From Candidatus Spongiisociaceae bacterium (GTDB taxonomy: Bacteria > Actinomycetota > Acidimicrobiia > Spongiisociales > Spongiisociaceae), in NCBI GenBank assembly GCA_965219685.1, contig CBDCOH010000002.1, forward strand, positions 1,920,001 through 1,984,000: a stretch of 64,000 nucleotides of DNA. Reading direction: 5' to 3'. How positions within the stretch are numbered: position 1 is the first letter of the stretch; each line of letters starts with the position of its first letter. Under the pieces are notes generated by a model that ran no database searches, was not told the DNA's origin, and saw only the letters and a list, made by a program, of their open reading frames with translations. This document shows, piece by piece, positions 1 through 64,000 of this stretch. The position numbers were made by a program, and so were the translations under genes.

Positions 1-172
1 TCACCCCCGGCCTGGTTTCTCAGCTTGTATCTCTGACGGAAAACGATGGGGAGCCGTAGGAGGGTGGCCCAAACGGCGGTTAGCAACGGGCCGCCTCCCT
101 CTGACCAGGCATTATGTCACCGGTCGACGGCCCGTAGAGGGGTTTGCCGCGGGTACCGGCAGCGGTTGGCCG

Positions 173-451
173 GTCCGTGTCACACCCCCGTTGCACACTG
201 GTAGGCAGCTGCAAACACCACCGGTCCGGTTGCGGTACCGATCGGACCAGGGCGGGGATCATGTGGGAGCCGACCCTTGCGGGGGCTAGCAGGACGCGTT
301 CGTACACTGCGGAGGTGGCGGTTGGGGGTGGGCCCGACGGATGTATCCGCCCGGCCGGGGGCGTTTTTCGCGTTCTCGGGTCCCCGGGGGCTAGCTGGCG
401 CGATGGTCGGTACGTTCCGGGTATCGATTACGAATCCAGTAACCAGGACAC
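173..451 (+). repeat. ~280 bp dispersed non-coding repeat, copy 1 (copy 2 at 49914-50188, minus strand)
   Basis: Colinear exact blocks shared with the reverse complement of 49914-50188: GTCCGTGTCACA, CGGTACCGATCGGACC, AGCCGACCCTT, GGACGCGTTCGTA, GGTGGCGGTTGGGGGTGGGCCC, TTTTCGCGTTCTCG, CAGGACAC. Confidence 0.9.
178..199 (+). promoter_or_regulatory. RecA-NDp/PafBC-like promoter motif at the start of repeat copy 1
   Basis: TGTCAcac-8 nt-CACACT. Same geometry as tTGTCRgtg-N8-TAnnnT and as the motif upstream of the DUF222 gene; the -10 is imperfect. Confidence 0.4.
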
Positions 452-483
452 AGGGTCGCGGGCGCCGGGGCGGAGCCGGGGCG

Positions 484-1245
484 TCACAGTCCCCGGCCGC
501 CGTCCACGGAGATCAGTTCACCGGTAACCATCCGGGCGTCCTCCGACGCGGCCCAAGCTGCGACGGCGGCCACCTCGTCCGGCTGGACGAGACGACCCAT
601 GGGTATCGCCTCGGCGATCGCCGCACGGCTCCCCGCCGTGTTCACGCCGCCCATGAACTCCACCAGCATCGGCGTGTCCGACGCCGCAGGGCATAGAGCT
701 ACGACGCGGATGTTGCGCGGAGCCAACTCGAGGGCCAGGCTCCGGGTGAGGGTTGCCACCGCCCCCTTGCTGGCTGCGTAGGCCGCGTATCCCGGGCGGG
801 GCCGGATCGAGATGTTCGACGCGATGTTCACTATGACCGCCGCGTGCGACCGCGCCAGGTAAGGCAGCGCTGCCCTGGTCATCAGGAAGACCCCACGGAC
901 GTTGACAGCGAAGATGTGATCGAACTCGGCGTCGCCGGTCTCTTCGATGGGCTTGGGGCGCTGACCTACCCCGGCGCAGTTCACCAGCACATCGAGTCCG
1001 CCGAGACTATGCACCGCCGCCTCCACAGAACGCTCCGAATCGGCCGCGACGGCCAGATCGGCTCGGATCGGGACGGCATCGGATCCGGTGGCGTGTATCT
1101 CCTCGGCCACGGCAGTAATCCCCTCACCGTTCCGATCAACGAGAGCCACCGAGGCGCCTTCCAGGGCGTAACGCCGGCTGATAGCCGCGCCGATCCCAGA
1201 AGCCGCGCCGGTCACGACCACCCTTCTACCCTGCAGCAGAGCCAC
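484..1245 (-). CDS. SDR family NAD(P)-dependent oxidoreductase
   Basis: TGAASGIG Rossmann motif, NCAG, catalytic YAASK, C-terminal VDGG. Confidence 0.92.
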   Translation of the reverse strand: MALLQGRRVVVTGAASGIGAAISRRYALEGASVALVDRNGEGITAVAEEIHATGSDAVPIRADLAVAADSERSVEAAVHSLGGLDVLVNCAGVGQRPKPIEETGDAEFDHIFAVNVRGVFLMTRAALPYLARSHAAVIVNIASNISIRPRPGYAAYAASKGAVATLTRSLALELAPRNIRVVALCPAASDTPMLVEFMGGVNTAGSRAAIAEAIPMGRLVQPDEVAAVAAWAASEDARMVTGELISVDGGRGL

Positions 1246-1326
1246 CCGAGTCCTCCCGTTTCTTCCCGTGGACGCGCAACCTACCAGCTACGATTCACAT
1301 CGCGAGCAAGAGAAGGAGAGCGTCCC

Positions 1327-1989
1327 ATGGGCGAGCAAGTATCGAGCCGGGCTCAGTGGTTCTGGGATAACACAACCGAAGTATGGGAGGCGATCATGGA
1401 GCATCCCTTCCTCGTCGAGCTCGAAGCAGGAACGCTTCCGGACGAGGTTCTCCGCTTCTACTTCGAGCAGAATCTCCAATACGTCGACGCGGTCTACCGG
1501 TGCCGGCTGGTTGCGGCGGCCAAGGCCCCCGACAAGGAGACGTTCGACCTTCTCACCCGCGATTGGAATCTCGAGCCCAGCGACGAGCGGCAGGGAGACC
1601 TGCTCGTGAGTTTCGGAGGCGACCCTGACAACCTGCCGCCCATGGCGCCGGCTTGCAGGGGGTACACGTATCACATGTGGTACAACGCCCTCGACGGGCG
1701 CACGATCGACTGGCTGGCCAGCTTCGTCGCCTGTCCCTGGACGTACGACCTCATAGGCGAGCAGGTATCGGGGAACATCGGCGAGGAGCGCCGGGAGTCC
1801 TGGATGGAGTACTACGGCAGCAAGATCCACCACGACCTGATGGACGACTTCCGCGCCGCCGTTGATCGGCTGACCGTCGGCCTTGAGCAGGATGACCTCG
1901 ATGGGCTCCTCGAGAAGTGGCGCCTCGGCATGCGCTACGAGTGGATGTTCTGGGACGATGCCTATCACATGCGGGGTTGGCCGGTCTAA
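1327..1989 (+). CDS. tenA: TenA/thiaminase II family protein (Cys-type), paralogue 1
   Basis: HPFL..L.AGTL, FYFEQN..Y, ACPWTY (active-site Cys), YEWMFWD. ATG at 1327 after GAAGGAGAG; the ORF-track start at 844 overlaps the SDR. Confidence 0.82.
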   Translation: MGEQVSSRAQWFWDNTTEVWEAIMEHPFLVELEAGTLPDEVLRFYFEQNLQYVDAVYRCRLVAAAKAPDKETFDLLTRDWNLEPSDERQGDLLVSFGGDPDNLPPMAPACRGYTYHMWYNALDGRTIDWLASFVACPWTYDLIGEQVSGNIGEERRESWMEYYGSKIHHDLMDDFRAAVDRLTVGLEQDDLDGLLEKWRLGMRYEWMFWDDAYHMRGWPV

Positions 1990-2120
1990 TCCATCTAGTG
2001 GCGCTCTCGCGTGACGCGCCTGAGAGCCGATGGGTATGATCCAACAACACGGAAGGTTTCGGCGACCCTGTTCGAACGGCTGAGGCCTGAGCTTCGAATC
2101 GCCCCTAAGAGGGAGGCACA

Positions 2121-3989
2121 ATGACGCGCAAGCGGTTCTATTACCCATTCATACTGATGGTGGTTCTTGCAATCGGGGCTGCCGCGTGCGGTGACGACGA
2201 GCCGGCGACCACGGCCGCACCCGCCACCACGGCCGCACCCACCACCACGGCCGCACCCACCACCACAGCGGCGGATACGACCGCTGAGACCGGCGACACA
2301 GAAACCCCGACGACGGCAGAGGCTACGACCACTACACCACCTACCACCCAGCCGCCTCAGATCGACGAGGGTGATGTGATGCGGGCTCCGGACCGCGTGC
2401 AGGACGCCGAGACGGTGGTGATCGCCTGGACCGGGTACCCCAACAGTCTGGATCCACCCGATAGCCTCCTCAACTTCAACCGCGAGGCTGGCGTCGGCCT
2501 TTACGACCGGCTCCTCACCTACTCGCTCACCGAGCGCGAGGACGGCACGTACGTATGGGACGGCCTCGGCGTGGCACCGGGCCTCGCCGAGAGCTGGGAG
2601 ATCGACGGAGGATCGGTGACGTTCACGATCCGCCAAGGCGTGACGTTCAACAAGACCGGTAACCCCCTGACTGCCCACGACATCTGGTACTCGTTCGTGC
2701 GAGCGATCGAGGTTCCGGGCTTCGGAACGTTCAACTCCAACCTGGCCGGTATCTTCGAGCCTTCTCGCCAGATCACTGTCATAGATGACTACACCATCCG
2801 TTTCGACTACGAGTTGGCCGACGGGACTCCGTTCCTTCTCAAGGCTTCGTTGCCGAGCATGAGGTTCCCGATCTTCGGGATCGTGGACTCGGTCGAGTTA
2901 CAGGCCCGCGCCACGGACGAGGATCCCTGGGGTCACGAGTGGGTCAAGGAGAACCCGGAGGGGTCGGGCCCGTACGTGATCGAGTCGGCGACACCCGGCA
3001 CCGAAATGATCCTGCGCCGTGTCCCAGGCCATTGGACCGAAGGGGACCAGAACCAACTCGGCGAGGCCTACAACGGTTTCGACCGGGTGATCTACCGGAC
3101 GCTCAGCAGCCCGGCGGACATCACGGCACTCATGCTCGGGGGGGAGGTGGACGTGGCCTTCGCTCTGGGTACCAGGGAGCTCAATGCCCTCGGTGAAGCT
3201 GGCTTCACCATCGTCAACGCCGAGATCCCCGATATCTGGCGCATCGACCTCCCGCTGACCACACCGCCGTTCGACAACCTGGCAGTGCGCCAAGCGATCG
3301 CACACGCGGTGCCCTACGACACGATCGTGGAGAACGCGTTCACCAACGCGACCCGCTCCTATTCGATCGTCAATCCGGCATCGCCCTCGTTCGTTCCGGC
3401 GTGGGACTACGACACCGACCTTGACAAGGCCCGCGAGTTGCTGGCGGAGGCCGGTTACCCGGACGGGTTCTCCACCGAGATGTTCTACACCCAAGAGCGG
3501 CAGGAGTGGGAGGACATCGCCCTGTTCCTCCAGGCCAGCCTCTCGCAGGTGGGGATCGACGTCGCTCTCCGGCCACTACCGGCGACTGAGTACCAGGAGC
3601 AGACAACGGCTCGGTACGACGACGACACGTTGATGCCCGGCATCCAGTTGCGCAGCGGGTTGATCTGGCTGGACGACGCCGATCCGAATGTCGGTCTTTG
3701 GCTGGTAACGCGTGGGTTCCCGGGGCCGGTCGGTGTGGGCGGATTCTCGAACGCCAGCCACTACTCGAATATCGAAGTCGACAAGTTGCACTTCGAGAAC
3801 CGGTTCAACCCGGACTTCGAAGCGCGGACCGAGGCCTACCGTGAAGCCCAGAGGATCGCGGCTCGCGACCTCCCGATGATCATGCTTGCCGTGCGCGGAT
3901 TCCCCGGCGCAGTGCATCCGGAGATCACCGGTGTGGCGTTCACTGCCGACCCGCATCTGCGCCAGTACCTGTTGAGGCCGGCTGGGTGA
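2121..3989 (+). CDS. ABC transporter substrate-binding lipoprotein, family 5 (Dpp/Opp-like)
   Basis: RBS GGAGG, lipobox AAAC, Thr/Ala/Pro linker, PGLAESWE, GSGPY, VRQAIAHA; heads an ABC operon. Confidence 0.92.
   Translation: MTRKRFYYPFILMVVLAIGAAACGDDEPATTAAPATTAAPTTTAAPTTTAADTTAETGDTETPTTAEATTTTPPTTQPPQIDEGDVMRAPDRVQDAETVVIAWTGYPNSLDPPDSLLNFNREAGVGLYDRLLTYSLTEREDGTYVWDGLGVAPGLAESWEIDGGSVTFTIRQGVTFNKTGNPLTAHDIWYSFVRAIEVPGFGTFNSNLAGIFEPSRQITVIDDYTIRFDYELADGTPFLLKASLPSMRFPIFGIVDSVELQARATDEDPWGHEWVKENPEGSGPYVIESATPGTEMILRRVPGHWTEGDQNQLGEAYNGFDRVIYRTLSSPADITALMLGGEVDVAFALGTRELNALGEAGFTIVNAEIPDIWRIDLPLTTPPFDNLAVRQAIAHAVPYDTIVENAFTNATRSYSIVNPASPSFVPAWDYDTDLDKARELLAEAGYPDGFSTEMFYTQERQEWEDIALFLQASLSQVGIDVALRPLPATEYQEQTTARYDDDTLMPGIQLRSGLIWLDDADPNVGLWLVTRGFPGPVGVGGFSNASHYSNIEVDKLHFENRFNPDFEARTEAYREAQRIAARDLPMIMLAVRGFPGAVHPEITGVAFTADPHLRQYLLRPAG
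2208..2270 (+). repeat. Intragenic 18-bp tandem repeat encoding a TTAAP(A/T) linker
   Basis: ACCACGGCCGCACCC(G/A)CC x3 plus a partial fourth unit. Confidence 0.9.
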
Positions 3990-4009
3990 TCCGAGCGGCT
4001 CTCCGGTCA

Positions 4010-4048
4010 TGTGACCGCGGCGCGTTGACCCATCACGCCGCGGTCACA
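4010..4048 (+). terminator. Intercistronic hairpin after the SBP gene (stabiliser or partial terminator)
   Basis: TGTGACCGCGGCG ... CGCCGCGGTCACA, 13-bp perfect inverted repeat, no U-tract. Confidence 0.6.
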
Positions 4049-4093
4049 ACCTTCAGGCTCTGGCCGGGCGATCCGTTGTAGGACTGATCGGGG

Positions 4094-5110
4094 ATGGACT
4101 CCGGGCTCTCCCGCCAACTGTTCACCCGGCTCCTGCTGGTAGCGCCGGTAGTCTTCGGCGTCGTGACCCTCACCTTCCTGGTGGCGAGGGTGTTCGCGCC
4201 CGATCCGGTAGCGCTGTACATTCCGCCGCAGGCAGACGAGGAACTCCGTCACAAGATCAGAGTCGAGTTGGGCTTGGACAAGTCGATCCCTGAGCAGTAC
4301 GGGGTCTTCCTGGCCGACCTGGCCCAAGGCGACCTAGGTGAATCGACCATCACCGGCCGGCCCGTCACGAGCGACCTGTGGGACCGGCTCCCCGCGACCG
4401 TGGAGCTTGCCCTGGTGTCCCTCACCTTTGCCATCGTGATCGGAGTCCCTTTGGGCGTGCTGGCAGGGGCGAGGCGCGACGGTCCTTTGGACTTCTCGGT
4501 GCGCGGCATCACCCTCATCGGGATGGCGCTTCCGTCGTTCTGGCTCGGTCTGGTGCTCATCCTGATCTTCTTCGTCATCCTCGGCTGGCTGCCCGGGCCT
4601 GTAGGCCGGCTGCCCCTCGGTGCGGAAGCGCCCGAGAAGATCACCGGGCTGTATACGCTCGACAGCCTCTTTCGGGGGGACTTGACGCTCTGGTGGGAGT
4701 CGGTACGCCATCTCATACTCCCCGGCTTGACGCTTGGCGTGGTCATCGTGGCCCCCATCACAAGGGTGGCTCGCGCCTCGATGGTGGATGTGATGCGCTC
4801 CGAGTACATCCGTACGCCCAAGGCGTTGGGCATCCGCAAGCAGGTCATCTACTTCCGTTACGCCCTGAAGAACGCCCTGCTTCCGATCGTCACCATGATC
4901 GGAACGATCGTAGGTTTCGTCTTCACCGGCGCCGTGCTGGTGGAAGCGGTCTTCAACTGGCCCGGAATGGGCAAGTATGGGCTCGATGCCATCCTCAAGT
5001 CGGACTTCACCGCCCTCCAGGGCTTCGTCGTGGTGGCATCGGTCACTTACATCGTGGCGTTCTTCCTGGTCGACATCGTTTACATGCTGATCGACCCGAG
5101 GACGAGATGA
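4094..5110 (+). CDS. Dpp/Opp ABC permease (DppB-like)
   Basis: GLDKS..QY, GDLG.S, RLPATVEL, EAA-like loop YIRTPKALG, VFNWPGMG. Confidence 0.93.
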   Translation: MDSGLSRQLFTRLLLVAPVVFGVVTLTFLVARVFAPDPVALYIPPQADEELRHKIRVELGLDKSIPEQYGVFLADLAQGDLGESTITGRPVTSDLWDRLPATVELALVSLTFAIVIGVPLGVLAGARRDGPLDFSVRGITLIGMALPSFWLGLVLILIFFVILGWLPGPVGRLPLGAEAPEKITGLYTLDSLFRGDLTLWWESVRHLILPGLTLGVVIVAPITRVARASMVDVMRSEYIRTPKALGIRKQVIYFRYALKNALLPIVTMIGTIVGFVFTGAVLVEAVFNWPGMGKYGLDAILKSDFTALQGFVVVASVTYIVAFFLVDIVYMLIDPRTR

Positions 5111-5120
5111 GGAGGAAGTC

Positions 5121-6026
5121 GTGATCGATATGACAGCCGACCGAGCTCCGGAAGGCGGCTCGCTCGACGTCATCGCTCCGGGACGCACCAGGTGGGGGAA
5201 GATCAGGTACGTGTTCGGCCAGAGCAAGAGCCTGACGGCCGGAACCATCCTTGTGGGAATCTTCATCCTGATTGCGCTTTTCGCCAAGTTCATCACCACC
5301 CACGATCCCAGCGCGGTACTGGTGGGGCCGCCGCTCACGGGGGTCAGCGCCGAGCACTGGTTCGGAACCGACAAGGTGGGCTCGGACGTGTTCTCCAAGA
5401 CGATCGCGGCCACCGCTCTCGATCTGCGGATCACCGCTTCGGCGGTGCTGGCGGCTCTCGTGGCCGGGGTCGTGCTCGGCACGGTCGCCGGCTATTACGC
5501 AGGGGTGGTGGACCTCATCCTGCTCCGGCTCCTGGAAATCCTCCAGTCCATTCCCACGCTGCTGCTGGCGATGATGGTGGTGGTGGCCATCGGGCCCGGG
5601 GAACTCAACGTGGTGGTGGTGATGGCTTTCATCGGGATGCCGTACTACGCGCGCCTCGTGCGCGCCGAGATCCTCACCAAGCGCACGTGGGAGTTCGCCG
5701 AGGCCGCCCGTATGGTCGGCGGATCGGCGATCCGGGTCGCCTTCCGGCATCTGCTGCCCAACAGCCTCTCGCCCGTACTCGCGTACGCCTCGGTCAATGC
5801 AGCGTGGGTGGTTCTGGTGACCGCCGCCCTGGGCTTCCTGGGTATCGGCATCGAACCGGGCACCGCCGAGTGGGGCTCGATGATCGCTCGCGGCCAGACG
5901 GAGATCATCACCGGCGAGTGGTGGGTCTCGGTGTTTCCCGGGCTGTTCGTCCTCATCCTCACCACCGGGTTCTACCTGCTCGGCGACGGCGTCCGGGACG
6001 TGATGGACCCGAGGTCCCGCAAGTGA
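5121..6026 (+). CDS. Dpp/Opp ABC permease (DppC-like)
   Basis: HWFGTD..G.D, FAEAARMVG, HLLPN, LGFLG, EWGSMI, LGDGVRD. Confidence 0.93.
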   Translation: MIDMTADRAPEGGSLDVIAPGRTRWGKIRYVFGQSKSLTAGTILVGIFILIALFAKFITTHDPSAVLVGPPLTGVSAEHWFGTDKVGSDVFSKTIAATALDLRITASAVLAALVAGVVLGTVAGYYAGVVDLILLRLLEILQSIPTLLLAMMVVVAIGPGELNVVVVMAFIGMPYYARLVRAEILTKRTWEFAEAARMVGGSAIRVAFRHLLPNSLSPVLAYASVNAAWVVLVTAALGFLGIGIEPGTAEWGSMIARGQTEIITGEWWVSVFPGLFVLILTTGFYLLGDGVRDVMDPRSRK

Positions 6027-6042
6027 GAGGTCGAGAGCGCTG

Positions 6043-7071
6043 ATGGCCGCCAACCTCGTGGAGATACAGAACCTCGAAGGCTTCTTCGAGACCATCGGCG
6101 GCGACGTCCGCGCCCTGAACGGAGTCAACGTGGCGATCGAGGAGGGAAAGGTCACTGGTCTGGTGGGCGAGACCGGCTCGGGGAAGACCATGACCGCCCT
6201 CAACGTCCCCCGCCTGATGCCGGAGAACTTCCGCTACGTGTCCGGCCGGGTCATGTTCCGGGGCGAGGACGTCCTCACCTGGCCGGAGGAGAGGATGGAA
6301 CTCTTCCGCGGTGACGGCGTGGGTATCGCCTTCCAGGATCCCAAGGCCGCCCTCAACCCGGTGTTCACGGTCGGTGAGCAACTCGGCCGGGCGCTGCGAA
6401 CCCACACGGAGGCCACCAAGACCGAGGCCAGGCGGGCGGCGCTCGGGATCCTGGCACGGGTCAGGATCGCGGACCCGGGGCGCACCATCCGCCAGTACGC
6501 CCATGAACTGAGCGGCGGCATGGCGCAGCGGGTCATGGTCGCGCTGGCCGTCATCCACCCCCCCAAGCTCCTGATCCTGGACGAGCCGACCACCGGCCTC
6601 GACGTGACCGTGCAGGCCGAGATCATCTCCATGCTGAGAGACCTGGTGGAGGATATGGGCCTCACGGTGCTGCTCATCACCCACGACCTCGGGGTGGTGG
6701 GCGAGCTGAGTGACAACGTTGCGGTCATGTACGCCGGCCGGACGATGGAGTTCGGTGACATCAGCCAGATCTTCGAGCGACCCGCCAACCCCTACACGAG
6801 GGAACTCCTGCGGTCGACGGAGAGCGTCGAGGGCGGAGTGGGCGACCTGTACAGCATCCCCGGCGCTCCTCCCGACCTCCGGAACCTGCCTGACGGGTGC
6901 TTCTTCCAGGATCGGTGCCCGTCGGCGGAGGACATCTGCCGGACCGTTCCTCCGGTGGTCGAGGTCGAGCCGGGCCATATATCGATGTGCCACTTCGCCG
7001 AGCGCTACCACGCCATGCCGGGGCCGCTCCACATCACGCAGGACGGCACGGGTACCGGAGGTCACGGGTGA
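6043..7071 (+). CDS. Dpp/Opp ABC ATP-binding protein (DppD-like)
   Basis: GETGSGKT Walker A, LSGGM, DEPTT, Cys-containing oligopeptide C-terminal domain. Confidence 0.95.
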   Translation: MAANLVEIQNLEGFFETIGGDVRALNGVNVAIEEGKVTGLVGETGSGKTMTALNVPRLMPENFRYVSGRVMFRGEDVLTWPEERMELFRGDGVGIAFQDPKAALNPVFTVGEQLGRALRTHTEATKTEARRAALGILARVRIADPGRTIRQYAHELSGGMAQRVMVALAVIHPPKLLILDEPTTGLDVTVQAEIISMLRDLVEDMGLTVLLITHDLGVVGELSDNVAVMYAGRTMEFGDISQIFERPANPYTRELLRSTESVEGGVGDLYSIPGAPPDLRNLPDGCFFQDRCPSAEDICRTVPPVVEVEPGHISMCHFAERYHAMPGPLHITQDGTGTGGHG

Positions 7072-7898
7072 CACCCGACCCCGGCGACTCCCTCTTGGCG
7101 GTGCGTGGTCTCACCAAGCACTTCCACCGGGGCGTCTGGCCGCGCCGCCAGACGATCGTCGCCGTCGACAACATCGACCTCCACGTGGCAAGGGGCGAGA
7201 GCGTCGGGCTCGTCGGCGAGAGCGGATCCGGCAAGACGACCACGGCTCGCACGATCCTGCGGCTCGTCGACCCGACGGCCGGTGAGATCAGCTTCGATGG
7301 AATACGCGTCGACCAGACCCCCCGCGCCAAGGTTCGCCGCCTCTACAGGAACATGCAGATGGTGTTCCAGGACCCGAACTCCTCCCTCAACCCGCGGATG
7401 ACAGTGCGGGAGATCGTCACCGAGCCCCTGAAGCTCCACCTCGAGATGTCGAACCATGAGCAGGAGGAGCGAGCGAACGAGATCATGACCATGGTGGGCA
7501 TGCGGGGATTCCACCTAGATCGTTATCCCGGCCAGTTGAGCGGAGGCCAGCGCCAACGGGTAGGAGTCGGTCGGGCCATAGCCACGCATCCCAAGCTGGT
7601 CTTTCTCGATGAACCTACCTCCTCGCTGGACGTGTCGGTCCGGGGCCAGGTGATGCAACTTCTCGTCGACCTGCAGCGGAAGCTGAACATGTCCTACGTG
7701 CTCATCAGCCACGACCTGGGCGTGGTACGGCAGCTCAGCCGGCGCGTACTGGTGATGTTCGAGGGCAAGATCGTCGAGGAAGGCCCCACCCGGCAGGTGT
7801 TCGAGAACCCCAGGGACGACTACACCAAGAGACTGCTGGCGGCCATCCCCTCCATGGACGGCTACCGCCGCCGGAGACGGCAAGGAGGGGCCCGATGA
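7068..7898 (+). CDS. Dpp/Opp ABC ATP-binding protein (DppF-like)
   Basis: GESGSGKT, LSGGQRQR, DEPT; GTG start overlapping the upstream stop (GTGA). Confidence 0.93.
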   Translation: MTPDPGDSLLAVRGLTKHFHRGVWPRRQTIVAVDNIDLHVARGESVGLVGESGSGKTTTARTILRLVDPTAGEISFDGIRVDQTPRAKVRRLYRNMQMVFQDPNSSLNPRMTVREIVTEPLKLHLEMSNHEQEERANEIMTMVGMRGFHLDRYPGQLSGGQRQRVGVGRAIATHPKLVFLDEPTSSLDVSVRGQVMQLLVDLQRKLNMSYVLISHDLGVVRQLSRRVLVMFEGKIVEEGPTRQVFENPRDDYTKRLLAAIPSMDGYRRRRRQGGAR

Positions 7899-8860
7899 GC
7901 CGTGTCGTGGACGCCCACATCCACATCTTCCGGGACCCCTCCTGGAGCCCCGAGTCCCAGAAGGCGATGCCGATCTCCTGGGTGAACCAGGTCCGGTGGT
8001 TCGACATGGACCCCGAGGACGCCGAGCGCCGCTACCGGGAGTCGGTGGACGCCTGCTGGGATCCCGACGGATCCAAGACCATCGCCCGGATGGACGAGGC
8101 GGGCGTGGATGTCTCGGTGACCATGCCGATGGACAGGGGGCTCCTCACGGGCGACGAGGGCGTGGTGCCCTACGAGGAGAAGAACGAGGGCTACTACGAG
8201 CTCACAAGGATGTGGCCGGGACGTATCTACTCCTTCTGCGGGGTCGATCCGCGCCGGCCCCAGGCCGCCAAGTTCCTCGAGAAGGCGATCGCCGACTGGG
8301 GGTTCCTTGGACTGAAGCTCTACCCCACCGCCGGCTTCTACCCGGACGACGAGATCGTCCACCCGCTCTACGAGGTGTGCCGTGAGTACGACGTCCCGGT
8401 CCTGCTGCACCAGGGCCACTCGGGGGGTCGCCTCAAGAGCAAGTACGGCCACCCCATGTACGTGGACTCGGCGGCCGCGGACTTCCCCGAGGTGAGGTTC
8501 ATCCTTGGTCATGGAGCCAGGTTCGAGACGTGGGCGAAGGAGGCCATGAGCGTGGCCATCTACAAGACGAACGTCCACCTCGAGATCAGCCTCTGGCAGC
8601 ACTGGGCCAGCGTCGACGACCTGGTGAGGACCTTCGTCTGGATCCGTGATCGCATCGGCATCGACCGGTTGCTGTTCGGGAGCGACATGACCAACGTCGA
8701 GGTGTCCATGAGCCTCAAGGAGTGGGCAGACGTGATCCGGATGCTGCCCGAGTGGGCCAAGCAACTCGGGTTCCGCCTCAGCCGCGAAGAGATCGCCCTG
8801 GTTCTCGGAGGCAACGCGGAACGCGTGTACCGGATCCCGCCCGTTGAGCAAGACGCTTAG
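7895..8860 (+). CDS. Amidohydrolase family protein (amidohydro_2 type TIM barrel)
   Basis: DAHIH, GLKLYP, LLHQGH, ILGH, LLFGSD; ATGA coupling to the upstream gene. Confidence 0.88.
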   Translation: MSRVVDAHIHIFRDPSWSPESQKAMPISWVNQVRWFDMDPEDAERRYRESVDACWDPDGSKTIARMDEAGVDVSVTMPMDRGLLTGDEGVVPYEEKNEGYYELTRMWPGRIYSFCGVDPRRPQAAKFLEKAIADWGFLGLKLYPTAGFYPDDEIVHPLYEVCREYDVPVLLHQGHSGGRLKSKYGHPMYVDSAAADFPEVRFILGHGARFETWAKEAMSVAIYKTNVHLEISLWQHWASVDDLVRTFVWIRDRIGIDRLLFGSDMTNVEVSMSLKEWADVIRMLPEWAKQLGFRLSREEIALVLGGNAERVYRIPPVEQDA

Positions 8861-8897
8861 TGCGCATGCGATCATTCGAAGCGATCAAGGAGACCCG

Positions 8898-9545
8898 ATG
8901 AGTTGGACGCAGCACATGTACGAGCAGGCCAAGGACATGTGGGAGCGGATCTACGAACACCCCTTCCTGCAAGATCTCGCGGCCGGAACCCTGTCCGACG
9001 AGCGCTTGGCCTTCTACTTCGAACAGAACACCCACTACATCAACAACGTGGTCAAGTGCCGGTCCATCGCCACTGCCAAGGCCCACAACAACGAGATACG
9101 GGACTTCTTCCTGAGCCGCACCGCGATGGTGGTGGACGAGATGCACCACCAGGAGGACATGCTGCGGCGGGTCGGCGGCCAGCCCGGTGCCCGCATCGCC
9201 CCCACCTGCCATGCCTACACCCGCCACATCCTCAACCTGGTGTGGACCAAGGACCCGGTCGAGTATCTCGGGTCGTTCATGCCGTGCCCGTGGACCTACG
9301 ACGAGATCGGCATCCAACTCCGCAGCGCCGACCTTCAGGGCGCCTCCGCCGAGTGGTGGGAGTTCTACATGAGCGAGGAGCACAACGAACTGGTGGCGAA
9401 CTACCGGGTGTTCGTGGACAAGTACTCCGAGGGACTGTCGGACGAGCGGCGTCAGCAGATGCTGGACAACTTCATCATCAGCACCAACTACGAGTACCGG
9501 TTCTGGGACATGGCCTACAACCGGGAACAATGGCCCCTCGGCTAG
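8898..9545 (+). CDS. tenA: TenA/thiaminase II family protein (Cys-type), paralogue 2
   Basis: HPFLQDLAAGTL, FYFEQNTHY, MPCPWTY, YEYRFWDMAY; RBS AAGGAG. Confidence 0.85.
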   Translation: MSWTQHMYEQAKDMWERIYEHPFLQDLAAGTLSDERLAFYFEQNTHYINNVVKCRSIATAKAHNNEIRDFFLSRTAMVVDEMHHQEDMLRRVGGQPGARIAPTCHAYTRHILNLVWTKDPVEYLGSFMPCPWTYDEIGIQLRSADLQGASAEWWEFYMSEEHNELVANYRVFVDKYSEGLSDERRQQMLDNFIISTNYEYRFWDMAYNREQWPLG

Positions 9546-9558
9546 ATGGGCTGAGCCC

Positions 9559-11118
9559 GTGAGCCGCCTGCTCGTCGTCGGGGACCCGGTCGTAGCGCTG
9601 GCCGGCGGCCGCAGCGACATCCTCGACGACGGGGCACTGATCGTCGAGGGCCGGAAGGTCACCGCGCTGGGCCGCCGCGAGGATCTCGAGAAGCGGGGCC
9701 CGTTCGACCGGGTGGTCGGCTCGCGCAGGCACCTCGTGATGCCGGGCTTCATCAACGGGCACTTCCACTCGATGGGGGCGGGCTCCCCCGGCCTCTTCCA
9801 GTACGTCTTCGAGCGGATGAACACCCGCATCTTCCGCCGCGCCATGAGCGACGACGACATCAGGACCATCATCCTCGTGGCGCTGATGCGGGCTGTCAGA
9901 GGCGGGCAGACGGGCGCGGTGGACTTCAACTACGGCAACCCCACGTTGGTCGACTTCGGCAACCCGCCCATCCTGGACGCCTACCGAACCATCGGGATGC
10001 GGGTGGCCCTCGGCATGGTCACCCGGGACGAGAACATCTACATCCATGCCCCCGACGACGTGTTCCTCTCGTCGTTGCCGGCGGAACTGGCCCGCCAGGT
10101 CCGGGAATCGACGATGGGGTATGCCTGGCCCACCGACGACGTGGTCGCCTCATACCGCCGGGTCCACGCCGAATGGGACGGCTACGACGGGCGCCTCCGG
10201 GTGATCCTCGCCCCGGACTGGACACCGGCCTGCTCCGACGACCTCTACCTGCTGAACAGGCGCCTGGCCGACGAGTACGACACCGGCATCACCACCCACC
10301 TCCTCGAGACCCGCTCCGAGATGCTGTTCAACCTCGAGACCTACGGCAAGACCGCGATGCGGCGGCTGGCCGACATCGGTGTGCTTGGACCCGACGTCAG
10401 TTGCGCCCACTTCGTCTGGGCCACCGACGAGGACATCCGCATCCTGGCCGACACCGGCGCGGTGGCGGTCAACAACCCGGGCTCCAACCTGCGTCTGAGC
10501 ACGGGAATCGCCCGGGCCCGCGACATCCTCGACTCGGGAGCCGCGCTGGCGTTCGGAACCGACTCGATCTCCTTCTCGGACATCGAGGACTTCTTCCAGG
10601 AACTTCGCCTCGCCATGTACCTTCAGCGAATCCCCGCCGAGTTGGAGATCGGGCGCTTGGACTCGCTCGAGGTGCTGCGCCGGGCTGCCTCCTCCGGCGC
10701 CCGGGCCATCCGCCAGGAGGCGAAGCTGGGATCCCTCGCCGAGGGTAAGGAGGCGGATCTGCTCGTCCTCAGCAAGGAACGGTTGCTATGGCCGGAACCC
10801 AAATACGCTTCGGTCCCGATCCTCGACGTTCTGCTGGACAGGGCCACAGGTTCCGACCTGGAGACGGTGCTGATTGCAGGACGGATCGTCCTCGACGAAG
10901 GCCGTTTCACCACCGTCGACGAGCAGCAGGTCCTGGCGGACTTCGCCGAGGCCGGCAGGGAACGGCTTTGGGTGTCGTCCGCGCAGGGTCGCCGAGAGGC
11001 GCAATTGGCCGCCCATGTTGAGCCGTACGTCCTCGACTTCTACCGCGAGTGGGCGTTGAGGCCGCTGACCCCTGCGTACACCTACAACGCGCTAGTACCC
11101 CCGCAGGAGGTGAGGTAG
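9559..11118 (+). CDS. Metal-dependent amidohydrolase/deaminase (SsnA/AtzA/MTA-SAH deaminase-like)
   Basis: MPGFINGHFH, THLLET, AHFVW, NPGSNLRL, FGTD, GSLAEGKEADL. Confidence 0.9.
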   Translation: MSRLLVVGDPVVALAGGRSDILDDGALIVEGRKVTALGRREDLEKRGPFDRVVGSRRHLVMPGFINGHFHSMGAGSPGLFQYVFERMNTRIFRRAMSDDDIRTIILVALMRAVRGGQTGAVDFNYGNPTLVDFGNPPILDAYRTIGMRVALGMVTRDENIYIHAPDDVFLSSLPAELARQVRESTMGYAWPTDDVVASYRRVHAEWDGYDGRLRVILAPDWTPACSDDLYLLNRRLADEYDTGITTHLLETRSEMLFNLETYGKTAMRRLADIGVLGPDVSCAHFVWATDEDIRILADTGAVAVNNPGSNLRLSTGIARARDILDSGAALAFGTDSISFSDIEDFFQELRLAMYLQRIPAELEIGRLDSLEVLRRAASSGARAIRQEAKLGSLAEGKEADLLVLSKERLLWPEPKYASVPILDVLLDRATGSDLETVLIAGRIVLDEGRFTTVDEQQVLADFAEAGRERLWVSSAQGRREAQLAAHVEPYVLDFYREWALRPLTPAYTYNALVPPQEVR

Positions 11119-11120
11119 AG

Positions 11121-11918
11121 ATGCCGTTCACGATCTCACCGTTGGTCATGGCCTATGGACCGCAGCGGGAGAAGTCCCGCTTCACCTTCCTCCACAACTT
11201 CGGGGAGAAGATCGACCTTCCGTACGTCTCCTGGCTCATCCAGGACGCGGAGCGAGGTCTCAACGTGCTGGTCGATGTCGGATGCAGCGCGGAGGAATAC
11301 GCCAACCACATCAAGCCCCCGGACGACACCAAGCTGCGGCACGCAGGCGAGGAATTCGCCGACGTGATCAACATCCGTCCCCTGGACGAGCTACTGGCCG
11401 ACAGGGGACTTGAGACCGATGACATCGACTTCATCGTCCTGACCCACCTCGACTGGGACCACTGCATGAACCTTCCGCTGTTTCCCGATACCAGGGTAAT
11501 CGTCCAGCAGAAGGAGTGGGACGCTCTCCCACCCCATCCGTTCATCGCGTCGGGATTCGCTCCGGACCACCGCTACGAGGAAATGGCCTTGAGAGGGATG
11601 GAACTGACCGAGGGCGATCAGGAACTGGTGCCGGGACTGGACGTGCTGTTCACCCCCGGACACACGCCGGGAGGCCAGTCGATCGCGGTGGAGACGCCGA
11701 AGGGCAGGTACGTCATCGCCGGGCTCTGCACCATCTGGGAGAACTACTTCCCCGACCCCGAGATCCTCAAGACCGCCAAGTACGAAGTGATTCCCCCGGG
11801 AGGTCACACCGACCTGTTCGATGCCTACAACAGCGTGGTACGGATACGTGACGAGGCAGGCACCCAGCTTCTCCCCGCGCACCATCTGGAGGCGTTCGAC
11901 ATGGAGCCCATCGGTTGA
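11121..11918 (+). CDS. MBL-fold hydrolase (N-acyl homoserine lactonase family)
   Basis: VLVDVG, THLDWDH (HxDxDH variant), TPGHTPG, C-terminal PAH. Confidence 0.85.
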   Translation: MPFTISPLVMAYGPQREKSRFTFLHNFGEKIDLPYVSWLIQDAERGLNVLVDVGCSAEEYANHIKPPDDTKLRHAGEEFADVINIRPLDELLADRGLETDDIDFIVLTHLDWDHCMNLPLFPDTRVIVQQKEWDALPPHPFIASGFAPDHRYEEMALRGMELTEGDQELVPGLDVLFTPGHTPGGQSIAVETPKGRYVIAGLCTIWENYFPDPEILKTAKYEVIPPGGHTDLFDAYNSVVRIRDEAGTQLLPAHHLEAFDMEPIG

Positions 11919-12295
11919 ACGCTCCAGATCGGGAGACCGGGAACCAGGTCGTAGTGGCGGCAATGGTCGGCGCCCTCAATGAGGCCGACATCGAGCGGTT
12001 CGTCTCCTACTACACGGACGACGTGGAGGTGGACATTGTCCGCTTCGGACGGCGCCTGAAGGGTGCCCGAGCGGTAGGCGCGTGGATCGAGGACGCCTTC
12101 GACGCCCTCGACGGTTTCTGCAACGATGTCGTCGGCATCTACGGGGATGGCGAAGTCATCGCCCTCGAGGTGATCGCCCGCGGGACGGCTAGGCGGCCGT
12201 TCGCCGGGAGGTCGGTCGGAGAGCCCCTGGATGCTCAGGAGGTTTACATCTACACCTTCCGGGAGGGCAAGATCGCCGACGTCCGCGCCTATTAG
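11915..12295 (+). CDS. SnoaL/NTF2-like protein
   Basis: 126 aa, YYTDDV, G..AV..W, FREGKI..VRAY; overlaps the upstream stop. Confidence 0.78.
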   Translation: MNAPDRETGNQVVVAAMVGALNEADIERFVSYYTDDVEVDIVRFGRRLKGARAVGAWIEDAFDALDGFCNDVVGIYGDGEVIALEVIARGTARRPFAGRSVGEPLDAQEVYIYTFREGKIADVRAY

Positions 12296-12587
12296 CGGTC
12301 TGTCTGCGAACTGATTGCCTGCGTCCCGCATGCCGTCGAGACCGCTCGCTGCGTTCCGTCTCCTCAACGCAACCCGTCTGCCCGGAGTTCCAGCGCATTC
12401 CCGAGAAAGATAACAATATCATTCTCCAATAAACACGAATCTGGCCCTTTCTCGCGAAAGATGGTCTTATCTTGAAGTGTTGCCCGGACCTATCGGACAT
12501 GCCCGGGGAAGCACGAGACCAAGGCCAGGCAGAGATCGGTCGTTTGCGTCCACCTACGATCACGGTAGAAAGCAGCAGGAGGCGTGG

Positions 12588-13172
12588 ATGAGTCTAGGCG
12601 AGCCTGTCCCATCGGATGTCCGTACGCGGCTGATCGAGTTGCGGGCCGAGGTCGTCGGCCACCGTGACCGTGAACCTCATGATGGGTACAGCCGGATCGC
12701 GACCGAACAGGCCATCGAAGGCGGCCTGGAGGGTAACGCGGCGATCGGAGCCCTGATCGTCGACCCGGACGGTGAGGTGATACTGATCGAGCGGAACCGG
12801 ATGTTCGTTCCCCGGTTCCGGAGCGACTTCCACGCCGAGATGGTCCTCCTCACCCGCTACGAGAATCAGCACGGCAACCGGGGCGACCTCAGGGGCCACA
12901 CCCTGGTCACGTCGCTGGAACCGTGCGAGATGTGCATGATCCGCATCATCAACTCGGGTGTGACGAACACATTGTACGTGGCATCCGACCTGGGTAAGGG
13001 GGGCATCACCGGTCCCAACACTCTGGCGCCACACTGGGCACGCCTGGCCGAGCCCCAGAACTTCGCGGCCGCGGACTGCTCTCCCCGGATAGCGGAACTC
13101 GCCCTCGAGGCCTTCCAAGTCACGATCGGCGGGATCGTGGAGAAGATGATGGCCCGCCGACTCCCCAGCTGA
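12588..13172 (+). CDS. Zn-dependent nucleoside/nucleobase deaminase (cytidine deaminase/TadA-like fold)
   Basis: GNAAIGALIV, HAE, SLEPCEMC; RBS AGGAGG before ATG 12588. Confidence 0.85.
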   Translation: MSLGEPVPSDVRTRLIELRAEVVGHRDREPHDGYSRIATEQAIEGGLEGNAAIGALIVDPDGEVILIERNRMFVPRFRSDFHAEMVLLTRYENQHGNRGDLRGHTLVTSLEPCEMCMIRIINSGVTNTLYVASDLGKGGITGPNTLAPHWARLAEPQNFAAADCSPRIAELALEAFQVTIGGIVEKMMARRLPS

Positions 13173-13443
13173 CGACAAGGCGAGCCGCGGCGGGCCCCCG
13201 GCAGCCAGACGATTAGTTGCTAGTCGGTAGTTGTATAGCGTTGTGTACCAATAGTACAGCGCAGTCGCTTCCGGTCAACCTCTTGGAAATACTCACCTAG
13301 ATTCAGTCTGTTCTAGCCAGAGAGCTTCCACGGCTCGAAGTCTTGATCCTCGGCTCCGGGCTCCAAACGGCACAAAGGCCGCAACCGACGTGGTGACCGG
13401 CATCGAATGCCATCGCTCCGCACACAGCCACCCCGACGCGCTG

Positions 13444-14184
13444 TTACTGGATTCCCACCATCTTGTCATCCGTGAGGTGCCGGACCGCATCGTCCATGTG
13501 AGCCGTGATCGCTCTTGACACCTCATCGCGATCGCCCGCGCGCAAAGCACTGAGGATTCTTCGATGCTCTTCCACCAGATGAGTGCCTTCGGTGTAGGCG
13601 CCTTCCAAACGGCGGAGACAGATGGCGGTCTCGACGAGCAACGTAGCGAACATTCTCGTCAACCTGGGACTACTGGCGGCCTCGACTAGCTTCTCATGGA
13701 AGAAGCGATCCGCCTCCAGGGTCGACCTGAGATCCGATACAGCAGCAGCCTCCTCGAGAGAACTCAGAGCAGACTCGAGGACTTCCCAGTCGACATCATC
13801 GGGTGCCCGGACTATGGCCTCGGCTGCAGCCGTCTCGCACGCGGTACGGGCCAGGTACACGTCCAAGACGTCTTCGCTCGTCAGTTCCCTGATGAAGACG
13901 CCTCGCCTCTTGTTCACTGCGAGGCCCTCCTGGATCAGGCGTTGCAGTGCCTCGCGTACGGGCGCGCGGCTCACACCCAGTTGTTCGGCCAGACGGGTCT
14001 CCACCATCCGGGTGCCCGGAGAGAGGGTTCCATCGAGCATCGCCTCCCTGATCCTGCGGGCGATGAGCAGCGCGGTCGGCGCGCGGGCAATGGGCTCCAA
14101 CTGGTCCAGACCTGTAGCCCGCCCACGACCGATCGCTGATCGACCTGTTGAACGTGTCACTGTCTCGGTCCGGCCCGTCATCAC
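13444..14184 (-). CDS. GntR family transcriptional regulator (FCD domain)
   Basis: LAEQLGVSRAPVREAL HTH, DRFFH, EHRRIL, HM; divergent from the dehydrogenase; exact start uncertain. Confidence 0.92.
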   Translation of the reverse strand: MMTGRTETVTRSTGRSAIGRGRATGLDQLEPIARAPTALLIARRIREAMLDGTLSPGTRMVETRLAEQLGVSRAPVREALQRLIQEGLAVNKRRGVFIRELTSEDVLDVYLARTACETAAAEAIVRAPDDVDWEVLESALSSLEEAAAVSDLRSTLEADRFFHEKLVEAASSPRLTRMFATLLVETAICLRRLEGAYTEGTHLVEEHRRILSALRAGDRDEVSRAITAHMDDAVRHLTDDKMVGIQ

Positions 14185-14230
14185 CCAACACCTCGAGTAT
14201 CCCGCTCCGCGGAACTCTAGCCACTGCTCC

Positions 14231-14257
14231 GCCTATCGTCGATTGTCGACGATAGGC
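14231..14257. promoter_or_regulatory. Candidate GntR operator palindrome
   Basis: GCCTATCGTCGA-TTG-TCGACGATAGGC in the divergent gntR/dehydrogenase intergenic region. Confidence 0.7.
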
Positions 14258-14298
14258 GATTCTCCTATGATCACGAGAAACCTCTTAGTGAGTGACCC

Positions 14299-15339
14299 GT
14301 GATCGCGCATCCTCCAGAACCGCGACCCTCCCTTGTGGTGGTCGGAGAACTCGATGGACGTGTCCCTCCGGGTATCGAGTCCGTCACAGACCGAGTAATG
14401 GTTCGCAGCGTGCGGACACCGTCCGAACTGGCAGGAGTGCTTCCGGACGCATCGATAGTACTTCTATGGGACTTCAGTTCGACACTCCTACGAAGACACT
14501 TCCATCTGGCCCGGAACCTCAGGTGGGTCCACGTCGCCGGCGCCGGAGTCGACGCGGTGATGACCGCAGACATAGCCGCCGGCGATGTCGTGGTCACCAA
14601 CGCACGCGGGGTGTTCAATCGATCTATCGCAGAAACGGTCGTAGCGATGATGCTCGTGTTCGCCAAGGACATGCTCACGACCATCGCCCTTCAGGCCGGG
14701 CGCACCTGGCTTCACAGGGACACGGAAATGCTCGCGGGCCAGACCGCGCTGATAGTGGGCGCTGGAGAGATAGGCCGCGCCATCGGCAATGCGCTAGGCG
14801 CGCTCGGGGTCGAAGTCACCGGGGTGGCGACGTCGGAACGACACGATCGTGACCTCGGGCGGGTGCGTTCTGTCGAGGAACTCGATGCCTTGCTACCCGA
14901 CGCAGACTTCGTCGTCCTGGTCGTACCGCTGACCAAACTCACCCGGGGAGTGATCGGCGCCGAGCAACTCGCTTCGATGAAGACGACCGCCCGCTTGATC
15001 AATGTGGGCCGCGGGCAGCTGGTCGACGAAGGGGCCTTGATCGCCGCTCTCCAATCCGGATCGATAGGAGGTGCGGCGCTCGACGTGTTCCAGACTGAGC
15101 CCCTCCCGCCGGACAGCCCTCTGTGGGCGATGCCCAACGTCATCGTCTCACCCCACATGTCGGCCGACTTCCACGGATGGCTCGAGGCTCTCGCTGAGCA
15201 GTTCTACGACAACCTCGATCGGTGGTTGGCTGGCCGAACGCTGCTGAACGTGGTTGACAAGAAGCTGGGATACGTTCCCGGAGCCCCCGCACCCGAAGCC
15301 CGACCTCGGCCAAGCGGCCTCACCGACCGTGCTCCCTGA
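14299..15339 (+). CDS. D-2-hydroxyacid dehydrogenase
   Basis: GAGVD, TNARG, GAGEIG, INVGRG, ALDVF, SPH. Confidence 0.93.
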   Translation: MIAHPPEPRPSLVVVGELDGRVPPGIESVTDRVMVRSVRTPSELAGVLPDASIVLLWDFSSTLLRRHFHLARNLRWVHVAGAGVDAVMTADIAAGDVVVTNARGVFNRSIAETVVAMMLVFAKDMLTTIALQAGRTWLHRDTEMLAGQTALIVGAGEIGRAIGNALGALGVEVTGVATSERHDRDLGRVRSVEELDALLPDADFVVLVVPLTKLTRGVIGAEQLASMKTTARLINVGRGQLVDEGALIAALQSGSIGGAALDVFQTEPLPPDSPLWAMPNVIVSPHMSADFHGWLEALAEQFYDNLDRWLAGRTLLNVVDKKLGYVPGAPAPEARPRPSGLTDRAP

Positions 15340-15388
15340 TATCAGGATGTGTTCAGATGCGCGCCGGACCCTCCTGTCCGTCAACTCC

Positions 15389-16657
15389 TCATCCGGTGGC
15401 CTCAGCCAGTGCCTCGTCGAAGGCCTCGACCGCCTCCTTGATCTGAGCTTCGGAGACGATCAATGGAGGCAGCCACCGGACTACTTGGCCGAACGCACCG
15501 CAGGGGAGTAGCAGCAACCCGCGGCGTTCGCATTGATGTCGCACCTCGGTGGCGGTATCCCCATCCGGCGTACCGTCGGCACGGGTGAACTCCGTCCCGA
15601 TCATCAGGCCCCTACCCCTTACATCGCCTATGACCTCGTACCGCCGGGCCACATCCTGCAACTGTTCGACCAACCGTTCACCGACCACCGCCGCGTTCTC
15701 GACCAATCGCTCCTCCCTGATCACATCGAGCGTCGCGAGCGCAGCGGCGCAGGCCACGGCATTACCGCCGTAGGTACCCCCTTGAGATCCGGTCCAACCC
15801 TTCCCCATCAACTTGCGGTTCGCTGCCATTGCCGCCAGCGGCATGCCCGAGGCCAACCCCTTGGCTGTGATAACGACATCCGGAGTGACACCTGATCGAT
15901 CATGCCCCCAGAAGCTTCCGGTCCGTCCGAACCCGGTCTGTACTTCGTCGATGATCAAAAGGATTCCATGACGGTCGCACCGGTCCCGGAGCCCCTGCAA
16001 GAATCTGTCCGGAGCCGGCACGAAGCCGCCCTCACCCAGGACGGGCTCCACGACCATGGCAGCGGTCTCGTTGGGCGCGGTCTGGGTGGCAAGCAGGAAA
16101 TCCAGTTCCTTCAAGCAGAAGTCCACGGTCTCCTCCTCGTCCCAGCCATAGCGGTACGCATACGGGAACGGAGCCACGAAGACACCGGCCATCAGGGGCT
16201 GCAGACCATCCCCATAGCCGGTCTTCGAGGTGGTCATCGACAGTGACGCCGTGGTACGACCGTGGAATCCGCCGTGGAAGACGATCAGGTTCGACTTACC
16301 GGTCGCGTTGCGGGCCAGACGAATGGATGCTTCCACCGCTTCGGTCCCGGCGCTCACGTAGAACAGGCTGTCGATCTGCCCAGGAAGCACCCGGGTTAGA
16401 CGGCTGGCGAGTTCCTCGAGACGCGGGTGGAGAACGGTGGTGTACTGCCCATGAATCAACGTTCCGGCCTGCCGTCGAATGGCGTCTACAACCCTCGGAT
16501 GGCAGTGACCCGTGCTGGTGACTCCGATACCGGACGTGAAGTCGAGGTAACGCCTCCCCGCGGGATCGATTATGTACACGCCCTCCCCCCGGGCGGCGTG
16601 TACGGCGGTGGCCCGCTTGAGGAGAGGAGACAGGTGGCGAGGTTCTGCGTGCAGCAT
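15389..16657 (-). CDS. Class III PLP aminotransferase (GabT-like)
   Basis: YLDFTSGIG, FHGRT, EPVLGEGG, DEVQTGFGRTG, TAKGLASG, GGTYGGN. Confidence 0.93.
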   Translation of the reverse strand: MLHAEPRHLSPLLKRATAVHAARGEGVYIIDPAGRRYLDFTSGIGVTSTGHCHPRVVDAIRRQAGTLIHGQYTTVLHPRLEELASRLTRVLPGQIDSLFYVSAGTEAVEASIRLARNATGKSNLIVFHGGFHGRTTASLSMTTSKTGYGDGLQPLMAGVFVAPFPYAYRYGWDEEETVDFCLKELDFLLATQTAPNETAAMVVEPVLGEGGFVPAPDRFLQGLRDRCDRHGILLIIDEVQTGFGRTGSFWGHDRSGVTPDVVITAKGLASGMPLAAMAANRKLMGKGWTGSQGGTYGGNAVACAAALATLDVIREERLVENAAVVGERLVEQLQDVARRYEVIGDVRGRGLMIGTEFTRADGTPDGDTATEVRHQCERRGLLLLPCGAFGQVVRWLPPLIVSEAQIKEAVEAFDEALAEATG

Positions 16658-16669
16658 GTCCTACTCCTA

Positions 16670-16685
16670 TGTCGATTGTCGACAA
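16670..16685. promoter_or_regulatory. Candidate GntR operator
   Basis: TGTCGATTGTCGACAA just upstream of the aminotransferase start; same core as 14231-14257. Confidence 0.68.
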
Positions 16686-16800
16686 GATACAGAGACTCTA
16701 CCCTGCTCGCCCGACGGTTGAGCCTGCTGCCGGATCCGCAGGCAACGAATCTGGCGGAACAACCCACGACCACGGTTCCTCCCGATAGGATTCAGGCGCG

Positions 16801-17649
16801 ATGCGTTTCGCTCTCAACGTCCCGAACTTCGGTGCTCTCTCGGATCCCAACACGCTGATGGACTTGGCCGCCGATGCTGAGCGGTCCGGCTGGGACGGGT
16901 TCTTCCTCTGGGACCACATCCTCCTGTGGGACCGGAACCCGATTGCCGATCCTTGGATAGCGCTGGCCGCGATCGCCGTGGCGACCGAACGGATCCGGAT
17001 CGGGCCGATGGTGACGCCGGTCGCCCGGCGACGGCCCTGGAAGGTGGCTCGGGAAGCGACCTCGCTCGATCACCTGTGCCGGGGGAGGTTGGTGTTCGGT
17101 GCAGGTCTCGGTAACCCGGCGGATGCGGAGTTCGAAGCGTTCGGCGAGAGTCCCGATGCGCGGGTTCGGGCTGCCAAACTGGACGAGGGCCTTGAGATCA
17201 TCGCCGGCATGTGGAGCGGCGAACCGTACGACTTCGAGGGCGAGTACAACCGGATCCAACCGTTCTCGTTCTTGCCGTGTCCCGTCCAGCAGCCCCGGAT
17301 CCCCGTTTGGATCGCCGGAAAGTGGCCCAACCGTGCTCCATTCCGGCGAGCGGCACGTTGGGACGGGGCCTTTCCCATGCGAGTCGGTGACGAGCAGATG
17401 ACACCTGGCGATGTCCGCGAGGTCGTCAGCTACCTGAACAGGTACCGCGACTGCGACATGCCATTCGATGTGTCGATATTCCTGGAAGGCATGGTCGACC
17501 GGAGCGGCGTCGAACCCGGGCTGATCGAGGCGTTCGCCTGCGCCGGGGTGACGTGGTTGCATGACGGCCCTGGCTTTGACGATGCTACCGACGCCGGTGT
17601 CGAGGCCTTCCGCCAGCACATCCGGAGGGGACCGCCAAGCACCTCCTGA
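16801..17649 (+). CDS. LLM class flavin-dependent oxidoreductase (possibly F420-dependent)
   Basis: GWDGFFLWDH, DPWIALAAIA, RIGPMVT, GRLVFGAG, PVQQPRIPVWIAG. Confidence 0.9.
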   Translation: MRFALNVPNFGALSDPNTLMDLAADAERSGWDGFFLWDHILLWDRNPIADPWIALAAIAVATERIRIGPMVTPVARRRPWKVAREATSLDHLCRGRLVFGAGLGNPADAEFEAFGESPDARVRAAKLDEGLEIIAGMWSGEPYDFEGEYNRIQPFSFLPCPVQQPRIPVWIAGKWPNRAPFRRAARWDGAFPMRVGDEQMTPGDVREVVSYLNRYRDCDMPFDVSIFLEGMVDRSGVEPGLIEAFACAGVTWLHDGPGFDDATDAGVEAFRQHIRRGPPSTS

Positions 17650-17754
17650 CACTGTCGGATGGGCTTCGTCCCTGCCTCGATAGGCTGCTCCCGGGCGAAG
17701 GCCTGATCCGGACAGTTGCGACGCAGGGATGCTGACGGTAAAGTTCCGAACGCG

Positions 17755-17768
17755 TATTGTCGACAATA
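17755..17768. promoter_or_regulatory. Candidate GntR operator
   Basis: Perfect 14-bp palindrome TATTGTCGACAATA upstream of the M24/SDR operon. Confidence 0.7.
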
Positions 17769-17831
17769 GACGACCGGCGAAGGAGACTCCGCTGGGAGTC
17801 TGTCACTAGTGAGCACGGAGGAGATGGCACT

Positions 17832-19046
17832 GTGACACTGACGCCTGTGAAAGCCCCACCGCCACGCGGCGATTTCGTCCACAGCACGCCAGAGGAGCGG
17901 GAGCGGCGCCTCAGCCTCCTACGGGAGGGAATGGCGCAGCAGGGCCTCGCTGCTCTGGTGGTTTGCGGTCGAGACGACATCCGGTACCGGGGACGGACCT
18001 TCTGGGTTTCAGACGTGTGGCAGCTACTCGCCGACACGCATGTAGTGATCCTCCCGGAGGGGGATCCCATCTTCATCGGAGGTCAGGTGTTCGGTCTCGA
18101 ACAGGCAGAACAGGCTCTCTGGCCGGGTGAATTCAGGGTGAGCGGCCTTTCGGGCACCGAGATCGCCGACGTGCTCAGCTCAAACGGCCTGGGCAGCGCG
18201 GCGGTCGGAATCACCGGTCTCTCGGATGCCTCGTTCGCGTCCTGGCACCTGCAGCAGATCAAGGACGCGCTCCCCGATCTCGAGATCCATGACGCTACCC
18301 AACTCTTCGAGGACGCCCGGCACACCAACAGCGAGGAGGAACTGTATTACCTCCGCGTGACCTCGGAGCTCTACAACGACATCTACGAGGTCCTCGAGCC
18401 GAAGATCCGGCCGGGTATGACCGAGATCGAACTCGCCGCGGAGTCCCACAAAGTGTCCCGAGAGCTCGGCCTGCGCGACCCGATGGTTCTCATGCAGACT
18501 TCGCCTTACGGACCGCTCAGCTTCGGCACCACCAAGGTGATCGAGAAGGAAGACATCGTAACCCTATGGATCGAGTCGGCCGGTCCCACGGGCTACTGGC
18601 TGGAATACCGACGGTGCTACAGCTTCGGTCCCCCGACCCCCGATGCCCAGGAATTCTGGGATCTTTCGGTTGACTCGCTCAACGCCGGGCTCGCAGCCAT
18701 GAAGCCGGGAGCCATGGCGTCGGCGTTCGTGGAGGGGGTCCACAACTATCTCGTGGAGAACTCCGAATACCACTTGGGCTACACCCACGCCTCGAACCCG
18801 CACTCCATGTTCAGCCTGCACGGTATCGACTGCGACGCCATCAAGGGTGTATGGGTTCCGGGGAACGACCGGGTTCTGAAGGACACGGAGGTGGTGAACA
18901 TCCACCCGACGGTCGAGTTCAAGGATCACGCCACATTCGAGAAATACAGTTGGCTCGGGATCACGGACAACGCCCTGGTGACCGAGGACGGCGGGGTCCT
19001 GATGACGCACTCTCCCGACCTCCCCGACGGATTCAAAGAACTATGA
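17832..19046 (+). CDS. M24 (pita-bread) family hydrolase with atypical metal-ligand set
   Basis: Creatinase-N-like start, IRPGMTEIEL, GYWLE, HGI, NIHP, DNALVTEDG; GTG after GGAGGA. Confidence 0.8.
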   Translation: MTLTPVKAPPPRGDFVHSTPEERERRLSLLREGMAQQGLAALVVCGRDDIRYRGRTFWVSDVWQLLADTHVVILPEGDPIFIGGQVFGLEQAEQALWPGEFRVSGLSGTEIADVLSSNGLGSAAVGITGLSDASFASWHLQQIKDALPDLEIHDATQLFEDARHTNSEEELYYLRVTSELYNDIYEVLEPKIRPGMTEIELAAESHKVSRELGLRDPMVLMQTSPYGPLSFGTTKVIEKEDIVTLWIESAGPTGYWLEYRRCYSFGPPTPDAQEFWDLSVDSLNAGLAAMKPGAMASAFVEGVHNYLVENSEYHLGYTHASNPHSMFSLHGIDCDAIKGVWVPGNDRVLKDTEVVNIHPTVEFKDHATFEKYSWLGITDNALVTEDGGVLMTHSPDLPDGFKEL

Positions 19047-19084
19047 GATCACCGATCGGACAAGGAAACTAGGAGGCCGCCATC

Positions 19085-19873
19085 ATGCGTTTGGAGAACC
19101 GCACCGCGATCGTCACGGGCGCCGCATCGGGTATCGGGCGCGCCATCGCCCGCCGTTTTGCACGGGAGGGCGCCTCGGTCGTCGTGAGCGACATCCGGGA
19201 GACGCCGATCTGGGCGCCTGAGGGAGATGACCTGCCGACGGTGGACGCCATCCTGGCTGAGGGCGGGAAGGCCGAATACGTCCAGACCGACGTGAGCAGT
19301 TGGGACAGCGTGGACGCTCTGGTCGGCGGCGCGGTCGAGAAGTACGGGCGCCTCGATGTCATGGTGAACAGCGCCGCGGTCTTCGAGTCCACCAACATCC
19401 TGGACACCACCGTGGACAATTGGAACGAGGTGATGGCAGTCAATCTCCGCGGCCAGTTCTTCTGCTGCAAGCGGGCGATCATGCAGATGATCGGTCAGGA
19501 AATGCACGGCGAGGTCAGGGGGCGGATCGTGAACCTGTCGTCCCAGCACGGCATGATCGGACCGCCGGAGTACTTCGCCTACGCAGTCAGCAAGGCGGGA
19601 ATCGCGCAGATGACCCGCCAACTCGCGGTGGACTACGCGAAGCAGGGGATCATGGTCAACGCAGTGGCGCCGGGCCGGATCATCACAGGGACTCACCCCG
19701 GGGAGGCTGATATGACCGACCCCGAACTCCCCTACTCGTACTCGCGTACACCCTTCTCCCGGCTGGGTAAACCAGACGATATCGCCGGAGCCGCACTCTT
19801 CCTCGCCTCCGACGACTGCACGTTCGTTTCGGGACACAACCTTCTCGTCGATGGGGGCTGGATGGCGTACTGA
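19085..19873 (+). CDS. SDR family oxidoreductase
   Basis: TGAASGIG, NSAA, YAVSK, VNAVAPG, LVDGG. Confidence 0.93.
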   Translation: MRLENRTAIVTGAASGIGRAIARRFAREGASVVVSDIRETPIWAPEGDDLPTVDAILAEGGKAEYVQTDVSSWDSVDALVGGAVEKYGRLDVMVNSAAVFESTNILDTTVDNWNEVMAVNLRGQFFCCKRAIMQMIGQEMHGEVRGRIVNLSSQHGMIGPPEYFAYAVSKAGIAQMTRQLAVDYAKQGIMVNAVAPGRIITGTHPGEADMTDPELPYSYSRTPFSRLGKPDDIAGAALFLASDDCTFVSGHNLLVDGGWMAY

Positions 19874-20009
19874 GTTGGGAGCGCTTTGAACCCGGCACTC
19901 AAACGGAGGAGTCGGAGACCCGTAACTAATCGCTCTGCCCGGTCGTTAGTTGGACAGCGACTCAGGAGATCGAAGCAGGGAACAGACACTTACGAATAGG
20001 AGGTATCCA

Positions 20010-21413
20010 GTGTCAAGATGGTTCAAGAAGTGGCCAACTCTCGCGGCGTTGCTCGTGTTAGCCCTCGTGGCTGCCGGTTGCGGCGACGACGAACCCGCCC
20101 CGACGACCGCCGCCGCGACTACACAGGCTCCGGCAACCACCCAAGCGCCGGCGACGACCGAAGCAGCGCCGATGACAGCCGGCGAAGTGATGGCGATGTG
20201 CGATGTCGCCATACCGGAGGTGAGTGTGAACTTCGGGATGGCGCCGTTCGGTGACCACACGATCTACTCGCACGCCATGGCCGAGGGTTGGTTCGAGGAG
20301 GTGGGGATCAACATCAACGAGAAGTTCGCCACCATTCCGTACGAACAGATCGTGGCCCTGTTGGTCAACGAGGACTACGATTTCACGACCCAGTACGGAC
20401 CCAACCAGCTTCAGAGCATGCTCCGAGCGCCGGATGTGCAGCAGGTAACGTTCAGCGACGCCTACGTCGGCCTGTACTTCCTCGCACCTCCTGACAGCGG
20501 GCTCGATACGGTTCCTGATCTGGTCGCATCGGGTATGAGTTACGAAGATGCCTTCAAGCAGGTCGTCGGCCAGATGGTCGGCACGCGTGTTGCCATCGAT
20601 GACACCGGATCCCACCGCTCCTTCGTCGATGCGGTCTTCGAGGCGGGAGGTGTAACACCTGACGACTTCGCCGAGTTGATAACGGTCGACGATGCTCGCA
20701 TGTTGCTCCTCGGTCGTGGCGGCCAAGCCGACTTCGTCAAGCCTTTGGGCGGCGCTCAGAACGCCGAATTGATGCAGGATGGTTGGTACCCGATCCTGGG
20801 CGCAACCGACCTGATCGCCCTCCTTCCGCCCGGTGACCCCCGGGGAGCAACCGGAATCGGGCACACCGGCTTGGGAGCTCGAGCCAGCCACTACGCGGAG
20901 GACCCCGACACGTTCCTGCGGGTCGTGAGCGTGATGTTCCGCGTGATCGACGCCGTCAAGAGGGACGTAGCCGAGGGTACGGATGACGCCTTGGCCAACA
21001 TCCTTCCCGTGCTCGAGTCGGCTGCCGCGGTAGAGATCGGCATAGACGGCCTGAGGATCATCTACGGCCAGATCGACCCCATGAAGTCCTTCGAGGAGCA
21101 GACCGAATACTGGGACGACGAGAGCAACCCGTTCCACTACAAGAACGTCTACCGGCCCCAGATCGAGGCTGCCCAGGAGGGCGGCATCCTGCCGGACGAC
21201 CAGGAAATCGACCCGTCCCTGGGGTTCGGCCTGGCTGAGGAGATCTACGACGCCCTGGTCGATCTACGAGATCAGTACGACTCGATGGTTTCGCAGGCAG
21301 GAGGCTTGGAGGGGCCGTACGCCGAGATGGCCACCATCGCAGCCACCCACTACGAGAACCGCAACTACCTCGACGCGGCTCGGATTCTCGAGGCCGCGGT
21401 CAAAGGCTGCTGA
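20010..21413 (+). CDS. Lipoprotein, probable substrate-binding component of a Tau/Ssu/NitT-type ABC system
   Basis: RBS AGGAGG, lipobox AAGC, Thr/Ala/Pro linker, GWFEEVGI; directly upstream of a TauB-like ATPase. Confidence 0.78.
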   Translation: MSRWFKKWPTLAALLVLALVAAGCGDDEPAPTTAAATTQAPATTQAPATTEAAPMTAGEVMAMCDVAIPEVSVNFGMAPFGDHTIYSHAMAEGWFEEVGININEKFATIPYEQIVALLVNEDYDFTTQYGPNQLQSMLRAPDVQQVTFSDAYVGLYFLAPPDSGLDTVPDLVASGMSYEDAFKQVVGQMVGTRVAIDDTGSHRSFVDAVFEAGGVTPDDFAELITVDDARMLLLGRGGQADFVKPLGGAQNAELMQDGWYPILGATDLIALLPPGDPRGATGIGHTGLGARASHYAEDPDTFLRVVSVMFRVIDAVKRDVAEGTDDALANILPVLESAAAVEIGIDGLRIIYGQIDPMKSFEEQTEYWDDESNPFHYKNVYRPQIEAAQEGGILPDDQEIDPSLGFGLAEEIYDALVDLRDQYDSMVSQAGGLEGPYAEMATIAATHYENRNYLDAARILEAAVKGC

Positions 21414-21439
21414 CCCGGTAGGAAACCAGAGCGGAGATT

Positions 21440-21488
21440 GGAGTCCGCAGGGCACCCGAGGCGGTGTCCTGCGGACTCCGTTTCCGTT
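21440..21488 (+). terminator. Strong hairpin after the SBP gene
   Basis: GGAGTCCGCAGGGCACC-cgaggc-GGTGTCCTGCGGACTCC (17 bp, one G-U) followed by GTTTCCGTT. Confidence 0.7.
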
Positions 21489-21703
21489 CCAGCCGTTCGG
21501 ACGATGTTCCGGGGACAACGACCCCGGGGACTCGGGGATGGTGCAGGAAACGACCGGCGCCCGATTGATAAAGTTCGGCAGGAGAGGCGATCATCGACTC
21601 GAACGTCCGCGTCGCTTATCGGTCAATCGAGTGCTGCTAGGAGACGCCAAGCGGAGTAGATTCCGTGACAGGCTCGATACGGAGCGCATAGAGCCGGAGG
21701 GAG

Positions 21704-22588
21704 GTGACAGGTCACATGCAGGATGTTGACGGCTCTGGAACAGGGTCACAGACCGCGTCCGGCGGGCACGGTTTCCGACCTCGCGCGTCCGATGATCCGC
21801 CGACGACTCCCGTGAACTCCTCGCCGCCTGCGATCGAACTCAAGTCGGTCACCAAGACCTTCGTCCTGGAGTCGGGGGAGGAGCTAACGGCGGTTCGGGA
21901 TGCCTCACTCACGGTGGCCAGGGGGGAGTTCGTTTGCGTGGTCGGCCCGTCCGGACACGGCAAGTCGACCCTACTGAACCTGATTGCAGGATTCATCGAG
22001 CCTTCGAGCGGCGAGATTTTCGTGAACGGAGAGCCCGTGGAGGGACCGGGGCCTGACCGGGGCGTCGTCTTCCAGCGTGACACCCTGTTCCTCTGGCGAA
22101 GGGTGGCCGCCAACATATCGTTCGGGTTGGAAGCCCGTGGCGTACCCAAACAGGAGCGCAAGGCCACGGTCGAACGCTATCTGAAGACGGTCGGCCTCGA
22201 GGACTTCGCCGGTGCATGGCCTCGGCAGCTGTCGGGGGGGATGCGTCGTAGGGTGGCGATCGCGGCCGTCTTCGCGAACGAACCTGACGTCTTCCTGATG
22301 GACGAGCCCTTCGTCGGACTGGACTACCTCCGCCGGGCGCAGCTGCATAAGGTCCTCCTCGACCTCTGGGAGGAAGGCGGCCACCGAGCCGTGTTCATGA
22401 TCACCCACGATGTGGATGAGGCATTGGCGCTCGGGGATCGCATCCTCGTCGTGAAGGAGGGGCGAATCGTCGAGGACGTGGAGGTCGCCCTGCCCAGGCC
22501 TCGCTCCACCTACATGATCACCGGCGACGAAGCATCCATCATCCGCCGAAGCGTCGTGCTCCACTTCGGGGATCTGGAAATAGCATGA
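21704..22588 (+). CDS. ABC ATP-binding protein (TauB/SsuB-like)
   Basis: GPSGHGKS, GVVFQ, LSGGMRRR, MDEPF, ITHDVDEA, LPRPR. Confidence 0.93.
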   Translation: MTGHMQDVDGSGTGSQTASGGHGFRPRASDDPPTTPVNSSPPAIELKSVTKTFVLESGEELTAVRDASLTVARGEFVCVVGPSGHGKSTLLNLIAGFIEPSSGEIFVNGEPVEGPGPDRGVVFQRDTLFLWRRVAANISFGLEARGVPKQERKATVERYLKTVGLEDFAGAWPRQLSGGMRRRVAIAAVFANEPDVFLMDEPFVGLDYLRRAQLHKVLLDLWEEGGHRAVFMITHDVDEALALGDRILVVKEGRIVEDVEVALPRPRSTYMITGDEASIIRRSVVLHFGDLEIA

Positions 22589-23505
22589 CCAGCCAAGACC
22601 TCGGCGCCGGCTCCGGCCCCGAGGAACCGAGGCGGAGGAGTAGTCGCGGCACACCGCGGGAGGAAGGGACCGCCTCCAGGAGTAAGGAGCGCCGGATACA
22701 CCCGCTCGCCGTCCTGTCGTTCCTGGCGATCATCGCGGCCTGGCAGGCTTCATCGGTGGTTCTGGGCGAGACCGTGGGTTACAAACGCGTCCCCGGCATC
22801 GAGGATGTCGTCCGCTCCTTCATCGAGTACGCCGGTTACTGGCAGGGCGGCCTTGGGGCCGAGTCGACCAGGACGGGGGCCGAGCCTACGAATTGGGGCG
22901 CCACGCTTGGTTTGGGCCACAACACGCTGGTGACGATGCTCAGGACGATCGCCGGCTACACGATCGGCGTGATCACGGGGATCGGGCTGGGCTTCCTGAT
23001 AGCTTGGTCGAAGATAGCGAGGGGCCTGTTGACCTTCCCCGCCCATCTAGCCCGGATGATGCCCCTCCTGGCCATGATCCCGCTCTTCGCCCTCTGGTTC
23101 GGTGATAGCGAACTCGGCGTCCTTACCTTCATTGCCTTCGCAGTGGGTATCCTGCTGTTCGCAATCACCATCAACGCTATCGGCAATGTTCCGCTCCACT
23201 ACTGGCAATACGCCAGAAGCCTTGGCGCCAGCCCCCTGCGTACGTACGCTCGAGTCGTGTTCCCGGCCGCGTTTCCCCAGCTCAGGGGTGGTTTGTTGCT
23301 TGCGGTCGCCTTTTCCTGGAGCGCTGCGCTGGCTGCGGAGTTCCTGGGACAGCAGGTCGGACTCGGCCACGTCCTCCAGAGCGCGCTCTACTACGCGTCG
23401 ACCGATGTCGTGGCGCTCACAGGTCTGGTGGTGATCGTGTTCGCGGCGGTGACCTACCTTGCCGCCAACAAGACCCTCGCCTGGCTGACCCGTTGGGCGG
23501 AATAG
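22585..23505 (+). CDS. ABC permease (TauC/SsuC-like)
   Basis: TM helices, PLFALWFG, ARSLGAS, AAEFLG...GLG. Confidence 0.88.
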   Translation: MTSQDLGAGSGPEEPRRRSSRGTPREEGTASRSKERRIHPLAVLSFLAIIAAWQASSVVLGETVGYKRVPGIEDVVRSFIEYAGYWQGGLGAESTRTGAEPTNWGATLGLGHNTLVTMLRTIAGYTIGVITGIGLGFLIAWSKIARGLLTFPAHLARMMPLLAMIPLFALWFGDSELGVLTFIAFAVGILLFAITINAIGNVPLHYWQYARSLGASPLRTYARVVFPAAFPQLRGGLLLAVAFSWSAALAAEFLGQQVGLGHVLQSALYYASTDVVALTGLVVIVFAAVTYLAANKTLAWLTRWAE

Positions 23506-23600
23506 CGCCCTCCGGGTTCGAGCGGGCTGTACCTCCTCTTGCGAGCAGGAAGGGCAACATGAGTACGTTTCCGGTCACATCACGAGGAAAGGGGTCGTAG

Positions 23601-24521
23601 ATGGCCTTCGAGTTCGTCCATACACCCGGGCCACCGAGAGATCTGGTGGGATACGGCAGCCGGTTGCCCAAGGTGCGGTGGCCCGATGACGCTCACGTCG
23701 CAGTGAACATAGTCGTGAACTACGAGGAGGGTTCGGAGTACTCGTTCCCGGCAGGAGACGGGGGGAACGAGCACCATGGCGGGGAGGAGAGCTATCCGTT
23801 TCCGGATGACAAGAGGAACCTCGCCCAGGAGACCATCTACGAGTACGGGAGCCGGGCCGGCATTTGGAGACTGCTGAGGCTCTTCGACGAGTACGACGTC
23901 AAGGCCACCATGTTCGCCTGTGCGGCGGCATTCGAACTGAATCCCGAGGTGGCGACCGTATCCAAGGCAGCCGGACACGACCTCATGTCCCACGGATGGA
24001 GATGGAGCGAGCATTGGCGGCTGAGCCGGGCGGAAGAGGCCGAACATATGCGGCTGGCGATTGAGTCCTTCGAGAGAACCTGGGGGGAGCGCCCGCGTGC
24101 CTGGTATTGCCGCTACGGACCATCAGTGCACACCCGCGATCTGGTAGTGGCAGATGGCGGGTTCGTATACGACTCCGACGCGTACAACGACGATTTCCCG
24201 TACTTCGTGACCGTCCGGGAGCGGCAGCATCTGGTCGTGCCCTACAGCCTCACGTACAACGACCTGCAGGGAACCTTGAGTCCTGTCGACTTCCTCGAAT
24301 ACCTGAAGCGCGGGCTCGACGAGTTGTGGCGGGAAGGCGCGGCGGGCTATCCGAAGATGATGTCGGTGGGTCTGCATCCCCGCATCGTGGGGCAGGCCGG
24401 GCGGACATCGGCACTCAGGGAGTTCATAGAACACGGGCTGGCCTTGGGGAACGTCTGGTTCGCACGGCGCATGGACATCGCCGAGTGGTGGACCGATCAC
24501 CACGAGGAGTTCACGGCCTGA
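23601..24521 (+). CDS. Polysaccharide deacetylase-fold protein, PuuE allantoinase-like
   Basis: RDLVGYG, WPDDA, VNYEEGSE, YEYGSRAG, SHGWRW, YDSDAYNDD.PY, MMSVGLHPRIVG. Confidence 0.85.
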   Translation: MAFEFVHTPGPPRDLVGYGSRLPKVRWPDDAHVAVNIVVNYEEGSEYSFPAGDGGNEHHGGEESYPFPDDKRNLAQETIYEYGSRAGIWRLLRLFDEYDVKATMFACAAAFELNPEVATVSKAAGHDLMSHGWRWSEHWRLSRAEEAEHMRLAIESFERTWGERPRAWYCRYGPSVHTRDLVVADGGFVYDSDAYNDDFPYFVTVRERQHLVVPYSLTYNDLQGTLSPVDFLEYLKRGLDELWREGAAGYPKMMSVGLHPRIVGQAGRTSALREFIEHGLALGNVWFARRMDIAEWWTDHHEEFTA

Positions 24522-24531
24522 GGCCCCCGCT

Positions 24532-25698
24532 TTGAGGGAGGATTCCGGCGTGGCAACGCACCGACGGAGCGCCTCGATCGGGCTCGACACCCTGGCCGAG
24601 CGATGGGACCGGGTAAGGGAAACGCTGAGGGCCGCCGGAGTGGGTCCGGTCATCGTCTACGCGGCCGGGGCGTTGGGGCGGTACGGTTTGGCCCACTACC
24701 TGACCGGAGCGTTTCCGGATCCCAAGGGAACGTATGTCGTGTTCGGGAGCGAAGTCCCACCCGTGATCGTTGCCACGACTCCGGGGGAGCGCCTCAAGTG
24801 GGAACACTACGGCAACGCCCTCGTGGAGATCGCCTACCCGGCCGGACCCTCCCACCTCGCCCGGCTGCAGCGTGTCGCGGAACTGATCGATGCGCGACAG
24901 GAAGGAATTCCTCCCGCTGTAGCTGCCGGAGGAATGCGCGGTCTGCCGTGGAAGGACCATCAGCGCTTGATCCAGCTTCTCGGGACACCCGACCTCCCTG
25001 ACGTGTCGCAACTACTGGACGACGTCAAGAAGTTGAAGACGCCGACCGACCTCGAAGGGATGAGAACCTCGGTAAGGATGGCGGAGGACGCCCTCGATCG
25101 GTTCGTCGCGCGAGCGCACGCCGGAATGACCGAACTGGAGGGGGCGGCCATGATCGAGTCGAAGCTGCGACAGGAAGGAGCGCCCACCTGTCTCGTCGAC
25201 GTGAGTGCCGGACCGTATCTGAGCCAGGCGCCAACCCATCGATCGCTCGACCGGGGTGACCTGGTCACGGTCTTCGTGGAGACCGCCAATGCCGACGGAT
25301 ACTGGGTTGAACTGGGGGCGCTGATCGCATTCGGTCGGGTTGGCGGTGACCGGTGGGCGCTGGCGGAGAAGACCATCGACGCCCTCCGGCCGGCCGAACG
25401 TCACGCTGTCCCGGGTTCAGCGGCTTCAGATCTTGCCTGCCGGATCGACCGGCTGATAGAGAACACCGGCCGCCCCGCTTTCGGATACGGGCATGGCGTG
25501 GGAATCGACGAGGAACGGCCCACCGTTTCTCCCGGCGACCACACGCCCTTGGAGGCGGGGACGACTATCGCCCTCCACCCCTCGATCCTGGCATCCGGTG
25601 GCCGGCACTCACTCGCAGTGGCCAACACGTATTCCTTAGGCGAGCGCGGGGTTGAGCCGCTGTCGGATCATCCATACAGGATCCGCAGCATCGCATGA
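24532..25698 (+). CDS. Second M24 family hydrolase with the same atypical ligand set
   Basis: KTPTDL, GMTELE, GYWVE, GHGVG, ALHPS; start may be GTG 24549. Confidence 0.75.
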   Translation: MREDSGVATHRRSASIGLDTLAERWDRVRETLRAAGVGPVIVYAAGALGRYGLAHYLTGAFPDPKGTYVVFGSEVPPVIVATTPGERLKWEHYGNALVEIAYPAGPSHLARLQRVAELIDARQEGIPPAVAAGGMRGLPWKDHQRLIQLLGTPDLPDVSQLLDDVKKLKTPTDLEGMRTSVRMAEDALDRFVARAHAGMTELEGAAMIESKLRQEGAPTCLVDVSAGPYLSQAPTHRSLDRGDLVTVFVETANADGYWVELGALIAFGRVGGDRWALAEKTIDALRPAERHAVPGSAASDLACRIDRLIENTGRPAFGYGHGVGIDEERPTVSPGDHTPLEAGTTIALHPSILASGGRHSLAVANTYSLGERGVEPLSDHPYRIRSIA

Positions 25699-25751
25699 AG
25701 GTGAGGGGACCGGATGTCTAAGATTTGCCCGGAGGGAGGCGGGGATCCACC

Positions 25752-26579
25752 ATGACGGCGCGATATCGAACCACGGTCGGGATACGACGACGTAACCTGT
25801 CGAGCCGTGTCCGCCAACTCGTCCTGGCCGCGCTCGGGGTAGGTCTGGTGCTGGTCATGTGGACCCTGGCCGCGGCAGCAACCGAGCCGGTGAGAATCCC
25901 CTCCCCCATCCTGGTCTTCGAGGCGATCAGCCAGAATCTCGTCGAGATCCGCGCCCTCGAATTCGCTTCCTTCGGAAGTGGTGGAATCATCCAGAACCTG
26001 ACCTATACGGCTGTCAACGTCCTAATGGGCGTTGCAGCCGGAGCCGTCGCAGGCTTTGCGATCGGGCTTCTGATCGGCCGTGTACGGATAGTACGCAACC
26101 TCCTGGAGCCGCCGCTGCTCTTCGTCGGCACCGTGCCGGTGCTGGTGCTACTTCCGTTCCTCTCCCTGTGGTTCGGCACCGGCCGGCTGGCCTCGAACGG
26201 GATGGTCATCTTCTACACGATGGTCACCGTCGCGGTGGTGACCCAGCAGGCAACCACCAATATCTCCAACTACTACGACAACTACGCGCTGAGCCTGGGC
26301 GCCAGTTCCACCCGGGTGCTCCTCCAGGTCGTCAGGCCGGCTGTGATACCCGAAGTGCTGGGCGCGGTGCGGGTCGCCCTGGCGTTCGGTTGGGGATTCC
26401 AGGCGATCGCCGAAGTCCTGGGTGGCCAGATCGGTGCAGGCAGGGTGATCAGGGTCTACGCGCAGTACGCAGCCACCGCCGAGATTCTCGCCATCGTGTT
26501 TTCGGTCGGCGTTCTCGCAGTCGTTGTGGATGGGATCGTCGCCGGTGTCGGTCGGTGGGTGGTCAGGTGGCAGGAGTAG
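25752..26579 (+). CDS. ABC permease (TauC/SsuC-like), second subunit
   Basis: IPSP, PFLSLWFG, ALSLGAS, IAEVLG...GAG. Confidence 0.87.
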   Translation: MTARYRTTVGIRRRNLSSRVRQLVLAALGVGLVLVMWTLAAAATEPVRIPSPILVFEAISQNLVEIRALEFASFGSGGIIQNLTYTAVNVLMGVAAGAVAGFAIGLLIGRVRIVRNLLEPPLLFVGTVPVLVLLPFLSLWFGTGRLASNGMVIFYTMVTVAVVTQQATTNISNYYDNYALSLGASSTRVLLQVVRPAVIPEVLGAVRVALAFGWGFQAIAEVLGGQIGAGRVIRVYAQYAATAEILAIVFSVGVLAVVVDGIVAGVGRWVVRWQE

Positions 26580-26749
26580 GGGCTATTGGGTGGTTCGGCA
26601 ACATTCCTCGCGGCTGTTGAAACCGGTATCTCCACCGGGTCGGTGGGATAGTGTGGGCCTATCCGAGAGACTCGGTCCACATTCTTGACCACCGACGATC
26701 GCGTTCTGCCGGGATCCTGGAAGCGGGTGAGACGAAGTAGGGAGGCCTG

Positions 26750-27730
26750 ATGGACCGCGAAGCGATCGCAGCCGCTCGCATGGTGATCAACCGGGTTCTG
26801 GGCATCCGGGATGGCGAGACAGTACTCATCACGAACGACTCACCGAAGACGACGGATCTGTCTTCACTGCTGGCAAGTGCGATCTGGGAGGCGGCGGCGA
26901 CTCCTGTCGAACTCTTCATGACCAAGTTGGCCCGTCCCGGATCACCCATCCCGTCGCTGATCACCCAAGCCGCCCACCATGCCGACGTGTGGATCGAACT
27001 CAACGAGATCTACATCCTGGGGACACCGGCGGATCATGATGCTCGGAGGGCCGGGACACGTCGTTTCTACAGCCTCTCCGGGATGACCGTGGACGACCTC
27101 ATCCTGCTCGAACTCAAGGTCGATCGCCTGGCTCTGGCGGAACTCGGAGAACGCCTGGGAGAACTCACCACCGGGAAGGAGGAACTCCGAATTACTTGCG
27201 ATAGCGGCTCCTCTTTCCGAGCGAGTATTCGAGACTGTGTGGCCAGCCCCGACACAACCACCATGCCGCTCGGGCAGACCCACATCTCCCCGATCGAGGA
27301 GTCCGTTAGTGGACGCCTGGTCTTCGATGGATCTGCCTTCCCACCCGAGTCCCTGACGGTATTGAAGGACACAATCAGCATCGAGTTCTCGGACGGACTG
27401 TCACGAGTGACCGGTGATGGCAGCGAAGCCCAAGTCTTGGCAAGTTGGCGCGAATGGAACGATGATCCGGGAATCCACCGACTCAACCATGTCTCTTACG
27501 GTTATCACCCCAACGTCCCGTTGCCCACCGGCCGTCTCGTGGCAGACGAAAGAGTTTTCGGGTGTTTGTGCGTAGGTTTCGGTCCTCCCCAGCCATACAC
27601 GTGTCACTCGGATCTCACGATCCTGGCACCGACCGTGCATGTCGATGACGAACCCGTACAAATAAGGGGACGATACGTCGACGCCGAGGCTCGAAAGCTG
27701 GCCCGAAGCCTTCAGGCGCCAGGCTACTAA
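26750..27730 (+). CDS. AmpS/M29 aminopeptidase-like or NicX-like protein
   Basis: GETVLIT.D, LRITCDSGS, PIEESVSGRLVFDG, HVSYGYHP, HSDLTI. Confidence 0.6.
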   Translation: MDREAIAAARMVINRVLGIRDGETVLITNDSPKTTDLSSLLASAIWEAAATPVELFMTKLARPGSPIPSLITQAAHHADVWIELNEIYILGTPADHDARRAGTRRFYSLSGMTVDDLILLELKVDRLALAELGERLGELTTGKEELRITCDSGSSFRASIRDCVASPDTTTMPLGQTHISPIEESVSGRLVFDGSAFPPESLTVLKDTISIEFSDGLSRVTGDGSEAQVLASWREWNDDPGIHRLNHVSYGYHPNVPLPTGRLVADERVFGCLCVGFGPPQPYTCHSDLTILAPTVHVDDEPVQIRGRYVDAEARKLARSLQAPGY

Positions 27731-27899
27731 CGGAGGAGAAGAATGCGTTTGCCGATCGGGAAGCAGCAATTCCACATGTCGATCAATGGGTCGTGTTGAG
27801 GACGATGGCACGAGACACCAAAGTGAGGCCGAAAGGCTTGGCGCTCGTATCGCTTCCCCGTGAGCCCGCGAACAGTCCATCCGGTGGGGAGAAGGAATA

Positions 27900-28400
27900 G
27901 TGGAGATCGCCACCACCGAAGTCGTATTCCGGCTGATCCCGCTGCTTCTCGTTCTGGGCACGGCGGTGATGGGCCTCATCGTGTGCGTGAACAACATCAC
28001 CGCTCCCGGAGCGAACATGCGGTTCGTGGAGCACATCATGACGATGGACACCACCAGCATGGACCGCGGGACGCAGTGGCGGGAGATCAGGTCCCCGGTG
28101 CTCCACCGGGCGGCGTTCTTCGCCATTCTCCTCTGCGAGCTGGCGGTCACGGTGCTCGGGCTCCTGGGGAGCTACTTCATTGCGGCCAATCTCGGGGCCA
28201 CGGGTGAAGCATGGGAATCCGCCAAGCTGTTCGGCTACCTGACCTTTCTCATGGCGTTGGTGGTGTGGTTCGTGATCATCCAGGTGGTTGGCGCCGAGTG
28301 GTACGTGAGTTGGCAGTCGGAGAAGTGGAACGCCATCCGCGACTCCACCCGCATCAACCTGATCACCGTCGCCGGGATCATCCTCCTGCGGTTGTCGTGA
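27900..28400 (+). CDS. DUF2165 family membrane protein
   Basis: NNIT...NMRFVEHIMTMDTT, WREI, GAEWYVSWQSEKWN. Confidence 0.85.
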   Translation: MEIATTEVVFRLIPLLLVLGTAVMGLIVCVNNITAPGANMRFVEHIMTMDTTSMDRGTQWREIRSPVLHRAAFFAILLCELAVTVLGLLGSYFIAANLGATGEAWESAKLFGYLTFLMALVVWFVIIQVVGAEWYVSWQSEKWNAIRDSTRINLITVAGIILLRLS

Positions 28401-28505
28401 ATGGGGAATGGTGAATGGTGAATGGTGCTTAGCTAATTTTAGCCTTATGTGTTGATGCTTACAGAGGAACAGGAACCTGACAAGTGACAACCGGCAACTC
28501 GCGAC
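28399..28505. repeat. Two heptamer arrays flanking an AT-rich core between convergent genes
   Basis: GAATGG(G/T) x4 at 28399-28426; TGACAAG/TGACAAC/CGGCAAC/TCGCGAC at 28478-28505. Confidence 0.7.
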
Positions 28506-29420
28506 TTAGACCGCGAGCACGCGGGCGGGGTTGGTGTGGGTCATGGCGTGGATGGCTTCGTCGCTGACACCTTCGGCGCGGAGCATCGGGAGGAACGTCT
28601 CAATCAGGTACTGGTAGCCGTGACCTCCGTTGGTCTTCAGGCGGGGCCTGGCCGGCATGTCCTGGGCGATGACGAGACGGTCCTGGTGACCCTGGCGGAC
28701 CAGTTCGGCCAGGAACTCGGCCCGCCGCTTGTCCGAGTTGATCCACTCGATGCCGACCAGGTCGAACTCCAGGTAGGCACCGGTGGCGGCCACCCGCTCC
28801 AGCTCCGGCATCTCCAGGACAGCGTCGAGGTGCCCGAGGATCACCCGATCCACTTCCACTCCCTCCTCCTGGAAGATCTCGAGGAACTCCAGCGCCATAT
28901 GGCTGGTTGTGTGGGTGGTCAGCGCCAGACCGGTCGCCACCTGGGCGCGGGCCGCGGCGCGCAGAACCCGCTCCTCCACACCCTGGACCCAAGCCTTGTC
29001 GAGGCCGATCTCCCCGATGATTCCGGGCTTGATGCCGGTGTCCCCCACCCCGTTCTCGATCTCGTCGATCATGTAGTCGGCCAGCCTCTGCGTCGTCCAC
29101 TTGTTGACGAACTCCGGGTAGTAGGGCTCGCGGTAGAAACCGGTCCCCATGACGATGTGGACATCGCTCGCCTCCGAAACTCGACGGAGCTTCTCCGGAT
29201 CGCGCCCGATGTGTTCCAGGGTCGGGTCGACCAGGGTGTCCCCGCCGGCCTCCTTGTACAGCCTTACCTCCTCGGTCATCTGAACCTCGTCGGTGATAGG
29301 GATGGCCAGCCAGCGGTGCCTCGGCCACGAGAGATCAGCGAAGACGTGGTCATGCATCTGGGTATGGCCGAGTTCGCCGGGCGACACCGGGCCCCGGACC
29401 GTCATCACCTGCCTGGACAC
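28506..29420 (-). CDS. Phosphotriesterase-related protein (PHP family)
   Basis: MTVRGPV...LGHTQMHDH, IGRDP, GTGFY, GIIGEIG, GHLD, LEFD, NPARVL; GTG 29420 after GAGAGG. Confidence 0.9.
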   Translation of the reverse strand: MSRQVMTVRGPVSPGELGHTQMHDHVFADLSWPRHRWLAIPITDEVQMTEEVRLYKEAGGDTLVDPTLEHIGRDPEKLRRVSEASDVHIVMGTGFYREPYYPEFVNKWTTQRLADYMIDEIENGVGDTGIKPGIIGEIGLDKAWVQGVEERVLRAAARAQVATGLALTTHTTSHMALEFLEIFQEEGVEVDRVILGHLDAVLEMPELERVAATGAYLEFDLVGIEWINSDKRRAEFLAELVRQGHQDRLVIAQDMPARPRLKTNGGHGYQYLIETFLPMLRAEGVSDEAIHAMTHTNPARVLAV

Positions 29421-29445
29421 GACTGACACCTCTCGCCGGCCGGCG

Positions 29446-30324
29446 CTAACCCGAGCGGGCCGCTTCGATCGCCTCGTTCGCAAACGCGACGCCGCGCTCG
29501 AACACTCGCTCGGCGTGCTCCTCGCGGGCATGGTCCTCGAACGCCGCGTACTTCGCGGTCCCGTCCCGCTCCATCTCCATAAGCAGCCCCCGGTAGTTGA
29601 TCCCGTCGTCTCCCACCGCGATCGGGATGAAGGTGCCGGTGTGGGCGTCGGAGAGGGTCTCGTACTGATCCTCCGGGCCGTACAGTTCCTCCGAATAGCG
29701 GGCCATGCCCTTGAGGTGGGCGTAGGCGATGTAATCGCGCAGGATGCGGTAGCCATAGGGCCACGGCTCGATCCCGGCCGCATAGACATTGCCGGCGTCG
29801 AAGTTGACCCGGACATGCGGTGCGTCGAGGGCATCGAGGAACCGGGCCGTGAGTTCCGGCTCCCGGACGACGTCGGTGCGTTCCGGATCCTCGTTGCGGA
29901 GGTCGAAGTGGTTCTCCAGCAGCATGGTGATCCCCTGTTCGGCGGCGAGATCGTGGCAGGGCTCCATACGACGCTTGTATCGCTCCACGATCTCGTCGAA
30001 GCTCCACGCCGGGTTGTGGCCCGGATAGGTGATGACGAATTCGGCGCCCACATCCTTGGCGAGGCTGATGATGTCGCAGATCGCTCTCTGCACCATTCCA
30101 ACGTCGTCGGTGATCATCACCCGGAACTTGGCGGTGGCGTTCACACAGACGATCCGTACCCCGTACCGGTCCAGCGTCTCGGCCGCGTTGTCGAAGCCCT
30201 CGTTCTGCGGGTAGTAGACGAGTTCGAGGGCGTTGACGCCGAGCCGGCGGCAGCGCTCGCCGAGTTGCTCGTAGGTCGGGTGCCAGCGGTTCCAGGACGA
30301 GTCCGCGCATATCGCCAATTCCAT
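29446..30324 (-). CDS. Sugar phosphate isomerase/epimerase (AP_endonuc_2 TIM barrel)
   Basis: ALEL, LLENH, VNFDAGN, AHLK, AFED. Confidence 0.82.
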   Translation of the reverse strand: MELAICADSSWNRWHPTYEQLGERCRRLGVNALELVYYPQNEGFDNAAETLDRYGVRIVCVNATAKFRVMITDDVGMVQRAICDIISLAKDVGAEFVITYPGHNPAWSFDEIVERYKRRMEPCHDLAAEQGITMLLENHFDLRNEDPERTDVVREPELTARFLDALDAPHVRVNFDAGNVYAAGIEPWPYGYRILRDYIAYAHLKGMARYSEELYGPEDQYETLSDAHTGTFIPIAVGDDGINYRGLLMEMERDGTAKYAAFEDHAREEHAERVFERGVAFANEAIEAARSG

Positions 30325-30412
30325 CGTTCCGTCCTCTCTTCAGGTGAGGTGGTAGATCGTCTGGAAGACGCGTCCAGGTTAGTGGTGGGGCTGCAAGACT
30401 AGATTCCCGAAC

Positions 30413-31840
30413 ATGCTGAGCACGTCCCGGATCGTCATGCTGATCGGCGGGGTGACCGCATGCCTGGGGATCCTCGCATGCGGGAGCGAGAGTTCCCTCG
30501 TCGACACGACATCCGCGTCCGGAACGTCCGTCACCACCACCCCCGTGAGCACTACCCCCGTGACTACGACACCGGTCACGACAACCCCCGTCACCACATC
30601 ACCGGTCTCGACATCACCGGTCACCACATCACCGGTCTCGACATCACCGGTCACCACATCACCGGTCTCGACATCGGCGCAGTCCACTTCGGGGTCCACA
30701 GATACGAGCATCACCGTGGTTGGGCCACAGGTCCTCACCGTCGAGGTGGTTCTCACGGACCTGGAGAACCCACGCGGAATCGGGATCGATGCGGAGGGCG
30801 CGCTGCTCATCGCCGAAGCGGGATACGGCGAGGACGCCGAGCCGCTGATACTGAGGACGGGCCGCATGACCCGCTTCCTGGACCGCGACGGGGACGGCGA
30901 CTTCGGCGACGCCGGGGAAGCCGAACGGTGGCTGGACAACCTGTTCAGCTTCAACTCGGTGAACAAGTACGAGACGGGTCGTGACGAGGTGAGCGGGGCT
31001 ACCGACGTCTTGGTACACGAGGACGGTCGGGTGTTCCTCTCCCTCGATGGCGGTATCGACGCGACCGGGGGAACGTTCATCCTCTACGAGTTGGACGAGA
31101 ACGGCACCCTGCTGCGCGAGATCGACCAGGTCTCGAACATGACCGGCATCGGCTTCTCCCCCGATCAGGACAGTATCTACGCCACACAGAGCACCCACAA
31201 CTCCCTCGTCGAGATAGACCTGGAGCAAGGTGAACGCAGGGAGATCGTGACGTTCGAGGATCTGTATAGCGGGCAGCAGGCGGTCCCGGCTGGGCTCGGG
31301 GTGGACCCGACCACCGGCGATGTGCTGGTGGCCCTGTTCTCGGGTGTCGCCAAGGCCGAGGGGGAGGCCTGCCGGTTCGTACCCGACGTGATGTGCGACG
31401 GCCGTTACCTGCCTCTGATCCCCACCGACGCCAAGGTGGTAAGGGTCGACCCGGACACCGGAGCCGTCACCGACGAGGTCATCGGCCTGACCGCGGCCTT
31501 GGACGTGGCGGTTGACGGGGAGGGAAACGTCTTCGTGGTGGAGATGGCTGCGGACCACGCTCAACTGTTCCATCCCGGAGTGGACCTGTTCCTGGCAGAC
31601 CTCCCCGCCATCCACGGCGGCTACGTGAGGTTCAGCGGCAAGGTCACCATGTATCCGGCCGGCGGAGGGGACCCCTGGATCCTGGCGGAAGGCCTGGATC
31701 AGCCGACCAACATCACTGTCGCTCCGGATGGGGCCCTCTATGTGTCCACCGGACAGGGAACTCCGGGCCGGCCCATTCCCGGCCCGGAGGGTCGTACTGA
31801 GATAGTTGGAGAGGTTCTCCGGATAACCGGGTACCGGTAG
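30413..31840 (+). CDS. ScyD/ScyE-like beta-propeller lipoprotein with Ser/Thr/Pro stalk
   Basis: Lipobox ILAC, LENPRG, LLIAEAG, QAVP.GL, GL..PT.I...PDGALYVS. Confidence 0.75.
   Translation: MLSTSRIVMLIGGVTACLGILACGSESSLVDTTSASGTSVTTTPVSTTPVTTTPVTTTPVTTSPVSTSPVTTSPVSTSPVTTSPVSTSAQSTSGSTDTSITVVGPQVLTVEVVLTDLENPRGIGIDAEGALLIAEAGYGEDAEPLILRTGRMTRFLDRDGDGDFGDAGEAERWLDNLFSFNSVNKYETGRDEVSGATDVLVHEDGRVFLSLDGGIDATGGTFILYELDENGTLLREIDQVSNMTGIGFSPDQDSIYATQSTHNSLVEIDLEQGERREIVTFEDLYSGQQAVPAGLGVDPTTGDVLVALFSGVAKAEGEACRFVPDVMCDGRYLPLIPTDAKVVRVDPDTGAVTDEVIGLTAALDVAVDGEGNVFVVEMAADHAQLFHPGVDLFLADLPAIHGGYVRFSGKVTMYPAGGGDPWILAEGLDQPTNITVAPDGALYVSTGQGTPGRPIPGPEGRTEIVGEVLRITGYR
30526..30675 (+). repeat. Intragenic 15/30-bp tandem repeat encoding PV(S/T)T(S/T)
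   Basis: ACCGGTCTCGACATCACCGGTCACCACATC x2.5 perfect at 30601-30675, degenerate 15-bp units upstream. Confidence 0.9.
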
Positions 31841-32010
31841 GCTGGTGCTTAGGACCGGTGGCTGTAGCTAACCGCTCGTATACGTGAACGCTGACCACCC
31901 CGAGAAACGCAGGCAGCCACCTCTGCACGCCACGCTTCCGTAACCCTGGAGTTTGTTGTACGATGCATACTGGCTGGAGAGGTTCCAGCATCATTCATCA
32001 GGGGCGGACC

Positions 32011-32289
32011 ATGACCACCACGCGACGTGACAACCGGTGGAGTTTCCGAGTGGAACCCCGCAGCGATGCCCTCGTGAGAGAAGCAGCCAGGCTGCTCGGG
32101 ACATCCGCGACGGCTTTCGTGGAGGAGAGTGCAGTGTCGCGGGCCGAGTCCGTGATCGCCGAACACCGGCCGATCAAGCTCAACTCCGAAGACTACTCTC
32201 GGTTTGTCGATTCGCTTGATGCAGCGCCGGTCGCCATCCCGGAGCTCGTCGATCTCTTCAACCGCCCGTCTCTTATTCCTGTCTCTTGA
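32011..32289 (+). CDS. DUF1778 (TacA-like) antitoxin
   Basis: RHH-like N-terminus FRV...DALVREAARLLG.S.TAFV, I.L..EDY.RFVDSLD; upstream of a GNAT toxin. Confidence 0.85.
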   Translation: MTTTRRDNRWSFRVEPRSDALVREAARLLGTSATAFVEESAVSRAESVIAEHRPIKLNSEDYSRFVDSLDAAPVAIPELVDLFNRPSLIPVS

Positions 32290-32401
32290 TCTAATCGTTA
32301 TCTATCCTAAGCCTCTGTTCACACATATAATATCGCTCAGTTGAGCAAGACCAGAGAACCGCTAGGCAGGCTTGCCGCCAATAGGGAGTTAACAAACATG
32401 G

Positions 32402-32950
32402 CTAAACGATTCCACCATTCTCAGTAAACAGGGACTCAGGCCAGTTCAGCGCCTGAGCGGTCACGACGACCTCAGCACCTTCGATTGCGGTGTCACTTCC
32501 CTCAACGAGTGGCTCGCGAGGTTCGCACGATCGGATCAGCGAGCCCGCGCTTCGGCGACATACCTACTCAAACGAGGCCCACGCGTTGTCGGCTTCTACA
32601 CCCTGGCTCCACACGCCATCGAACCGGAGGTAGCCGACACGCGACTCAAGGCCGGCTTGCCGAGCCGCCGAGCGGTCCCTGTGTTTCTGCTGGCCCGCCT
32701 CGCTCTCGACAGGTCCGAGCACGGAACCGGACTGGGTGCTGACCTACTGAAGGACGCCCTCGCCCGCTGCGCCAGCGTCGCAAGCGAGGTAGGAGGGCGA
32801 GCTGTTGTCTTCGATACGAAAGACGACCGGGCAGCCCTCTTCTACCAACGGTTCGGCTTCGCTCCGCTCCCGGGGAACCCCCACCTGCTCTACGTGCTCA
32901 TGAAGGATCTGCAGATTTCCATCATTAGTGGAAGGACTGTTAGCAGGTGA
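32402..32950 (+). pseudogene. GNAT (TacT/AtaT-like) toxin lacking a canonical in-frame start
   Basis: Frame reads ...FDCGVTSLNEWL...VVGFYTL...PVFLLARLALD..HGTGLG.DLL...FYQRFGF. In-frame stop at 32390 and no ATG/GTG/TTG until 32657. Confidence 0.65.
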
Positions 32951-33081
32951 ACCGGCGAGTTACAGTCGTTGAACGGCTGCAGGCCTCGCCCCTTGTGGAC
33001 GGCATCCGGTGGGACCACTATGTTTACGAGGTCGCAGGTGGGCGCGCCGCGACCCGACGAACATGCGAGAGGAGCGCGCTT

Positions 33082-34947
33082 ATGAGAGCTAGTCGAATCG
33101 GACGTTTGCTGGGGCTGTTGCTCGTCCTGGTGCTGGTAGCCGCGGGGTGCGGCGCCGAGGAGGACACAACGGCAGCCGACGCAGCAGCCGCTGCGCAGGC
33201 ACAGGCAGAGGCCGACGCAGCAGCCGCGCAGGCAGATGCAGCCGCGGCGCAGCAGGAGGCCGACGCGGCCGCGGCGGCGCTGGCCGACGCCCAGGCCGAC
33301 CTGGAAGCCGCCGAGGCGGCTGCAGCCGACGCCATGGAGGGTGACGAGGCCGCTCAAGCCGAACTCGCGGCAGCCCTCGAGGAAGCCGAAGCAGCTCTTG
33401 AGGAAGCCGAGATGGCCGCCGAGGAGGCCATGATGGCCGCCGAGGCAGCCGAGGCGGAGGCGATGGCGGCGACCACCACTACAGCGCCGGCCATGGAAGA
33501 GCCGTCGATCATCGAGGTCGTTGTCTCGGAGGACAGCGACATCTACAACTTCGACCCCAAGAACTCGGCAGGCGGCGAGTTCGACGCCCCGGTCTTCACC
33601 ACCATCTACGAGGCGCTGGCCTGGACCAGCCCCTCGGGCGACGTGCTGCCCCGTCTGGCGACGGAGTGGACCATCTCCGAAGACAAGATGACCTACACGT
33701 TCAAGCTGCGCGAGGGCGTCAAGTTCCACAACGGGGCCGACTTCACCGCGCACGACGTCGTGTACAGCGTGAACCGCGCCGTGAGCCAGGGGATCCCGAT
33801 GGTGCAACAGCGGGCCCAGAACCTGGAGAGCGTGACCGCGGTCGACGACTACACAGTGGTCTACCAGTTGAAGCAGCCGTCCACGGCGTTCCTGCTCAAC
33901 ATCGCGGACACCACCGGGCTGGGGTTCTCTTCGATCCTCACCAGTACGGCGCCGGCCCACGGGACGACCCCGGTGGGCACCGGCCCGTTCACGTTCGTGT
34001 CCTACGTACCCGGCTCGGAGCTGGTGCTGGATGTCAACCGTGACTACTGGGACCCGTCGGTACTGCCCTCCTACGACCGGATCCGGGTGAGGATCATCAA
34101 GGAGGACGCCTCGATGGTGGCCGCGCTCCGGTCCGGGGAAGTTGCCTTGATCCATCCCACCGCCACGGCGACGGCCCGAAGCCTCAGGGACGATCCCGAC
34201 TTCACGATCATCGACACGGCGTCCCGTACCTTCTGGATCCATGCCAGCCGGGTGGGAGCGACGCGTGACGAGGCCGTGGTCAAGGCACTGTGGCTCTCCA
34301 TGGACCGTCAAGCCCTGGCTGACATCGCCTTCCTCGGCGAGGCGTTCCCGTGGTCGACTTCCCATCCATCGGTCGCGTACGGCCTCGGACCCGACGACCT
34401 GCCCAACTACCAGCGGGATGTCGAGGAGGCCAAGCGGATCCTGGCGGAGGCGGGCTACGCCGACGGTATCGAGCTCGTATTCACATATCCGACCCGGGTC
34501 CCCTACGAGGACGTGTTCTTCGAGGTCCTACAGGCATCCTGGGCGGAAGCGGGGATAACCGTGAACCTCAACCCGGTGGAGCAGGCGGTGTGGATACCGA
34601 AGCTGATCAACGCGGACTACGACCTGTCCGCCACCGATCAGGGTTGGTACTCGAACCCCTACAGGTACGTCCTGCCGAGGACCGGCTGGCAGGCTCCCCC
34701 CGAGGAGATCCTCCCCGAGTTGATCCCCGAGCTGGACGCTTTGGCGGCTGCCTCGCAGGAGGAGCGCCCGGAGATCTTCCAGAGGATCCAGAGACTGGAG
34801 GCCGAGAACGTATACCCGTACACGGGGACGGTCTACGCCAATGCGTCGCACGTGTACCGCAACGATCTGCTCTCCAACGCGGATCTCGGCACGTACATCA
34901 CCGGCGACAAGCGGGCCCTGTACCTCTCGCTGGTACCGGCTGGATAG
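33082..34947 (+). CDS. Family 5 SBP lipoprotein with long Ala/Glu-rich coiled-coil N-terminus
   Basis: Lipobox AAGC, PRLATEW, FKLREGVKFHNG..FTA.DV, GTGPF; RBS GAGGAG. Confidence 0.9.
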   Translation: MRASRIGRLLGLLLVLVLVAAGCGAEEDTTAADAAAAAQAQAEADAAAAQADAAAAQQEADAAAAALADAQADLEAAEAAAADAMEGDEAAQAELAAALEEAEAALEEAEMAAEEAMMAAEAAEAEAMAATTTTAPAMEEPSIIEVVVSEDSDIYNFDPKNSAGGEFDAPVFTTIYEALAWTSPSGDVLPRLATEWTISEDKMTYTFKLREGVKFHNGADFTAHDVVYSVNRAVSQGIPMVQQRAQNLESVTAVDDYTVVYQLKQPSTAFLLNIADTTGLGFSSILTSTAPAHGTTPVGTGPFTFVSYVPGSELVLDVNRDYWDPSVLPSYDRIRVRIIKEDASMVAALRSGEVALIHPTATATARSLRDDPDFTIIDTASRTFWIHASRVGATRDEAVVKALWLSMDRQALADIAFLGEAFPWSTSHPSVAYGLGPDDLPNYQRDVEEAKRILAEAGYADGIELVFTYPTRVPYEDVFFEVLQASWAEAGITVNLNPVEQAVWIPKLINADYDLSATDQGWYSNPYRYVLPRTGWQAPPEEILPELIPELDALAAASQEERPEIFQRIQRLEAENVYPYTGTVYANASHVYRNDLLSNADLGTYITGDKRALYLSLVPAG

Positions 34948-34958
34948 CTCGACTTGAA

Positions 34959-34991
34959 GGGCCGGGTGGGCGTCCACCGCCCGCCCGGCCC
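34959..34991 (+). terminator. Intercistronic GC hairpin after the SBP gene
   Basis: GGGCCGGGTGGGCG-tccac-CGCCCGCCCGGCCC. Confidence 0.6.
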
Positions 34992-35008
34992 CAGGCCATA
35001 ACTCTTTG

Positions 35009-36061
35009 ATGGAGGTCACGGCAGCCCCGGACTCGCGACTCGACGGGACGGTTCTGGCTGTCCGGGATCTGGTCACGGTCTACCCGACCAGGATCGGTGT
35101 GATTCCGGCAGTCGACCGTGTCGGCTTCGAGTTGCAGGCGGGTGAGATCCTGGGCATCGTGGGCGACTCGGGCAGCGGCAAGACCACCCTGGCCCGCTCC
35201 CTCCTCGGTCTGGTAGCGGCTCCCGGCCGGATAGTCCGCGGGGAGATCCTGCTGCACGGCCGGAACCTCCTGGAGTTCACCGACGAGGAGATGAGGCGGG
35301 TACGCGGCACGGAGATCGCCATGATCTTCCAGAACCCGATCCGCTCGTTCCATCCCGGGTTCACCATCGGACGGCAGTTGACCGAGGCGGTGACGAGGCA
35401 CCAGCGGGTCTCCCGCCGCGATGCCCGTGCGAGAGCCGTCGAGGCCCTCACCTGGGTGGGCATGCCGGAACCGGCGGTCCGGATGAAGGACCACCCTCAC
35501 CAGTTCTCCGGGGGGATGCTGCAGAGGGTGATGATCGCGATGAGCCTTCTCAACGAGCCGGCGGTGCTCGTCGCCGACGAACCGACCACCGCTCTCGACG
35601 TGACCATCCAGGCCCAGATCCTGGAACTGGTCCGGAGGCTCGCCGTGGACCGGGGACTGGGGGTGATCCTGGTGACGCACAACCTCGGCATGGTGGCCAG
35701 CATCTGCGATCGCGTGATGGTGATGTACGCAGGTCAGATCGTGGAGGAGGCATCGGTCGACGACGTGTTCGCCCGTCCCGCCCATCCATATACCGTCGGC
35801 CTACTCGACTCGCAGCCGGATCGGGCGACCGGCGCCAGGTTGGAGGCCATGGCGGGGGGATCGCCGAAGATGACCGCCCTCCCTCAGGGGTGCCGGTTCG
35901 AACCGCGCTGCGCGTATGCAGAGCCACAGTGCTCGCAACCCCCCGATCTCTGGTCACTACCGAATGGCCAGACCGCCAGGTGCTGGATCAGCAAGCGCCA
36001 CGGCAGGCTACCGGCGCTCCCGGATGCCACGCCGCTCTCCAGCGGTCTCGGACCGGGTTAG
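35009..36061 (+). CDS. Dpp/Opp ABC ATP-binding protein (DppD-like)
   Basis: GDSGSGKT, FSGGM, DEPTTALD, HPYT, GCRFEPRC. Confidence 0.95.
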   Translation: MEVTAAPDSRLDGTVLAVRDLVTVYPTRIGVIPAVDRVGFELQAGEILGIVGDSGSGKTTLARSLLGLVAAPGRIVRGEILLHGRNLLEFTDEEMRRVRGTEIAMIFQNPIRSFHPGFTIGRQLTEAVTRHQRVSRRDARARAVEALTWVGMPEPAVRMKDHPHQFSGGMLQRVMIAMSLLNEPAVLVADEPTTALDVTIQAQILELVRRLAVDRGLGVILVTHNLGMVASICDRVMVMYAGQIVEEASVDDVFARPAHPYTVGLLDSQPDRATGARLEAMAGGSPKMTALPQGCRFEPRCAYAEPQCSQPPDLWSLPNGQTARCWISKRHGRLPALPDATPLSSGLGPG

Positions 36062-36069
36062 GCGACGGA

Positions 36070-37083
36070 ATGGCGCTTCTGAGGCTCGATGGCGTCTCGG
36101 TTCACTTCCGGCTCCGGCGCCGCGGCCGGGGAGGCGGCGTGGTAAGGGCCGTCGACAACGTGGACCTGACCATCAACGAGGGCGAGGTACTCGGCATCGT
36201 CGGCGAGTCGGGGTGCGGGAAAACGACGCTGGGCCGTGTGATCGTGGGGTTGCAGAGTCCCACTTCGGGTGACGTGATAGTGGGCGGCGAGAAGCGGTCG
36301 CTCCGTCAGCGTCCGGGCGCCAACGCCCGCGCCGACGGGTTCCAGATGGTCTACCAGGACGCGGCGGGCTCCCTCAACCCGTGGAAGCGGATCGGCTGGA
36401 GCATCGCCGAGCCACTTCGAAACGAGGGCATGCGGAGGCCGGAGATGCGCGAACGGGTTCTCGCGCTGCTCGAGCAGGTCGGGCTCCCGGACTCCCTGAT
36501 CGACCAGTATCCGGGGGAACTCTCGGGAGGGCAGCAGCAGAGGGCGGCCATCGCCCGGGCCCTGGCCGGCCAACCCCGGCTCATAGTGCTCGACGAGGCG
36601 GTCAGTTCCCTCGACATGTCCACCCAGGCACAGGTGCTGAACCTGCTCAAGGACCTGGCGGAGCGCCATTCCGTCAACTACGTGTTCATCTCCCACGACA
36701 TCGCCGCGGTGGACTTCATGAGCGACCGGGTGGCGGTCATGTACCTGGGGAGGATCGTAGAACTCGAAGACGCGCACGACCGCGGGAGCCCCCTCGTCCA
36801 TCCCTACTCCATCACGCTGCGGTCGGCGGTGCCGGTTCCCGATCCCGCCGTGGAACGCCGCCGTAACCGGATCGTGCTGACCGGACCGGTGGCCAGCGCC
36901 ACCGACCTTCCGTCAGGATGCCGTTTCCACACCCGGTGCCCCATCGCGGAACCGCTCTGCGCCGATGACGAGCCGGAGTTGGTCAGGGCGTCGGCGACCA
37001 GCCGGGTCGCCTGCCACTTCGCCGGCGAGTTCGAGGACCGCTACGGCGCAGCCCAGGCCGGAACCTCGGGGACGGCACGATGA
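36070..37083 (+). CDS. Dpp/Opp ABC ATP-binding protein (DppF-like)
   Basis: GESGCGKT, LSGGQQQR, GCRFHTRCP. Confidence 0.93.
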   Translation: MALLRLDGVSVHFRLRRRGRGGGVVRAVDNVDLTINEGEVLGIVGESGCGKTTLGRVIVGLQSPTSGDVIVGGEKRSLRQRPGANARADGFQMVYQDAAGSLNPWKRIGWSIAEPLRNEGMRRPEMRERVLALLEQVGLPDSLIDQYPGELSGGQQQRAAIARALAGQPRLIVLDEAVSSLDMSTQAQVLNLLKDLAERHSVNYVFISHDIAAVDFMSDRVAVMYLGRIVELEDAHDRGSPLVHPYSITLRSAVPVPDPAVERRRNRIVLTGPVASATDLPSGCRFHTRCPIAEPLCADDEPELVRASATSRVACHFAGEFEDRYGAAQAGTSGTAR

Positions 37084-38030
37084 TCCTGTTCACGGCTCGA
37101 CGGTTCGCCGAGGCGGTGGCCGTCCTGTTCGTGCTGACCTTCCTCATCTACGTGATCGGAACGATCGTGCCGGGTGACATCGCTCAGCAGATGGCAGGAA
37201 TCGAGGGAGCCACGCCGGAGCGCATGGCCGAGATGCGAGCCCGTCTCGGGCTCGACCGCCCTCTGATGGTGAGGTACGGGGAGTGGCTGGGCAATGCGGT
37301 GAGGGGCGACTTCGGTCATTCGCTGTTCACGGGACGTGACATCGCGGCCGATGTCCGGGCCCAGTTCCCGGTCTCCCTCGAAGTGGCCTTCGCCAGCGTC
37401 CTGCTCGCGGTGATCATCGGCATCCCGCTCGGCGTGTACGCGGCGGTGCATACCGGGAGCATCATGGACCGGGTCCTGCGGGGAATCTCGCTGGTCTTCT
37501 TCTCGGTCCCTACCTTCGTATCGGGAGTGCTGTTCGTATGGTTGGGCTCGATAGTCCTCAGGTCGTTCTACACATCGTTCTACGTACCGTTCACCGAGGA
37601 CCCGATCGCCAACCTGCGGTCGATCATGTTGCCGTGCCTGGCGATCGCCCTGCCGACGTCGGCTTCGATCATCCAGATGACCCGGACCACCATGATCGCC
37701 AGCCTCCAGGAGCCCTTCATAGACACGGCCCGGGTGAAAGGCGCCCGCGAGAGCAGGGTCCGCTACGTCCACGCCCTCCGCGCCTCCCTCGGACCAGTGG
37801 TCACCCTGATCGGCCTATTGTTCGGCGCCCTTGTCGGCGGATTGATCATCGTCGAGCAGATATTCAACCTGCCCGGACTCGGCCGCGGGGTGTTGCTCGC
37901 CATCGCGGAGCGGGACTTCCCCTACGTGATCACCGCCACCCTGGTCATCGCCAGCGTCTACATAGTGGTGAACTTCATCGTGGACCTCCTCTATCCCATC
38001 CTCGACCCGAGACAGCGGGAGCAGACATGA
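37080..38030 (+). CDS. Dpp/Opp ABC permease (DppB-like)
   Basis: LGLDRP, GDFGHS, TARVKG, IFNLPGLG, RDFP. Confidence 0.93.
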   Translation: MILFTARRFAEAVAVLFVLTFLIYVIGTIVPGDIAQQMAGIEGATPERMAEMRARLGLDRPLMVRYGEWLGNAVRGDFGHSLFTGRDIAADVRAQFPVSLEVAFASVLLAVIIGIPLGVYAAVHTGSIMDRVLRGISLVFFSVPTFVSGVLFVWLGSIVLRSFYTSFYVPFTEDPIANLRSIMLPCLAIALPTSASIIQMTRTTMIASLQEPFIDTARVKGARESRVRYVHALRASLGPVVTLIGLLFGALVGGLIIVEQIFNLPGLGRGVLLAIAERDFPYVITATLVIASVYIVVNFIVDLLYPILDPRQREQT

Positions 38031-38953
38031 CCGCACCTGCACCCAGCCGTACATCCGACACCGGGGATGCGGGCAACCAGGGAACTCCCGGTATCCGTCA
38101 CGCCCGGATCTGGCATCAACTCCGGGCTGTGGTCCGGCATCCCTCCGGGCGGTTCGGCCTCCTCCTGATCACCCCCGTGTTGCTCCTCGCCGTGTTCGGA
38201 CCGCTGGTGATCGACTGGGATCCCATCCAGATCAATCCTGCCGACTCCCTCCAGGGGCCGTCGGCCCGGCACTGGTTCGGGACCGACCAGCTCGGACGTG
38301 ATCTCGCCGCCCGGGTGGTGAGCGCCATCCCGGTGGTGATCTGGGTACCGCTCGGCGCGGTCCTCCTGGCTGTGACCGCGGGGAGCGCCATCGGCATCCT
38401 GGCCGGATACCGCCGGGGATGGCTGGAGAGGGTCCTGATGGCGGGAACCGACGTGCTATTGGCCATGCCCGGCCTGCTCACCGCCATCCTCATCGTCGGC
38501 GTGTTCGGGGGCGGGTCCCGCAACATGATCCTGGCCATCGGCGTCATCTACCTGCCCCGCTTCACCCGCATCGCCCGCGGTTCGACCCTGGAGGTCCGCG
38601 GCCTCCCCTACGTCGACGCAGCACGACTGTCGGGAACCAAGCCTCTGGCGCTGGTCACGCGTCACATCCTGCCCGGCATCAGCTCGCCCCTGTTCGTGAT
38701 GTGCGTGCTCAGCCTGTCCACCGGGCTGCTGGTCCAGACGGCTCTGAGCTTCCTCGGGTTCGGTTTCGAGCCCCCCACTGCCGACCTCGGGAGGATGCTC
38801 GCCAACTCGGTCGACTTCCTGACCCTCGCACCGTGGATGGCCATCTCCCCCGCCCTGGTGATCACCCTGCTGATCCTCGCCTTCAACAACCTCGGAGACG
38901 CGGTCCGAGACGTGATAGACCCCGAAGTGGCCCGAGCGGCCGGCGCGGTCTGA
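38027..38953 (+). CDS. Dpp/Opp ABC permease (DppC-like)
   Basis: HWFGTDQLGRD, YVDAARLSG, LSFLG, LGDAVRD; ATGA coupling. Confidence 0.93.
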   Translation: MTAPAPSRTSDTGDAGNQGTPGIRHARIWHQLRAVVRHPSGRFGLLLITPVLLLAVFGPLVIDWDPIQINPADSLQGPSARHWFGTDQLGRDLAARVVSAIPVVIWVPLGAVLLAVTAGSAIGILAGYRRGWLERVLMAGTDVLLAMPGLLTAILIVGVFGGGSRNMILAIGVIYLPRFTRIARGSTLEVRGLPYVDAARLSGTKPLALVTRHILPGISSPLFVMCVLSLSTGLLVQTALSFLGFGFEPPTADLGRMLANSVDFLTLAPWMAISPALVITLLILAFNNLGDAVRDVIDPEVARAAGAV

Positions 38954-39162
38954 CCTACTGCAACCGGCTGGACAGCCAGCCTCTACCGCTCAGGAACAGC
39001 TCGGCCGACCTCAGCAATAACGTGGTCTGTATCGGCATTTCGCGTCGCCAGTTACGAATAAAGAACATGTTGGCGCTGCGCCAAAACCCCTGCGACCGGG
39101 CCAAATCAGGGTGACACGTCCGATATGTCCGGGGTTGGATGTAACCAGCAACCAAAAGCCGG

Positions 39163-40851
39163 CTACGACTCGATCAGTCCCTCCTGGGGCTGTGTCCAGG
39201 GGAGGGTGTAGACGAACGCATACTGTGGAGCGGGCGGTATCCGCATGTCCTTGACGGGCACATCGATGACCACGGGGGCATCCTTGGACAGCGCGAGCGG
39301 GATCAACGTCTCAAGCTCCAGGGGGTCGTCCGCTCTCATGCCTATCGCCCCGAACGACTCGGCGAACCTGACGAAGTCCGGGTTGTGCAAGTCGGTCCCG
39401 TAAGTGCCGCCGAAGGTATCATCCAAGTCGCGGGCGACGTTCCCGTACGAGTCGTTCCTGAAGACGACCGTTACGACGTTGAGACCGTACTTGACGGCCG
39501 TGGAAAGCTCGGATGCGTTGAACATGAACCCGCCGTCCCCGGCAACACAGACCACCGGGCGTTCCGGCTTTGCGACCTTCACCCCCAGAGCCGTCGGGAA
39601 GGCGTACCCGAGGTTGAAGGAGTAGCCGGAGTCGACGTACGTCTTCGGCGTGTTCACCTGGTAGTGGGTTCGGGCGTAGAAGCCCAACTGCGTGACATCC
39701 CACACGACGAACGCTTCTGCGGGTATGCCGCTCTGGATCGCTTCGAGTACCGCGTACTGCGGCTCCTTGAGACGGATGTCGTAGTAGGCGATGAGCCTAC
39801 GGGCAGCGGCGACCGCCTCCGCCGGTGAAGGACGCTGCGCGGCCCCCGTTGCCGCGACCAGCGGAAGCAGCGCTTCAATCGTCGCCCTGGCATCCCCGTG
39901 CAGCGGGATGGTGTTGGACTGGATCCTGGTGAGTTCGCTGTCATCTATGTTGATGTTGACCAGCACAGACGACTCGCCGGCCGGATTTCCCAACGAGAAT
40001 CGTGTGCCTATTCCTATCACGACATCGGCGGATTGCATCACCCCGTACAGTTGGTTCATCTCCTGCCTCTCGCCCCGCGGACTGAAGCACGAGCCATAGG
40101 ACAACGGATGGCTGTCCGGAATGGTCCCCTTGCCTCCGCTCGATGTCACCACGGGTATGTTGGTGGCCTCCGCCAACCTGACCAGGGCTCCCTCCGCGTC
40201 CGAGCGTGCCACGCCGCCACCGGCGAAGATCAGCGGCGTCCGGGAGGCGGCGATGGCGTGGGCGGCGTCCCGCAGGTCTTCCGGACTGGGCACGATCCGC
40301 GAGATACGGGTGGGGCTTCGCAGTTGGACCTCTTCCCGCTCCACCCCGGCCTCGGGCGGGAGTTCGATCAGGACGGGACGGGGCCGGCCGGTGCGCATCT
40401 GCCTGAACGCCTCGAACACCGCGTCGGGCACTTCGCGGGGCCTGAGCACCCGCCGCTGCCACTTGGTGACCGACCGCACCGCGCCCGACTGGTCCATCAC
40501 CTCGTGAACCGCGCCGAGATTCTTGCCGATCGCGGCGCGCGGGATCTGGCCCGCGATCACGAGTACCGGTGAGGAACGAGCGTACGCATTGGTCACACCG
40601 GACGCGGCGTTGTAGAGACCCGCCCCCGGGACCACGAGGGCTACCCCCGGTCTCCCCGAGGCGCGAGCATAACCGTCGGCCATGAAGGTCGTGGCCTGCT
40701 CATGACGGGTCGTGATCATGCGGATGCCGGGCTCGTCGCGAAGAGCAGCGACGATCCCGTAGATCTGGATCCCGGGTATTCCGAACACCACGTCGACGCC
40801 CTCGTTTACGAGGGACCTCACGAGCGCTTCACCACCGCTCATTCTCACCAT
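39163..40851 (-). CDS. Thiamine pyrophosphate-binding enzyme (acetolactate synthase-like)
   Basis: VFGIPG, RHEQ...MADGYAR, GDGGFMF...N TPP motif. Confidence 0.92.
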   Translation of the reverse strand: MVRMSGGEALVRSLVNEGVDVVFGIPGIQIYGIVAALRDEPGIRMITTRHEQATTFMADGYARASGRPGVALVVPGAGLYNAASGVTNAYARSSPVLVIAGQIPRAAIGKNLGAVHEVMDQSGAVRSVTKWQRRVLRPREVPDAVFEAFRQMRTGRPRPVLIELPPEAGVEREEVQLRSPTRISRIVPSPEDLRDAAHAIAASRTPLIFAGGGVARSDAEGALVRLAEATNIPVVTSSGGKGTIPDSHPLSYGSCFSPRGERQEMNQLYGVMQSADVVIGIGTRFSLGNPAGESSVLVNINIDDSELTRIQSNTIPLHGDARATIEALLPLVAATGAAQRPSPAEAVAAARRLIAYYDIRLKEPQYAVLEAIQSGIPAEAFVVWDVTQLGFYARTHYQVNTPKTYVDSGYSFNLGYAFPTALGVKVAKPERPVVCVAGDGGFMFNASELSTAVKYGLNVVTVVFRNDSYGNVARDLDDTFGGTYGTDLHNPDFVRFAESFGAIGMRADDPLELETLIPLALSKDAPVVIDVPVKDMRIPPAPQYAFVYTLPWTQPQEGLIES

Positions 40852-41041
40852 TGACTCACAACCACCTTTCCTGCTGACCGAGCAAGCTCCCCCGACACGC
40901 CGATCAACCAGCCGGCTCGCTTTGACGATCCAGGCTTGATGTTTCAGGCAACGCGTCCACCGTACGATGCTACAGACGTACTATCGGAGGTCTAGTCTCG
41001 CCTCTCTCGATCACAGGGGTAATCGGCGAGTATCAGCAGGC

Positions 41042-42502
41042 TCACGAGAGTTTGTAGCACGCCCCTTCGAACACGTAGTCGGCCGCCACGGGATGCGTGT
41101 AGGACCACTCGACTGTCGTGATCCCGGTCGCATCGATGCCCTCCGCCAGCCCTTGCGGATCGGCGCGGCCGATCCATATCGTGCGCTGGACGATGTCGTT
41201 GGGCTCGCCGGTATATCTCTCGGTAGGGGCCACGCCGTCAAAATCGAGTTCCTCGATGCTCTTGGCGGCTGCCAGCACACCGGCCTGGGTCATGTCGCCG
41301 GCCTCGTAGGCGATCTCCAACGTGCGGAGCATCAGGAATCCCTCGATGAACCCCTCGACCAGGTATAGGGTCTTGGGGGCGTCCGGAGCGTACCGGTCCA
41401 TCACGTCGCGCACGTTCGCCATACCGGGGGTGTCATCCGAGTAGGGCGGGAAGTAGGAAGGGCTGTAGTAGTCACGGGCCAGCGCGTCCTTGAGAGGAGA
41501 GTTCGGGGCTACCAGCGCGGGATTCCAACTCCCGGGCGGGCCCGCCCACAAAGCCTGGAAGCCCCCGGAGAGGGCCGCTCCGTAGATCTCGGCCAGTTCG
41601 ATAGGGGATGTGGCGACCCACACCAGGTCAGCGCCGCTCTGGGCGATGGCCGCTCCGACCGGCGAGTTGTCCTGGCCCGGGAGGACCTTCCCGGATCCGT
41701 CGTAAACAACTTCCAGACCGAGTGTCTCCGCGGCCGTCTTAGCGCCCGCTGCCGAGTCGAGTCCGTAGTCTCCCGGATAGGTCGCCAGCGCCACGGTCGG
41801 ACTCGCGACTCCACTCGCCTTGGCGACGTCCGACAGGTAGCCGATCATGTTCATCGCCTCGATGCAGTAGGGCGTGCCGTGCGGAAGCAGGTTGGCGTTC
41901 ATCGCCGGGTCCGACCAGCCGGAGTACCACGTGAGCGGGATGGCCAGGATTCCGTCCTCCGCCAAGTCCTCGAGGATGGCAACCGTGTGCGGTGATCCCG
42001 TGGAGTGTCCGAACGCCACCACCTCGTCCTTGAGCTCCTCGTAGAACTGGACGTGGTTGTCGACCGCGTACACCGTGTCCCGGTAGACCAACTCGACCTG
42101 GAGACCGTGCACGCCGCCCCGGGCGTTGACGTCCTTCCAGAATGCGTCCACACCTGCCGTGACGAGGCTGATCACCGGTCCGAACAGGCCCGTGAGGTCG
42201 GCGAGCATACCCACCTTGATCACACCGGCTTCCAGGTCGACACCCACGTCGGTGGCGATCTCCGTCGCCGGCTCTTCCGGCGTCGTGGTGGGCGTCGCCG
42301 TCGTCGCCTCGGACCCTTCCGCGGTCGTAGGCGCATCCGTCACGGCAGGCTGGTCTTCCATGGTCGTGGCGGGCGCCTCGGTGGCAACCGGGGCCGTCGT
42401 CGTTAGGTCGACTCCGGCCTCCTCTTCTTCTCCGCCCCCACATGCCGCGCTCACCAACGCCACGGCAAACAGGCATGCCAACCACCTCAGCGCGCCTCTC
42501 AT
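41042..42502 (-). CDS. Liv-type ABC substrate-binding lipoprotein (paralogue of 46001-47419)
   Basis: Lipobox SAAC, IKVGMLADLTG, N..GGVHG, HSTGSPHT, GDYGLD; ends FEGACYKLS. Confidence 0.9.
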   Translation of the reverse strand: MRGALRWLACLFAVALVSAACGGGEEEEAGVDLTTTAPVATEAPATTMEDQPAVTDAPTTAEGSEATTATPTTTPEEPATEIATDVGVDLEAGVIKVGMLADLTGLFGPVISLVTAGVDAFWKDVNARGGVHGLQVELVYRDTVYAVDNHVQFYEELKDEVVAFGHSTGSPHTVAILEDLAEDGILAIPLTWYSGWSDPAMNANLLPHGTPYCIEAMNMIGYLSDVAKASGVASPTVALATYPGDYGLDSAAGAKTAAETLGLEVVYDGSGKVLPGQDNSPVGAAIAQSGADLVWVATSPIELAEIYGAALSGGFQALWAGPPGSWNPALVAPNSPLKDALARDYYSPSYFPPYSDDTPGMANVRDVMDRYAPDAPKTLYLVEGFIEGFLMLRTLEIAYEAGDMTQAGVLAAAKSIEELDFDGVAPTERYTGEPNDIVQRTIWIGRADPQGLAEGIDATGITTVEWSYTHPVAADYVFEGACYKLS

Positions 42503-42833
42503 GCTGTTCTCCCTCACTTCGCCGGTCTGGTCACGGTGTTGATCTATTGAGAATCTTGGATTCACAAGTTGAGAGTACTTATCACTCCGGGTACGTGCCT
42601 GCCGGAGTGGACACATTTATGTTTGGCTCGTCTCCCCGACCGCGCCGTCATCCAACCCCACAACCCAGAGTCTTGGTTCCGCCTCGCTAGGCACCTGCCT
42701 CAGCTCACCGGGAACCGGTCCTCAACTCCGGGGGCGATTCTCCGCCGGCGTACGGCTTCACGGCGGCAATGAGTCCAGATGCGACCCCTGCGGAAATCAT
42801 CCGATCCAGGACGTGATTAACGATATTTAGGGG

Positions 42834-42862
42834 TTGACATTGTCACAGACCCTTGGTACAAA
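42834..42862 (+). promoter_or_regulatory. Promoter of the DUF222 gene: sigma70 -35/-10 overlapping a RecA-NDp/PafBC-like motif
   Basis: TTGACA-17 nt-TACAAA, 6 nt before the ATG (leaderless geometry); nested tTGTCAcag-8 nt-TACAAA. Confidence 0.7.
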
Positions 42863-42868
42863 CAGACC

Positions 42869-44155
42869 ATGGGAAACGAACATCTGTTCGCCACAAAGGA
42901 CGGTCCGGGCACGATGCACACGCCGGATGGACCGGCCGGCGGCGTCGCCGGTTGCGACGCCACCAAACGGATGGCCGCGCTGGTCGACCACCTCGACCGT
43001 TTCGTAGCCGAGGAAGTGTCCCGACACCACCCCGAAGAGGCCCTGGCACTGTTGGGACGGTTTCAGACCCGTCTGTCCTCGCACATGTGCGAACTCGCCC
43101 GCCAGGCAACCACGGCCAATCCGGGCGAGGATACGGCCGGGGTCCTGAAGCGGAAATCGCGGCTCTCGGGACGGGACGCCAAGCGGATGGCCAAGGTAGC
43201 GGACCGGCTCCCGGACCTGCCGAAGGTCGCCGAAGCTCTGGCGGAGGGAGAGATAACAGTCGACCATGCCAAGGCGATGGTCGACGCAGCGGACAAGGTG
43301 GGATCCGATGTGGTCGATTCCGACCCGACGTTGTTGGAGAAAGCCATCCGGTCCGGACCAGACGGTTTCGCTCGCAAGGCCCGGGACTGGTCCAACCAGA
43401 AACTGATCGAAGCCGGGATCGACATCTTGGAGCGCCAGCGCCGGGCCAGAGGAGCGAGGCTGTGGGTGGACCGGAAGAGCGGGATGGGAATGCTGTTCGC
43501 GAAGCTCACCCCAGCCCAGTTCGCCCATCTGCAACAAGCCGCTGACACGCACTACCGGGAGCTGCTGCGCAGGGACGGCACCGACGGCCACGACCCGGAC
43601 GAGGTGCGCACCCCTGCACAGCGGATGGCCGACGTGGTCTTCGAGTTGTTCACCAACCTCGACCCGGACACCGGCGAGATCCTCGACAAAGGAACGGGAC
43701 CGAGGGCGAAGGCTTCCACCCAAGTGATCATCGTCGCCGAACAGGGCGTGGTGGATGGGACCAAACCCCGGGGGCGCTGCGAGATCGTCGGGGTCGGTCC
43801 CGTCCCCCGAGAGATTCTCGGAAACCTGTCACCAGACACGGAACTGGCCGGGATGATCTACGACCGGGCCGGGCGGATCCTCTGGCTCGGACGCCGGCAA
43901 CGCCTCGCCAACGCCGCCCAACGGTTGGCGGTGGCCGTGCGGGACGGGGGTTGCTTCCAGTGCGGAGCCCCGATGCACCGCTGCGAACTCCACCACATCC
44001 GAGAGTGGCACCGCGGCGGAGGACCCACCGACATAGACAACCTGGTGGCCGTCTGCCGTCACCACCACAAGTGGCTTGAGGTCGAGGACCTCGTAGTGCA
44101 GCGTGATCCGGCCGGCCGCTACCAAGCCGTACCTCGCGACGGACCGCCAACCTGA
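42869..44155 (+). CDS. DUF222 / 13E12-repeat-like HNH endonuclease (putative selfish element)
   Basis: ALAEGEITVDH, RTPAQRMAD, LGRRQRLA..AQR.A..VRDGGC..C, CELHHIREW..GGPTDIDNL..VCRHHH; opposite strand to the flanking Liv genes. Confidence 0.9.
   Translation: MGNEHLFATKDGPGTMHTPDGPAGGVAGCDATKRMAALVDHLDRFVAEEVSRHHPEEALALLGRFQTRLSSHMCELARQATTANPGEDTAGVLKRKSRLSGRDAKRMAKVADRLPDLPKVAEALAEGEITVDHAKAMVDAADKVGSDVVDSDPTLLEKAIRSGPDGFARKARDWSNQKLIEAGIDILERQRRARGARLWVDRKSGMGMLFAKLTPAQFAHLQQAADTHYRELLRRDGTDGHDPDEVRTPAQRMADVVFELFTNLDPDTGEILDKGTGPRAKASTQVIIVAEQGVVDGTKPRGRCEIVGVGPVPREILGNLSPDTELAGMIYDRAGRILWLGRRQRLANAAQRLAVAVRDGGCFQCGAPMHRCELHHIREWHRGGGPTDIDNLVAVCRHHHKWLEVEDLVVQRDPAGRYQAVPRDGPPT
42877..42890. 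promoter_or_regulatory. LexA (SOS) box, Gram-positive/actinobacterial type
   Basis: CGAAC-ATCT-GTTCG perfect match just downstream of the -10. Confidence 0.8.
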
Positions 44156-44334
44156 CACGCCCGCATCCAGAAGAACCCGGACCTTCACCAAACCGGATCC
44201 GACGCGTGACCAGGTTGTTCAGCGTGTTGGCGACCGGCTTACCGCCTGATCACCACACGATCGATCTGGACCAGCAAACGCGAATCTCAGGGCAAATCCC
44301 TCTAGGCGGTCCGACCCACGAGGCCACGATCCCA

Positions 44335-45135
44335 TCACGAGGTTGTGTCCGGAGCGGACTTTCCTAGGTAAGCCCGCACCACCTCCGGGTCCTTCTGGAC
44401 GTCCGCGGGGAGGCCTTCGGCGATCTTGCGCCCGAAATCGAGCACCATCACCCGGTCGGCAATGTCCATCACCAAGCCCATATCGTGCTCGACGAGGATC
44501 ATGGCGACGCCCAGTTCGTCCTGAATGTCGAGGATGAACCGGGCCATGTCCTCGGTCTCCTCGAGATTCATCCCGGCCACCGGTTCGTCCAGGAGAAGCA
44601 ACTCGGGTTCCATTGCCAGCGCCCGGCCCAGCTCCACGCGTTTCTGGATGCCGTACGGGAGAAGCTTCACCGGGTGCTTGCGCCATCGCTCGATCTCCAG
44701 GAAGTCGATGATCTCCTCGGCCTTGAGGCGGTTCTCGAGTTCCTCCCGCTTAGCCCGCCCCCACCAGAGCGCTCCGGCCAACCAGCCGTGGCTCATCCGG
44801 ACGTGGCGACCGGTGAGGATGTTGTCCAGGACCGTCATGTGCGCAAACAGTTCTATGTTCTGGAATGTGCGGGCGATGCCCCGCTCTGCGGTCTGGCCGG
44901 GTTTCAGGCCAACCATTGGGGAACCCTTCCACTTGATCGTTCCCCCCTGTGGCCGGTAGACCTGGTTGATGCAGTTGAAGACAGAGGTCTTACCGGCGCC
45001 GTTGGGCCCGATGATGGAGAACAGCTCCCCCGGGGCGACATCGAAAGACACCCCGTCCAGCGCCACCAGCCCCTTGAACGACAGGCTTATGCCTTGGACT
45101 TCCAGCAACGGGTCGCCGGCGCCGGGATTGCTCAC
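44335..45135 (-). CDS. Liv-type ABC ATP-binding protein (LivG-like)
   Basis: GPNGAGKT, GIARTFQN, LPYGIQKRVE, DEPVAG, VRAYLG. Confidence 0.95.
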   Translation of the reverse strand: MSNPGAGDPLLEVQGISLSFKGLVALDGVSFDVAPGELFSIIGPNGAGKTSVFNCINQVYRPQGGTIKWKGSPMVGLKPGQTAERGIARTFQNIELFAHMTVLDNILTGRHVRMSHGWLAGALWWGRAKREELENRLKAEEIIDFLEIERWRKHPVKLLPYGIQKRVELGRALAMEPELLLLDEPVAGMNLEETEDMARFILDIQDELGVAMILVEHDMGLVMDIADRVMVLDFGRKIAEGLPADVQKDPEVVRAYLGKSAPDTTS

Positions 45136-45920
45136 GACAACCACCGTTTGCGCCGCTTGTAGTGCTTGACGTCCCGGAAGGACTTGCGCTCCCCGGACCT
45201 CAGCCCTAGGTAGAACTCCTGGATGTCGGCGTCCCGGAGGAGGGTCCCGGCATCGTCGTCCATGACGATGGATCCGGTCTCCATGACGTATCCGTGGTCG
45301 GCTGCGGAGAGCGCCATGCGGGCGTTCTGCTCGATGAGCAGGACCGCTGTGCCCTGACGGTTGATCTCGACGATGATCCCGGCCATCTGCGCGACCAGGC
45401 GGGGCGCGAGGCCGAGTGAGGGCTCGTCGAGGATCATCAGCTTGGGCGCCTGCATCAGGGCTCGGCCGATCGCCAGCATCTGCTGCTCGCCCCCCGACAG
45501 GTAGCCCGCCACCTGCCGGCGCCGCCCAGCAAGGACCGGGAACAGGTCCATGACCCGCTCGAAGGAACTCCGGACAGCTTCCCGGTCGCCAACCGTGTAG
45601 GCCCCGGCGGCAAGGTTCTCCGCCACCGTCATCTCGACGAATATCCGGCGCCCCTCCATCACCTGGCTGATCCCCATCCTCACCCGCGCCGACGGCAGGG
45701 TCCGGGTGATGTCTCGACCCTCGAAGGCGATGGAGCCCTTGGTGATCCCACCGCCGTGGACATCCAGCAAACCGGTGATCGCCCTGGCGGTGGTGGTCTT
45801 GCCAGCTCCGTTCGCCCCGAGCAGGGCGACGATCCGAGCTTCGGGCACTTCCAGGGAGATGCCCCTCAGCACCCTGACCACGTCGTTGTACACGACCTCC
45901 AGGTTCGACACCTCAAGCAC
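45132..45920 (-). CDS. Liv-type ABC ATP-binding protein (LivF-like)
   Basis: GANGAGKT, LSGGEQQM, DEPSLGLAP, KHYKRRKRW tail. Confidence 0.95.
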   Translation of the reverse strand: MLEVSNLEVVYNDVVRVLRGISLEVPEARIVALLGANGAGKTTTARAITGLLDVHGGGITKGSIAFEGRDITRTLPSARVRMGISQVMEGRRIFVEMTVAENLAAGAYTVGDREAVRSSFERVMDLFPVLAGRRRQVAGYLSGGEQQMLAIGRALMQAPKLMILDEPSLGLAPRLVAQMAGIIVEINRQGTAVLLIEQNARMALSAADHGYVMETGSIVMDDDAGTLLRDADIQEFYLGLRSGERKSFRDVKHYKRRKRWLS

Positions 45921-46000
45921 TGGTCACCCGTTCGAGCCGCAGCCCCTCGGAGAGCCGACCCGATGTAACGGCGGTGGACTGCATCATGTACTCGCCGTTC

Positions 46001-47419
46001 TCATGACAGCTTGTAACAGGCTTCTTCGAACACGTACGCGGCGGCGACGGGATGCGTGTAGGCAGGATCCGTGAGCCGGGTTCCGGTGCCGGTCGTGGCC
46101 GCAGCCAGACCCTCCGGATCCGGACGGCTGATCCACACCTTCCGCTGCAGGCGCTCGTTGGCGGAGCCCACATAGCTCTCGCTGGGGGCGATCCCGCCGA
46201 AGTCCAGTTCCTCGATGCTCTTGGCGGCGGCCAGAACGCCAGCCTGCGTCATGTCGCCGTTCTCGTACGCCAGCTTGAGCGCCTCGAATAGGATCATGGC
46301 CTCGATGACACCTTCGATGAGGTAGTCGTTCCGGGGAGCGTCCGGCACGTACCGATCGATGAGAGCCCTGACCTTCGCCATGCCGGGTGCGTCGTCGGTC
46401 AGCGGAGGGAAGTACGAACTCACGTAGTAGTCCCGGTTGATGGAGTCCTTGATCGGCGAATCGGGGGCTACGAAGGCAGGACTCCAAGTGGGCGCCGCAC
46501 CGGACCACAGCGCCTCGAAACCCTGGGCGACGGCCGCCCCGTAGACCTCGGTGAAGGTTGCGGCGTTGGCCGTCGCCCAGACGATGTCGGCGCCGCTCCG
46601 GGCGATGGCGTTGCCGATCGGCGCATTGTCCTGGCCGGGAATCACCTTGCCCGAGGCGTCATGTACGACCTCCATGCCGAGCGCCTCGGCTGCCAGCCGG
46701 GCTCCGGCCGCAGAGTCGAGCCCGTAGTCCCCGGGGAAGCTGGCGATGGCCAGCGTCGGGTCGGACACACCGTTCGACATTGCGACATCCGACAGGTAAC
46801 CGATCAGGTTCATGGCTTCGATGCAATAGGGCGTTCCATGCGACAGCAGGTTCGCGTTCAGAGCCGGGTCCGACCAACCCGAATACCAGGTGAACGGTAT
46901 CGCCAGCATCCCATCAGCCTCCAGGTCCTCCCGGATGGCCACAGTGTGGGGGGATCCGGTGGAGTGACCGATAGCCACCACCTGGTCCTTCAGTTCCTCG
47001 TAGAGCTGGACGTGCTTGTCCACCGAGTACGCCGTGTCCCTGTAGACCAGTTCGACGTGCAACCCGTGAACCCCGCCTCCGGCATTGACATCCGCCCAGA
47101 AGGCCTGGGCGCCGGCCACGATGAGGCTGACCAGCGGTTCGAACGCCCCCGTGAGGCCGGCGAGCATCCCCACCTTGATGACCCCGGCCTCGAAGTCCAC
47201 CCCGACGTCGGTGGCGATCGGCGTCCCGGCGGGTCCCGAGTCCTGCGGTCCGGACTCCTCCTCGACCGCCGGTTCGTCCCCGGCCGCCGTCACCGCAACC
47301 GAGGTGGCAGGCGCGGCGGTGGATGCCGGAACCTCGGTCTCCTCCCCGCTCCCCCCGCAAGTTGCTGCCGCAACCGCCGTCGCCACCACCAGGGCCAACC
47401 GCGTGTATCCGATCCTCAT
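46001..47419 (-). CDS. Liv-type ABC substrate-binding lipoprotein
   Basis: Lipobox AATC, IKVGML.GLTG, HSTGSPHT, TPYCIEAMN; ends FEEACYKLS. Confidence 0.9.
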   Translation of the reverse strand: MRIGYTRLALVVATAVAAATCGGSGEETEVPASTAAPATSVAVTAAGDEPAVEEESGPQDSGPAGTPIATDVGVDFEAGVIKVGMLAGLTGAFEPLVSLIVAGAQAFWADVNAGGGVHGLHVELVYRDTAYSVDKHVQLYEELKDQVVAIGHSTGSPHTVAIREDLEADGMLAIPFTWYSGWSDPALNANLLSHGTPYCIEAMNLIGYLSDVAMSNGVSDPTLAIASFPGDYGLDSAAGARLAAEALGMEVVHDASGKVIPGQDNAPIGNAIARSGADIVWATANAATFTEVYGAAVAQGFEALWSGAAPTWSPAFVAPDSPIKDSINRDYYVSSYFPPLTDDAPGMAKVRALIDRYVPDAPRNDYLIEGVIEAMILFEALKLAYENGDMTQAGVLAAAKSIEELDFGGIAPSESYVGSANERLQRKVWISRPDPEGLAAATTGTGTRLTDPAYTHPVAAAYVFEEACYKLS

Positions 47420-47529
47420 TATGTATCCAATCCTCCTGCCCGTCGCTTCCTAGTCCTCGCCTGCCCTGTCCTGTTCCCATTTCGCTACATGCCTGCCGGA
47501 CGCCGCGAACTGCCGGATGCCTGTAGACC

Positions 47530-48771
47530 TCAGTATGTGAATGGCCATCCCTTCCAGTAGTTCCTGATCCGGACCCAGATCCCGTACAGACCCAGCGGCT
47601 CGAGGATCATGAAGAGGATGATCAGCAACCCGAACAGGATCTGATTGAGCTGGAACACCGACAGTCCGGGACCCACCCCGGGAAGCGTGTGCACTATCCC
47701 CGAGTCGTCGGCGGAGACGGCGACCACCACATCGGCGACCGCCGCCAACGCACCCTCTCCGCCAACGATGAGTTGTTTCAACGCGTCGGTGAAGTCCTGG
47801 ACGAGGCGGGGGAGGATGACCACGAAGGCCGAGCCCATCAGGGCCCCCGATACGGTCCCTGCTCCGCCGATGAGGATGATCGCGAGGAACTCCACCGAAA
47901 GGAACAGATCCCAGGTCTCGGGAATCTGGCGACCAACGAACGAGGCGAACAGGGCGCCCGAAACCCCGGCGAACCCCGAGGAGACACCGAATGCCATCAG
48001 TTTATAGCGAAACTCGTTGATTCCCATCACCTCGGCTGCGATGTCCCGGTCGCGGATTGCCTGGAAGGCGCGCCCGGCCCGCGTTCGCTGGAGGTTCTTG
48101 GCAAGCAGGGTCGCGACCACGAGGAACGCCACCATCATGAGATAGACCTTGGCCTCCTCGCTCACGACCAAGCCGAACCAGACGGAGTCGGCCGTGAGGT
48201 CCACCACCGGCTCCTCCTCCTTCCACCATCGCCACTGGAACTCCGGGAAGCTACGTCCCGAGAAGGAACCCCCGGAGATGAAGGTCAGGTTGCGCCAGGC
48301 CCACTCCCCGATGAAGACGAGCGCGAGGGTGGCGAACGCCAGGTACAGGCCCCTCACCCGGACCGCGGCAGGACCCACCAGAAGCCCGATCAGGGCCGGG
48401 ACGACCCCCGCCATGGGCAGCCAGATCCACATCGGGAGACCCAAGCCCCACAGATCACCCGGAGGGGCGCCGAACACCGCGGCGACGTAGGCGCCCACGC
48501 CCATGAAGAAGGCATGGCCGAGCGACACCTGGCCGGCCACACCCGTAAGAAGGTTGATCCCCAGGGCCCCTATCCCGAAGATGGCCACGTGCGACAGGAG
48601 CTTCATCCAGTCGTTGTCCCCCACGAAGTCCGGGTATATCGGGATGTGCGCGGCGAGCGGCGCGAGCGCGGCCAGAGCCAGCAAGACCCCCAGGACGGTC
48701 TTCTTGGTGACGGTCGGCATCAAGGCCTGATCGCGGGCGTAGGAGGTGTGGAGGAGCGGGCGGCCTCTCAT
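47530..48771 (-). CDS. Liv-type ABC permease (LivM-like)
   Basis: GQVSLGHAFF, GLYLAFATL, GRAFQAIRD, IILIGG, EPLGL. Confidence 0.93.
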   Translation of the reverse strand: MRGRPLLHTSYARDQALMPTVTKKTVLGVLLALAALAPLAAHIPIYPDFVGDNDWMKLLSHVAIFGIGALGINLLTGVAGQVSLGHAFFMGVGAYVAAVFGAPPGDLWGLGLPMWIWLPMAGVVPALIGLLVGPAAVRVRGLYLAFATLALVFIGEWAWRNLTFISGGSFSGRSFPEFQWRWWKEEEPVVDLTADSVWFGLVVSEEAKVYLMMVAFLVVATLLAKNLQRTRAGRAFQAIRDRDIAAEVMGINEFRYKLMAFGVSSGFAGVSGALFASFVGRQIPETWDLFLSVEFLAIILIGGAGTVSGALMGSAFVVILPRLVQDFTDALKQLIVGGEGALAAVADVVVAVSADDSGIVHTLPGVGPGLSVFQLNQILFGLLIILFMILEPLGLYGIWVRIRNYWKGWPFTY

Positions 48772-49739
48772 ACCCGTCTCACCTCCACCGTTCCGAAGAG
48801 CCCGTGAGGACGCACGAACAGCACCAGCATCATCAAGAGGTATGGAACGATCCCGCTGAAGCCGGTGCCGAGGAGTGGATGGTCGAGGTAGCTCCCGGCG
48901 AGGGATTCGGCCACCCCCACGACCAGCCCTCCTATCACCGCTCCCTTGACGGAATCGAGCCCGCCGAGGATGATGGCCGGGAAGGCTCGCATGGCCAGAA
49001 GGGCTGTATCCGGGAAGACCCCCACCCGGCGTGGATACACCGATCCGAACACGCCCCCGACCGTGGCCAGCACAGCCCCGATCGCCCAGGCGATGGCGAA
49101 GATCCTGCCCACGTTGATGCCCTGGGCGCGGGCCGCCTCCTGATCGAAGGCCGTGGCGCGCATGGCTATGCCCGTACGGCTACGGAAGAAGAGGCCCACC
49201 AGTACCATCAACGCTATAGCCACCACGAACTGGGCGATCTCGGTCTCGGGGATGATCACGAACCCGAGGTCCACCCTCGCGTCGCCCCAGGGATCCGCCA
49301 TCGACCGGGGATCCGGTCCGATGAGGTCGGTCACGACCGTCAGCAGGATGATGTGCATACCCAGGGTGACGATGGCCAGCGAGAACAGTTCCTCCCCGAC
49401 CATGGGCCGAACGAAGACCCTCTCGAGGAGCATGCCGACCAGGGCCGACAGCACCAGTGCAACCAGCACGGAGACCGACCATCCCAGCAGCGGCGACCCC
49501 TGCATGTAGCGGCCGGGGAAGTTGAGGTCGACCGCCACCACGGCGGTGAAGAAGGCTCCCAGCGTCGCCATGGCCCCGTGCGCGAAGTTGACGACCTGAG
49601 TCGCTTTGAAGATGATGACGAAGCCCATCGCCAGCAAGGCGTAGATGGCGCCCAGTGAGAGGCCATTGACGATGGCGCCCAGGAGTTGGCTCGGCCCGGA
49701 CTGTGCCAGCAGTGAGAGCGCGAAGAGCGGTTCGTTCAT
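48768..49739 (-). CDS. Liv-type ABC permease (LivH-like)
   Basis: GAIYALLAMG, VNFAHG, GIAMRA, ILGGLDS, RPHGLFG. Confidence 0.93.
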   Translation of the reverse strand: MNEPLFALSLLAQSGPSQLLGAIVNGLSLGAIYALLAMGFVIIFKATQVVNFAHGAMATLGAFFTAVVAVDLNFPGRYMQGSPLLGWSVSVLVALVLSALVGMLLERVFVRPMVGEELFSLAIVTLGMHIILLTVVTDLIGPDPRSMADPWGDARVDLGFVIIPETEIAQFVVAIALMVLVGLFFRSRTGIAMRATAFDQEAARAQGINVGRIFAIAWAIGAVLATVGGVFGSVYPRRVGVFPDTALLAMRAFPAIILGGLDSVKGAVIGGLVVGVAESLAGSYLDHPLLGTGFSGIVPYLLMMLVLFVRPHGLFGTVEVRRV

Positions 49740-49913
49740 CCGGACCCCATCAGCACGGACCTGCGAGGCTGCGACCTGTCGACTTGTCGACCCTCTGTCC
49801 TGGACGGCGCGGAAACGAACACTGCGGGGTTCCCCGAGAGGCAAACCGGCGGGTCCCACCGCTGGGGACTGGTGAACGGACCCTCTTGCGCGAGCCTCTC
49901 CCGCCCCCTCCTA

Positions 49914-50188
49914 GTGTCCTGCTCCCTGTACTCGTGATAGCTACCGGAACGCACCGACTGCCCCACCGGACATCCCCGGGGCATCGAGAACGCGAAAATC
50001 CGCCCACCGGACCCCTCCGGTGGGCCCACCCCCAACCGCCACCACCGAAGGCTACGAACGCGTCCCGCCGTCCCCCGCAAAGGGTCGGCTTCCGCGGCAT
50101 GATCCCAGCGCCGGTCCGATCGGTACCGTATACGGTCCGGTGGTGCTTGCAGCTACTCATCAGTATGCAACGGGACTGTGACACGGAC
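49914..50188 (-). repeat. ~280 bp dispersed non-coding repeat, copy 2, inside the acyl-CoA ligase/liv operon
   Basis: Reverse-complement match to 173-451; begins TGTCAcag-8 nt-CATACT; internal perfect hairpin GCCCACCGGA-N4-TCCGGTGGGC. Confidence 0.9.
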
Positions 50189-50204
50189 AACCCCCACCGG
50201 CCAC

Positions 50205-52037
50205 CTAGTACATGCCATCGATCAGGTCCTTGAACATCTCCTCCATTACCGCCCTCTTCAGCTTTTGGGTGGCGGTCAACTCACCGTCCTCGTGATCCAA
50301 CTCCTTCGGGATCATCCGGAACCTCCGGATGTTCTCCACCCGGGCGAACTTGGCGTTCGTCCGGTCCACCTCCTCCTGTACCAGCGCTATGACCTCCGGC
50401 TTCTCACCCAGGTCCCGGTACGTCGTGTACGGGATGTTGCGCCGGGTGGCCCAGTCCCCCGCCGCGTCGAACTCGATCCCTATCAGAGCGGTCAGGTAGT
50501 TCCTGCGGTCGCCTATGACCATGGCCTCCTTGACATAGGGCGAAGTCTTGAGGCTGTTCTCGATCTCCGACGGAGAGATGTTCTTGCCCCCGGAAGTGAT
50601 GATTATGTCCTTCATCCGGTCGACGATCCGGATGTGGGTGCCGTCGACCCACTCCCCAACGTCGCCGGTGCGGAGCCAGCCGTCGGCGGTGAAGGCCTCC
50701 TCGGTCTGGGCGGGCCGGTTCCAGTAACCCCTGAAGACAGCCTGATGCCTGGTCTGGATCTCTCCCGTGTCCGGATCGATCCGTAACCCGATGCCCGGAT
50801 ACGGTTCACCCACCGTTCCCAGCTTCATACGTCCGGGGAGGTTGGTGGTCGCCACCGCCGAGTTCTCGGTCATGCCGTAGAGCTCGTACAGGTTGACGCC
50901 CAGCCCGTGGAAGAACTCGATCACCTCGGGAGCGATGGGCGCCGCCCCGGTACCCGCCCAGCGACATCGACGGAGCCCGATCCTCTCCCGCACCGCCCGG
51001 AACACCACCGGATACCCGATCGCGAACAGGAGGGCGCTGAGCATGGTGTGCCGGCCCCCATTGCGAGCCCTCTCCCGTCCGATGGTCATCGCCAATCCGA
51101 GGCCGAAAGAGGTGCAGACGCGCTTGAACCTGGTGGCGTTCCTGCCCCCGATCAGCACCGAGGCGTGGAGTTTCTCCCAGATGCGGGGAACTGCGAAGAA
51201 TAGGGTGGGTTGGACCTCCCGGAGGTTCTCGCCGACCGTGTCGATGGACTCCGCGAAGTTGAGGACGGTACCGATCCCTGCCGACGTCCAGGTCGAGAAT
51301 ATCCGCTCTGCCGCGTGGCACAGGGGAAGGTAGGTGAGTATCTGGTCCGAGGGGCCCGGCGGCACGCCGTCCGGCATTCTTTCCCCGCTCCGGACCAGGA
51401 CCTCGAGGCAGTACGCTACGTTGGCGTTGTCGAGCATCGCCCCCTTCGGAGGACCCGTCGTGCCGGACGTGTAGACGAGCGTCACCACATCGTCGGGGCG
51501 TGCCTGCGCCATCCGGTCCTCGACGGCGGTGGGATTGGACGCCCGGTGCCTGCGTCCGAACTCGAGCAGGTCGTCCCATAAGACGAACCTGGCGTCCTCC
51601 CGGTAGGCACGGAAACCTCTTGGCTCCACGTGGATGATGGTCCGCAGCCCCGGCAAGGCCTCCATCACCTCCAGCACCTTCTCGGCTTGTTCCTGGTCCT
51701 CGGCAAGATGGACGCAGGCTCCGGAATCCTCGAGCACGTACCGGACCTCCGCCGCAGGATTGGTGGGATAGAGTCCGACGGTCGTCCCTCGCAGCGCGAC
51801 CGTGGCCATGTCGAGTATCACCCACTCCGGGCGGTCCTCGGAATGTATCGACACCCGGTCGCCCACGTCGACGCCGAGTGACAACAGCCCGTGGGCGGCC
51901 AGGACGACCTGCTCCCAGTAGGTACCCCAGGTGATCTCCCGCCAAACCCCGTATCTCTTCTCGCGCATGGCAACCGAGTCCGGGCTGGTAACCGCACGCT
52001 CCCTCACGAGTGACGGCAGCGTCTCCAACAAGGACAC
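50205..52037 (-). CDS. Long-chain fatty acid-CoA ligase (AMP-binding)
   Basis: YTSGTTGPPKG, YLPLCH, YGMTE, GWLRTGD, DRMKD.IITSGGKN, TATQKLKR. Confidence 0.95.
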   Translation of the reverse strand: MSLLETLPSLVRERAVTSPDSVAMREKRYGVWREITWGTYWEQVVLAAHGLLSLGVDVGDRVSIHSEDRPEWVILDMATVALRGTTVGLYPTNPAAEVRYVLEDSGACVHLAEDQEQAEKVLEVMEALPGLRTIIHVEPRGFRAYREDARFVLWDDLLEFGRRHRASNPTAVEDRMAQARPDDVVTLVYTSGTTGPPKGAMLDNANVAYCLEVLVRSGERMPDGVPPGPSDQILTYLPLCHAAERIFSTWTSAGIGTVLNFAESIDTVGENLREVQPTLFFAVPRIWEKLHASVLIGGRNATRFKRVCTSFGLGLAMTIGRERARNGGRHTMLSALLFAIGYPVVFRAVRERIGLRRCRWAGTGAAPIAPEVIEFFHGLGVNLYELYGMTENSAVATTNLPGRMKLGTVGEPYPGIGLRIDPDTGEIQTRHQAVFRGYWNRPAQTEEAFTADGWLRTGDVGEWVDGTHIRIVDRMKDIIITSGGKNISPSEIENSLKTSPYVKEAMVIGDRRNYLTALIGIEFDAAGDWATRRNIPYTTYRDLGEKPEVIALVQEEVDRTNAKFARVENIRRFRMIPKELDHEDGELTATQKLKRAVMEEMFKDLIDGMY

Positions 52038-52237
52038 CGGTAGCGGAGATTGCGGTCTGTCGACAACCGCGGTCAGAGTCAGCCCCTCTCCAAAGCGGAC
52101 ACCCCAGAAAAACGATCACAGGCTACCAAATCCCGGTTGTCCCGTTTTGCCTGGCCTAGCAGTGTTTTTCCGATCTCTCGACAAGGAGACGCGAGGGTCG
52201 CCTGTTCCGCAGGCCTATCATCCGCAGCGGACCGCAC

Positions 52238-54019
52238 GTGCCGGCGTCCGCGCTTCGGCGCGGAAACCGGTTGGCAGGAGGTCAGGAAACGGCCCGGATC
52301 AACGACCACATTCGCTACGAACCGGACGACAGGTGCCCACCTCTCGTCTCGTTCGGTGTCGCCCTCCAGTCGGTAGTGCTGGTGCTGGCGCCGACCGTCG
52401 TCATCGTGGCGATCACGGTCCGCTCGGCCGGGCAGGACGACTCCTACCTCGAGTGGGCTGTGTTCGCCGCCCTTGTCATAGGTGGCCTTGCCACCGCCAT
52501 GCAGTCCGGTCGCGCCGGACGTATGGGCGCCGGGCATCTACTGATCACGTGTGCCACGCCCTCGTACATCGCCATCGTTCTGATCGCCCTGGAAGCAGGC
52601 GGTCCCAGCCTGCTGGCCACGCTCACCGTGGTCGCCGCCCTCTGCCAGATGGCCCTGGCCGTATGGCTGCCGTCCCTGCGCCGGATCGTCACACCGGTCG
52701 TCTCGGGGACGGTCCTGATGCTGATCGTGGTCGCGGTCCTTCCTCTGGCCTTCGACCGGTTCCAGGAGGTACCGGAGAGCGCCGGGCCGGTGGCGGGCCC
52801 CCTGGTAGCCATTGTCACGCTGATCGTCACCACAGCGATGGTGCTCTCCGCCAGGGGCGCTTGGAGGATCTGGACATCGCTCATCGGTATCGCGGCCGGC
52901 TGCGCGCTCTCGGCCGGGTTCGGGCTCTACGACTTGCAGCGGGTCGTCGACGCCCCCTGGTTCGGTGTTCCCGGCAGCCGCCTGCCCGGACTCGCGCTGG
53001 CGCCGGGTGCAGACTTCTGGGCTCTCCTCCCGGCCTTCGCGATCCTGAGCCTTGTGCTCGGCGTCAAGATCGTCGGCGACGGCGCCGTCATCCAACAGGT
53101 ATCGCACCGGCGGCCGGGAAGCACCGACTACCGGGTGATCCAGGGTGTCCTCAACACCAACGCGGTCGGCGTGCTGCTGGCGGGGGTTACCGGAACGCCT
53201 CCCACGACGGTCTATTCGGCGTCGAGCGCGGCGATAATCAACCTCACCGGTGTAGCGGCCCGAAGCGTCGGCTACGGGGTCGGGGCGGTCCTGTTGGCTC
53301 TTGCCTTCCTGCCGAAGATCACAGCCGTTCTGATCGCGGTTCCGAGTCCGGTCATGGGCGCCTACCTGCTGTTCCTGATGGGCCTTCTGTTCGTGGAGGG
53401 CATGAGGACCGTCGTTCAAGATGGCCTCGACCAGCGTAAGACCATGGTGGTGGCCCTCTCCTTCTCGGTCGGTGTCGGAGTGGAGTACCACGGTTTCTTC
53501 GCTCACGTCTTCGGCGGAACGTGGGCCGCCTCGCTCGATACGGGCATGACGGTCGGAGCAGTCGTAGCGGTGCTGATGACGTTCGCGATAGAGGTACTCG
53601 GGAAGCGGCCGCTCAGGCTGCAGGGACCGCTGGCGACCGAGTCACTGCCCGGGATCTACCGGATGCTCCGCGACCTCGCCTCCCGCCGAGGTTGGGACGA
53701 GGCGGCAACCGACCGGTTGTGCTCGGCCGGGGAAGAGACCCTCCTGAGCCTGCTGCAGCCCGGCAACCGTTACGAATCGGACACCACGCCGCGGCTGACG
53801 GTCAACGCGCGGGGCTCGGCGACGTCGGCGGAGATGGAGTTCCTTGCCGTCTTCGTGGAGGAGAACCTGGAAGACCACCTGGCCTACCTCGACGAGCAGA
53901 CCGACGTCTTCGACGACCGCGAGATGTCCTTCCGCCTGTTACGACACTATGCCTCCTCGGTCCGCCATCAGAAGTTCTACGGGATGGATGTAGTCACGGT
54001 ACGGGTCGACAGGGCGTAG
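52238..54019 (+). CDS. supE: NCS2 xanthine/uracil-family permease with extra C-terminal soluble domain (SupE-like)
   Basis: YEPDDR.P, many TM helices, GTPPTTVYS..S....LTGVAAR, PSPVMG; adjacent to ACP/PPTase/PKS; start uncertain. Confidence 0.75.
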   Translation: MPASALRRGNRLAGGQETARINDHIRYEPDDRCPPLVSFGVALQSVVLVLAPTVVIVAITVRSAGQDDSYLEWAVFAALVIGGLATAMQSGRAGRMGAGHLLITCATPSYIAIVLIALEAGGPSLLATLTVVAALCQMALAVWLPSLRRIVTPVVSGTVLMLIVVAVLPLAFDRFQEVPESAGPVAGPLVAIVTLIVTTAMVLSARGAWRIWTSLIGIAAGCALSAGFGLYDLQRVVDAPWFGVPGSRLPGLALAPGADFWALLPAFAILSLVLGVKIVGDGAVIQQVSHRRPGSTDYRVIQGVLNTNAVGVLLAGVTGTPPTTVYSASSAAIINLTGVAARSVGYGVGAVLLALAFLPKITAVLIAVPSPVMGAYLLFLMGLLFVEGMRTVVQDGLDQRKTMVVALSFSVGVGVEYHGFFAHVFGGTWAASLDTGMTVGAVVAVLMTFAIEVLGKRPLRLQGPLATESLPGIYRMLRDLASRRGWDEAATDRLCSAGEETLLSLLQPGNRYESDTTPRLTVNARGSATSAEMEFLAVFVEENLEDHLAYLDEQTDVFDDREMSFRLLRHYASSVRHQKFYGMDVVTVRVDRA

Positions 54020-54237
54020 ATCGACGGCTCACTGGTCACCAGCGGAGCGCGTCGAGTCGGCAAACCCTCGCAACCGCGGTCCACTGAGCGAGTCGCACCC
54101 GGGGCGTCTTTGCTCCGGGGGCCGGGTCATCGCCCCTACCCGGCGCCACCGGCCGCCCTACTTCGGTTGACTTGTATACGTGATACGGCTACGGTCAGCG
54201 CGTCTTACAGCAGTCCGAGTAGAAAGGCGCATCGTCA

Positions 54238-54483
54238 ATGGCCTCCACCGCAGAACGACTCACCAGCCTGGTCAACGACAACATCGAAGTGGATGGGCAA
54301 GCCCTTGACGTTCCCGATGACCTGAACATCAGCCTTGTCGACTCCGGGGTACCCTCGCTGGACATCGTGGCTTTCGCGAAGCTTGTCACCCAAGAGTTCA
54401 ATGTCGAATTCACCGTCGACGACTGCGTCGCCCTCAACAGCCTCAGCGAAGTCGTAGACTTTCTCGACAGCAAGGCCGGCTGA
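54238..54483 (+). CDS. supB: Stand-alone acyl carrier protein (SupB-like)
   Basis: 81 aa acidic protein, DSGVPSLD phosphopantetheine site; RBS GAAAGG. Confidence 0.85.
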   Translation: MASTAERLTSLVNDNIEVDGQALDVPDDLNISLVDSGVPSLDIVAFAKLVTQEFNVEFTVDDCVALNSLSEVVDFLDSKAG

Positions 54484-54738
54484 GCGCGCGGAGCGACAGA
54501 TCCCAGAACTCCTTAGCTGGACAAGTCGTTTCCAAGCCATCCGACCGAAGGCTCACACGTAAGCCTCGGTTGACAACGACGCAAAACACCGTTGTGGCTC
54601 GGAGACGTTCTGTCGCCCCTGCCGTGGATCCGCCGGGTTTCTGTTAGCGAGACCGCCCCTCCGATCAACCGGAGCCTCGCGCATCGCCTCCCCCGAGAAC
54701 CGAAAGAACCCGATCCACCGCTAGCCACCGATCGCTAA

Positions 54739-55674
54739 CTAGCAACTAGCAACTCCTAGCGACGTGACGAAGTCGCGCACTATGTCGGCACATACCTGCG
54801 GCTTCTCAAGCGGAAGAAAATGCGTAGCATCCGGTAGGAAGTCGTAGTCCACACTCAACATGTCGCTTAGGTCAAGGGTAGGAAGGTAAGAGTACGGTAA
54901 CGTAGGGTCCGCGCCTATTACCTTTGTCGGACAAACGAGCTCTTCGAAGTCCACAAGGACTGCGAAGGAGCTGGCATAGTCGATGATTATGGCTTCATAG
55001 TCTCGAGGGCACCGAAGCTCGAAGGCTTCCCCCTCCTTCTTTAGCGTCGTCATAGCCATGAGATCTAGAGCCCCTGGTACTACATAGCGGAATATGGGAG
55101 AGAATCCGAGTAGTTCAACGAATTGTTCCGTGGATTGGAACCGATCAGTCCGTCGTCTAGTTATGGCAGAAGTCCTCGTAGCTGCTATGTCAAACTCTTC
55201 GTAGCTACGACCCGGTTTGCAGAGTGGAGGATCGAACAGAATCCGGGCTGCGAACCCGCTCCCTCTGGTAGGAGACAGGAGGCTTACGAGGGCAGACACC
55301 GAGTGGAAAATTCCCACCTTTGGCTTCGGTCCATGTATCTCATCGATAGCCTCCATTACACGATCATGATCCTTCACAAGGGTAGGAACATTGTGTTTCG
55401 CGATCGGACCCACTTCGTTCCAGCCATGGTTCCTCAAGTCATACACAATGATGTCAAAGTCGCCGCAGAGGATGGACCAGAATGGGTAGTAGAGATCAAT
55501 AGCCAAGCCATTGCCATGACACAGCACGAGACGAGGGCCGTCCGGGTTCCCATGCCGGCGCACCACGATAGACGTGTCGCCATCGACCGCGACGTTCCGA
55601 ACCGAAACAGGGTCCGGGAGTTCCCACACTGGATCCGACAGATTACTCAACTCGACGGTCTCCGACCTGTTCAT
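54739..55674 (-). CDS. supD: Alpha/beta hydrolase (SupD-like)
   Basis: HGNG, YDLRNHG, FHSVS nucleophile elbow, THFLPLE; visibly lower GC than neighbours. Confidence 0.82.
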   Translation of the reverse strand: MNRSETVELSNLSDPVWELPDPVSVRNVAVDGDTSIVVRRHGNPDGPRLVLCHGNGLAIDLYYPFWSILCGDFDIIVYDLRNHGWNEVGPIAKHNVPTLVKDHDRVMEAIDEIHGPKPKVGIFHSVSALVSLLSPTRGSGFAARILFDPPLCKPGRSYEEFDIAATRTSAITRRRTDRFQSTEQFVELLGFSPIFRYVVPGALDLMAMTTLKKEGEAFELRCPRDYEAIIIDYASSFAVLVDFEELVCPTKVIGADPTLPYSYLPTLDLSDMLSVDYDFLPDATHFLPLEKPQVCADIVRDFVTSLGVASC

Positions 55675-55765
55675 CCGAAAGAGGGACAGCCAACCGACAG
55701 GAGGCCATGTTGCAGCCAAGGCTCAGGCTGATCCTTCGTGGCATGGAGCGCACCTCCCGTATCAT

Positions 55766-56485
55766 TCAGCTACGTCCATCTGGTGACATCTCGAAAGCGA
55801 GCGCAGCTGCAAACGACTCGTTTCCGATATCCTCGAGCTGCCACCAACTCCTGTCTGGCTCCGGAGAGCGGAACTCGCCCCGCCTCGCTCCCCGGCGCAT
55901 GGCCACCGGTACCTGGAGTCGGGACACATCAAGAGCATGGCCGGTCCCGATTCCCTTGATGATCGCCTCTTTGATCGTCCAGAACCGGAAGAACTCGTCG
56001 AGGCGCCGGTCGGCCGCCAGCAACGCCAGGGCGGCTCGCTCCTCCGGGCCGAGCACCGTGCGGGCCAATCCGTCGAAATAGCGGCGCGGGACACGCTCCT
56101 CCACGTCGACACCGACCCGTCCCCCGGCCGCCAGTGCTATCAACCCGTGCTCGCCACCATGGCTGACATTGAAACTCACCGGGGCCGGCCGGTCGCGCAC
56201 GAGGGCGAACGGCTTCCCACGATCCGACGCGGCGAAGGTGATCTCATCCCCTCCGCACCCGAGTCGGGCGGCGAGGATGGCGCGGAGCGCAGCCCTGCAC
56301 AACCCGAACCGCCTGCGCGGCCCCGCGTACCGGTAGCCTTCCCAACGCAGTTTCTCAGCGCTGTCCAGCCACACCAGCGCCTCCTGCTCTCGCGACGCGT
56401 CAGCTCCGAGCTCTACGTGCACGACGAGAATGTGCCCATATCGTCCGTACGGCGCCCACCAAGGATCGGCGACCGCGGACGGCAT
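55766..56485 (-). CDS. supC: Sfp-type 4'-phosphopantetheinyl transferase (SupC-like)
   Basis: GKP, FNVSH, VGVDVE, WTIKEA.IKG.G. Confidence 0.92.
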   Translation of the reverse strand: MPSAVADPWWAPYGRYGHILVVHVELGADASREQEALVWLDSAEKLRWEGYRYAGPRRRFGLCRAALRAILAARLGCGGDEITFAASDRGKPFALVRDRPAPVSFNVSHGGEHGLIALAAGGRVGVDVEERVPRRYFDGLARTVLGPEERAALALLAADRRLDEFFRFWTIKEAIIKGIGTGHALDVSRLQVPVAMRRGARRGEFRSPEPDRSWWQLEDIGNESFAAALAFEMSPDGRS

Positions 56486-56788
56486 GGCGTCCAGGGAGTG
56501 GCTGATCTGGATACCTCTCGCTGCGTGTGATGAAGGTTAGATCACCACACTCTCTATACGACCTCCAGTATGACAGCGGAACTCGAACGAACGCGAAACG
56601 TCGTCTTGAACCTATCCGAACAGGATTGCCGAACCGCACCCTCCTGTAGCGGGACTCCATGGCACCCGGGGAGCGCTGTACCGGCGCCTAGGCCGCTGGG
56701 AGAGAGGCGATTCGGCAATCTAGTATCCAGGCTAAGTGGGGGCTGTGTTCGCTCGCATTGAGCACGTAACGGAATAGGAGTACAGCAA

Positions 56789-59700
56789 GTGACCCGGCCA
56801 GACGGCGGCGAGTCCCTCCCGGTGACCGGACGAGGGATGGCCACAGCAGCCCGATCCGAGCAACCCGTCGCGATCGTGGGTATGGCGTGCCGGTTCCCCG
56901 GCGCGGCGAACATCCCTGCCTTCTGGCGCAGGCTGGAGGAAGGCGCGAATTCGGTGGTCGAGGGAGATCCCGGTTCCGGCCGGGGGCGGGTCGGCGACCT
57001 GTTTCCCGATACCTCGGTCCGGAGCGAGGCCTGCCGCTTCGGGGCCTACCTGGACGACCTGACCCGGTTCGACGCCTCCTTCTTTCGCATCTCACCGGTG
57101 GAGGCACAGCTACTCGATCCCCAGCAGCGCCTAATGCTGGAGACGAGCTGGCGGGCCCTCGAGGACGCCGGCATCGACCCGGCCGGGCTCAGGGGGAGCC
57201 GGACCGGGGTTTACGCGGGCATCAGCAACTACGACTACCGGGGTCTGATCCTGGGCGTGGCCGGTGCGGCCGAGCCGGCCCCCAGCCTCTACACCGTCAC
57301 CGGCACCTCCTTCAACACCGCGATCGGCCGGGTCGCCTATGCACTGGGGCTGCAGGGACCGGCCATCGCGATGGACACGGCCTGCTCGTCGTCGCTGGTG
57401 GCGGTCCACCAGGCGGTGACCGCGCTGCAGCGGGACGAGGCGGATCTGGCCCTGGCGGGCGGGGTCCACACAGTCCTGTCCGGACGCCTGCTGGAACTGC
57501 GCGCCAACGCCGGGATGCTGGCGCCCGACGGCCGGTGCAAGACCTTCGACGCGGCCGCCAACGGCTACGTGAGGGGGGAGGGATGCGGGATCCTGATCCT
57601 CAAGCGGCTCGGGGACGCCCAAGCCGACGCCGACCGCATCTGGGCGGTGATCCGGGGGGCGGCGCTGAACCAGGACGGCGCCAGCCAGGGACTGACCGTA
57701 CCGAACGGAACGGCTCAGGAACTCGTCATCGCGGACGCACTGCGCCGGGCGGGGCTCCGCCCGTCCGAGGTCGACTACGTGGAGGCGCACGGAACCGGGA
57801 CATCCGTCGGAGACCCGATCGAGGCGCGGGCCACCGGATCCGCGTACGCGAAGGGGCGGGCCGAGGACCGTCCGTTGCTGATCGGTTCGGTGAAGACGAA
57901 CATCGGGCATCTGGAACCGGCCGCCGGGGTGGCCGGCATTATTAAGACGGTCCTGGCGATGAGCCAGGGCGTGATCCCCAAACACCTGAACTTCCGGACT
58001 CCGAACCCGGAGATCCCCTGGGGGAGGCTCCCGCTCCGGGTTACCTCCGAGGCCACCCCCTGGCCGTACGTTCCTGACCGGCCACCCCTGGCAGGCGTCA
58101 GCGGCTTCGGTTGGTCGGGCACCAACGCCCACGTGCTGCTGGAGGGATACGGGACGGCGGACCGGATGGCGGCCGCGCCTGCGAACGGGCGATGGCCTCG
58201 GGGTTCCGCTCGATCGGTCCATGTCCGCCTCCCCGAAGGGGTCACCGAACGGGCGCCCCAGGACCGACCCACCCGCCGTTCAACCCGCGTACTGCCGCTC
58301 TCGGGACGAACATCGCAGGCTCTGCGGGACCTGGCAGGACGCTACGTGGCATGGCTCGACGATCACCCGGAGGCGCTCGGGTCCGGGAATACGGCCGCGG
58401 ACCGCTTCCTTTCCGACATGACATGGAGCGCAAGCGTGGGACGTAGCCACTTCTCCCGGCGGGCCGGGATCACCTTCGGGGACGCGGCTTCCCTCCGCGA
58501 GAAGCTGGCCGCTCTGGCAGCGACCGCGGGGGAGGTATCACCGCCGACGACTACCAGGGTTGCCTTCGCCTACACGGGCCAGGCCAGCCAGTGGGTGGGA
58601 ATGGGCGAGGCGCTGTACGAGAGCGAGCCGGTGGTCCGCGCCGTCCTCGACCGCTGCGACGACGTGATGCGCGAGCACCGGGACATCTCGCTGCTCGACG
58701 TCATGTTCGGCCGCGCCGGACACGGCGACCTTCTCGACGAGGCAGCCTGGACGCAGCCCGCCATCTACGCGCTGGAATGCGCCCTCACCGCGCTGTGGGC
58801 GAGCGTCGGCATCGAGCCGGAGGTGGTGGTCGGGCACAGCCTGGGGGAGATCGCCGCCGCGCAGGCGGCCGGCGTGTACACGCTCGAGGACGGGCTCCTG
58901 TTCGCCGCGGCACGTGGAGAGTTGATGGGGGCGCTCCCCGGCAGAGGGGCGATGGCGGCCGTCTTCGCCCCGGCGGACCGGGTGAGAGCGGCCGTGGCGC
59001 GGCAGAACGCGGCATCGGGAAGCAACCCGGGCGTGAGCATCGCGGCCGACAACGGCGCCCAGCAGGTGGTGAGCGGCCCGGAGAAGGATGTGGAAGCGAT
59101 AGTCGATCGCTTCGAGTCGGAGGGCGTTTGGGCGAGGAAGCTGAGGAAGAGCCCCGCCTACCACAGCGCACTGGTGGAACCGGCTCTCGATGATCTGGAA
59201 AGGGTCCTGGCATCGGTGGAGACCGCCGCAGCCTCGTGCTCCCTGGTGAGCAGCATGACCGGCCGGGTCATGGAGGCCGACGGGAAGCTCGACGGCGGCT
59301 ACTGGAGGCAGCAGGCCCGGCGACCGGTGGCCTTCCGTGACTGTATAGGGACCCTCGCCGACCTTGAAGTGGACGTGGTGATCGAGATCGGCCCCCGGTC
59401 GGTCCTGGGGCCGATGGTGCTAATGGGATGGCCGGACACGTCGGGCCGGAGCCCCACCGTCCTGTCGAGCCTGAGCGGACCCCCGGATCCGTCCGACCAG
59501 GACGAGGGCACCGGCTTCGAGGAAGCGGTGGCAGGCGCTTACCAGGCCGGCCTCGCCATGACCTTCGAAGGGCTCTACGCGGGAGAGGAACGCCGCCGGG
59601 TGCCGGTCCCCGGCTACCCGTTCCAGCGCGAGCGCTACTGGGTGGAGGGGCGCAGGCGGCGCCGGAGGGATGGCGGGCATCCCCTGCTGGGCGTCCACCA

Positions 59701-62700
59701 CGAGTCACCCCGCGGCGAGGTTCTGTTCGAGACCGAAGTGTCACCCTCCGATCCCGCCTGGTTGGGTGACCACCGGGTGTTCGATCGGGTGGTGGCGCCA
59801 GGCGCCCTCTACGCGGCGATGGCGATAGCGGCCGCGGGGCGGGAGGGCAACGGATCGGCGAGCGTCGAAGACTGCCAGCTGCAGAACGCCCTGGTCCTGC
59901 CGGAGACCGACCCCGAGACGGGCGACGGAGAGGGGAGCCGTCGCGTCCAGCTGGTGATGGAGGGCTCCGATCCGGCGGGCTCGCCCCGCGTCGAGGTGTT
60001 CAGCAAGGCCGAGGACGAGGACGGATGGACGCTCCACATGGAGGCCACGCTGTCCCCCGCTACGCGGCGGACCGCCACCCGGACCGATCTCGCCACCCTC
60101 ACCGCCGGCCTGTCCCCCCAGGACCCGTCGGAGTTCTACCGGGCCAGGTCCGAGACCAGCGTGACCCTGGACCCCCTCTTCCGCACCCTCCGGACGCTCT
60201 GGTCCGGGGATGGCCGGGCGGTGGGGGAGATCGCGCTGCCGGAGATGCTGGACCTCGGCGGCCTCGAGGCGCATCCGGTCCTGCTGGACGGCTGCTTCCA
60301 GGTAGCGGCGGAGGCTCGGGGCGCCGGCCTCTCCACGGAGGGGACCACCTACCTCCCGTTCGGGTGGGATCGCCTGTGGTTGTCGGCGCCGCTCCCCGCC
60401 CGGTTCTTCTGCCATGCGCGCATGAGGGAGGGGACTCTCCCCCGCACGCCCGGCGAGGCTCCGGAGGTGCTGGCAGCCGAGCTGACGATCTACACGCCGG
60501 ACGGCCTCGAGATCGGTGGGGTGAGCGGTTACACCGTGAAGCGGGCCACGCGGGATGCCCTAGTTCCGGCGACCGAGGGCGTGGAGGACCTCCTCTACGA
60601 CGTGGTGTGGCGGGACCGTCCCCTCGCTCCGGCCACGATTCCGGCGGACTTCCTGCCGAGCCCGAGCGCGGTCCGGGCCCGTTCGGGGGACTTCTCCGAA
60701 TATCTGGCCGCCGAAGGCGTCAGCGCCGCGGACAGGACCGCGCTGCTGACCGACCTCGAGCGGCTGTCCTGGTCGTATGCCCTCTCGACCCTGGAGGGCA
60801 TGGGCTGGGAGCGCGAGAAGGGTGCCGTCACGGACCCGGACGCTATGGGCCGCAGTCTCGGAATCCTCGATGAGCACGGACGGCTGTTCCGCCGCCTGTT
60901 CGAGTTGCTCGAGAGGGCCGGCGCGGTGGAGATGGTCGGCACCGGGTTCGTGGCCAAGGTCGGGAAGGACGACCCGCTCCCCGAGCACCTGGCCGGGGAC
61001 CCCGAGGAGTTCGCGGACCGGATGCACGCCATGTATCCCCACGGCACCAACGAGATCGGCCTGTTCCGGCGGAGCGCGGCCGCCCTGGCTGACGTGCTGG
61101 TCGGCCGGGCCGATCCCCTGACGCTGCTGTTCGGCAGCGGCGAGCCCACCGCGGGAGACGTGTACAGGAAGGCGCCCGGGGCCCGGGCCTCCAACAAGAT
61201 GCTGGGAGACGCCATCGCGGCGCTGGTCGAGGACCTGCCGGAGGGCCGCAGGCTGCGGATCCTGGAAGTGGGCGCCGGCACCGGATCGGCCACGGCGTCG
61301 GTACTGCCGGAGTTGCCCGCCGGACGGTTCGATTACGTGTACACCGACATCTCGGCCGGCTTCTTCGCGGAGGCGGAGGGCCGCTTCGCCGAGTACGAGG
61401 AGGCCTTGGAGTACCGGCCGCTGGACATCGAGCTCGACCCCGTGTCCCAGGGCTACGAACCCCATGCCTACGACATCATCATCGCCGCCAACGTCCTGCA
61501 CGCCACCCGGTTCCTGGAGGAGACGCTCGCCAACTGCCGGGAGCTGCTCGCTCCATCGGGCCAGCTGGTGGCGCTCGAGACCCTGGGGGGCCACGGCTGG
61601 CTCGATCTGACCTTCGGACCCCTCGACGGCTGGTGGCGGTTCGCCGACAGCTTCCGGCCGCATCATGCCCTGGTGGGTCCGGCCGTGTGGGAGCGGGCCC
61701 TGGCCAACACGGACTTCGGGGAGATCGAGATCCTGGGGCCGGTCGACAGCAACGACGACCGGGACCGGGGCGTCATCATGGCGAGGGGACCGGTCGAGGT
61801 GGCCGAGCGGCCGGGCGTGTGGGTTGTGGCGGCGGACGGCGCGGGGGCGGCCGAGGCGCTCGCCGGCGAGCTGGCCGCCCGCAACCAGACCGTCTTGATA
61901 GTGGATGGAGAAGCGGCGGACGGTCCGCCGGGCCCGGGCGAGGGGGTCGAACGCGTATCGATCGAGAGGGATCGCCGGGATTCATGGAGGTCGATCTTCG
62001 AAGGACTCCCCTCGGAGCCACCCCTCAACGGGGTCGTCCACCTGGTGGCATCGGACGGTCACGGGCCGGGCGCGACCTCCGGCGAGTTCGCCCGGGACGT
62101 GCGGGACGGCGCCGAGACCGCGCTGGCGCTGGTGCAAGGCATGGCTGACGCCGATGCCGCACCCGCCAAGGGCCTGTGGCTCGTGACCCGGGGCGGGCAG
62201 GTCCTCGAGAAGGAGAGCGAGGGCCAGCTCTCAGGCGCGGTGCTGTGGGGGTTCGGCAAGGTGGTGGCCCGCGAGGCGGCCCACTTCACGCCCCGGATGA
62301 TCGACCTGGACCCGGCGGCGGCCCTTCCGCTCACCGACCTCGTGGAGGAACTGCTGCATCCCGACACCGAGACCCACATCGCCTACCGGCTGGGACTCCG
62401 CCAGGTCGCCCGGCTGGTCAGGGCCGGGGAGGTGACCGAGCGCCTGACCCTGCCCGACGGCAACGGCTGGCGGCTGGAGCCGGACGCGGGCGGCTCGCTC
62501 GACGGTCTGGCGGTCATGCCCTGGCCGGACCAGCCCCTCCAACCGCGGGAAGTTCGCGTGGCGCTGGAGGCGACCGGCCTCAACTTCTGGGATCTCTTCC
62601 GGTCGCTGGGCGTCATCGAGGAGGGCTTGTTGGGGAGGGAGTTCTGCGGCCGGGTCCTCGAAGTCGGATCGGAGGTGTCGACCGTGTCGGCGGGCGACCG

Positions 62701-64000
62701 GGTCGTCGGGCTGGCCTTCGGCACTTTCGGGCCCCGGCCGGTGATGCGGGAAGAGTTGGTGGCGCTCGCACCGGAGGGCATCCCGGCGGCGGACCTCGCC
62801 ACGATGCCGACCGCCTACGTGACGGTGCTGCTGTCGTTCGACCTGGCCCGGCTGGCGGCGGGGGAGCGGGTCCTCATCCATGCCGGCGCCGGAGGGGTGG
62901 GCACCGCCGCGATCCGGATGGCTCACGCGCTGGGGGCGGAGGTGTTCGCCACGGCGAGCACTCCCAAGCACGCCTACGTGCGGTCGCTCGGGGTGAAGCA
63001 CGTGTTCGACAGCCGCCGGACGGGTTTCGGCCGCCAGATCCTCGAGGCGACCGGGGGTCGAGGCGTCGACATGGTCCTGAACAGCCTGACGAGCGAGGGG
63101 TTCATCGACGCCAGCCTCTCCTGCCTGGCACCCGGCGGCCGGTTCGTGGAGCTGGCCGCGGTGGACATCCTGACCGAAGAGGAGATGAAGACCGCCCGCC
63201 CGGACGTGGCCTACTGGATCGTCGACCTGGACTGGCTCAAGGAGCACGACCCGCCGGTGCCGGGCGACGCCCTGAGACGGGTGATGGAACACCTGGCGGC
63301 AGGAGAGGTGGCCCCGCTGGCGAAGACCAGGTGGGCTTTCAACGAGGCGGTCTCGGCGATCAAGTACATGGGGGCCGCCCGCCACAGGGGCAAGATCGTC
63401 CTCGCCCCGTCTCCCATCGAGAGCGGTCGCCTCCGGGACGACCGGACCTACCTGGTCACGGGAGGCCTCGGCGGGATCGGATGCGCCCTGGCCGGCTGGC
63501 TGGCGGACCTGGGCGCCGGCGCCATCGTCCTCAACGGGCGGCGCGACGCGGACCCCGAGGCGGCGGCGTTGATCGAAGAGGTCCGCAGCCGGGGCGCCAC
63601 GGTCCAGGTGGAGCTGGCCGACGTGACGGACGGGCCGGCCGTCGACGCGATGCTCTCCCGCATCGACGCCACGTTGCCGCCGCTGGGGGGCGTCATCCAC
63701 AGCGTGGGGGTGCTGTCGGACGGAGCGCTCACCAACCAGACGTGGGAGAAGTTCGAGGAGGTGCTGTGGCCGAAGGTGCTGGGCGCCTGGCACCTGCACC
63801 GCGCCACCCGGCATCGCGATCTGGATATGTTCATCCTGTTCTCCAGCGTGGCGGGCGTGATGGGCAATCCCGGCCAGGCGAACCACTCGGCGGCCAACGC
63901 CTTCCTGGACCAGCTGGCAGGACACCGCCGAGCGCTCGGGCTGGCCGGACAGTCGATTGCGTGGGGCGCCTGGTCGGGAATCGGAGAAGCCGAGGAGCAC
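56789..64000 (+). CDS. supA: Type I PKS, SupA-like (KS-AT-DH-cMT-ER-KR...), truncated by the window end
   Basis: Motifs all in one frame: PVAIVGMACRFPG, DTACSSSL (~57374), HGTGT, NIGHLE, AT GHSLG (58832) and AYHS, DH GHPLLG/DHRVF..VVAPG (~59675), MT LEVGAGTG (61262), ER LIHAGAGGVG (62873), KR YLVTGGLGGIG (63449). Start GTG 56789 (RBS AGGAG) or ATG 56837; absent from the ORF track because no stop is reached. Confidence 0.93.
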   Translation, partial: MTRPDGGESLPVTGRGMATAARSEQPVAIVGMACRFPGAANIPAFWRRLEEGANSVVEGDPGSGRGRVGDLFPDTSVRSEACRFGAYLDDLTRFDASFFRISPVEAQLLDPQQRLMLETSWRALEDAGIDPAGLRGSRTGVYAGISNYDYRGLILGVAGAAEPAPSLYTVTGTSFNTAIGRVAYALGLQGPAIAMDTACSSSLVAVHQAVTALQRDEADLALAGGVHTVLSGRLLELRANAGMLAPDGRCKTFDAAANGYVRGEGCGILILKRLGDAQADADRIWAVIRGAALNQDGASQGLTVPNGTAQELVIADALRRAGLRPSEVDYVEAHGTGTSVGDPIEARATGSAYAKGRAEDRPLLIGSVKTNIGHLEPAAGVAGIIKTVLAMSQGVIPKHLNFRTPNPEIPWGRLPLRVTSEATPWPYVPDRPPLAGVSGFGWSGTNAHVLLEGYGTADRMAAAPANGRWPRGSARSVHVRLPEGVTERAPQDRPTRRSTRVLPLSGRTSQALRDLAGRYVAWLDDHPEALGSGNTAADRFLSDMTWSASVGRSHFSRRAGITFGDAASLREKLAALAATAGEVSPPTTTRVAFAYTGQASQWVGMGEALYESEPVVRAVLDRCDDVMREHRDISLLDVMFGRAGHGDLLDEAAWTQPAIYALECALTALWASVGIEPEVVVGHSLGEIAAAQAAGVYTLEDGLLFAAARGELMGALPGRGAMAAVFAPADRVRAAVARQNAASGSNPGVSIAADNGAQQVVSGPEKDVEAIVDRFESEGVWARKLRKSPAYHSALVEPALDDLERVLASVETAAASCSLVSSMTGRVMEADGKLDGGYWRQQARRPVAFRDCIGTLADLEVDVVIEIGPRSVLGPMVLMGWPDTSGRSPTVLSSLSGPPDPSDQDEGTGFEEAVAGAYQAGLAMTFEGLYAGEERRRVPVPGYPFQRERYWVEGRRRRRRDGGHPLLGVHHESPRGEVLFETEVSPSDPAWLGDHRVFDRVVAPGALYAAMAIAAAGREGNGSASVEDCQLQNALVLPETDPETGDGEGSRRVQLVMEGSDPAGSPRVEVFSKAEDEDGWTLHMEATLSPATRRTATRTDLATLTAGLSPQDPSEFYRARSETSVTLDPLFRTLRTLWSGDGRAVGEIALPEMLDLGGLEAHPVLLDGCFQVAAEARGAGLSTEGTTYLPFGWDRLWLSAPLPARFFCHARMREGTLPRTPGEAPEVLAAELTIYTPDGLEIGGVSGYTVKRATRDALVPATEGVEDLLYDVVWRDRPLAPATIPADFLPSPSAVRARSGDFSEYLAAEGVSAADRTALLTDLERLSWSYALSTLEGMGWEREKGAVTDPDAMGRSLGILDEHGRLFRRLFELLERAGAVEMVGTGFVAKVGKDDPLPEHLAGDPEEFADRMHAMYPHGTNEIGLFRRSAAALADVLVGRADPLTLLFGSGEPTAGDVYRKAPGARASNKMLGDAIAALVEDLPEGRRLRILEVGAGTGSATASVLPELPAGRFDYVYTDISAGFFAEAEGRFAEYEEALEYRPLDIELDPVSQGYEPHAYDIIIAANVLHATRFLEETLANCRELLAPSGQLVALETLGGHGWLDLTFGPLDGWWRFADSFRPHHALVGPAVWERALANTDFGEIEILGPVDSNDDRDRGVIMARGPVEVAERPGVWVVAADGAGAAEALAGELAARNQTVLIVDGEAADGPPGPGEGVERVSIERDRRDSWRSIFEGLPSEPPLNGVVHLVASDGHGPGATSGEFARDVRDGAETALALVQGMADADAAPAKGLWLVTRGGQVLEKESEGQLSGAVLWGFGKVVAREAAHFTPRMIDLDPAAALPLTDLVEELLHPDTETHIAYRLGLRQVARLVRAGEVTERLTLPDGNGWRLEPDAGGSLDGLAVMPWPDQPLQPREVRVALEATGLNFWDLFRSLGVIEEGLLGREFCGRVLEVGSEVSTVSAGDRVVGLAFGTFGPRPVMREELVALAPEGIPAADLATMPTAYVTVLLSFDLARLAAGERVLIHAGAGGVGTAAIRMAHALGAEVFATASTPKHAYVRSLGVKHVFDSRRTGFGRQILEATGGRGVDMVLNSLTSEGFIDASLSCLAPGGRFVELAAVDILTEEEMKTARPDVAYWIVDLDWLKEHDPPVPGDALRRVMEHLAAGEVAPLAKTRWAFNEAVSAIKYMGAARHRGKIVLAPSPIESGRLRDDRTYLVTGGLGGIGCALAGWLADLGAGAIVLNGRRDADPEAAALIEEVRSRGATVQVELADVTDGPAVDAMLSRIDATLPPLGGVIHSVGVLSDGALTNQTWEKFEEVLWPKVLGAWHLHRATRHRDLDMFILFSSVAGVMGNPGQANHSAANAFLDQLAGHRRALGLAGQSIAWGAWSGIGEAEEH

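What the first reader, a model, noticed from the sequence alone, without database searches (positions are those of the whole stretch)
1327..13172. Twin TenA paralogues with Asp-to-Asn change clustered with deaminases: candidate new pathway for modified or oxo-pyrimidines
Seen: a co-directional cluster with two TenA proteins, a Dpp-type importer, amidohydro_2, an SsnA-like deaminase, an MBL hydrolase, a SnoaL protein and a cytidine-deaminase-fold enzyme, plus a divergent SDR. No thi biosynthesis genes or recognisable TPP riboswitch are in the window. Both TenAs keep the catalytic Cys (CPWTY) and Glu (YE..FWD) but read EQN..Y where canonical TenA has QD..Y. Known: in Bacillus subtilis TenA this Asp contacts the aminopyrimidine ring. 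Inference: Asn would better fit a 4-oxo ring (oxythiamine-type or 5-aminomethyl-uracil-type compounds), pointing to catabolism or detoxification rather than thiamine salvage, possibly as a heteromer.
Basis: partly seen in the sequence, partly recalled or inferred. Interest (0 to 1): 0.75.

Follow-up and report, generated by a model that had tools for sequence, protein, structure and literature searches.

The report
Variant TenA enzymes in pyrimidine-breakdown operon
A sponge-associated actinobacterium that cannot make vitamin B1 carries four altered copies of the B1-recycling enzyme TenA beside importers and deaminases, which points to an undescribed route for breaking down pyrimidine-type compounds rather than to vitamin salvage.

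Summary
Two TenA-family genes (1327-1989 and 8898-9545, 38% identical) lie in one co-directional cluster. The cluster also holds a Dpp-type ABC importer, an Amidohydro_2 protein, a cog0402-type deaminase, a lactonase-like MBL, a SnoaL protein and, more loosely, a CDA-fold deaminase.

In alignments to solved B. subtilis TenA, both proteins have Asn where TenA has Asp44. Cys135, Glu205, Tyr47, Tyr112, Tyr163 and Phe208 are kept.

- **More copies:** two further Asn-type TenA genes lie 10-18 kb upstream, each beside paralogous deaminase and Amidohydro_2 genes.
- **A clade feature:** Asn44 marks a clade (40 of 43 rows) and comes with a second change, His86 to Gln/Asn, in 54 of 56 Asn rows.
- **No salvage sink:** this genome and five other carriers show no ThiC or ThiE. 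This genome also shows no ThiN or TPP riboswitch.
- **Below the family cut-off:** both proteins score below NCBI's salvage_TenA cut-off.
- **Control:** neighbours of canonical Asp-type TenA genes include ThiD, ThiM, Thi4 and ThiN genes. Neighbours of Asn-type genes, where scanned, do not.

Best reading (0.6): an import-and-breakdown operon for pyrimidine-type bases. The heteromer idea got no answer. An earlier report of this scan found the related upstream island on other DNA.

The parts
484..1245 (-). Short-chain dehydrogenase, divergent from the operon
   Evidence: Pfam adh_short_C2 2.4e-59. Kept upstream of TenA1 in 9 of 11 related Acidimicrobiia loci.
1327..1989 (+). TenA1: TenA_C-type protein with Asn at the Asp44 position and Gln at the His86 position
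   Evidence: PF03070 hit. PDB alignment to 1to9/1tyh, E 1.8e-14. TIGR04306 79 bits against a cut-off of 130. Site table QNYYCWYYEF.
2121..3989 (+). Family-5 substrate-binding lipoprotein of a Dpp/Opp-type ABC importer, with a long Thr/Ala/Pro-rich linker
   Evidence: SBP_bac_5 3.1e-64. Sequence. PDB relatives are generic peptide, opine or haem binders, so no ligand is assigned.
4094..5110 (+). ABC permease (DppB-like)
   Evidence: BPD_transp_1 1.3e-39.
5121..6026 (+). ABC permease (DppC-like)
   Evidence: BPD_transp_1 4.3e-28, OppC_N.
6043..7071 (+). ABC ATPase (DppD-like)
   Evidence: ABC_tran plus oligo_HPY.
7068..7898 (+). Second ABC ATPase (DppF-like)
   Evidence: ABC_tran 6.7e-35 in ORF 6897-7898. 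In-frame GTG at 7068 behind GGAGG.
7895..8860 (+). Amidohydro_2 metal hydrolase or decarboxylase; function not assignable
   Evidence: PF04909 1.8e-34. HxH at residues 8-10. Best PDB hits are 3irs, LigW and LigJ. 61% identical to a paralogue upstream.
8898..9545 (+). TenA2: TenA_C-type protein with Asn44 and Gln at the His86 position
   Evidence: PDB alignment to 1tyh, E 4e-25. TIGR04306 125 bits against a cut-off of 130. 62% identical to TenA3 upstream.
9559..11118 (+). Amidohydro_1 deaminase of the cog0402 type (TRZ/ATZ, SsnA-like)
   Evidence: PF01979 2.7e-38. HFH at residue 68 and HLLE at residue 247. Best PDB hits: 4f0r MTA/SAH deaminase 1.7e-33, 8-oxoguanine deaminase, atrazine chlorohydrolase.
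11121..11918 (+). Lactonase-like metallo-beta-lactamase-fold hydrolase with motif HLDWDH
   Evidence: Lactamase_B 3.7e-17. PDB AiiA 3.9e-16 and 4-pyridoxolactonase 2.9e-10. Start. Lies near TenA2-type genes in all four distinct contexts examined.
11915..12295 (+). SnoaL-like small protein
   Evidence: SnoaL_2 5.9e-13.
12588..13172 (+). CDA-fold zinc deaminase (HAE...PCEMC); loosely linked to the cluster
   Evidence: dCMP_cyt_deam_1 4.9e-13. PDB TadA and yeast cytosine deaminase. Motifs. Found in 2 of 10 related loci.
13444..14184 (-). GntR/FCD regulator, candidate regulator of the cluster
   Evidence: FCD 4.7e-21, GntR 3.5e-15. A GntR/FCD gene also lies beside the twin TenA genes of L019.

Best explanation
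The cluster is an import-and-breakdown (nitrogen-scavenging or catabolic) operon for a pyrimidine-type base that carries a substituted methyl group. It is not a thiamine-salvage unit.

Proposed course:
1. The Dpp-type ABC system takes the compound up.
2. The cog0402 deaminase (and, where present, the CDA-fold deaminase) turns a ring amino group into an oxo group.
3. The two TenA proteins work as canonical TenA does: the conserved cysteine adds to ring C6, the group on the C5-methylene leaves as an amine, and water takes its place.
4. The SDR, Amidohydro_2, lactonase-like MBL and SnoaL proteins process the hydroxymethyl product further.

The paired change Asp44 to Asn and His86 to Gln/Asn replaces a charged pair with two neutral amides next to the ring's 4-substituent. 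I read this as a specificity switch.

What is shown: the genes, the residues, the clade, the lack of a thiamine pathway, and the conserved linkage.

What is inferred: the chemistry of each step, the order of steps, and the substrate. Within this reading I put about 0.3 on deamination first with TenA acting on the oxo form.
For: 1. **Catalytic set kept, Asp44 replaced.**

2. **Four Asn-type TenA genes and no Asp-type one in the genome, all within 30 kb.** Each lies beside Amidohydro_1 and Amidohydro_2 paralogues: AH1 55%, AH2 61%, TenA2/TenA3 62% identity.

3. **A ThiY-like binding protein in the neighbouring module.** Its only PDB relatives are 4nmy and ThiY 3ix1, the formylaminopyrimidine binder. 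A more distant Asn-type gene sits beside an NCS1 nucleobase permease. Both point to pyrimidine-type substrates.

4. **No thiamine synthesis in the genome.** It is 96.7% complete in 2 contigs. No ThiC, ThiE, ThiN or TPP riboswitch was found, and ThiG gave only fragments. TPK is present. ThiE and ThiC were found in 0 of 5 further carrier genomes.

5. **Below the curated cut-off.** TIGR04306 scores are 79 and 125 against 130.

6. **Asn44 marks a clade.** TenA1-3 sit in a well-supported clade (SH-like support 100) of 43 rows: 40 Asn, 2 Asp, 1 Ser. Column 85 is Gln or Asn in 54 of 56 Asn rows, and His in 88 of 127 other rows.

7. **Control with canonical TenA.** Among 140 neighbour ORFs of 43 Asp-type metagenome loci, the tally was Phos_pyr_kin 7, HK 4, Thi4 4, ThiN 4, ThiW 3. 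No such family turned up beside Asn-type genes where Pfam was run.

8. **Synteny.** The arrangement is kept in 9-10 of 11 related loci, including one at 70% identity.

9. **RNA-library contigs.** Contigs of a roughly 94%-identical relative cover TenA1 plus the binding-protein gene (one 2647-nt contig, 1324-3978) and part of TenA2. This is a weak hint of expression only, because DNA carry-over is not excluded.
Against: - No substrate is identified and no step has been tested.
- The importer is of the peptide/opine type, not a known pyrimidine carrier.
- The Amidohydro_2 protein has no detectable likeness to iso-orotate decarboxylase among solved structures at E 0.01.
- The deaminase is missing beside TenA2-type genes in two contexts, L016 and L019. 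There the neighbours are a CoA-transferase, a B12 mutase and a luciferase-like monooxygenase.
- Lack of ThiE is the rule in this class: it was found over the cut-off in only 25 of 201 sampled genomes. It is therefore background, not a trait tied to Asn-type TenA.
- Most synteny evidence comes from close kin.
- The Asn44/column-85 coupling rests on only 5 independent pairs, with a median sign-test p of 0.125.
- I could not verify that column 85 lies next to residue 44 in space.
Confidence: 0.6

Rival explanations
1. Breakdown of ordinary thiamine-derived 4-aminopyrimidines (AmMP, FAMP, HMP). TenA acts on the 4-amino form as usual and the deaminases act afterwards. Asn44 only tunes the enzyme and is not a specificity switch.
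For: - Every pocket residue except Asp44 is kept.
- The neighbouring module has a ThiY-like binding protein.
- An Asn carbonyl can still accept a hydrogen bond from an amino group (inference).
- An earlier report of this scan reached this reading on related DNA (a lead, not evidence).
Against: - The coupled loss of His86 in 54 of 56 Asn rows suggests a remodelled site rather than drift.
- By my own knowledge, such compounds are very dilute in seawater, which sits poorly with four paralogous modules.
- D44A strongly lowers activity in B. subtilis TenA (PMC5623701, passage).
Confidence: 0.25
2. Ordinary thiamine salvage: TenA makes HMP that is reused for thiamine synthesis.
For: - The family and the catalytic residues fit.
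- TenA2 is only 5 bits under the TIGR04306 cut-off.
- One Phos_pyr_kin (ThiD/PdxK-like) gene exists elsewhere in the genome.
Against: - No ThiE, ThiN, ThiC or TPP riboswitch in this genome.
- No ThiE or ThiC in 0 of 5 other carrier genomes.
- No thi genes beside any Asn-type TenA scanned, whereas they do appear beside Asp-type ones.
Confidence: 0.06
3. The substrate is another heterocycle with a leaving group on a ring methylene, such as a pyridine of the vitamin-B6 type or a pterin, rather than a pyrimidine.
For: - The MBL resembles lactonases, including 4-pyridoxolactonase.
- An SDR is present.
- cog0402 enzymes also deaminate pterins and purines (and my own knowledge).
Against: - The likeness to 4-pyridoxolactonase is weak: 46 bits against a cut-off of 325.
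- The TenA pocket residues that stack on and bind the pyrimidine are all kept.
- The transporters in sister contexts are ThiY-like and NCS1.
Confidence: 0.07
4. The TenA copies are non-enzymatic regulators, like the TenA-family activator LysR2.
For: A TenA-family protein acts as a transcriptional activator in a Streptomyces gene cluster (PMC12817078, abstract and passages). PDB 9wdg is a weak hit.
Against: - The full catalytic set, including Cys and Glu, is conserved across the clade.
- A GntR regulator is already present.
- 9wdg scores far below B. subtilis TenA: 1.6e-05 and 1.8e-12 against 1.8e-14 and 4e-25.
Confidence: 0.02

Closest known systems
Bacillus subtilis TenA, thiaminase II / aminopyrimidine aminohydrolase (TenA_C class; PDB 1YAF, 1TYH, 2QCX)
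   Same: Full-length homology. Cys135, Glu205, Tyr47, Tyr112, Tyr163 and Phe208 are kept, so the same cysteine-addition chemistry is expected.
   Different: Asp44 is Asn and His86 is Gln. Both proteins are under the TIGR04306 cut-off. The host has no thiamine synthesis. The neighbours are deaminases and hydrolases, not thi genes.
ThiXYZ-YlmB-TenA salvage of base-degraded thiamine in Bacillus (Jenkins et al. 2007; recalled, paper not held)
   Same: The logic of importer plus hydrolase plus TenA. The neighbouring module even has a ThiY-like binding protein.
   Different: The window's importer is Dpp-type. No M20 deformylase lies in the cluster. No ThiD/ThiE sink exists for the product. Ring deaminases have been added.
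cog0402 amidohydrolase deaminases (MTA/SAH deaminase 4F0R, 8-oxoguanine deaminase 7WW2, atrazine chlorohydrolase 4V1X)
   Same: The Amidohydro_1 protein has the HxH and HxxE motifs and E values down to 1.7e-33.
   Different: It is below every NCBIfam equivalog cut-off. No member of this group is known to me as a partner of TenA.
Asn204 of human uracil-DNA glycosylase and its N204D mutant
   Same: A single Asn/Asp exchange switches recognition between a 4-oxo and a 4-amino pyrimidine (PMC11289083, passages). This is the same logic as proposed here.
   Different: It is an unrelated fold and reaction, so it is an analogy only.
LysR2, TenA-family transcriptional activator (PDB 9WDG)
   Same: It belongs to the same Pfam family.
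   Different: It is a distant relative. The proteins here keep the enzyme residues.

Membership tests
TenA_C thiaminase II (EC 3.5.99.2; NCBIfam TIGR04306 salvage_TenA) | Homology to PF03070 and to solved TenA over the full length | tested here: met
   PF03070 hits. 1tyh E 4e-25 for TenA2 and 1to9 E 1.8e-14 for TenA1.
TenA_C thiaminase II (EC 3.5.99.2; NCBIfam TIGR04306 salvage_TenA) | Catalytic Cys135 and Glu205 | tested here: met
   CPWTY and YE..FW align with CYWLY and YEYQFW. In the family alignment, Cys is present in 185 of 189 rows and Glu in 184 of 189.
TenA_C thiaminase II (EC 3.5.99.2; NCBIfam TIGR04306 salvage_TenA) | Asp44, which binds the amino groups of the pyrimidine ligand | tested here: not met
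   Asn in all four paralogues. The role of Asp is taken from PMC5623701 passages.
TenA_C thiaminase II (EC 3.5.99.2; NCBIfam TIGR04306 salvage_TenA) | Score at or above the curated equivalog cut-off (130 bits) | tested here: not met
   TenA1 79 bits, TenA2 125 bits.
TenA_C thiaminase II (EC 3.5.99.2; NCBIfam TIGR04306 salvage_TenA) | Works within thiamine salvage (ThiD/ThiE present, thi neighbours or TPP riboswitch) | tested here: not met
   No ThiC, ThiE, ThiN or TPP riboswitch in the genome. No Rfam hit in the window or L007. No thi neighbours.
TenA_C thiaminase II (EC 3.5.99.2; NCBIfam TIGR04306 salvage_TenA) | Hydrolysis of 4-amino-5-aminomethyl-2-methylpyrimidine or thiamine | not testable with these tools
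   Needs an enzyme assay.
cog0402 amidohydrolase deaminases (for 9559-11118) | Amidohydro_1 fold with the HxH metal motif and the HxxE motif | tested here: met
   PF01979. HFH at residue 68 and HLLE at residue 247. PDB relatives. That HxxE marks deaminases of this group is recalled.
ThiXYZ-type pyrimidine importer | NMT1/THI5-fold binding protein related to ThiY | tested here: not met
   The window's binding protein is SBP_bac_5. A ThiY-like one belongs to the neighbouring module only.
Iso-orotate decarboxylase-type Amidohydro_2 (considered for 7895-8860) | Detectable likeness to solved IDCase | tested here: not met
   No IDCase among the 8 PDB hits at E 0.01. That IDCase belongs to Amidohydro_2 is recalled.

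The most novel reading that the evidence does not exclude
Asn44/Gln86 TenA proteins form an undescribed enzyme class. They would do TenA chemistry on 4-oxo (uracil- or oxythiamine-type) 5-(aminomethyl)pyrimidines, either made in the cell by the adjacent cog0402 deaminase or taken up as such. Examples of the latter would be bases from modified tRNA or phage DNA.

The twin copies would split the work between two different leaving groups. This would be the first dedicated breakdown route for such compounds, and it would give a one-residue rule (Asp versus Asn) for reading TenA specificity from sequence.
Probability: 0.25. Interest if true: 0.8.

Novelty: new variant of a known kind. Interest (0 to 1): 0.6.

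Why it matters
TenA genes are annotated almost everywhere as thiamine salvage or as 'transcriptional activator'. Every named member of the Asn-type clusters I looked up carries that label.

If the Asn44/Gln86 subfamily does something else, there would be three consequences:
- A share of TenA annotations would be wrong: 13 of the 140 aligned representatives nearest to this protein are Asn-type.
- Vitamin-B1 budgets inferred from metagenomes would be biased.
- A catabolic route for pyrimidine-type heterocycles in sponge symbionts would become testable with a few recombinant proteins.

I found no paper that describes the variant. The searches were made, over the open-access library only. Jenkins 2008, Toms 2005 and Zallot 2014 are not held, and supplements are closed, so a mention there cannot be excluded.

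Tried and rejected
- **Heteromer of TenA1 and TenA2.** One complex-prediction job gave no verdict: score 0.24 against a mark of 0.32. It is not evidence either way.
- **Promoter and terminator scan of 1-14500.** 3 promoter-like sites against 1.8 expected, and 3 terminator-like sites against 5.2 expected. Nothing usable.
- **Rfam.** No hit in the window or L007.
- **Ligand hints for the binding protein.** PDB and NCBIfam gave only generic family-5 relatives.
- **Function of the Amidohydro_2 protein.** Not assignable.
- **Original TenA structure and mutagenesis papers.** Not held. The role of Asp44 therefore rests on a secondary source, and I could not confirm that His86 touches Asp44.
- **Taxonomy of distant Asn-type proteins.** The cluster look-up gave no organism names.
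- **Class-wide search.** TenA2-like genes at E 1e-10 were found in only 3 of 401 sampled Acidimicrobiia genomes, counting this one, so it added few new contexts.
- **A wrong-frame query.** In one search my query for the second ATPase (7105-7898) was in the wrong frame. Its identity figures are meaningless, though the position matches. The correct gene is 7068-7898.
- **RNA-library coverage.** It is patchy and comes from contigs of a relative. Parts without cover mean nothing.
- **Greedy ORF picking on high-GC loci.** It chose some wrong-strand ORFs. I dropped the planned like-for-like Pfam tally for Asn-type loci and scanned chosen ORFs instead.

Full report
**What is there**

The first 14 kb of the window (G+C 0.62-0.68) hold a divergent SDR gene followed by a co-directional, tightly packed run of genes:
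- SDR 484-1245(-)
- TenA1 1327-1989
- family-5 binding lipoprotein 2121-3989
- two permeases 4094-5110 and 5121-6026
- two ATPases 6043-7071 and 7068-7898
- Amidohydro_2 7895-8860
- TenA2 8898-9545
- Amidohydro_1 9559-11118
- MBL 11121-11918
- SnoaL 11915-12295
- after a gap, a CDA-fold deaminase 12588-13172
- on the other strand, a GntR/FCD regulator 13444-14184

Gaps between genes from 5110 to 12295 are 37 bases or fewer, or the genes overlap. This fits one operon, which is an inference from spacing. No Rfam family reaches its threshold in the window or in the 20 kb upstream.

**The residue claim**

HMMER alignments to the solved B. subtilis TenA chains cover both proteins end to end. TenA1 gives E 1.8e-14 and TenA2 gives E 4e-25.
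- FYFEQN..Y lies on YYVLQD..Y, so Asn sits at Asp44.
- CPWTY lies on CYWLY (Cys135).
- YE..FW lies on YEYQFW (Glu205, Phe208).
- Tyr47, Tyr112 and Tyr163 are also kept.

The two proteins are 38% identical. A secondary source states that the equivalent Asp of the Pyrococcus enzyme bonds to the amino groups of bound HMP-P, and that D44A strongly lowers activity in the Bacillus enzyme (PMC5623701, passages). The primary papers are not held.

**The cluster is part of a bigger island**

A whole-genome search finds four TenA-family genes, all within 30 kb. The two upstream ones are L007:1878-2525(-) and L007:9928-10596(+). Both also read QN. The genome has no Asp-type TenA.

The upstream 20 kb carry, in order:
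- Amidohydro_2, DUF1989, TenA3, Amidohydro_1
- an ABC ATPase, a permease and an NMT1/THI5-type binding protein
- Amidohydro_2, Amidohydro_1, TenA4
- hydantoinase A and B, a luciferase-like monooxygenase, a zinc dehydrogenase and a molybdopterin dehydrogenase

The parts are paralogous to those in the window. The window's Amidohydro_1 is 55% identical to the one beside TenA4. Its Amidohydro_2 is 61% identical to one upstream. TenA2 is 62% identical to TenA3. So the trio of TenA, cog0402 deaminase and Amidohydro_2 recurs with different importers.

The upstream binding protein has only two relatives among solved structures, 4nmy and ThiY 3ix1. ThiY is the formylaminopyrimidine binder.

**Not thiamine salvage**

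The genome has 4.42 Mb in 2 contigs and is 96.7% complete.
- No ThiC, no ThiE, no ThiN and no TPP riboswitch were found. ThiG gave only short fragments.
- It does have thiamine pyrophosphokinase and one Phos_pyr_kin gene.
- The controls for each family were positive in 5 to 14 of 14 reference genomes.
- HMP made by TenA would therefore have no route into thiamine.
- Five other genomes with Asn-type TenA also show no ThiE and no ThiC, 0 of 5 each. They include the carriers of L017 (70% identity) and L019 (53%).

A caution against my reading: ThiE is rare in this class anyway, at 25 of 201 sampled genomes over the cut-off. Its absence is therefore background, not a trait linked to the variant.

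Both proteins fall below the curated salvage_TenA cut-off, with 79 and 125 bits against 130.

**Is Asn a family feature?**

- The word-based search gave 47 relatives.
- The exhaustive search gave 1605 at E 0.001, of which only 11 were at E 1e-30.
- In an alignment of 189 rows, the Asp44 column reads Asp 128, Asn 57, Ser 1, His 1 and gap 2.
- Among the 140 aligned representatives from the exhaustive search, the split is 125 Asp, 13 Asn, 1 Ser and 1 His.
- On a FastTree of 183 full-length rows, TenA1, TenA2 and TenA3 lie in a clade with SH-like support 100. It has 43 rows: 40 Asn, 2 Asp, 1 Ser.
- TenA4 lies in a separate small Asn group.
- The Asn state needs 8 changes on the tree, 5 of them forced by well-supported branches, against 48 for shuffled labels.
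- Bacillus and Nitrososphaerales hits are all Asp-type.

The column most different between the two groups after residue 44 is TenA2 position 85. By the multiple alignment this is His86 of the Bacillus enzyme.
- It is Gln or Asn in 54 of 56 Asn rows.
- It is His in 88 of 127 other rows.
- Both separate Asn groups show it, one with Gln and the other with Asn.

Only 5 phylogenetically independent pairs exist. About 3.6 of them go the same way and none goes the other way, with a median p of 0.125. The coupling is therefore suggestive, not proven.

The pairwise HMMER alignment puts the Bacillus His two residues earlier. The gap-free spacing in the multiple alignment favours column 85. I could not check the spatial contact.

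**Neighbourhood**

Among 11 related Acidimicrobiia loci (record titles point to sponge and other marine metagenomes):
- TenA1 is present in 9 of 11 (missing in L012 and L016).
- Amidohydro_2 lies next to TenA2 in 10 of 11.
- The deaminase is present in 9 of the 10 loci that reach far enough.
- The MBL is present in 10 of 10, and SnoaL in 9 of 10.
- The CDA gene is present in 2 of 10.

These loci are mostly close kin. The deeper cases are these:
- **L017 (70% identity):** keeps nearly the whole set.
- **L019 (53% identity):** has two Asn-type TenA genes in tandem behind a family-5 binding protein. With them are an MBL, an SDR, GntR/FCD, a CoA-transferase, a B12 mutase and a luciferase-like monooxygenase, but no deaminase.
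- **L016 (same genus, small genome):** keeps only TenA2 and the MBL, beside a similar CoA-transferase, mutase and monooxygenase set.

Of 80 metagenome loci, 5 are Asn-type and 75 are Asp-type. The 5 Asn-type loci are:
- a copy of the TenA3 module
- a tandem twin
- two contigs with monooxygenase, zinc dehydrogenase and TenA1 in a row
- one locus beside an NCS1 nucleobase permease

**Control with Asp-type loci**

I took 43 of the 75 Asp-type loci, dropping the 32 shortest. For each I took the two nearest ORFs on each side, 140 ORFs in all. The Pfam tally lists Phos_pyr_kin 7, HK 4, Thi4 4, ThiN 4, ThiW 3 and ECF transporter 3. Neither amidohydrolase family is among the 25 families shown.

No thi family appeared beside Asn-type genes wherever I ran Pfam. 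For L017, L041 and L069 I mostly relied on BLAST with the island's own proteins.

**The other enzymes**

- **Amidohydro_1:** has the HxH and HxxE motifs. Its best solved relatives are MTA/SAH deaminase, 8-oxoguanine deaminase and atrazine chlorohydrolase. I read it as a deaminase of an amino-substituted nitrogen heterocycle.
- **CDA-fold protein:** has HAE and PCEMC, and resembles TadA and yeast cytosine deaminase.
- **MBL:** resembles lactonases and has HLDWDH in place of HxHxDH.
- **Amidohydro_2:** is distant from everything solved.

**Mechanism and its limits**

I commit to an import-and-breakdown operon for a pyrimidine-type base, with confidence 0.6. The TenA step is inferred from the kept catalytic residues. 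The deamination step is inferred from family membership. The later steps are guesses.

- the recurring pairing with a ring deaminase;
- the neutral Asn/Gln pair;
- the known Asn204-to-Asp switch of human uracil-DNA glycosylase from uracil to cytosine (PMC11289083, passages).

No result here tests it, and two contexts lack the deaminase. I put it at 0.25-0.3.

**Expression hint**

Two metatranscriptome runs of one study hold contigs about 94% identical to the window. One 2647-nt contig spans 1324-3978, covering TenA1 and the binding-protein gene. Another covers 8979-9523, inside TenA2. DNA carry-over is not excluded, and both runs belong to one study, so this is weak.

**Prior notes of this scan**

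An earlier report on another genome described the homologue of the upstream island and read it as breakdown of vitamin-B1-type pyrimidines. Another report described twin TenA-like genes with a cytosine deaminase in Anaerolineae. Both are unchecked leads. The first agrees with my reading, and I checked its gene content on this genome only.

**Verdict**

This is a real, conserved variant of a known enzyme family in a non-salvage setting, with the substrate unknown. I rate it a new variant of a known kind, interest 0.6.

Noticed in passing
L007 (own genome C2:1900001-1920000), 1-20000: A dense hydrolase island lies just upstream of the window. It holds three Amidohydro_2 genes, two Amidohydro_1 genes, DUF1989, TenA3, TenA4, a ThiY-like ABC importer, hydantoinase A/B, a luciferase-like monooxygenase, a zinc dehydrogenase and a molybdopterin dehydrogenase.
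   Followed up: partly
L042-L118 (Asp-type TenA metagenome loci): Neighbours of canonical TenA genes often include pyridine-nucleotide-disulphide oxidoreductases (12 of 140 ORFs) and Redoxin/AhpC proteins (5 of 140). I do not know of this link.
   Followed up: no
L016:12090-15964 and L019:11854-17044: TenA2-type genes sit beside a family-III CoA-transferase, a methylmalonyl-CoA-mutase-like B12 enzyme and a luciferase-like monooxygenase in two otherwise different contexts. A database protein, P0049, carries a CoA-transferase domain and a 98% match to one fifth of TenA2.
   Followed up: partly
window 11121-11918: The MBL reads HLDWDH where lactonases such as AiiA have HxHxDH (the AiiA motif is recalled), so the second histidine is an aspartate.
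   Followed up: no
window 2121-3989: The binding lipoprotein has a roughly 60-residue Thr/Ala/Pro-rich linker after its lipobox. The linker gives a spurious New_glue Pfam hit.
   Followed up: no
Acidimicrobiia sample: ThiE was found over its cut-off in only 25 of 201 sampled genomes of the class, so thiamine auxotrophy seems the rule there.
   Followed up: no
window 1324: RNA-library contigs from two runs of one study both begin at 1324, three bases before the TenA1 start codon. This could be a transcript end, or simply where the relative's sequence diverges.
   Followed up: no
window 16792-24521 and L006:7431-19423: The surroundings are rich in other hydrolases and importers: a creatinase/M24-like protein, a second SDR, a further ABC system, a polysaccharide deacetylase, a sulfatase, an amidase and another Amidohydro_2. 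L006:9528-14537(-) is a 1669-residue ORF that I did not annotate.
   Followed up: no
L039:5546-6851: The ThiY-like binding-protein gene of this metagenome copy of the TenA3 module is split into two ORFs. This could be a frameshift or an assembly error.
   Followed up: no
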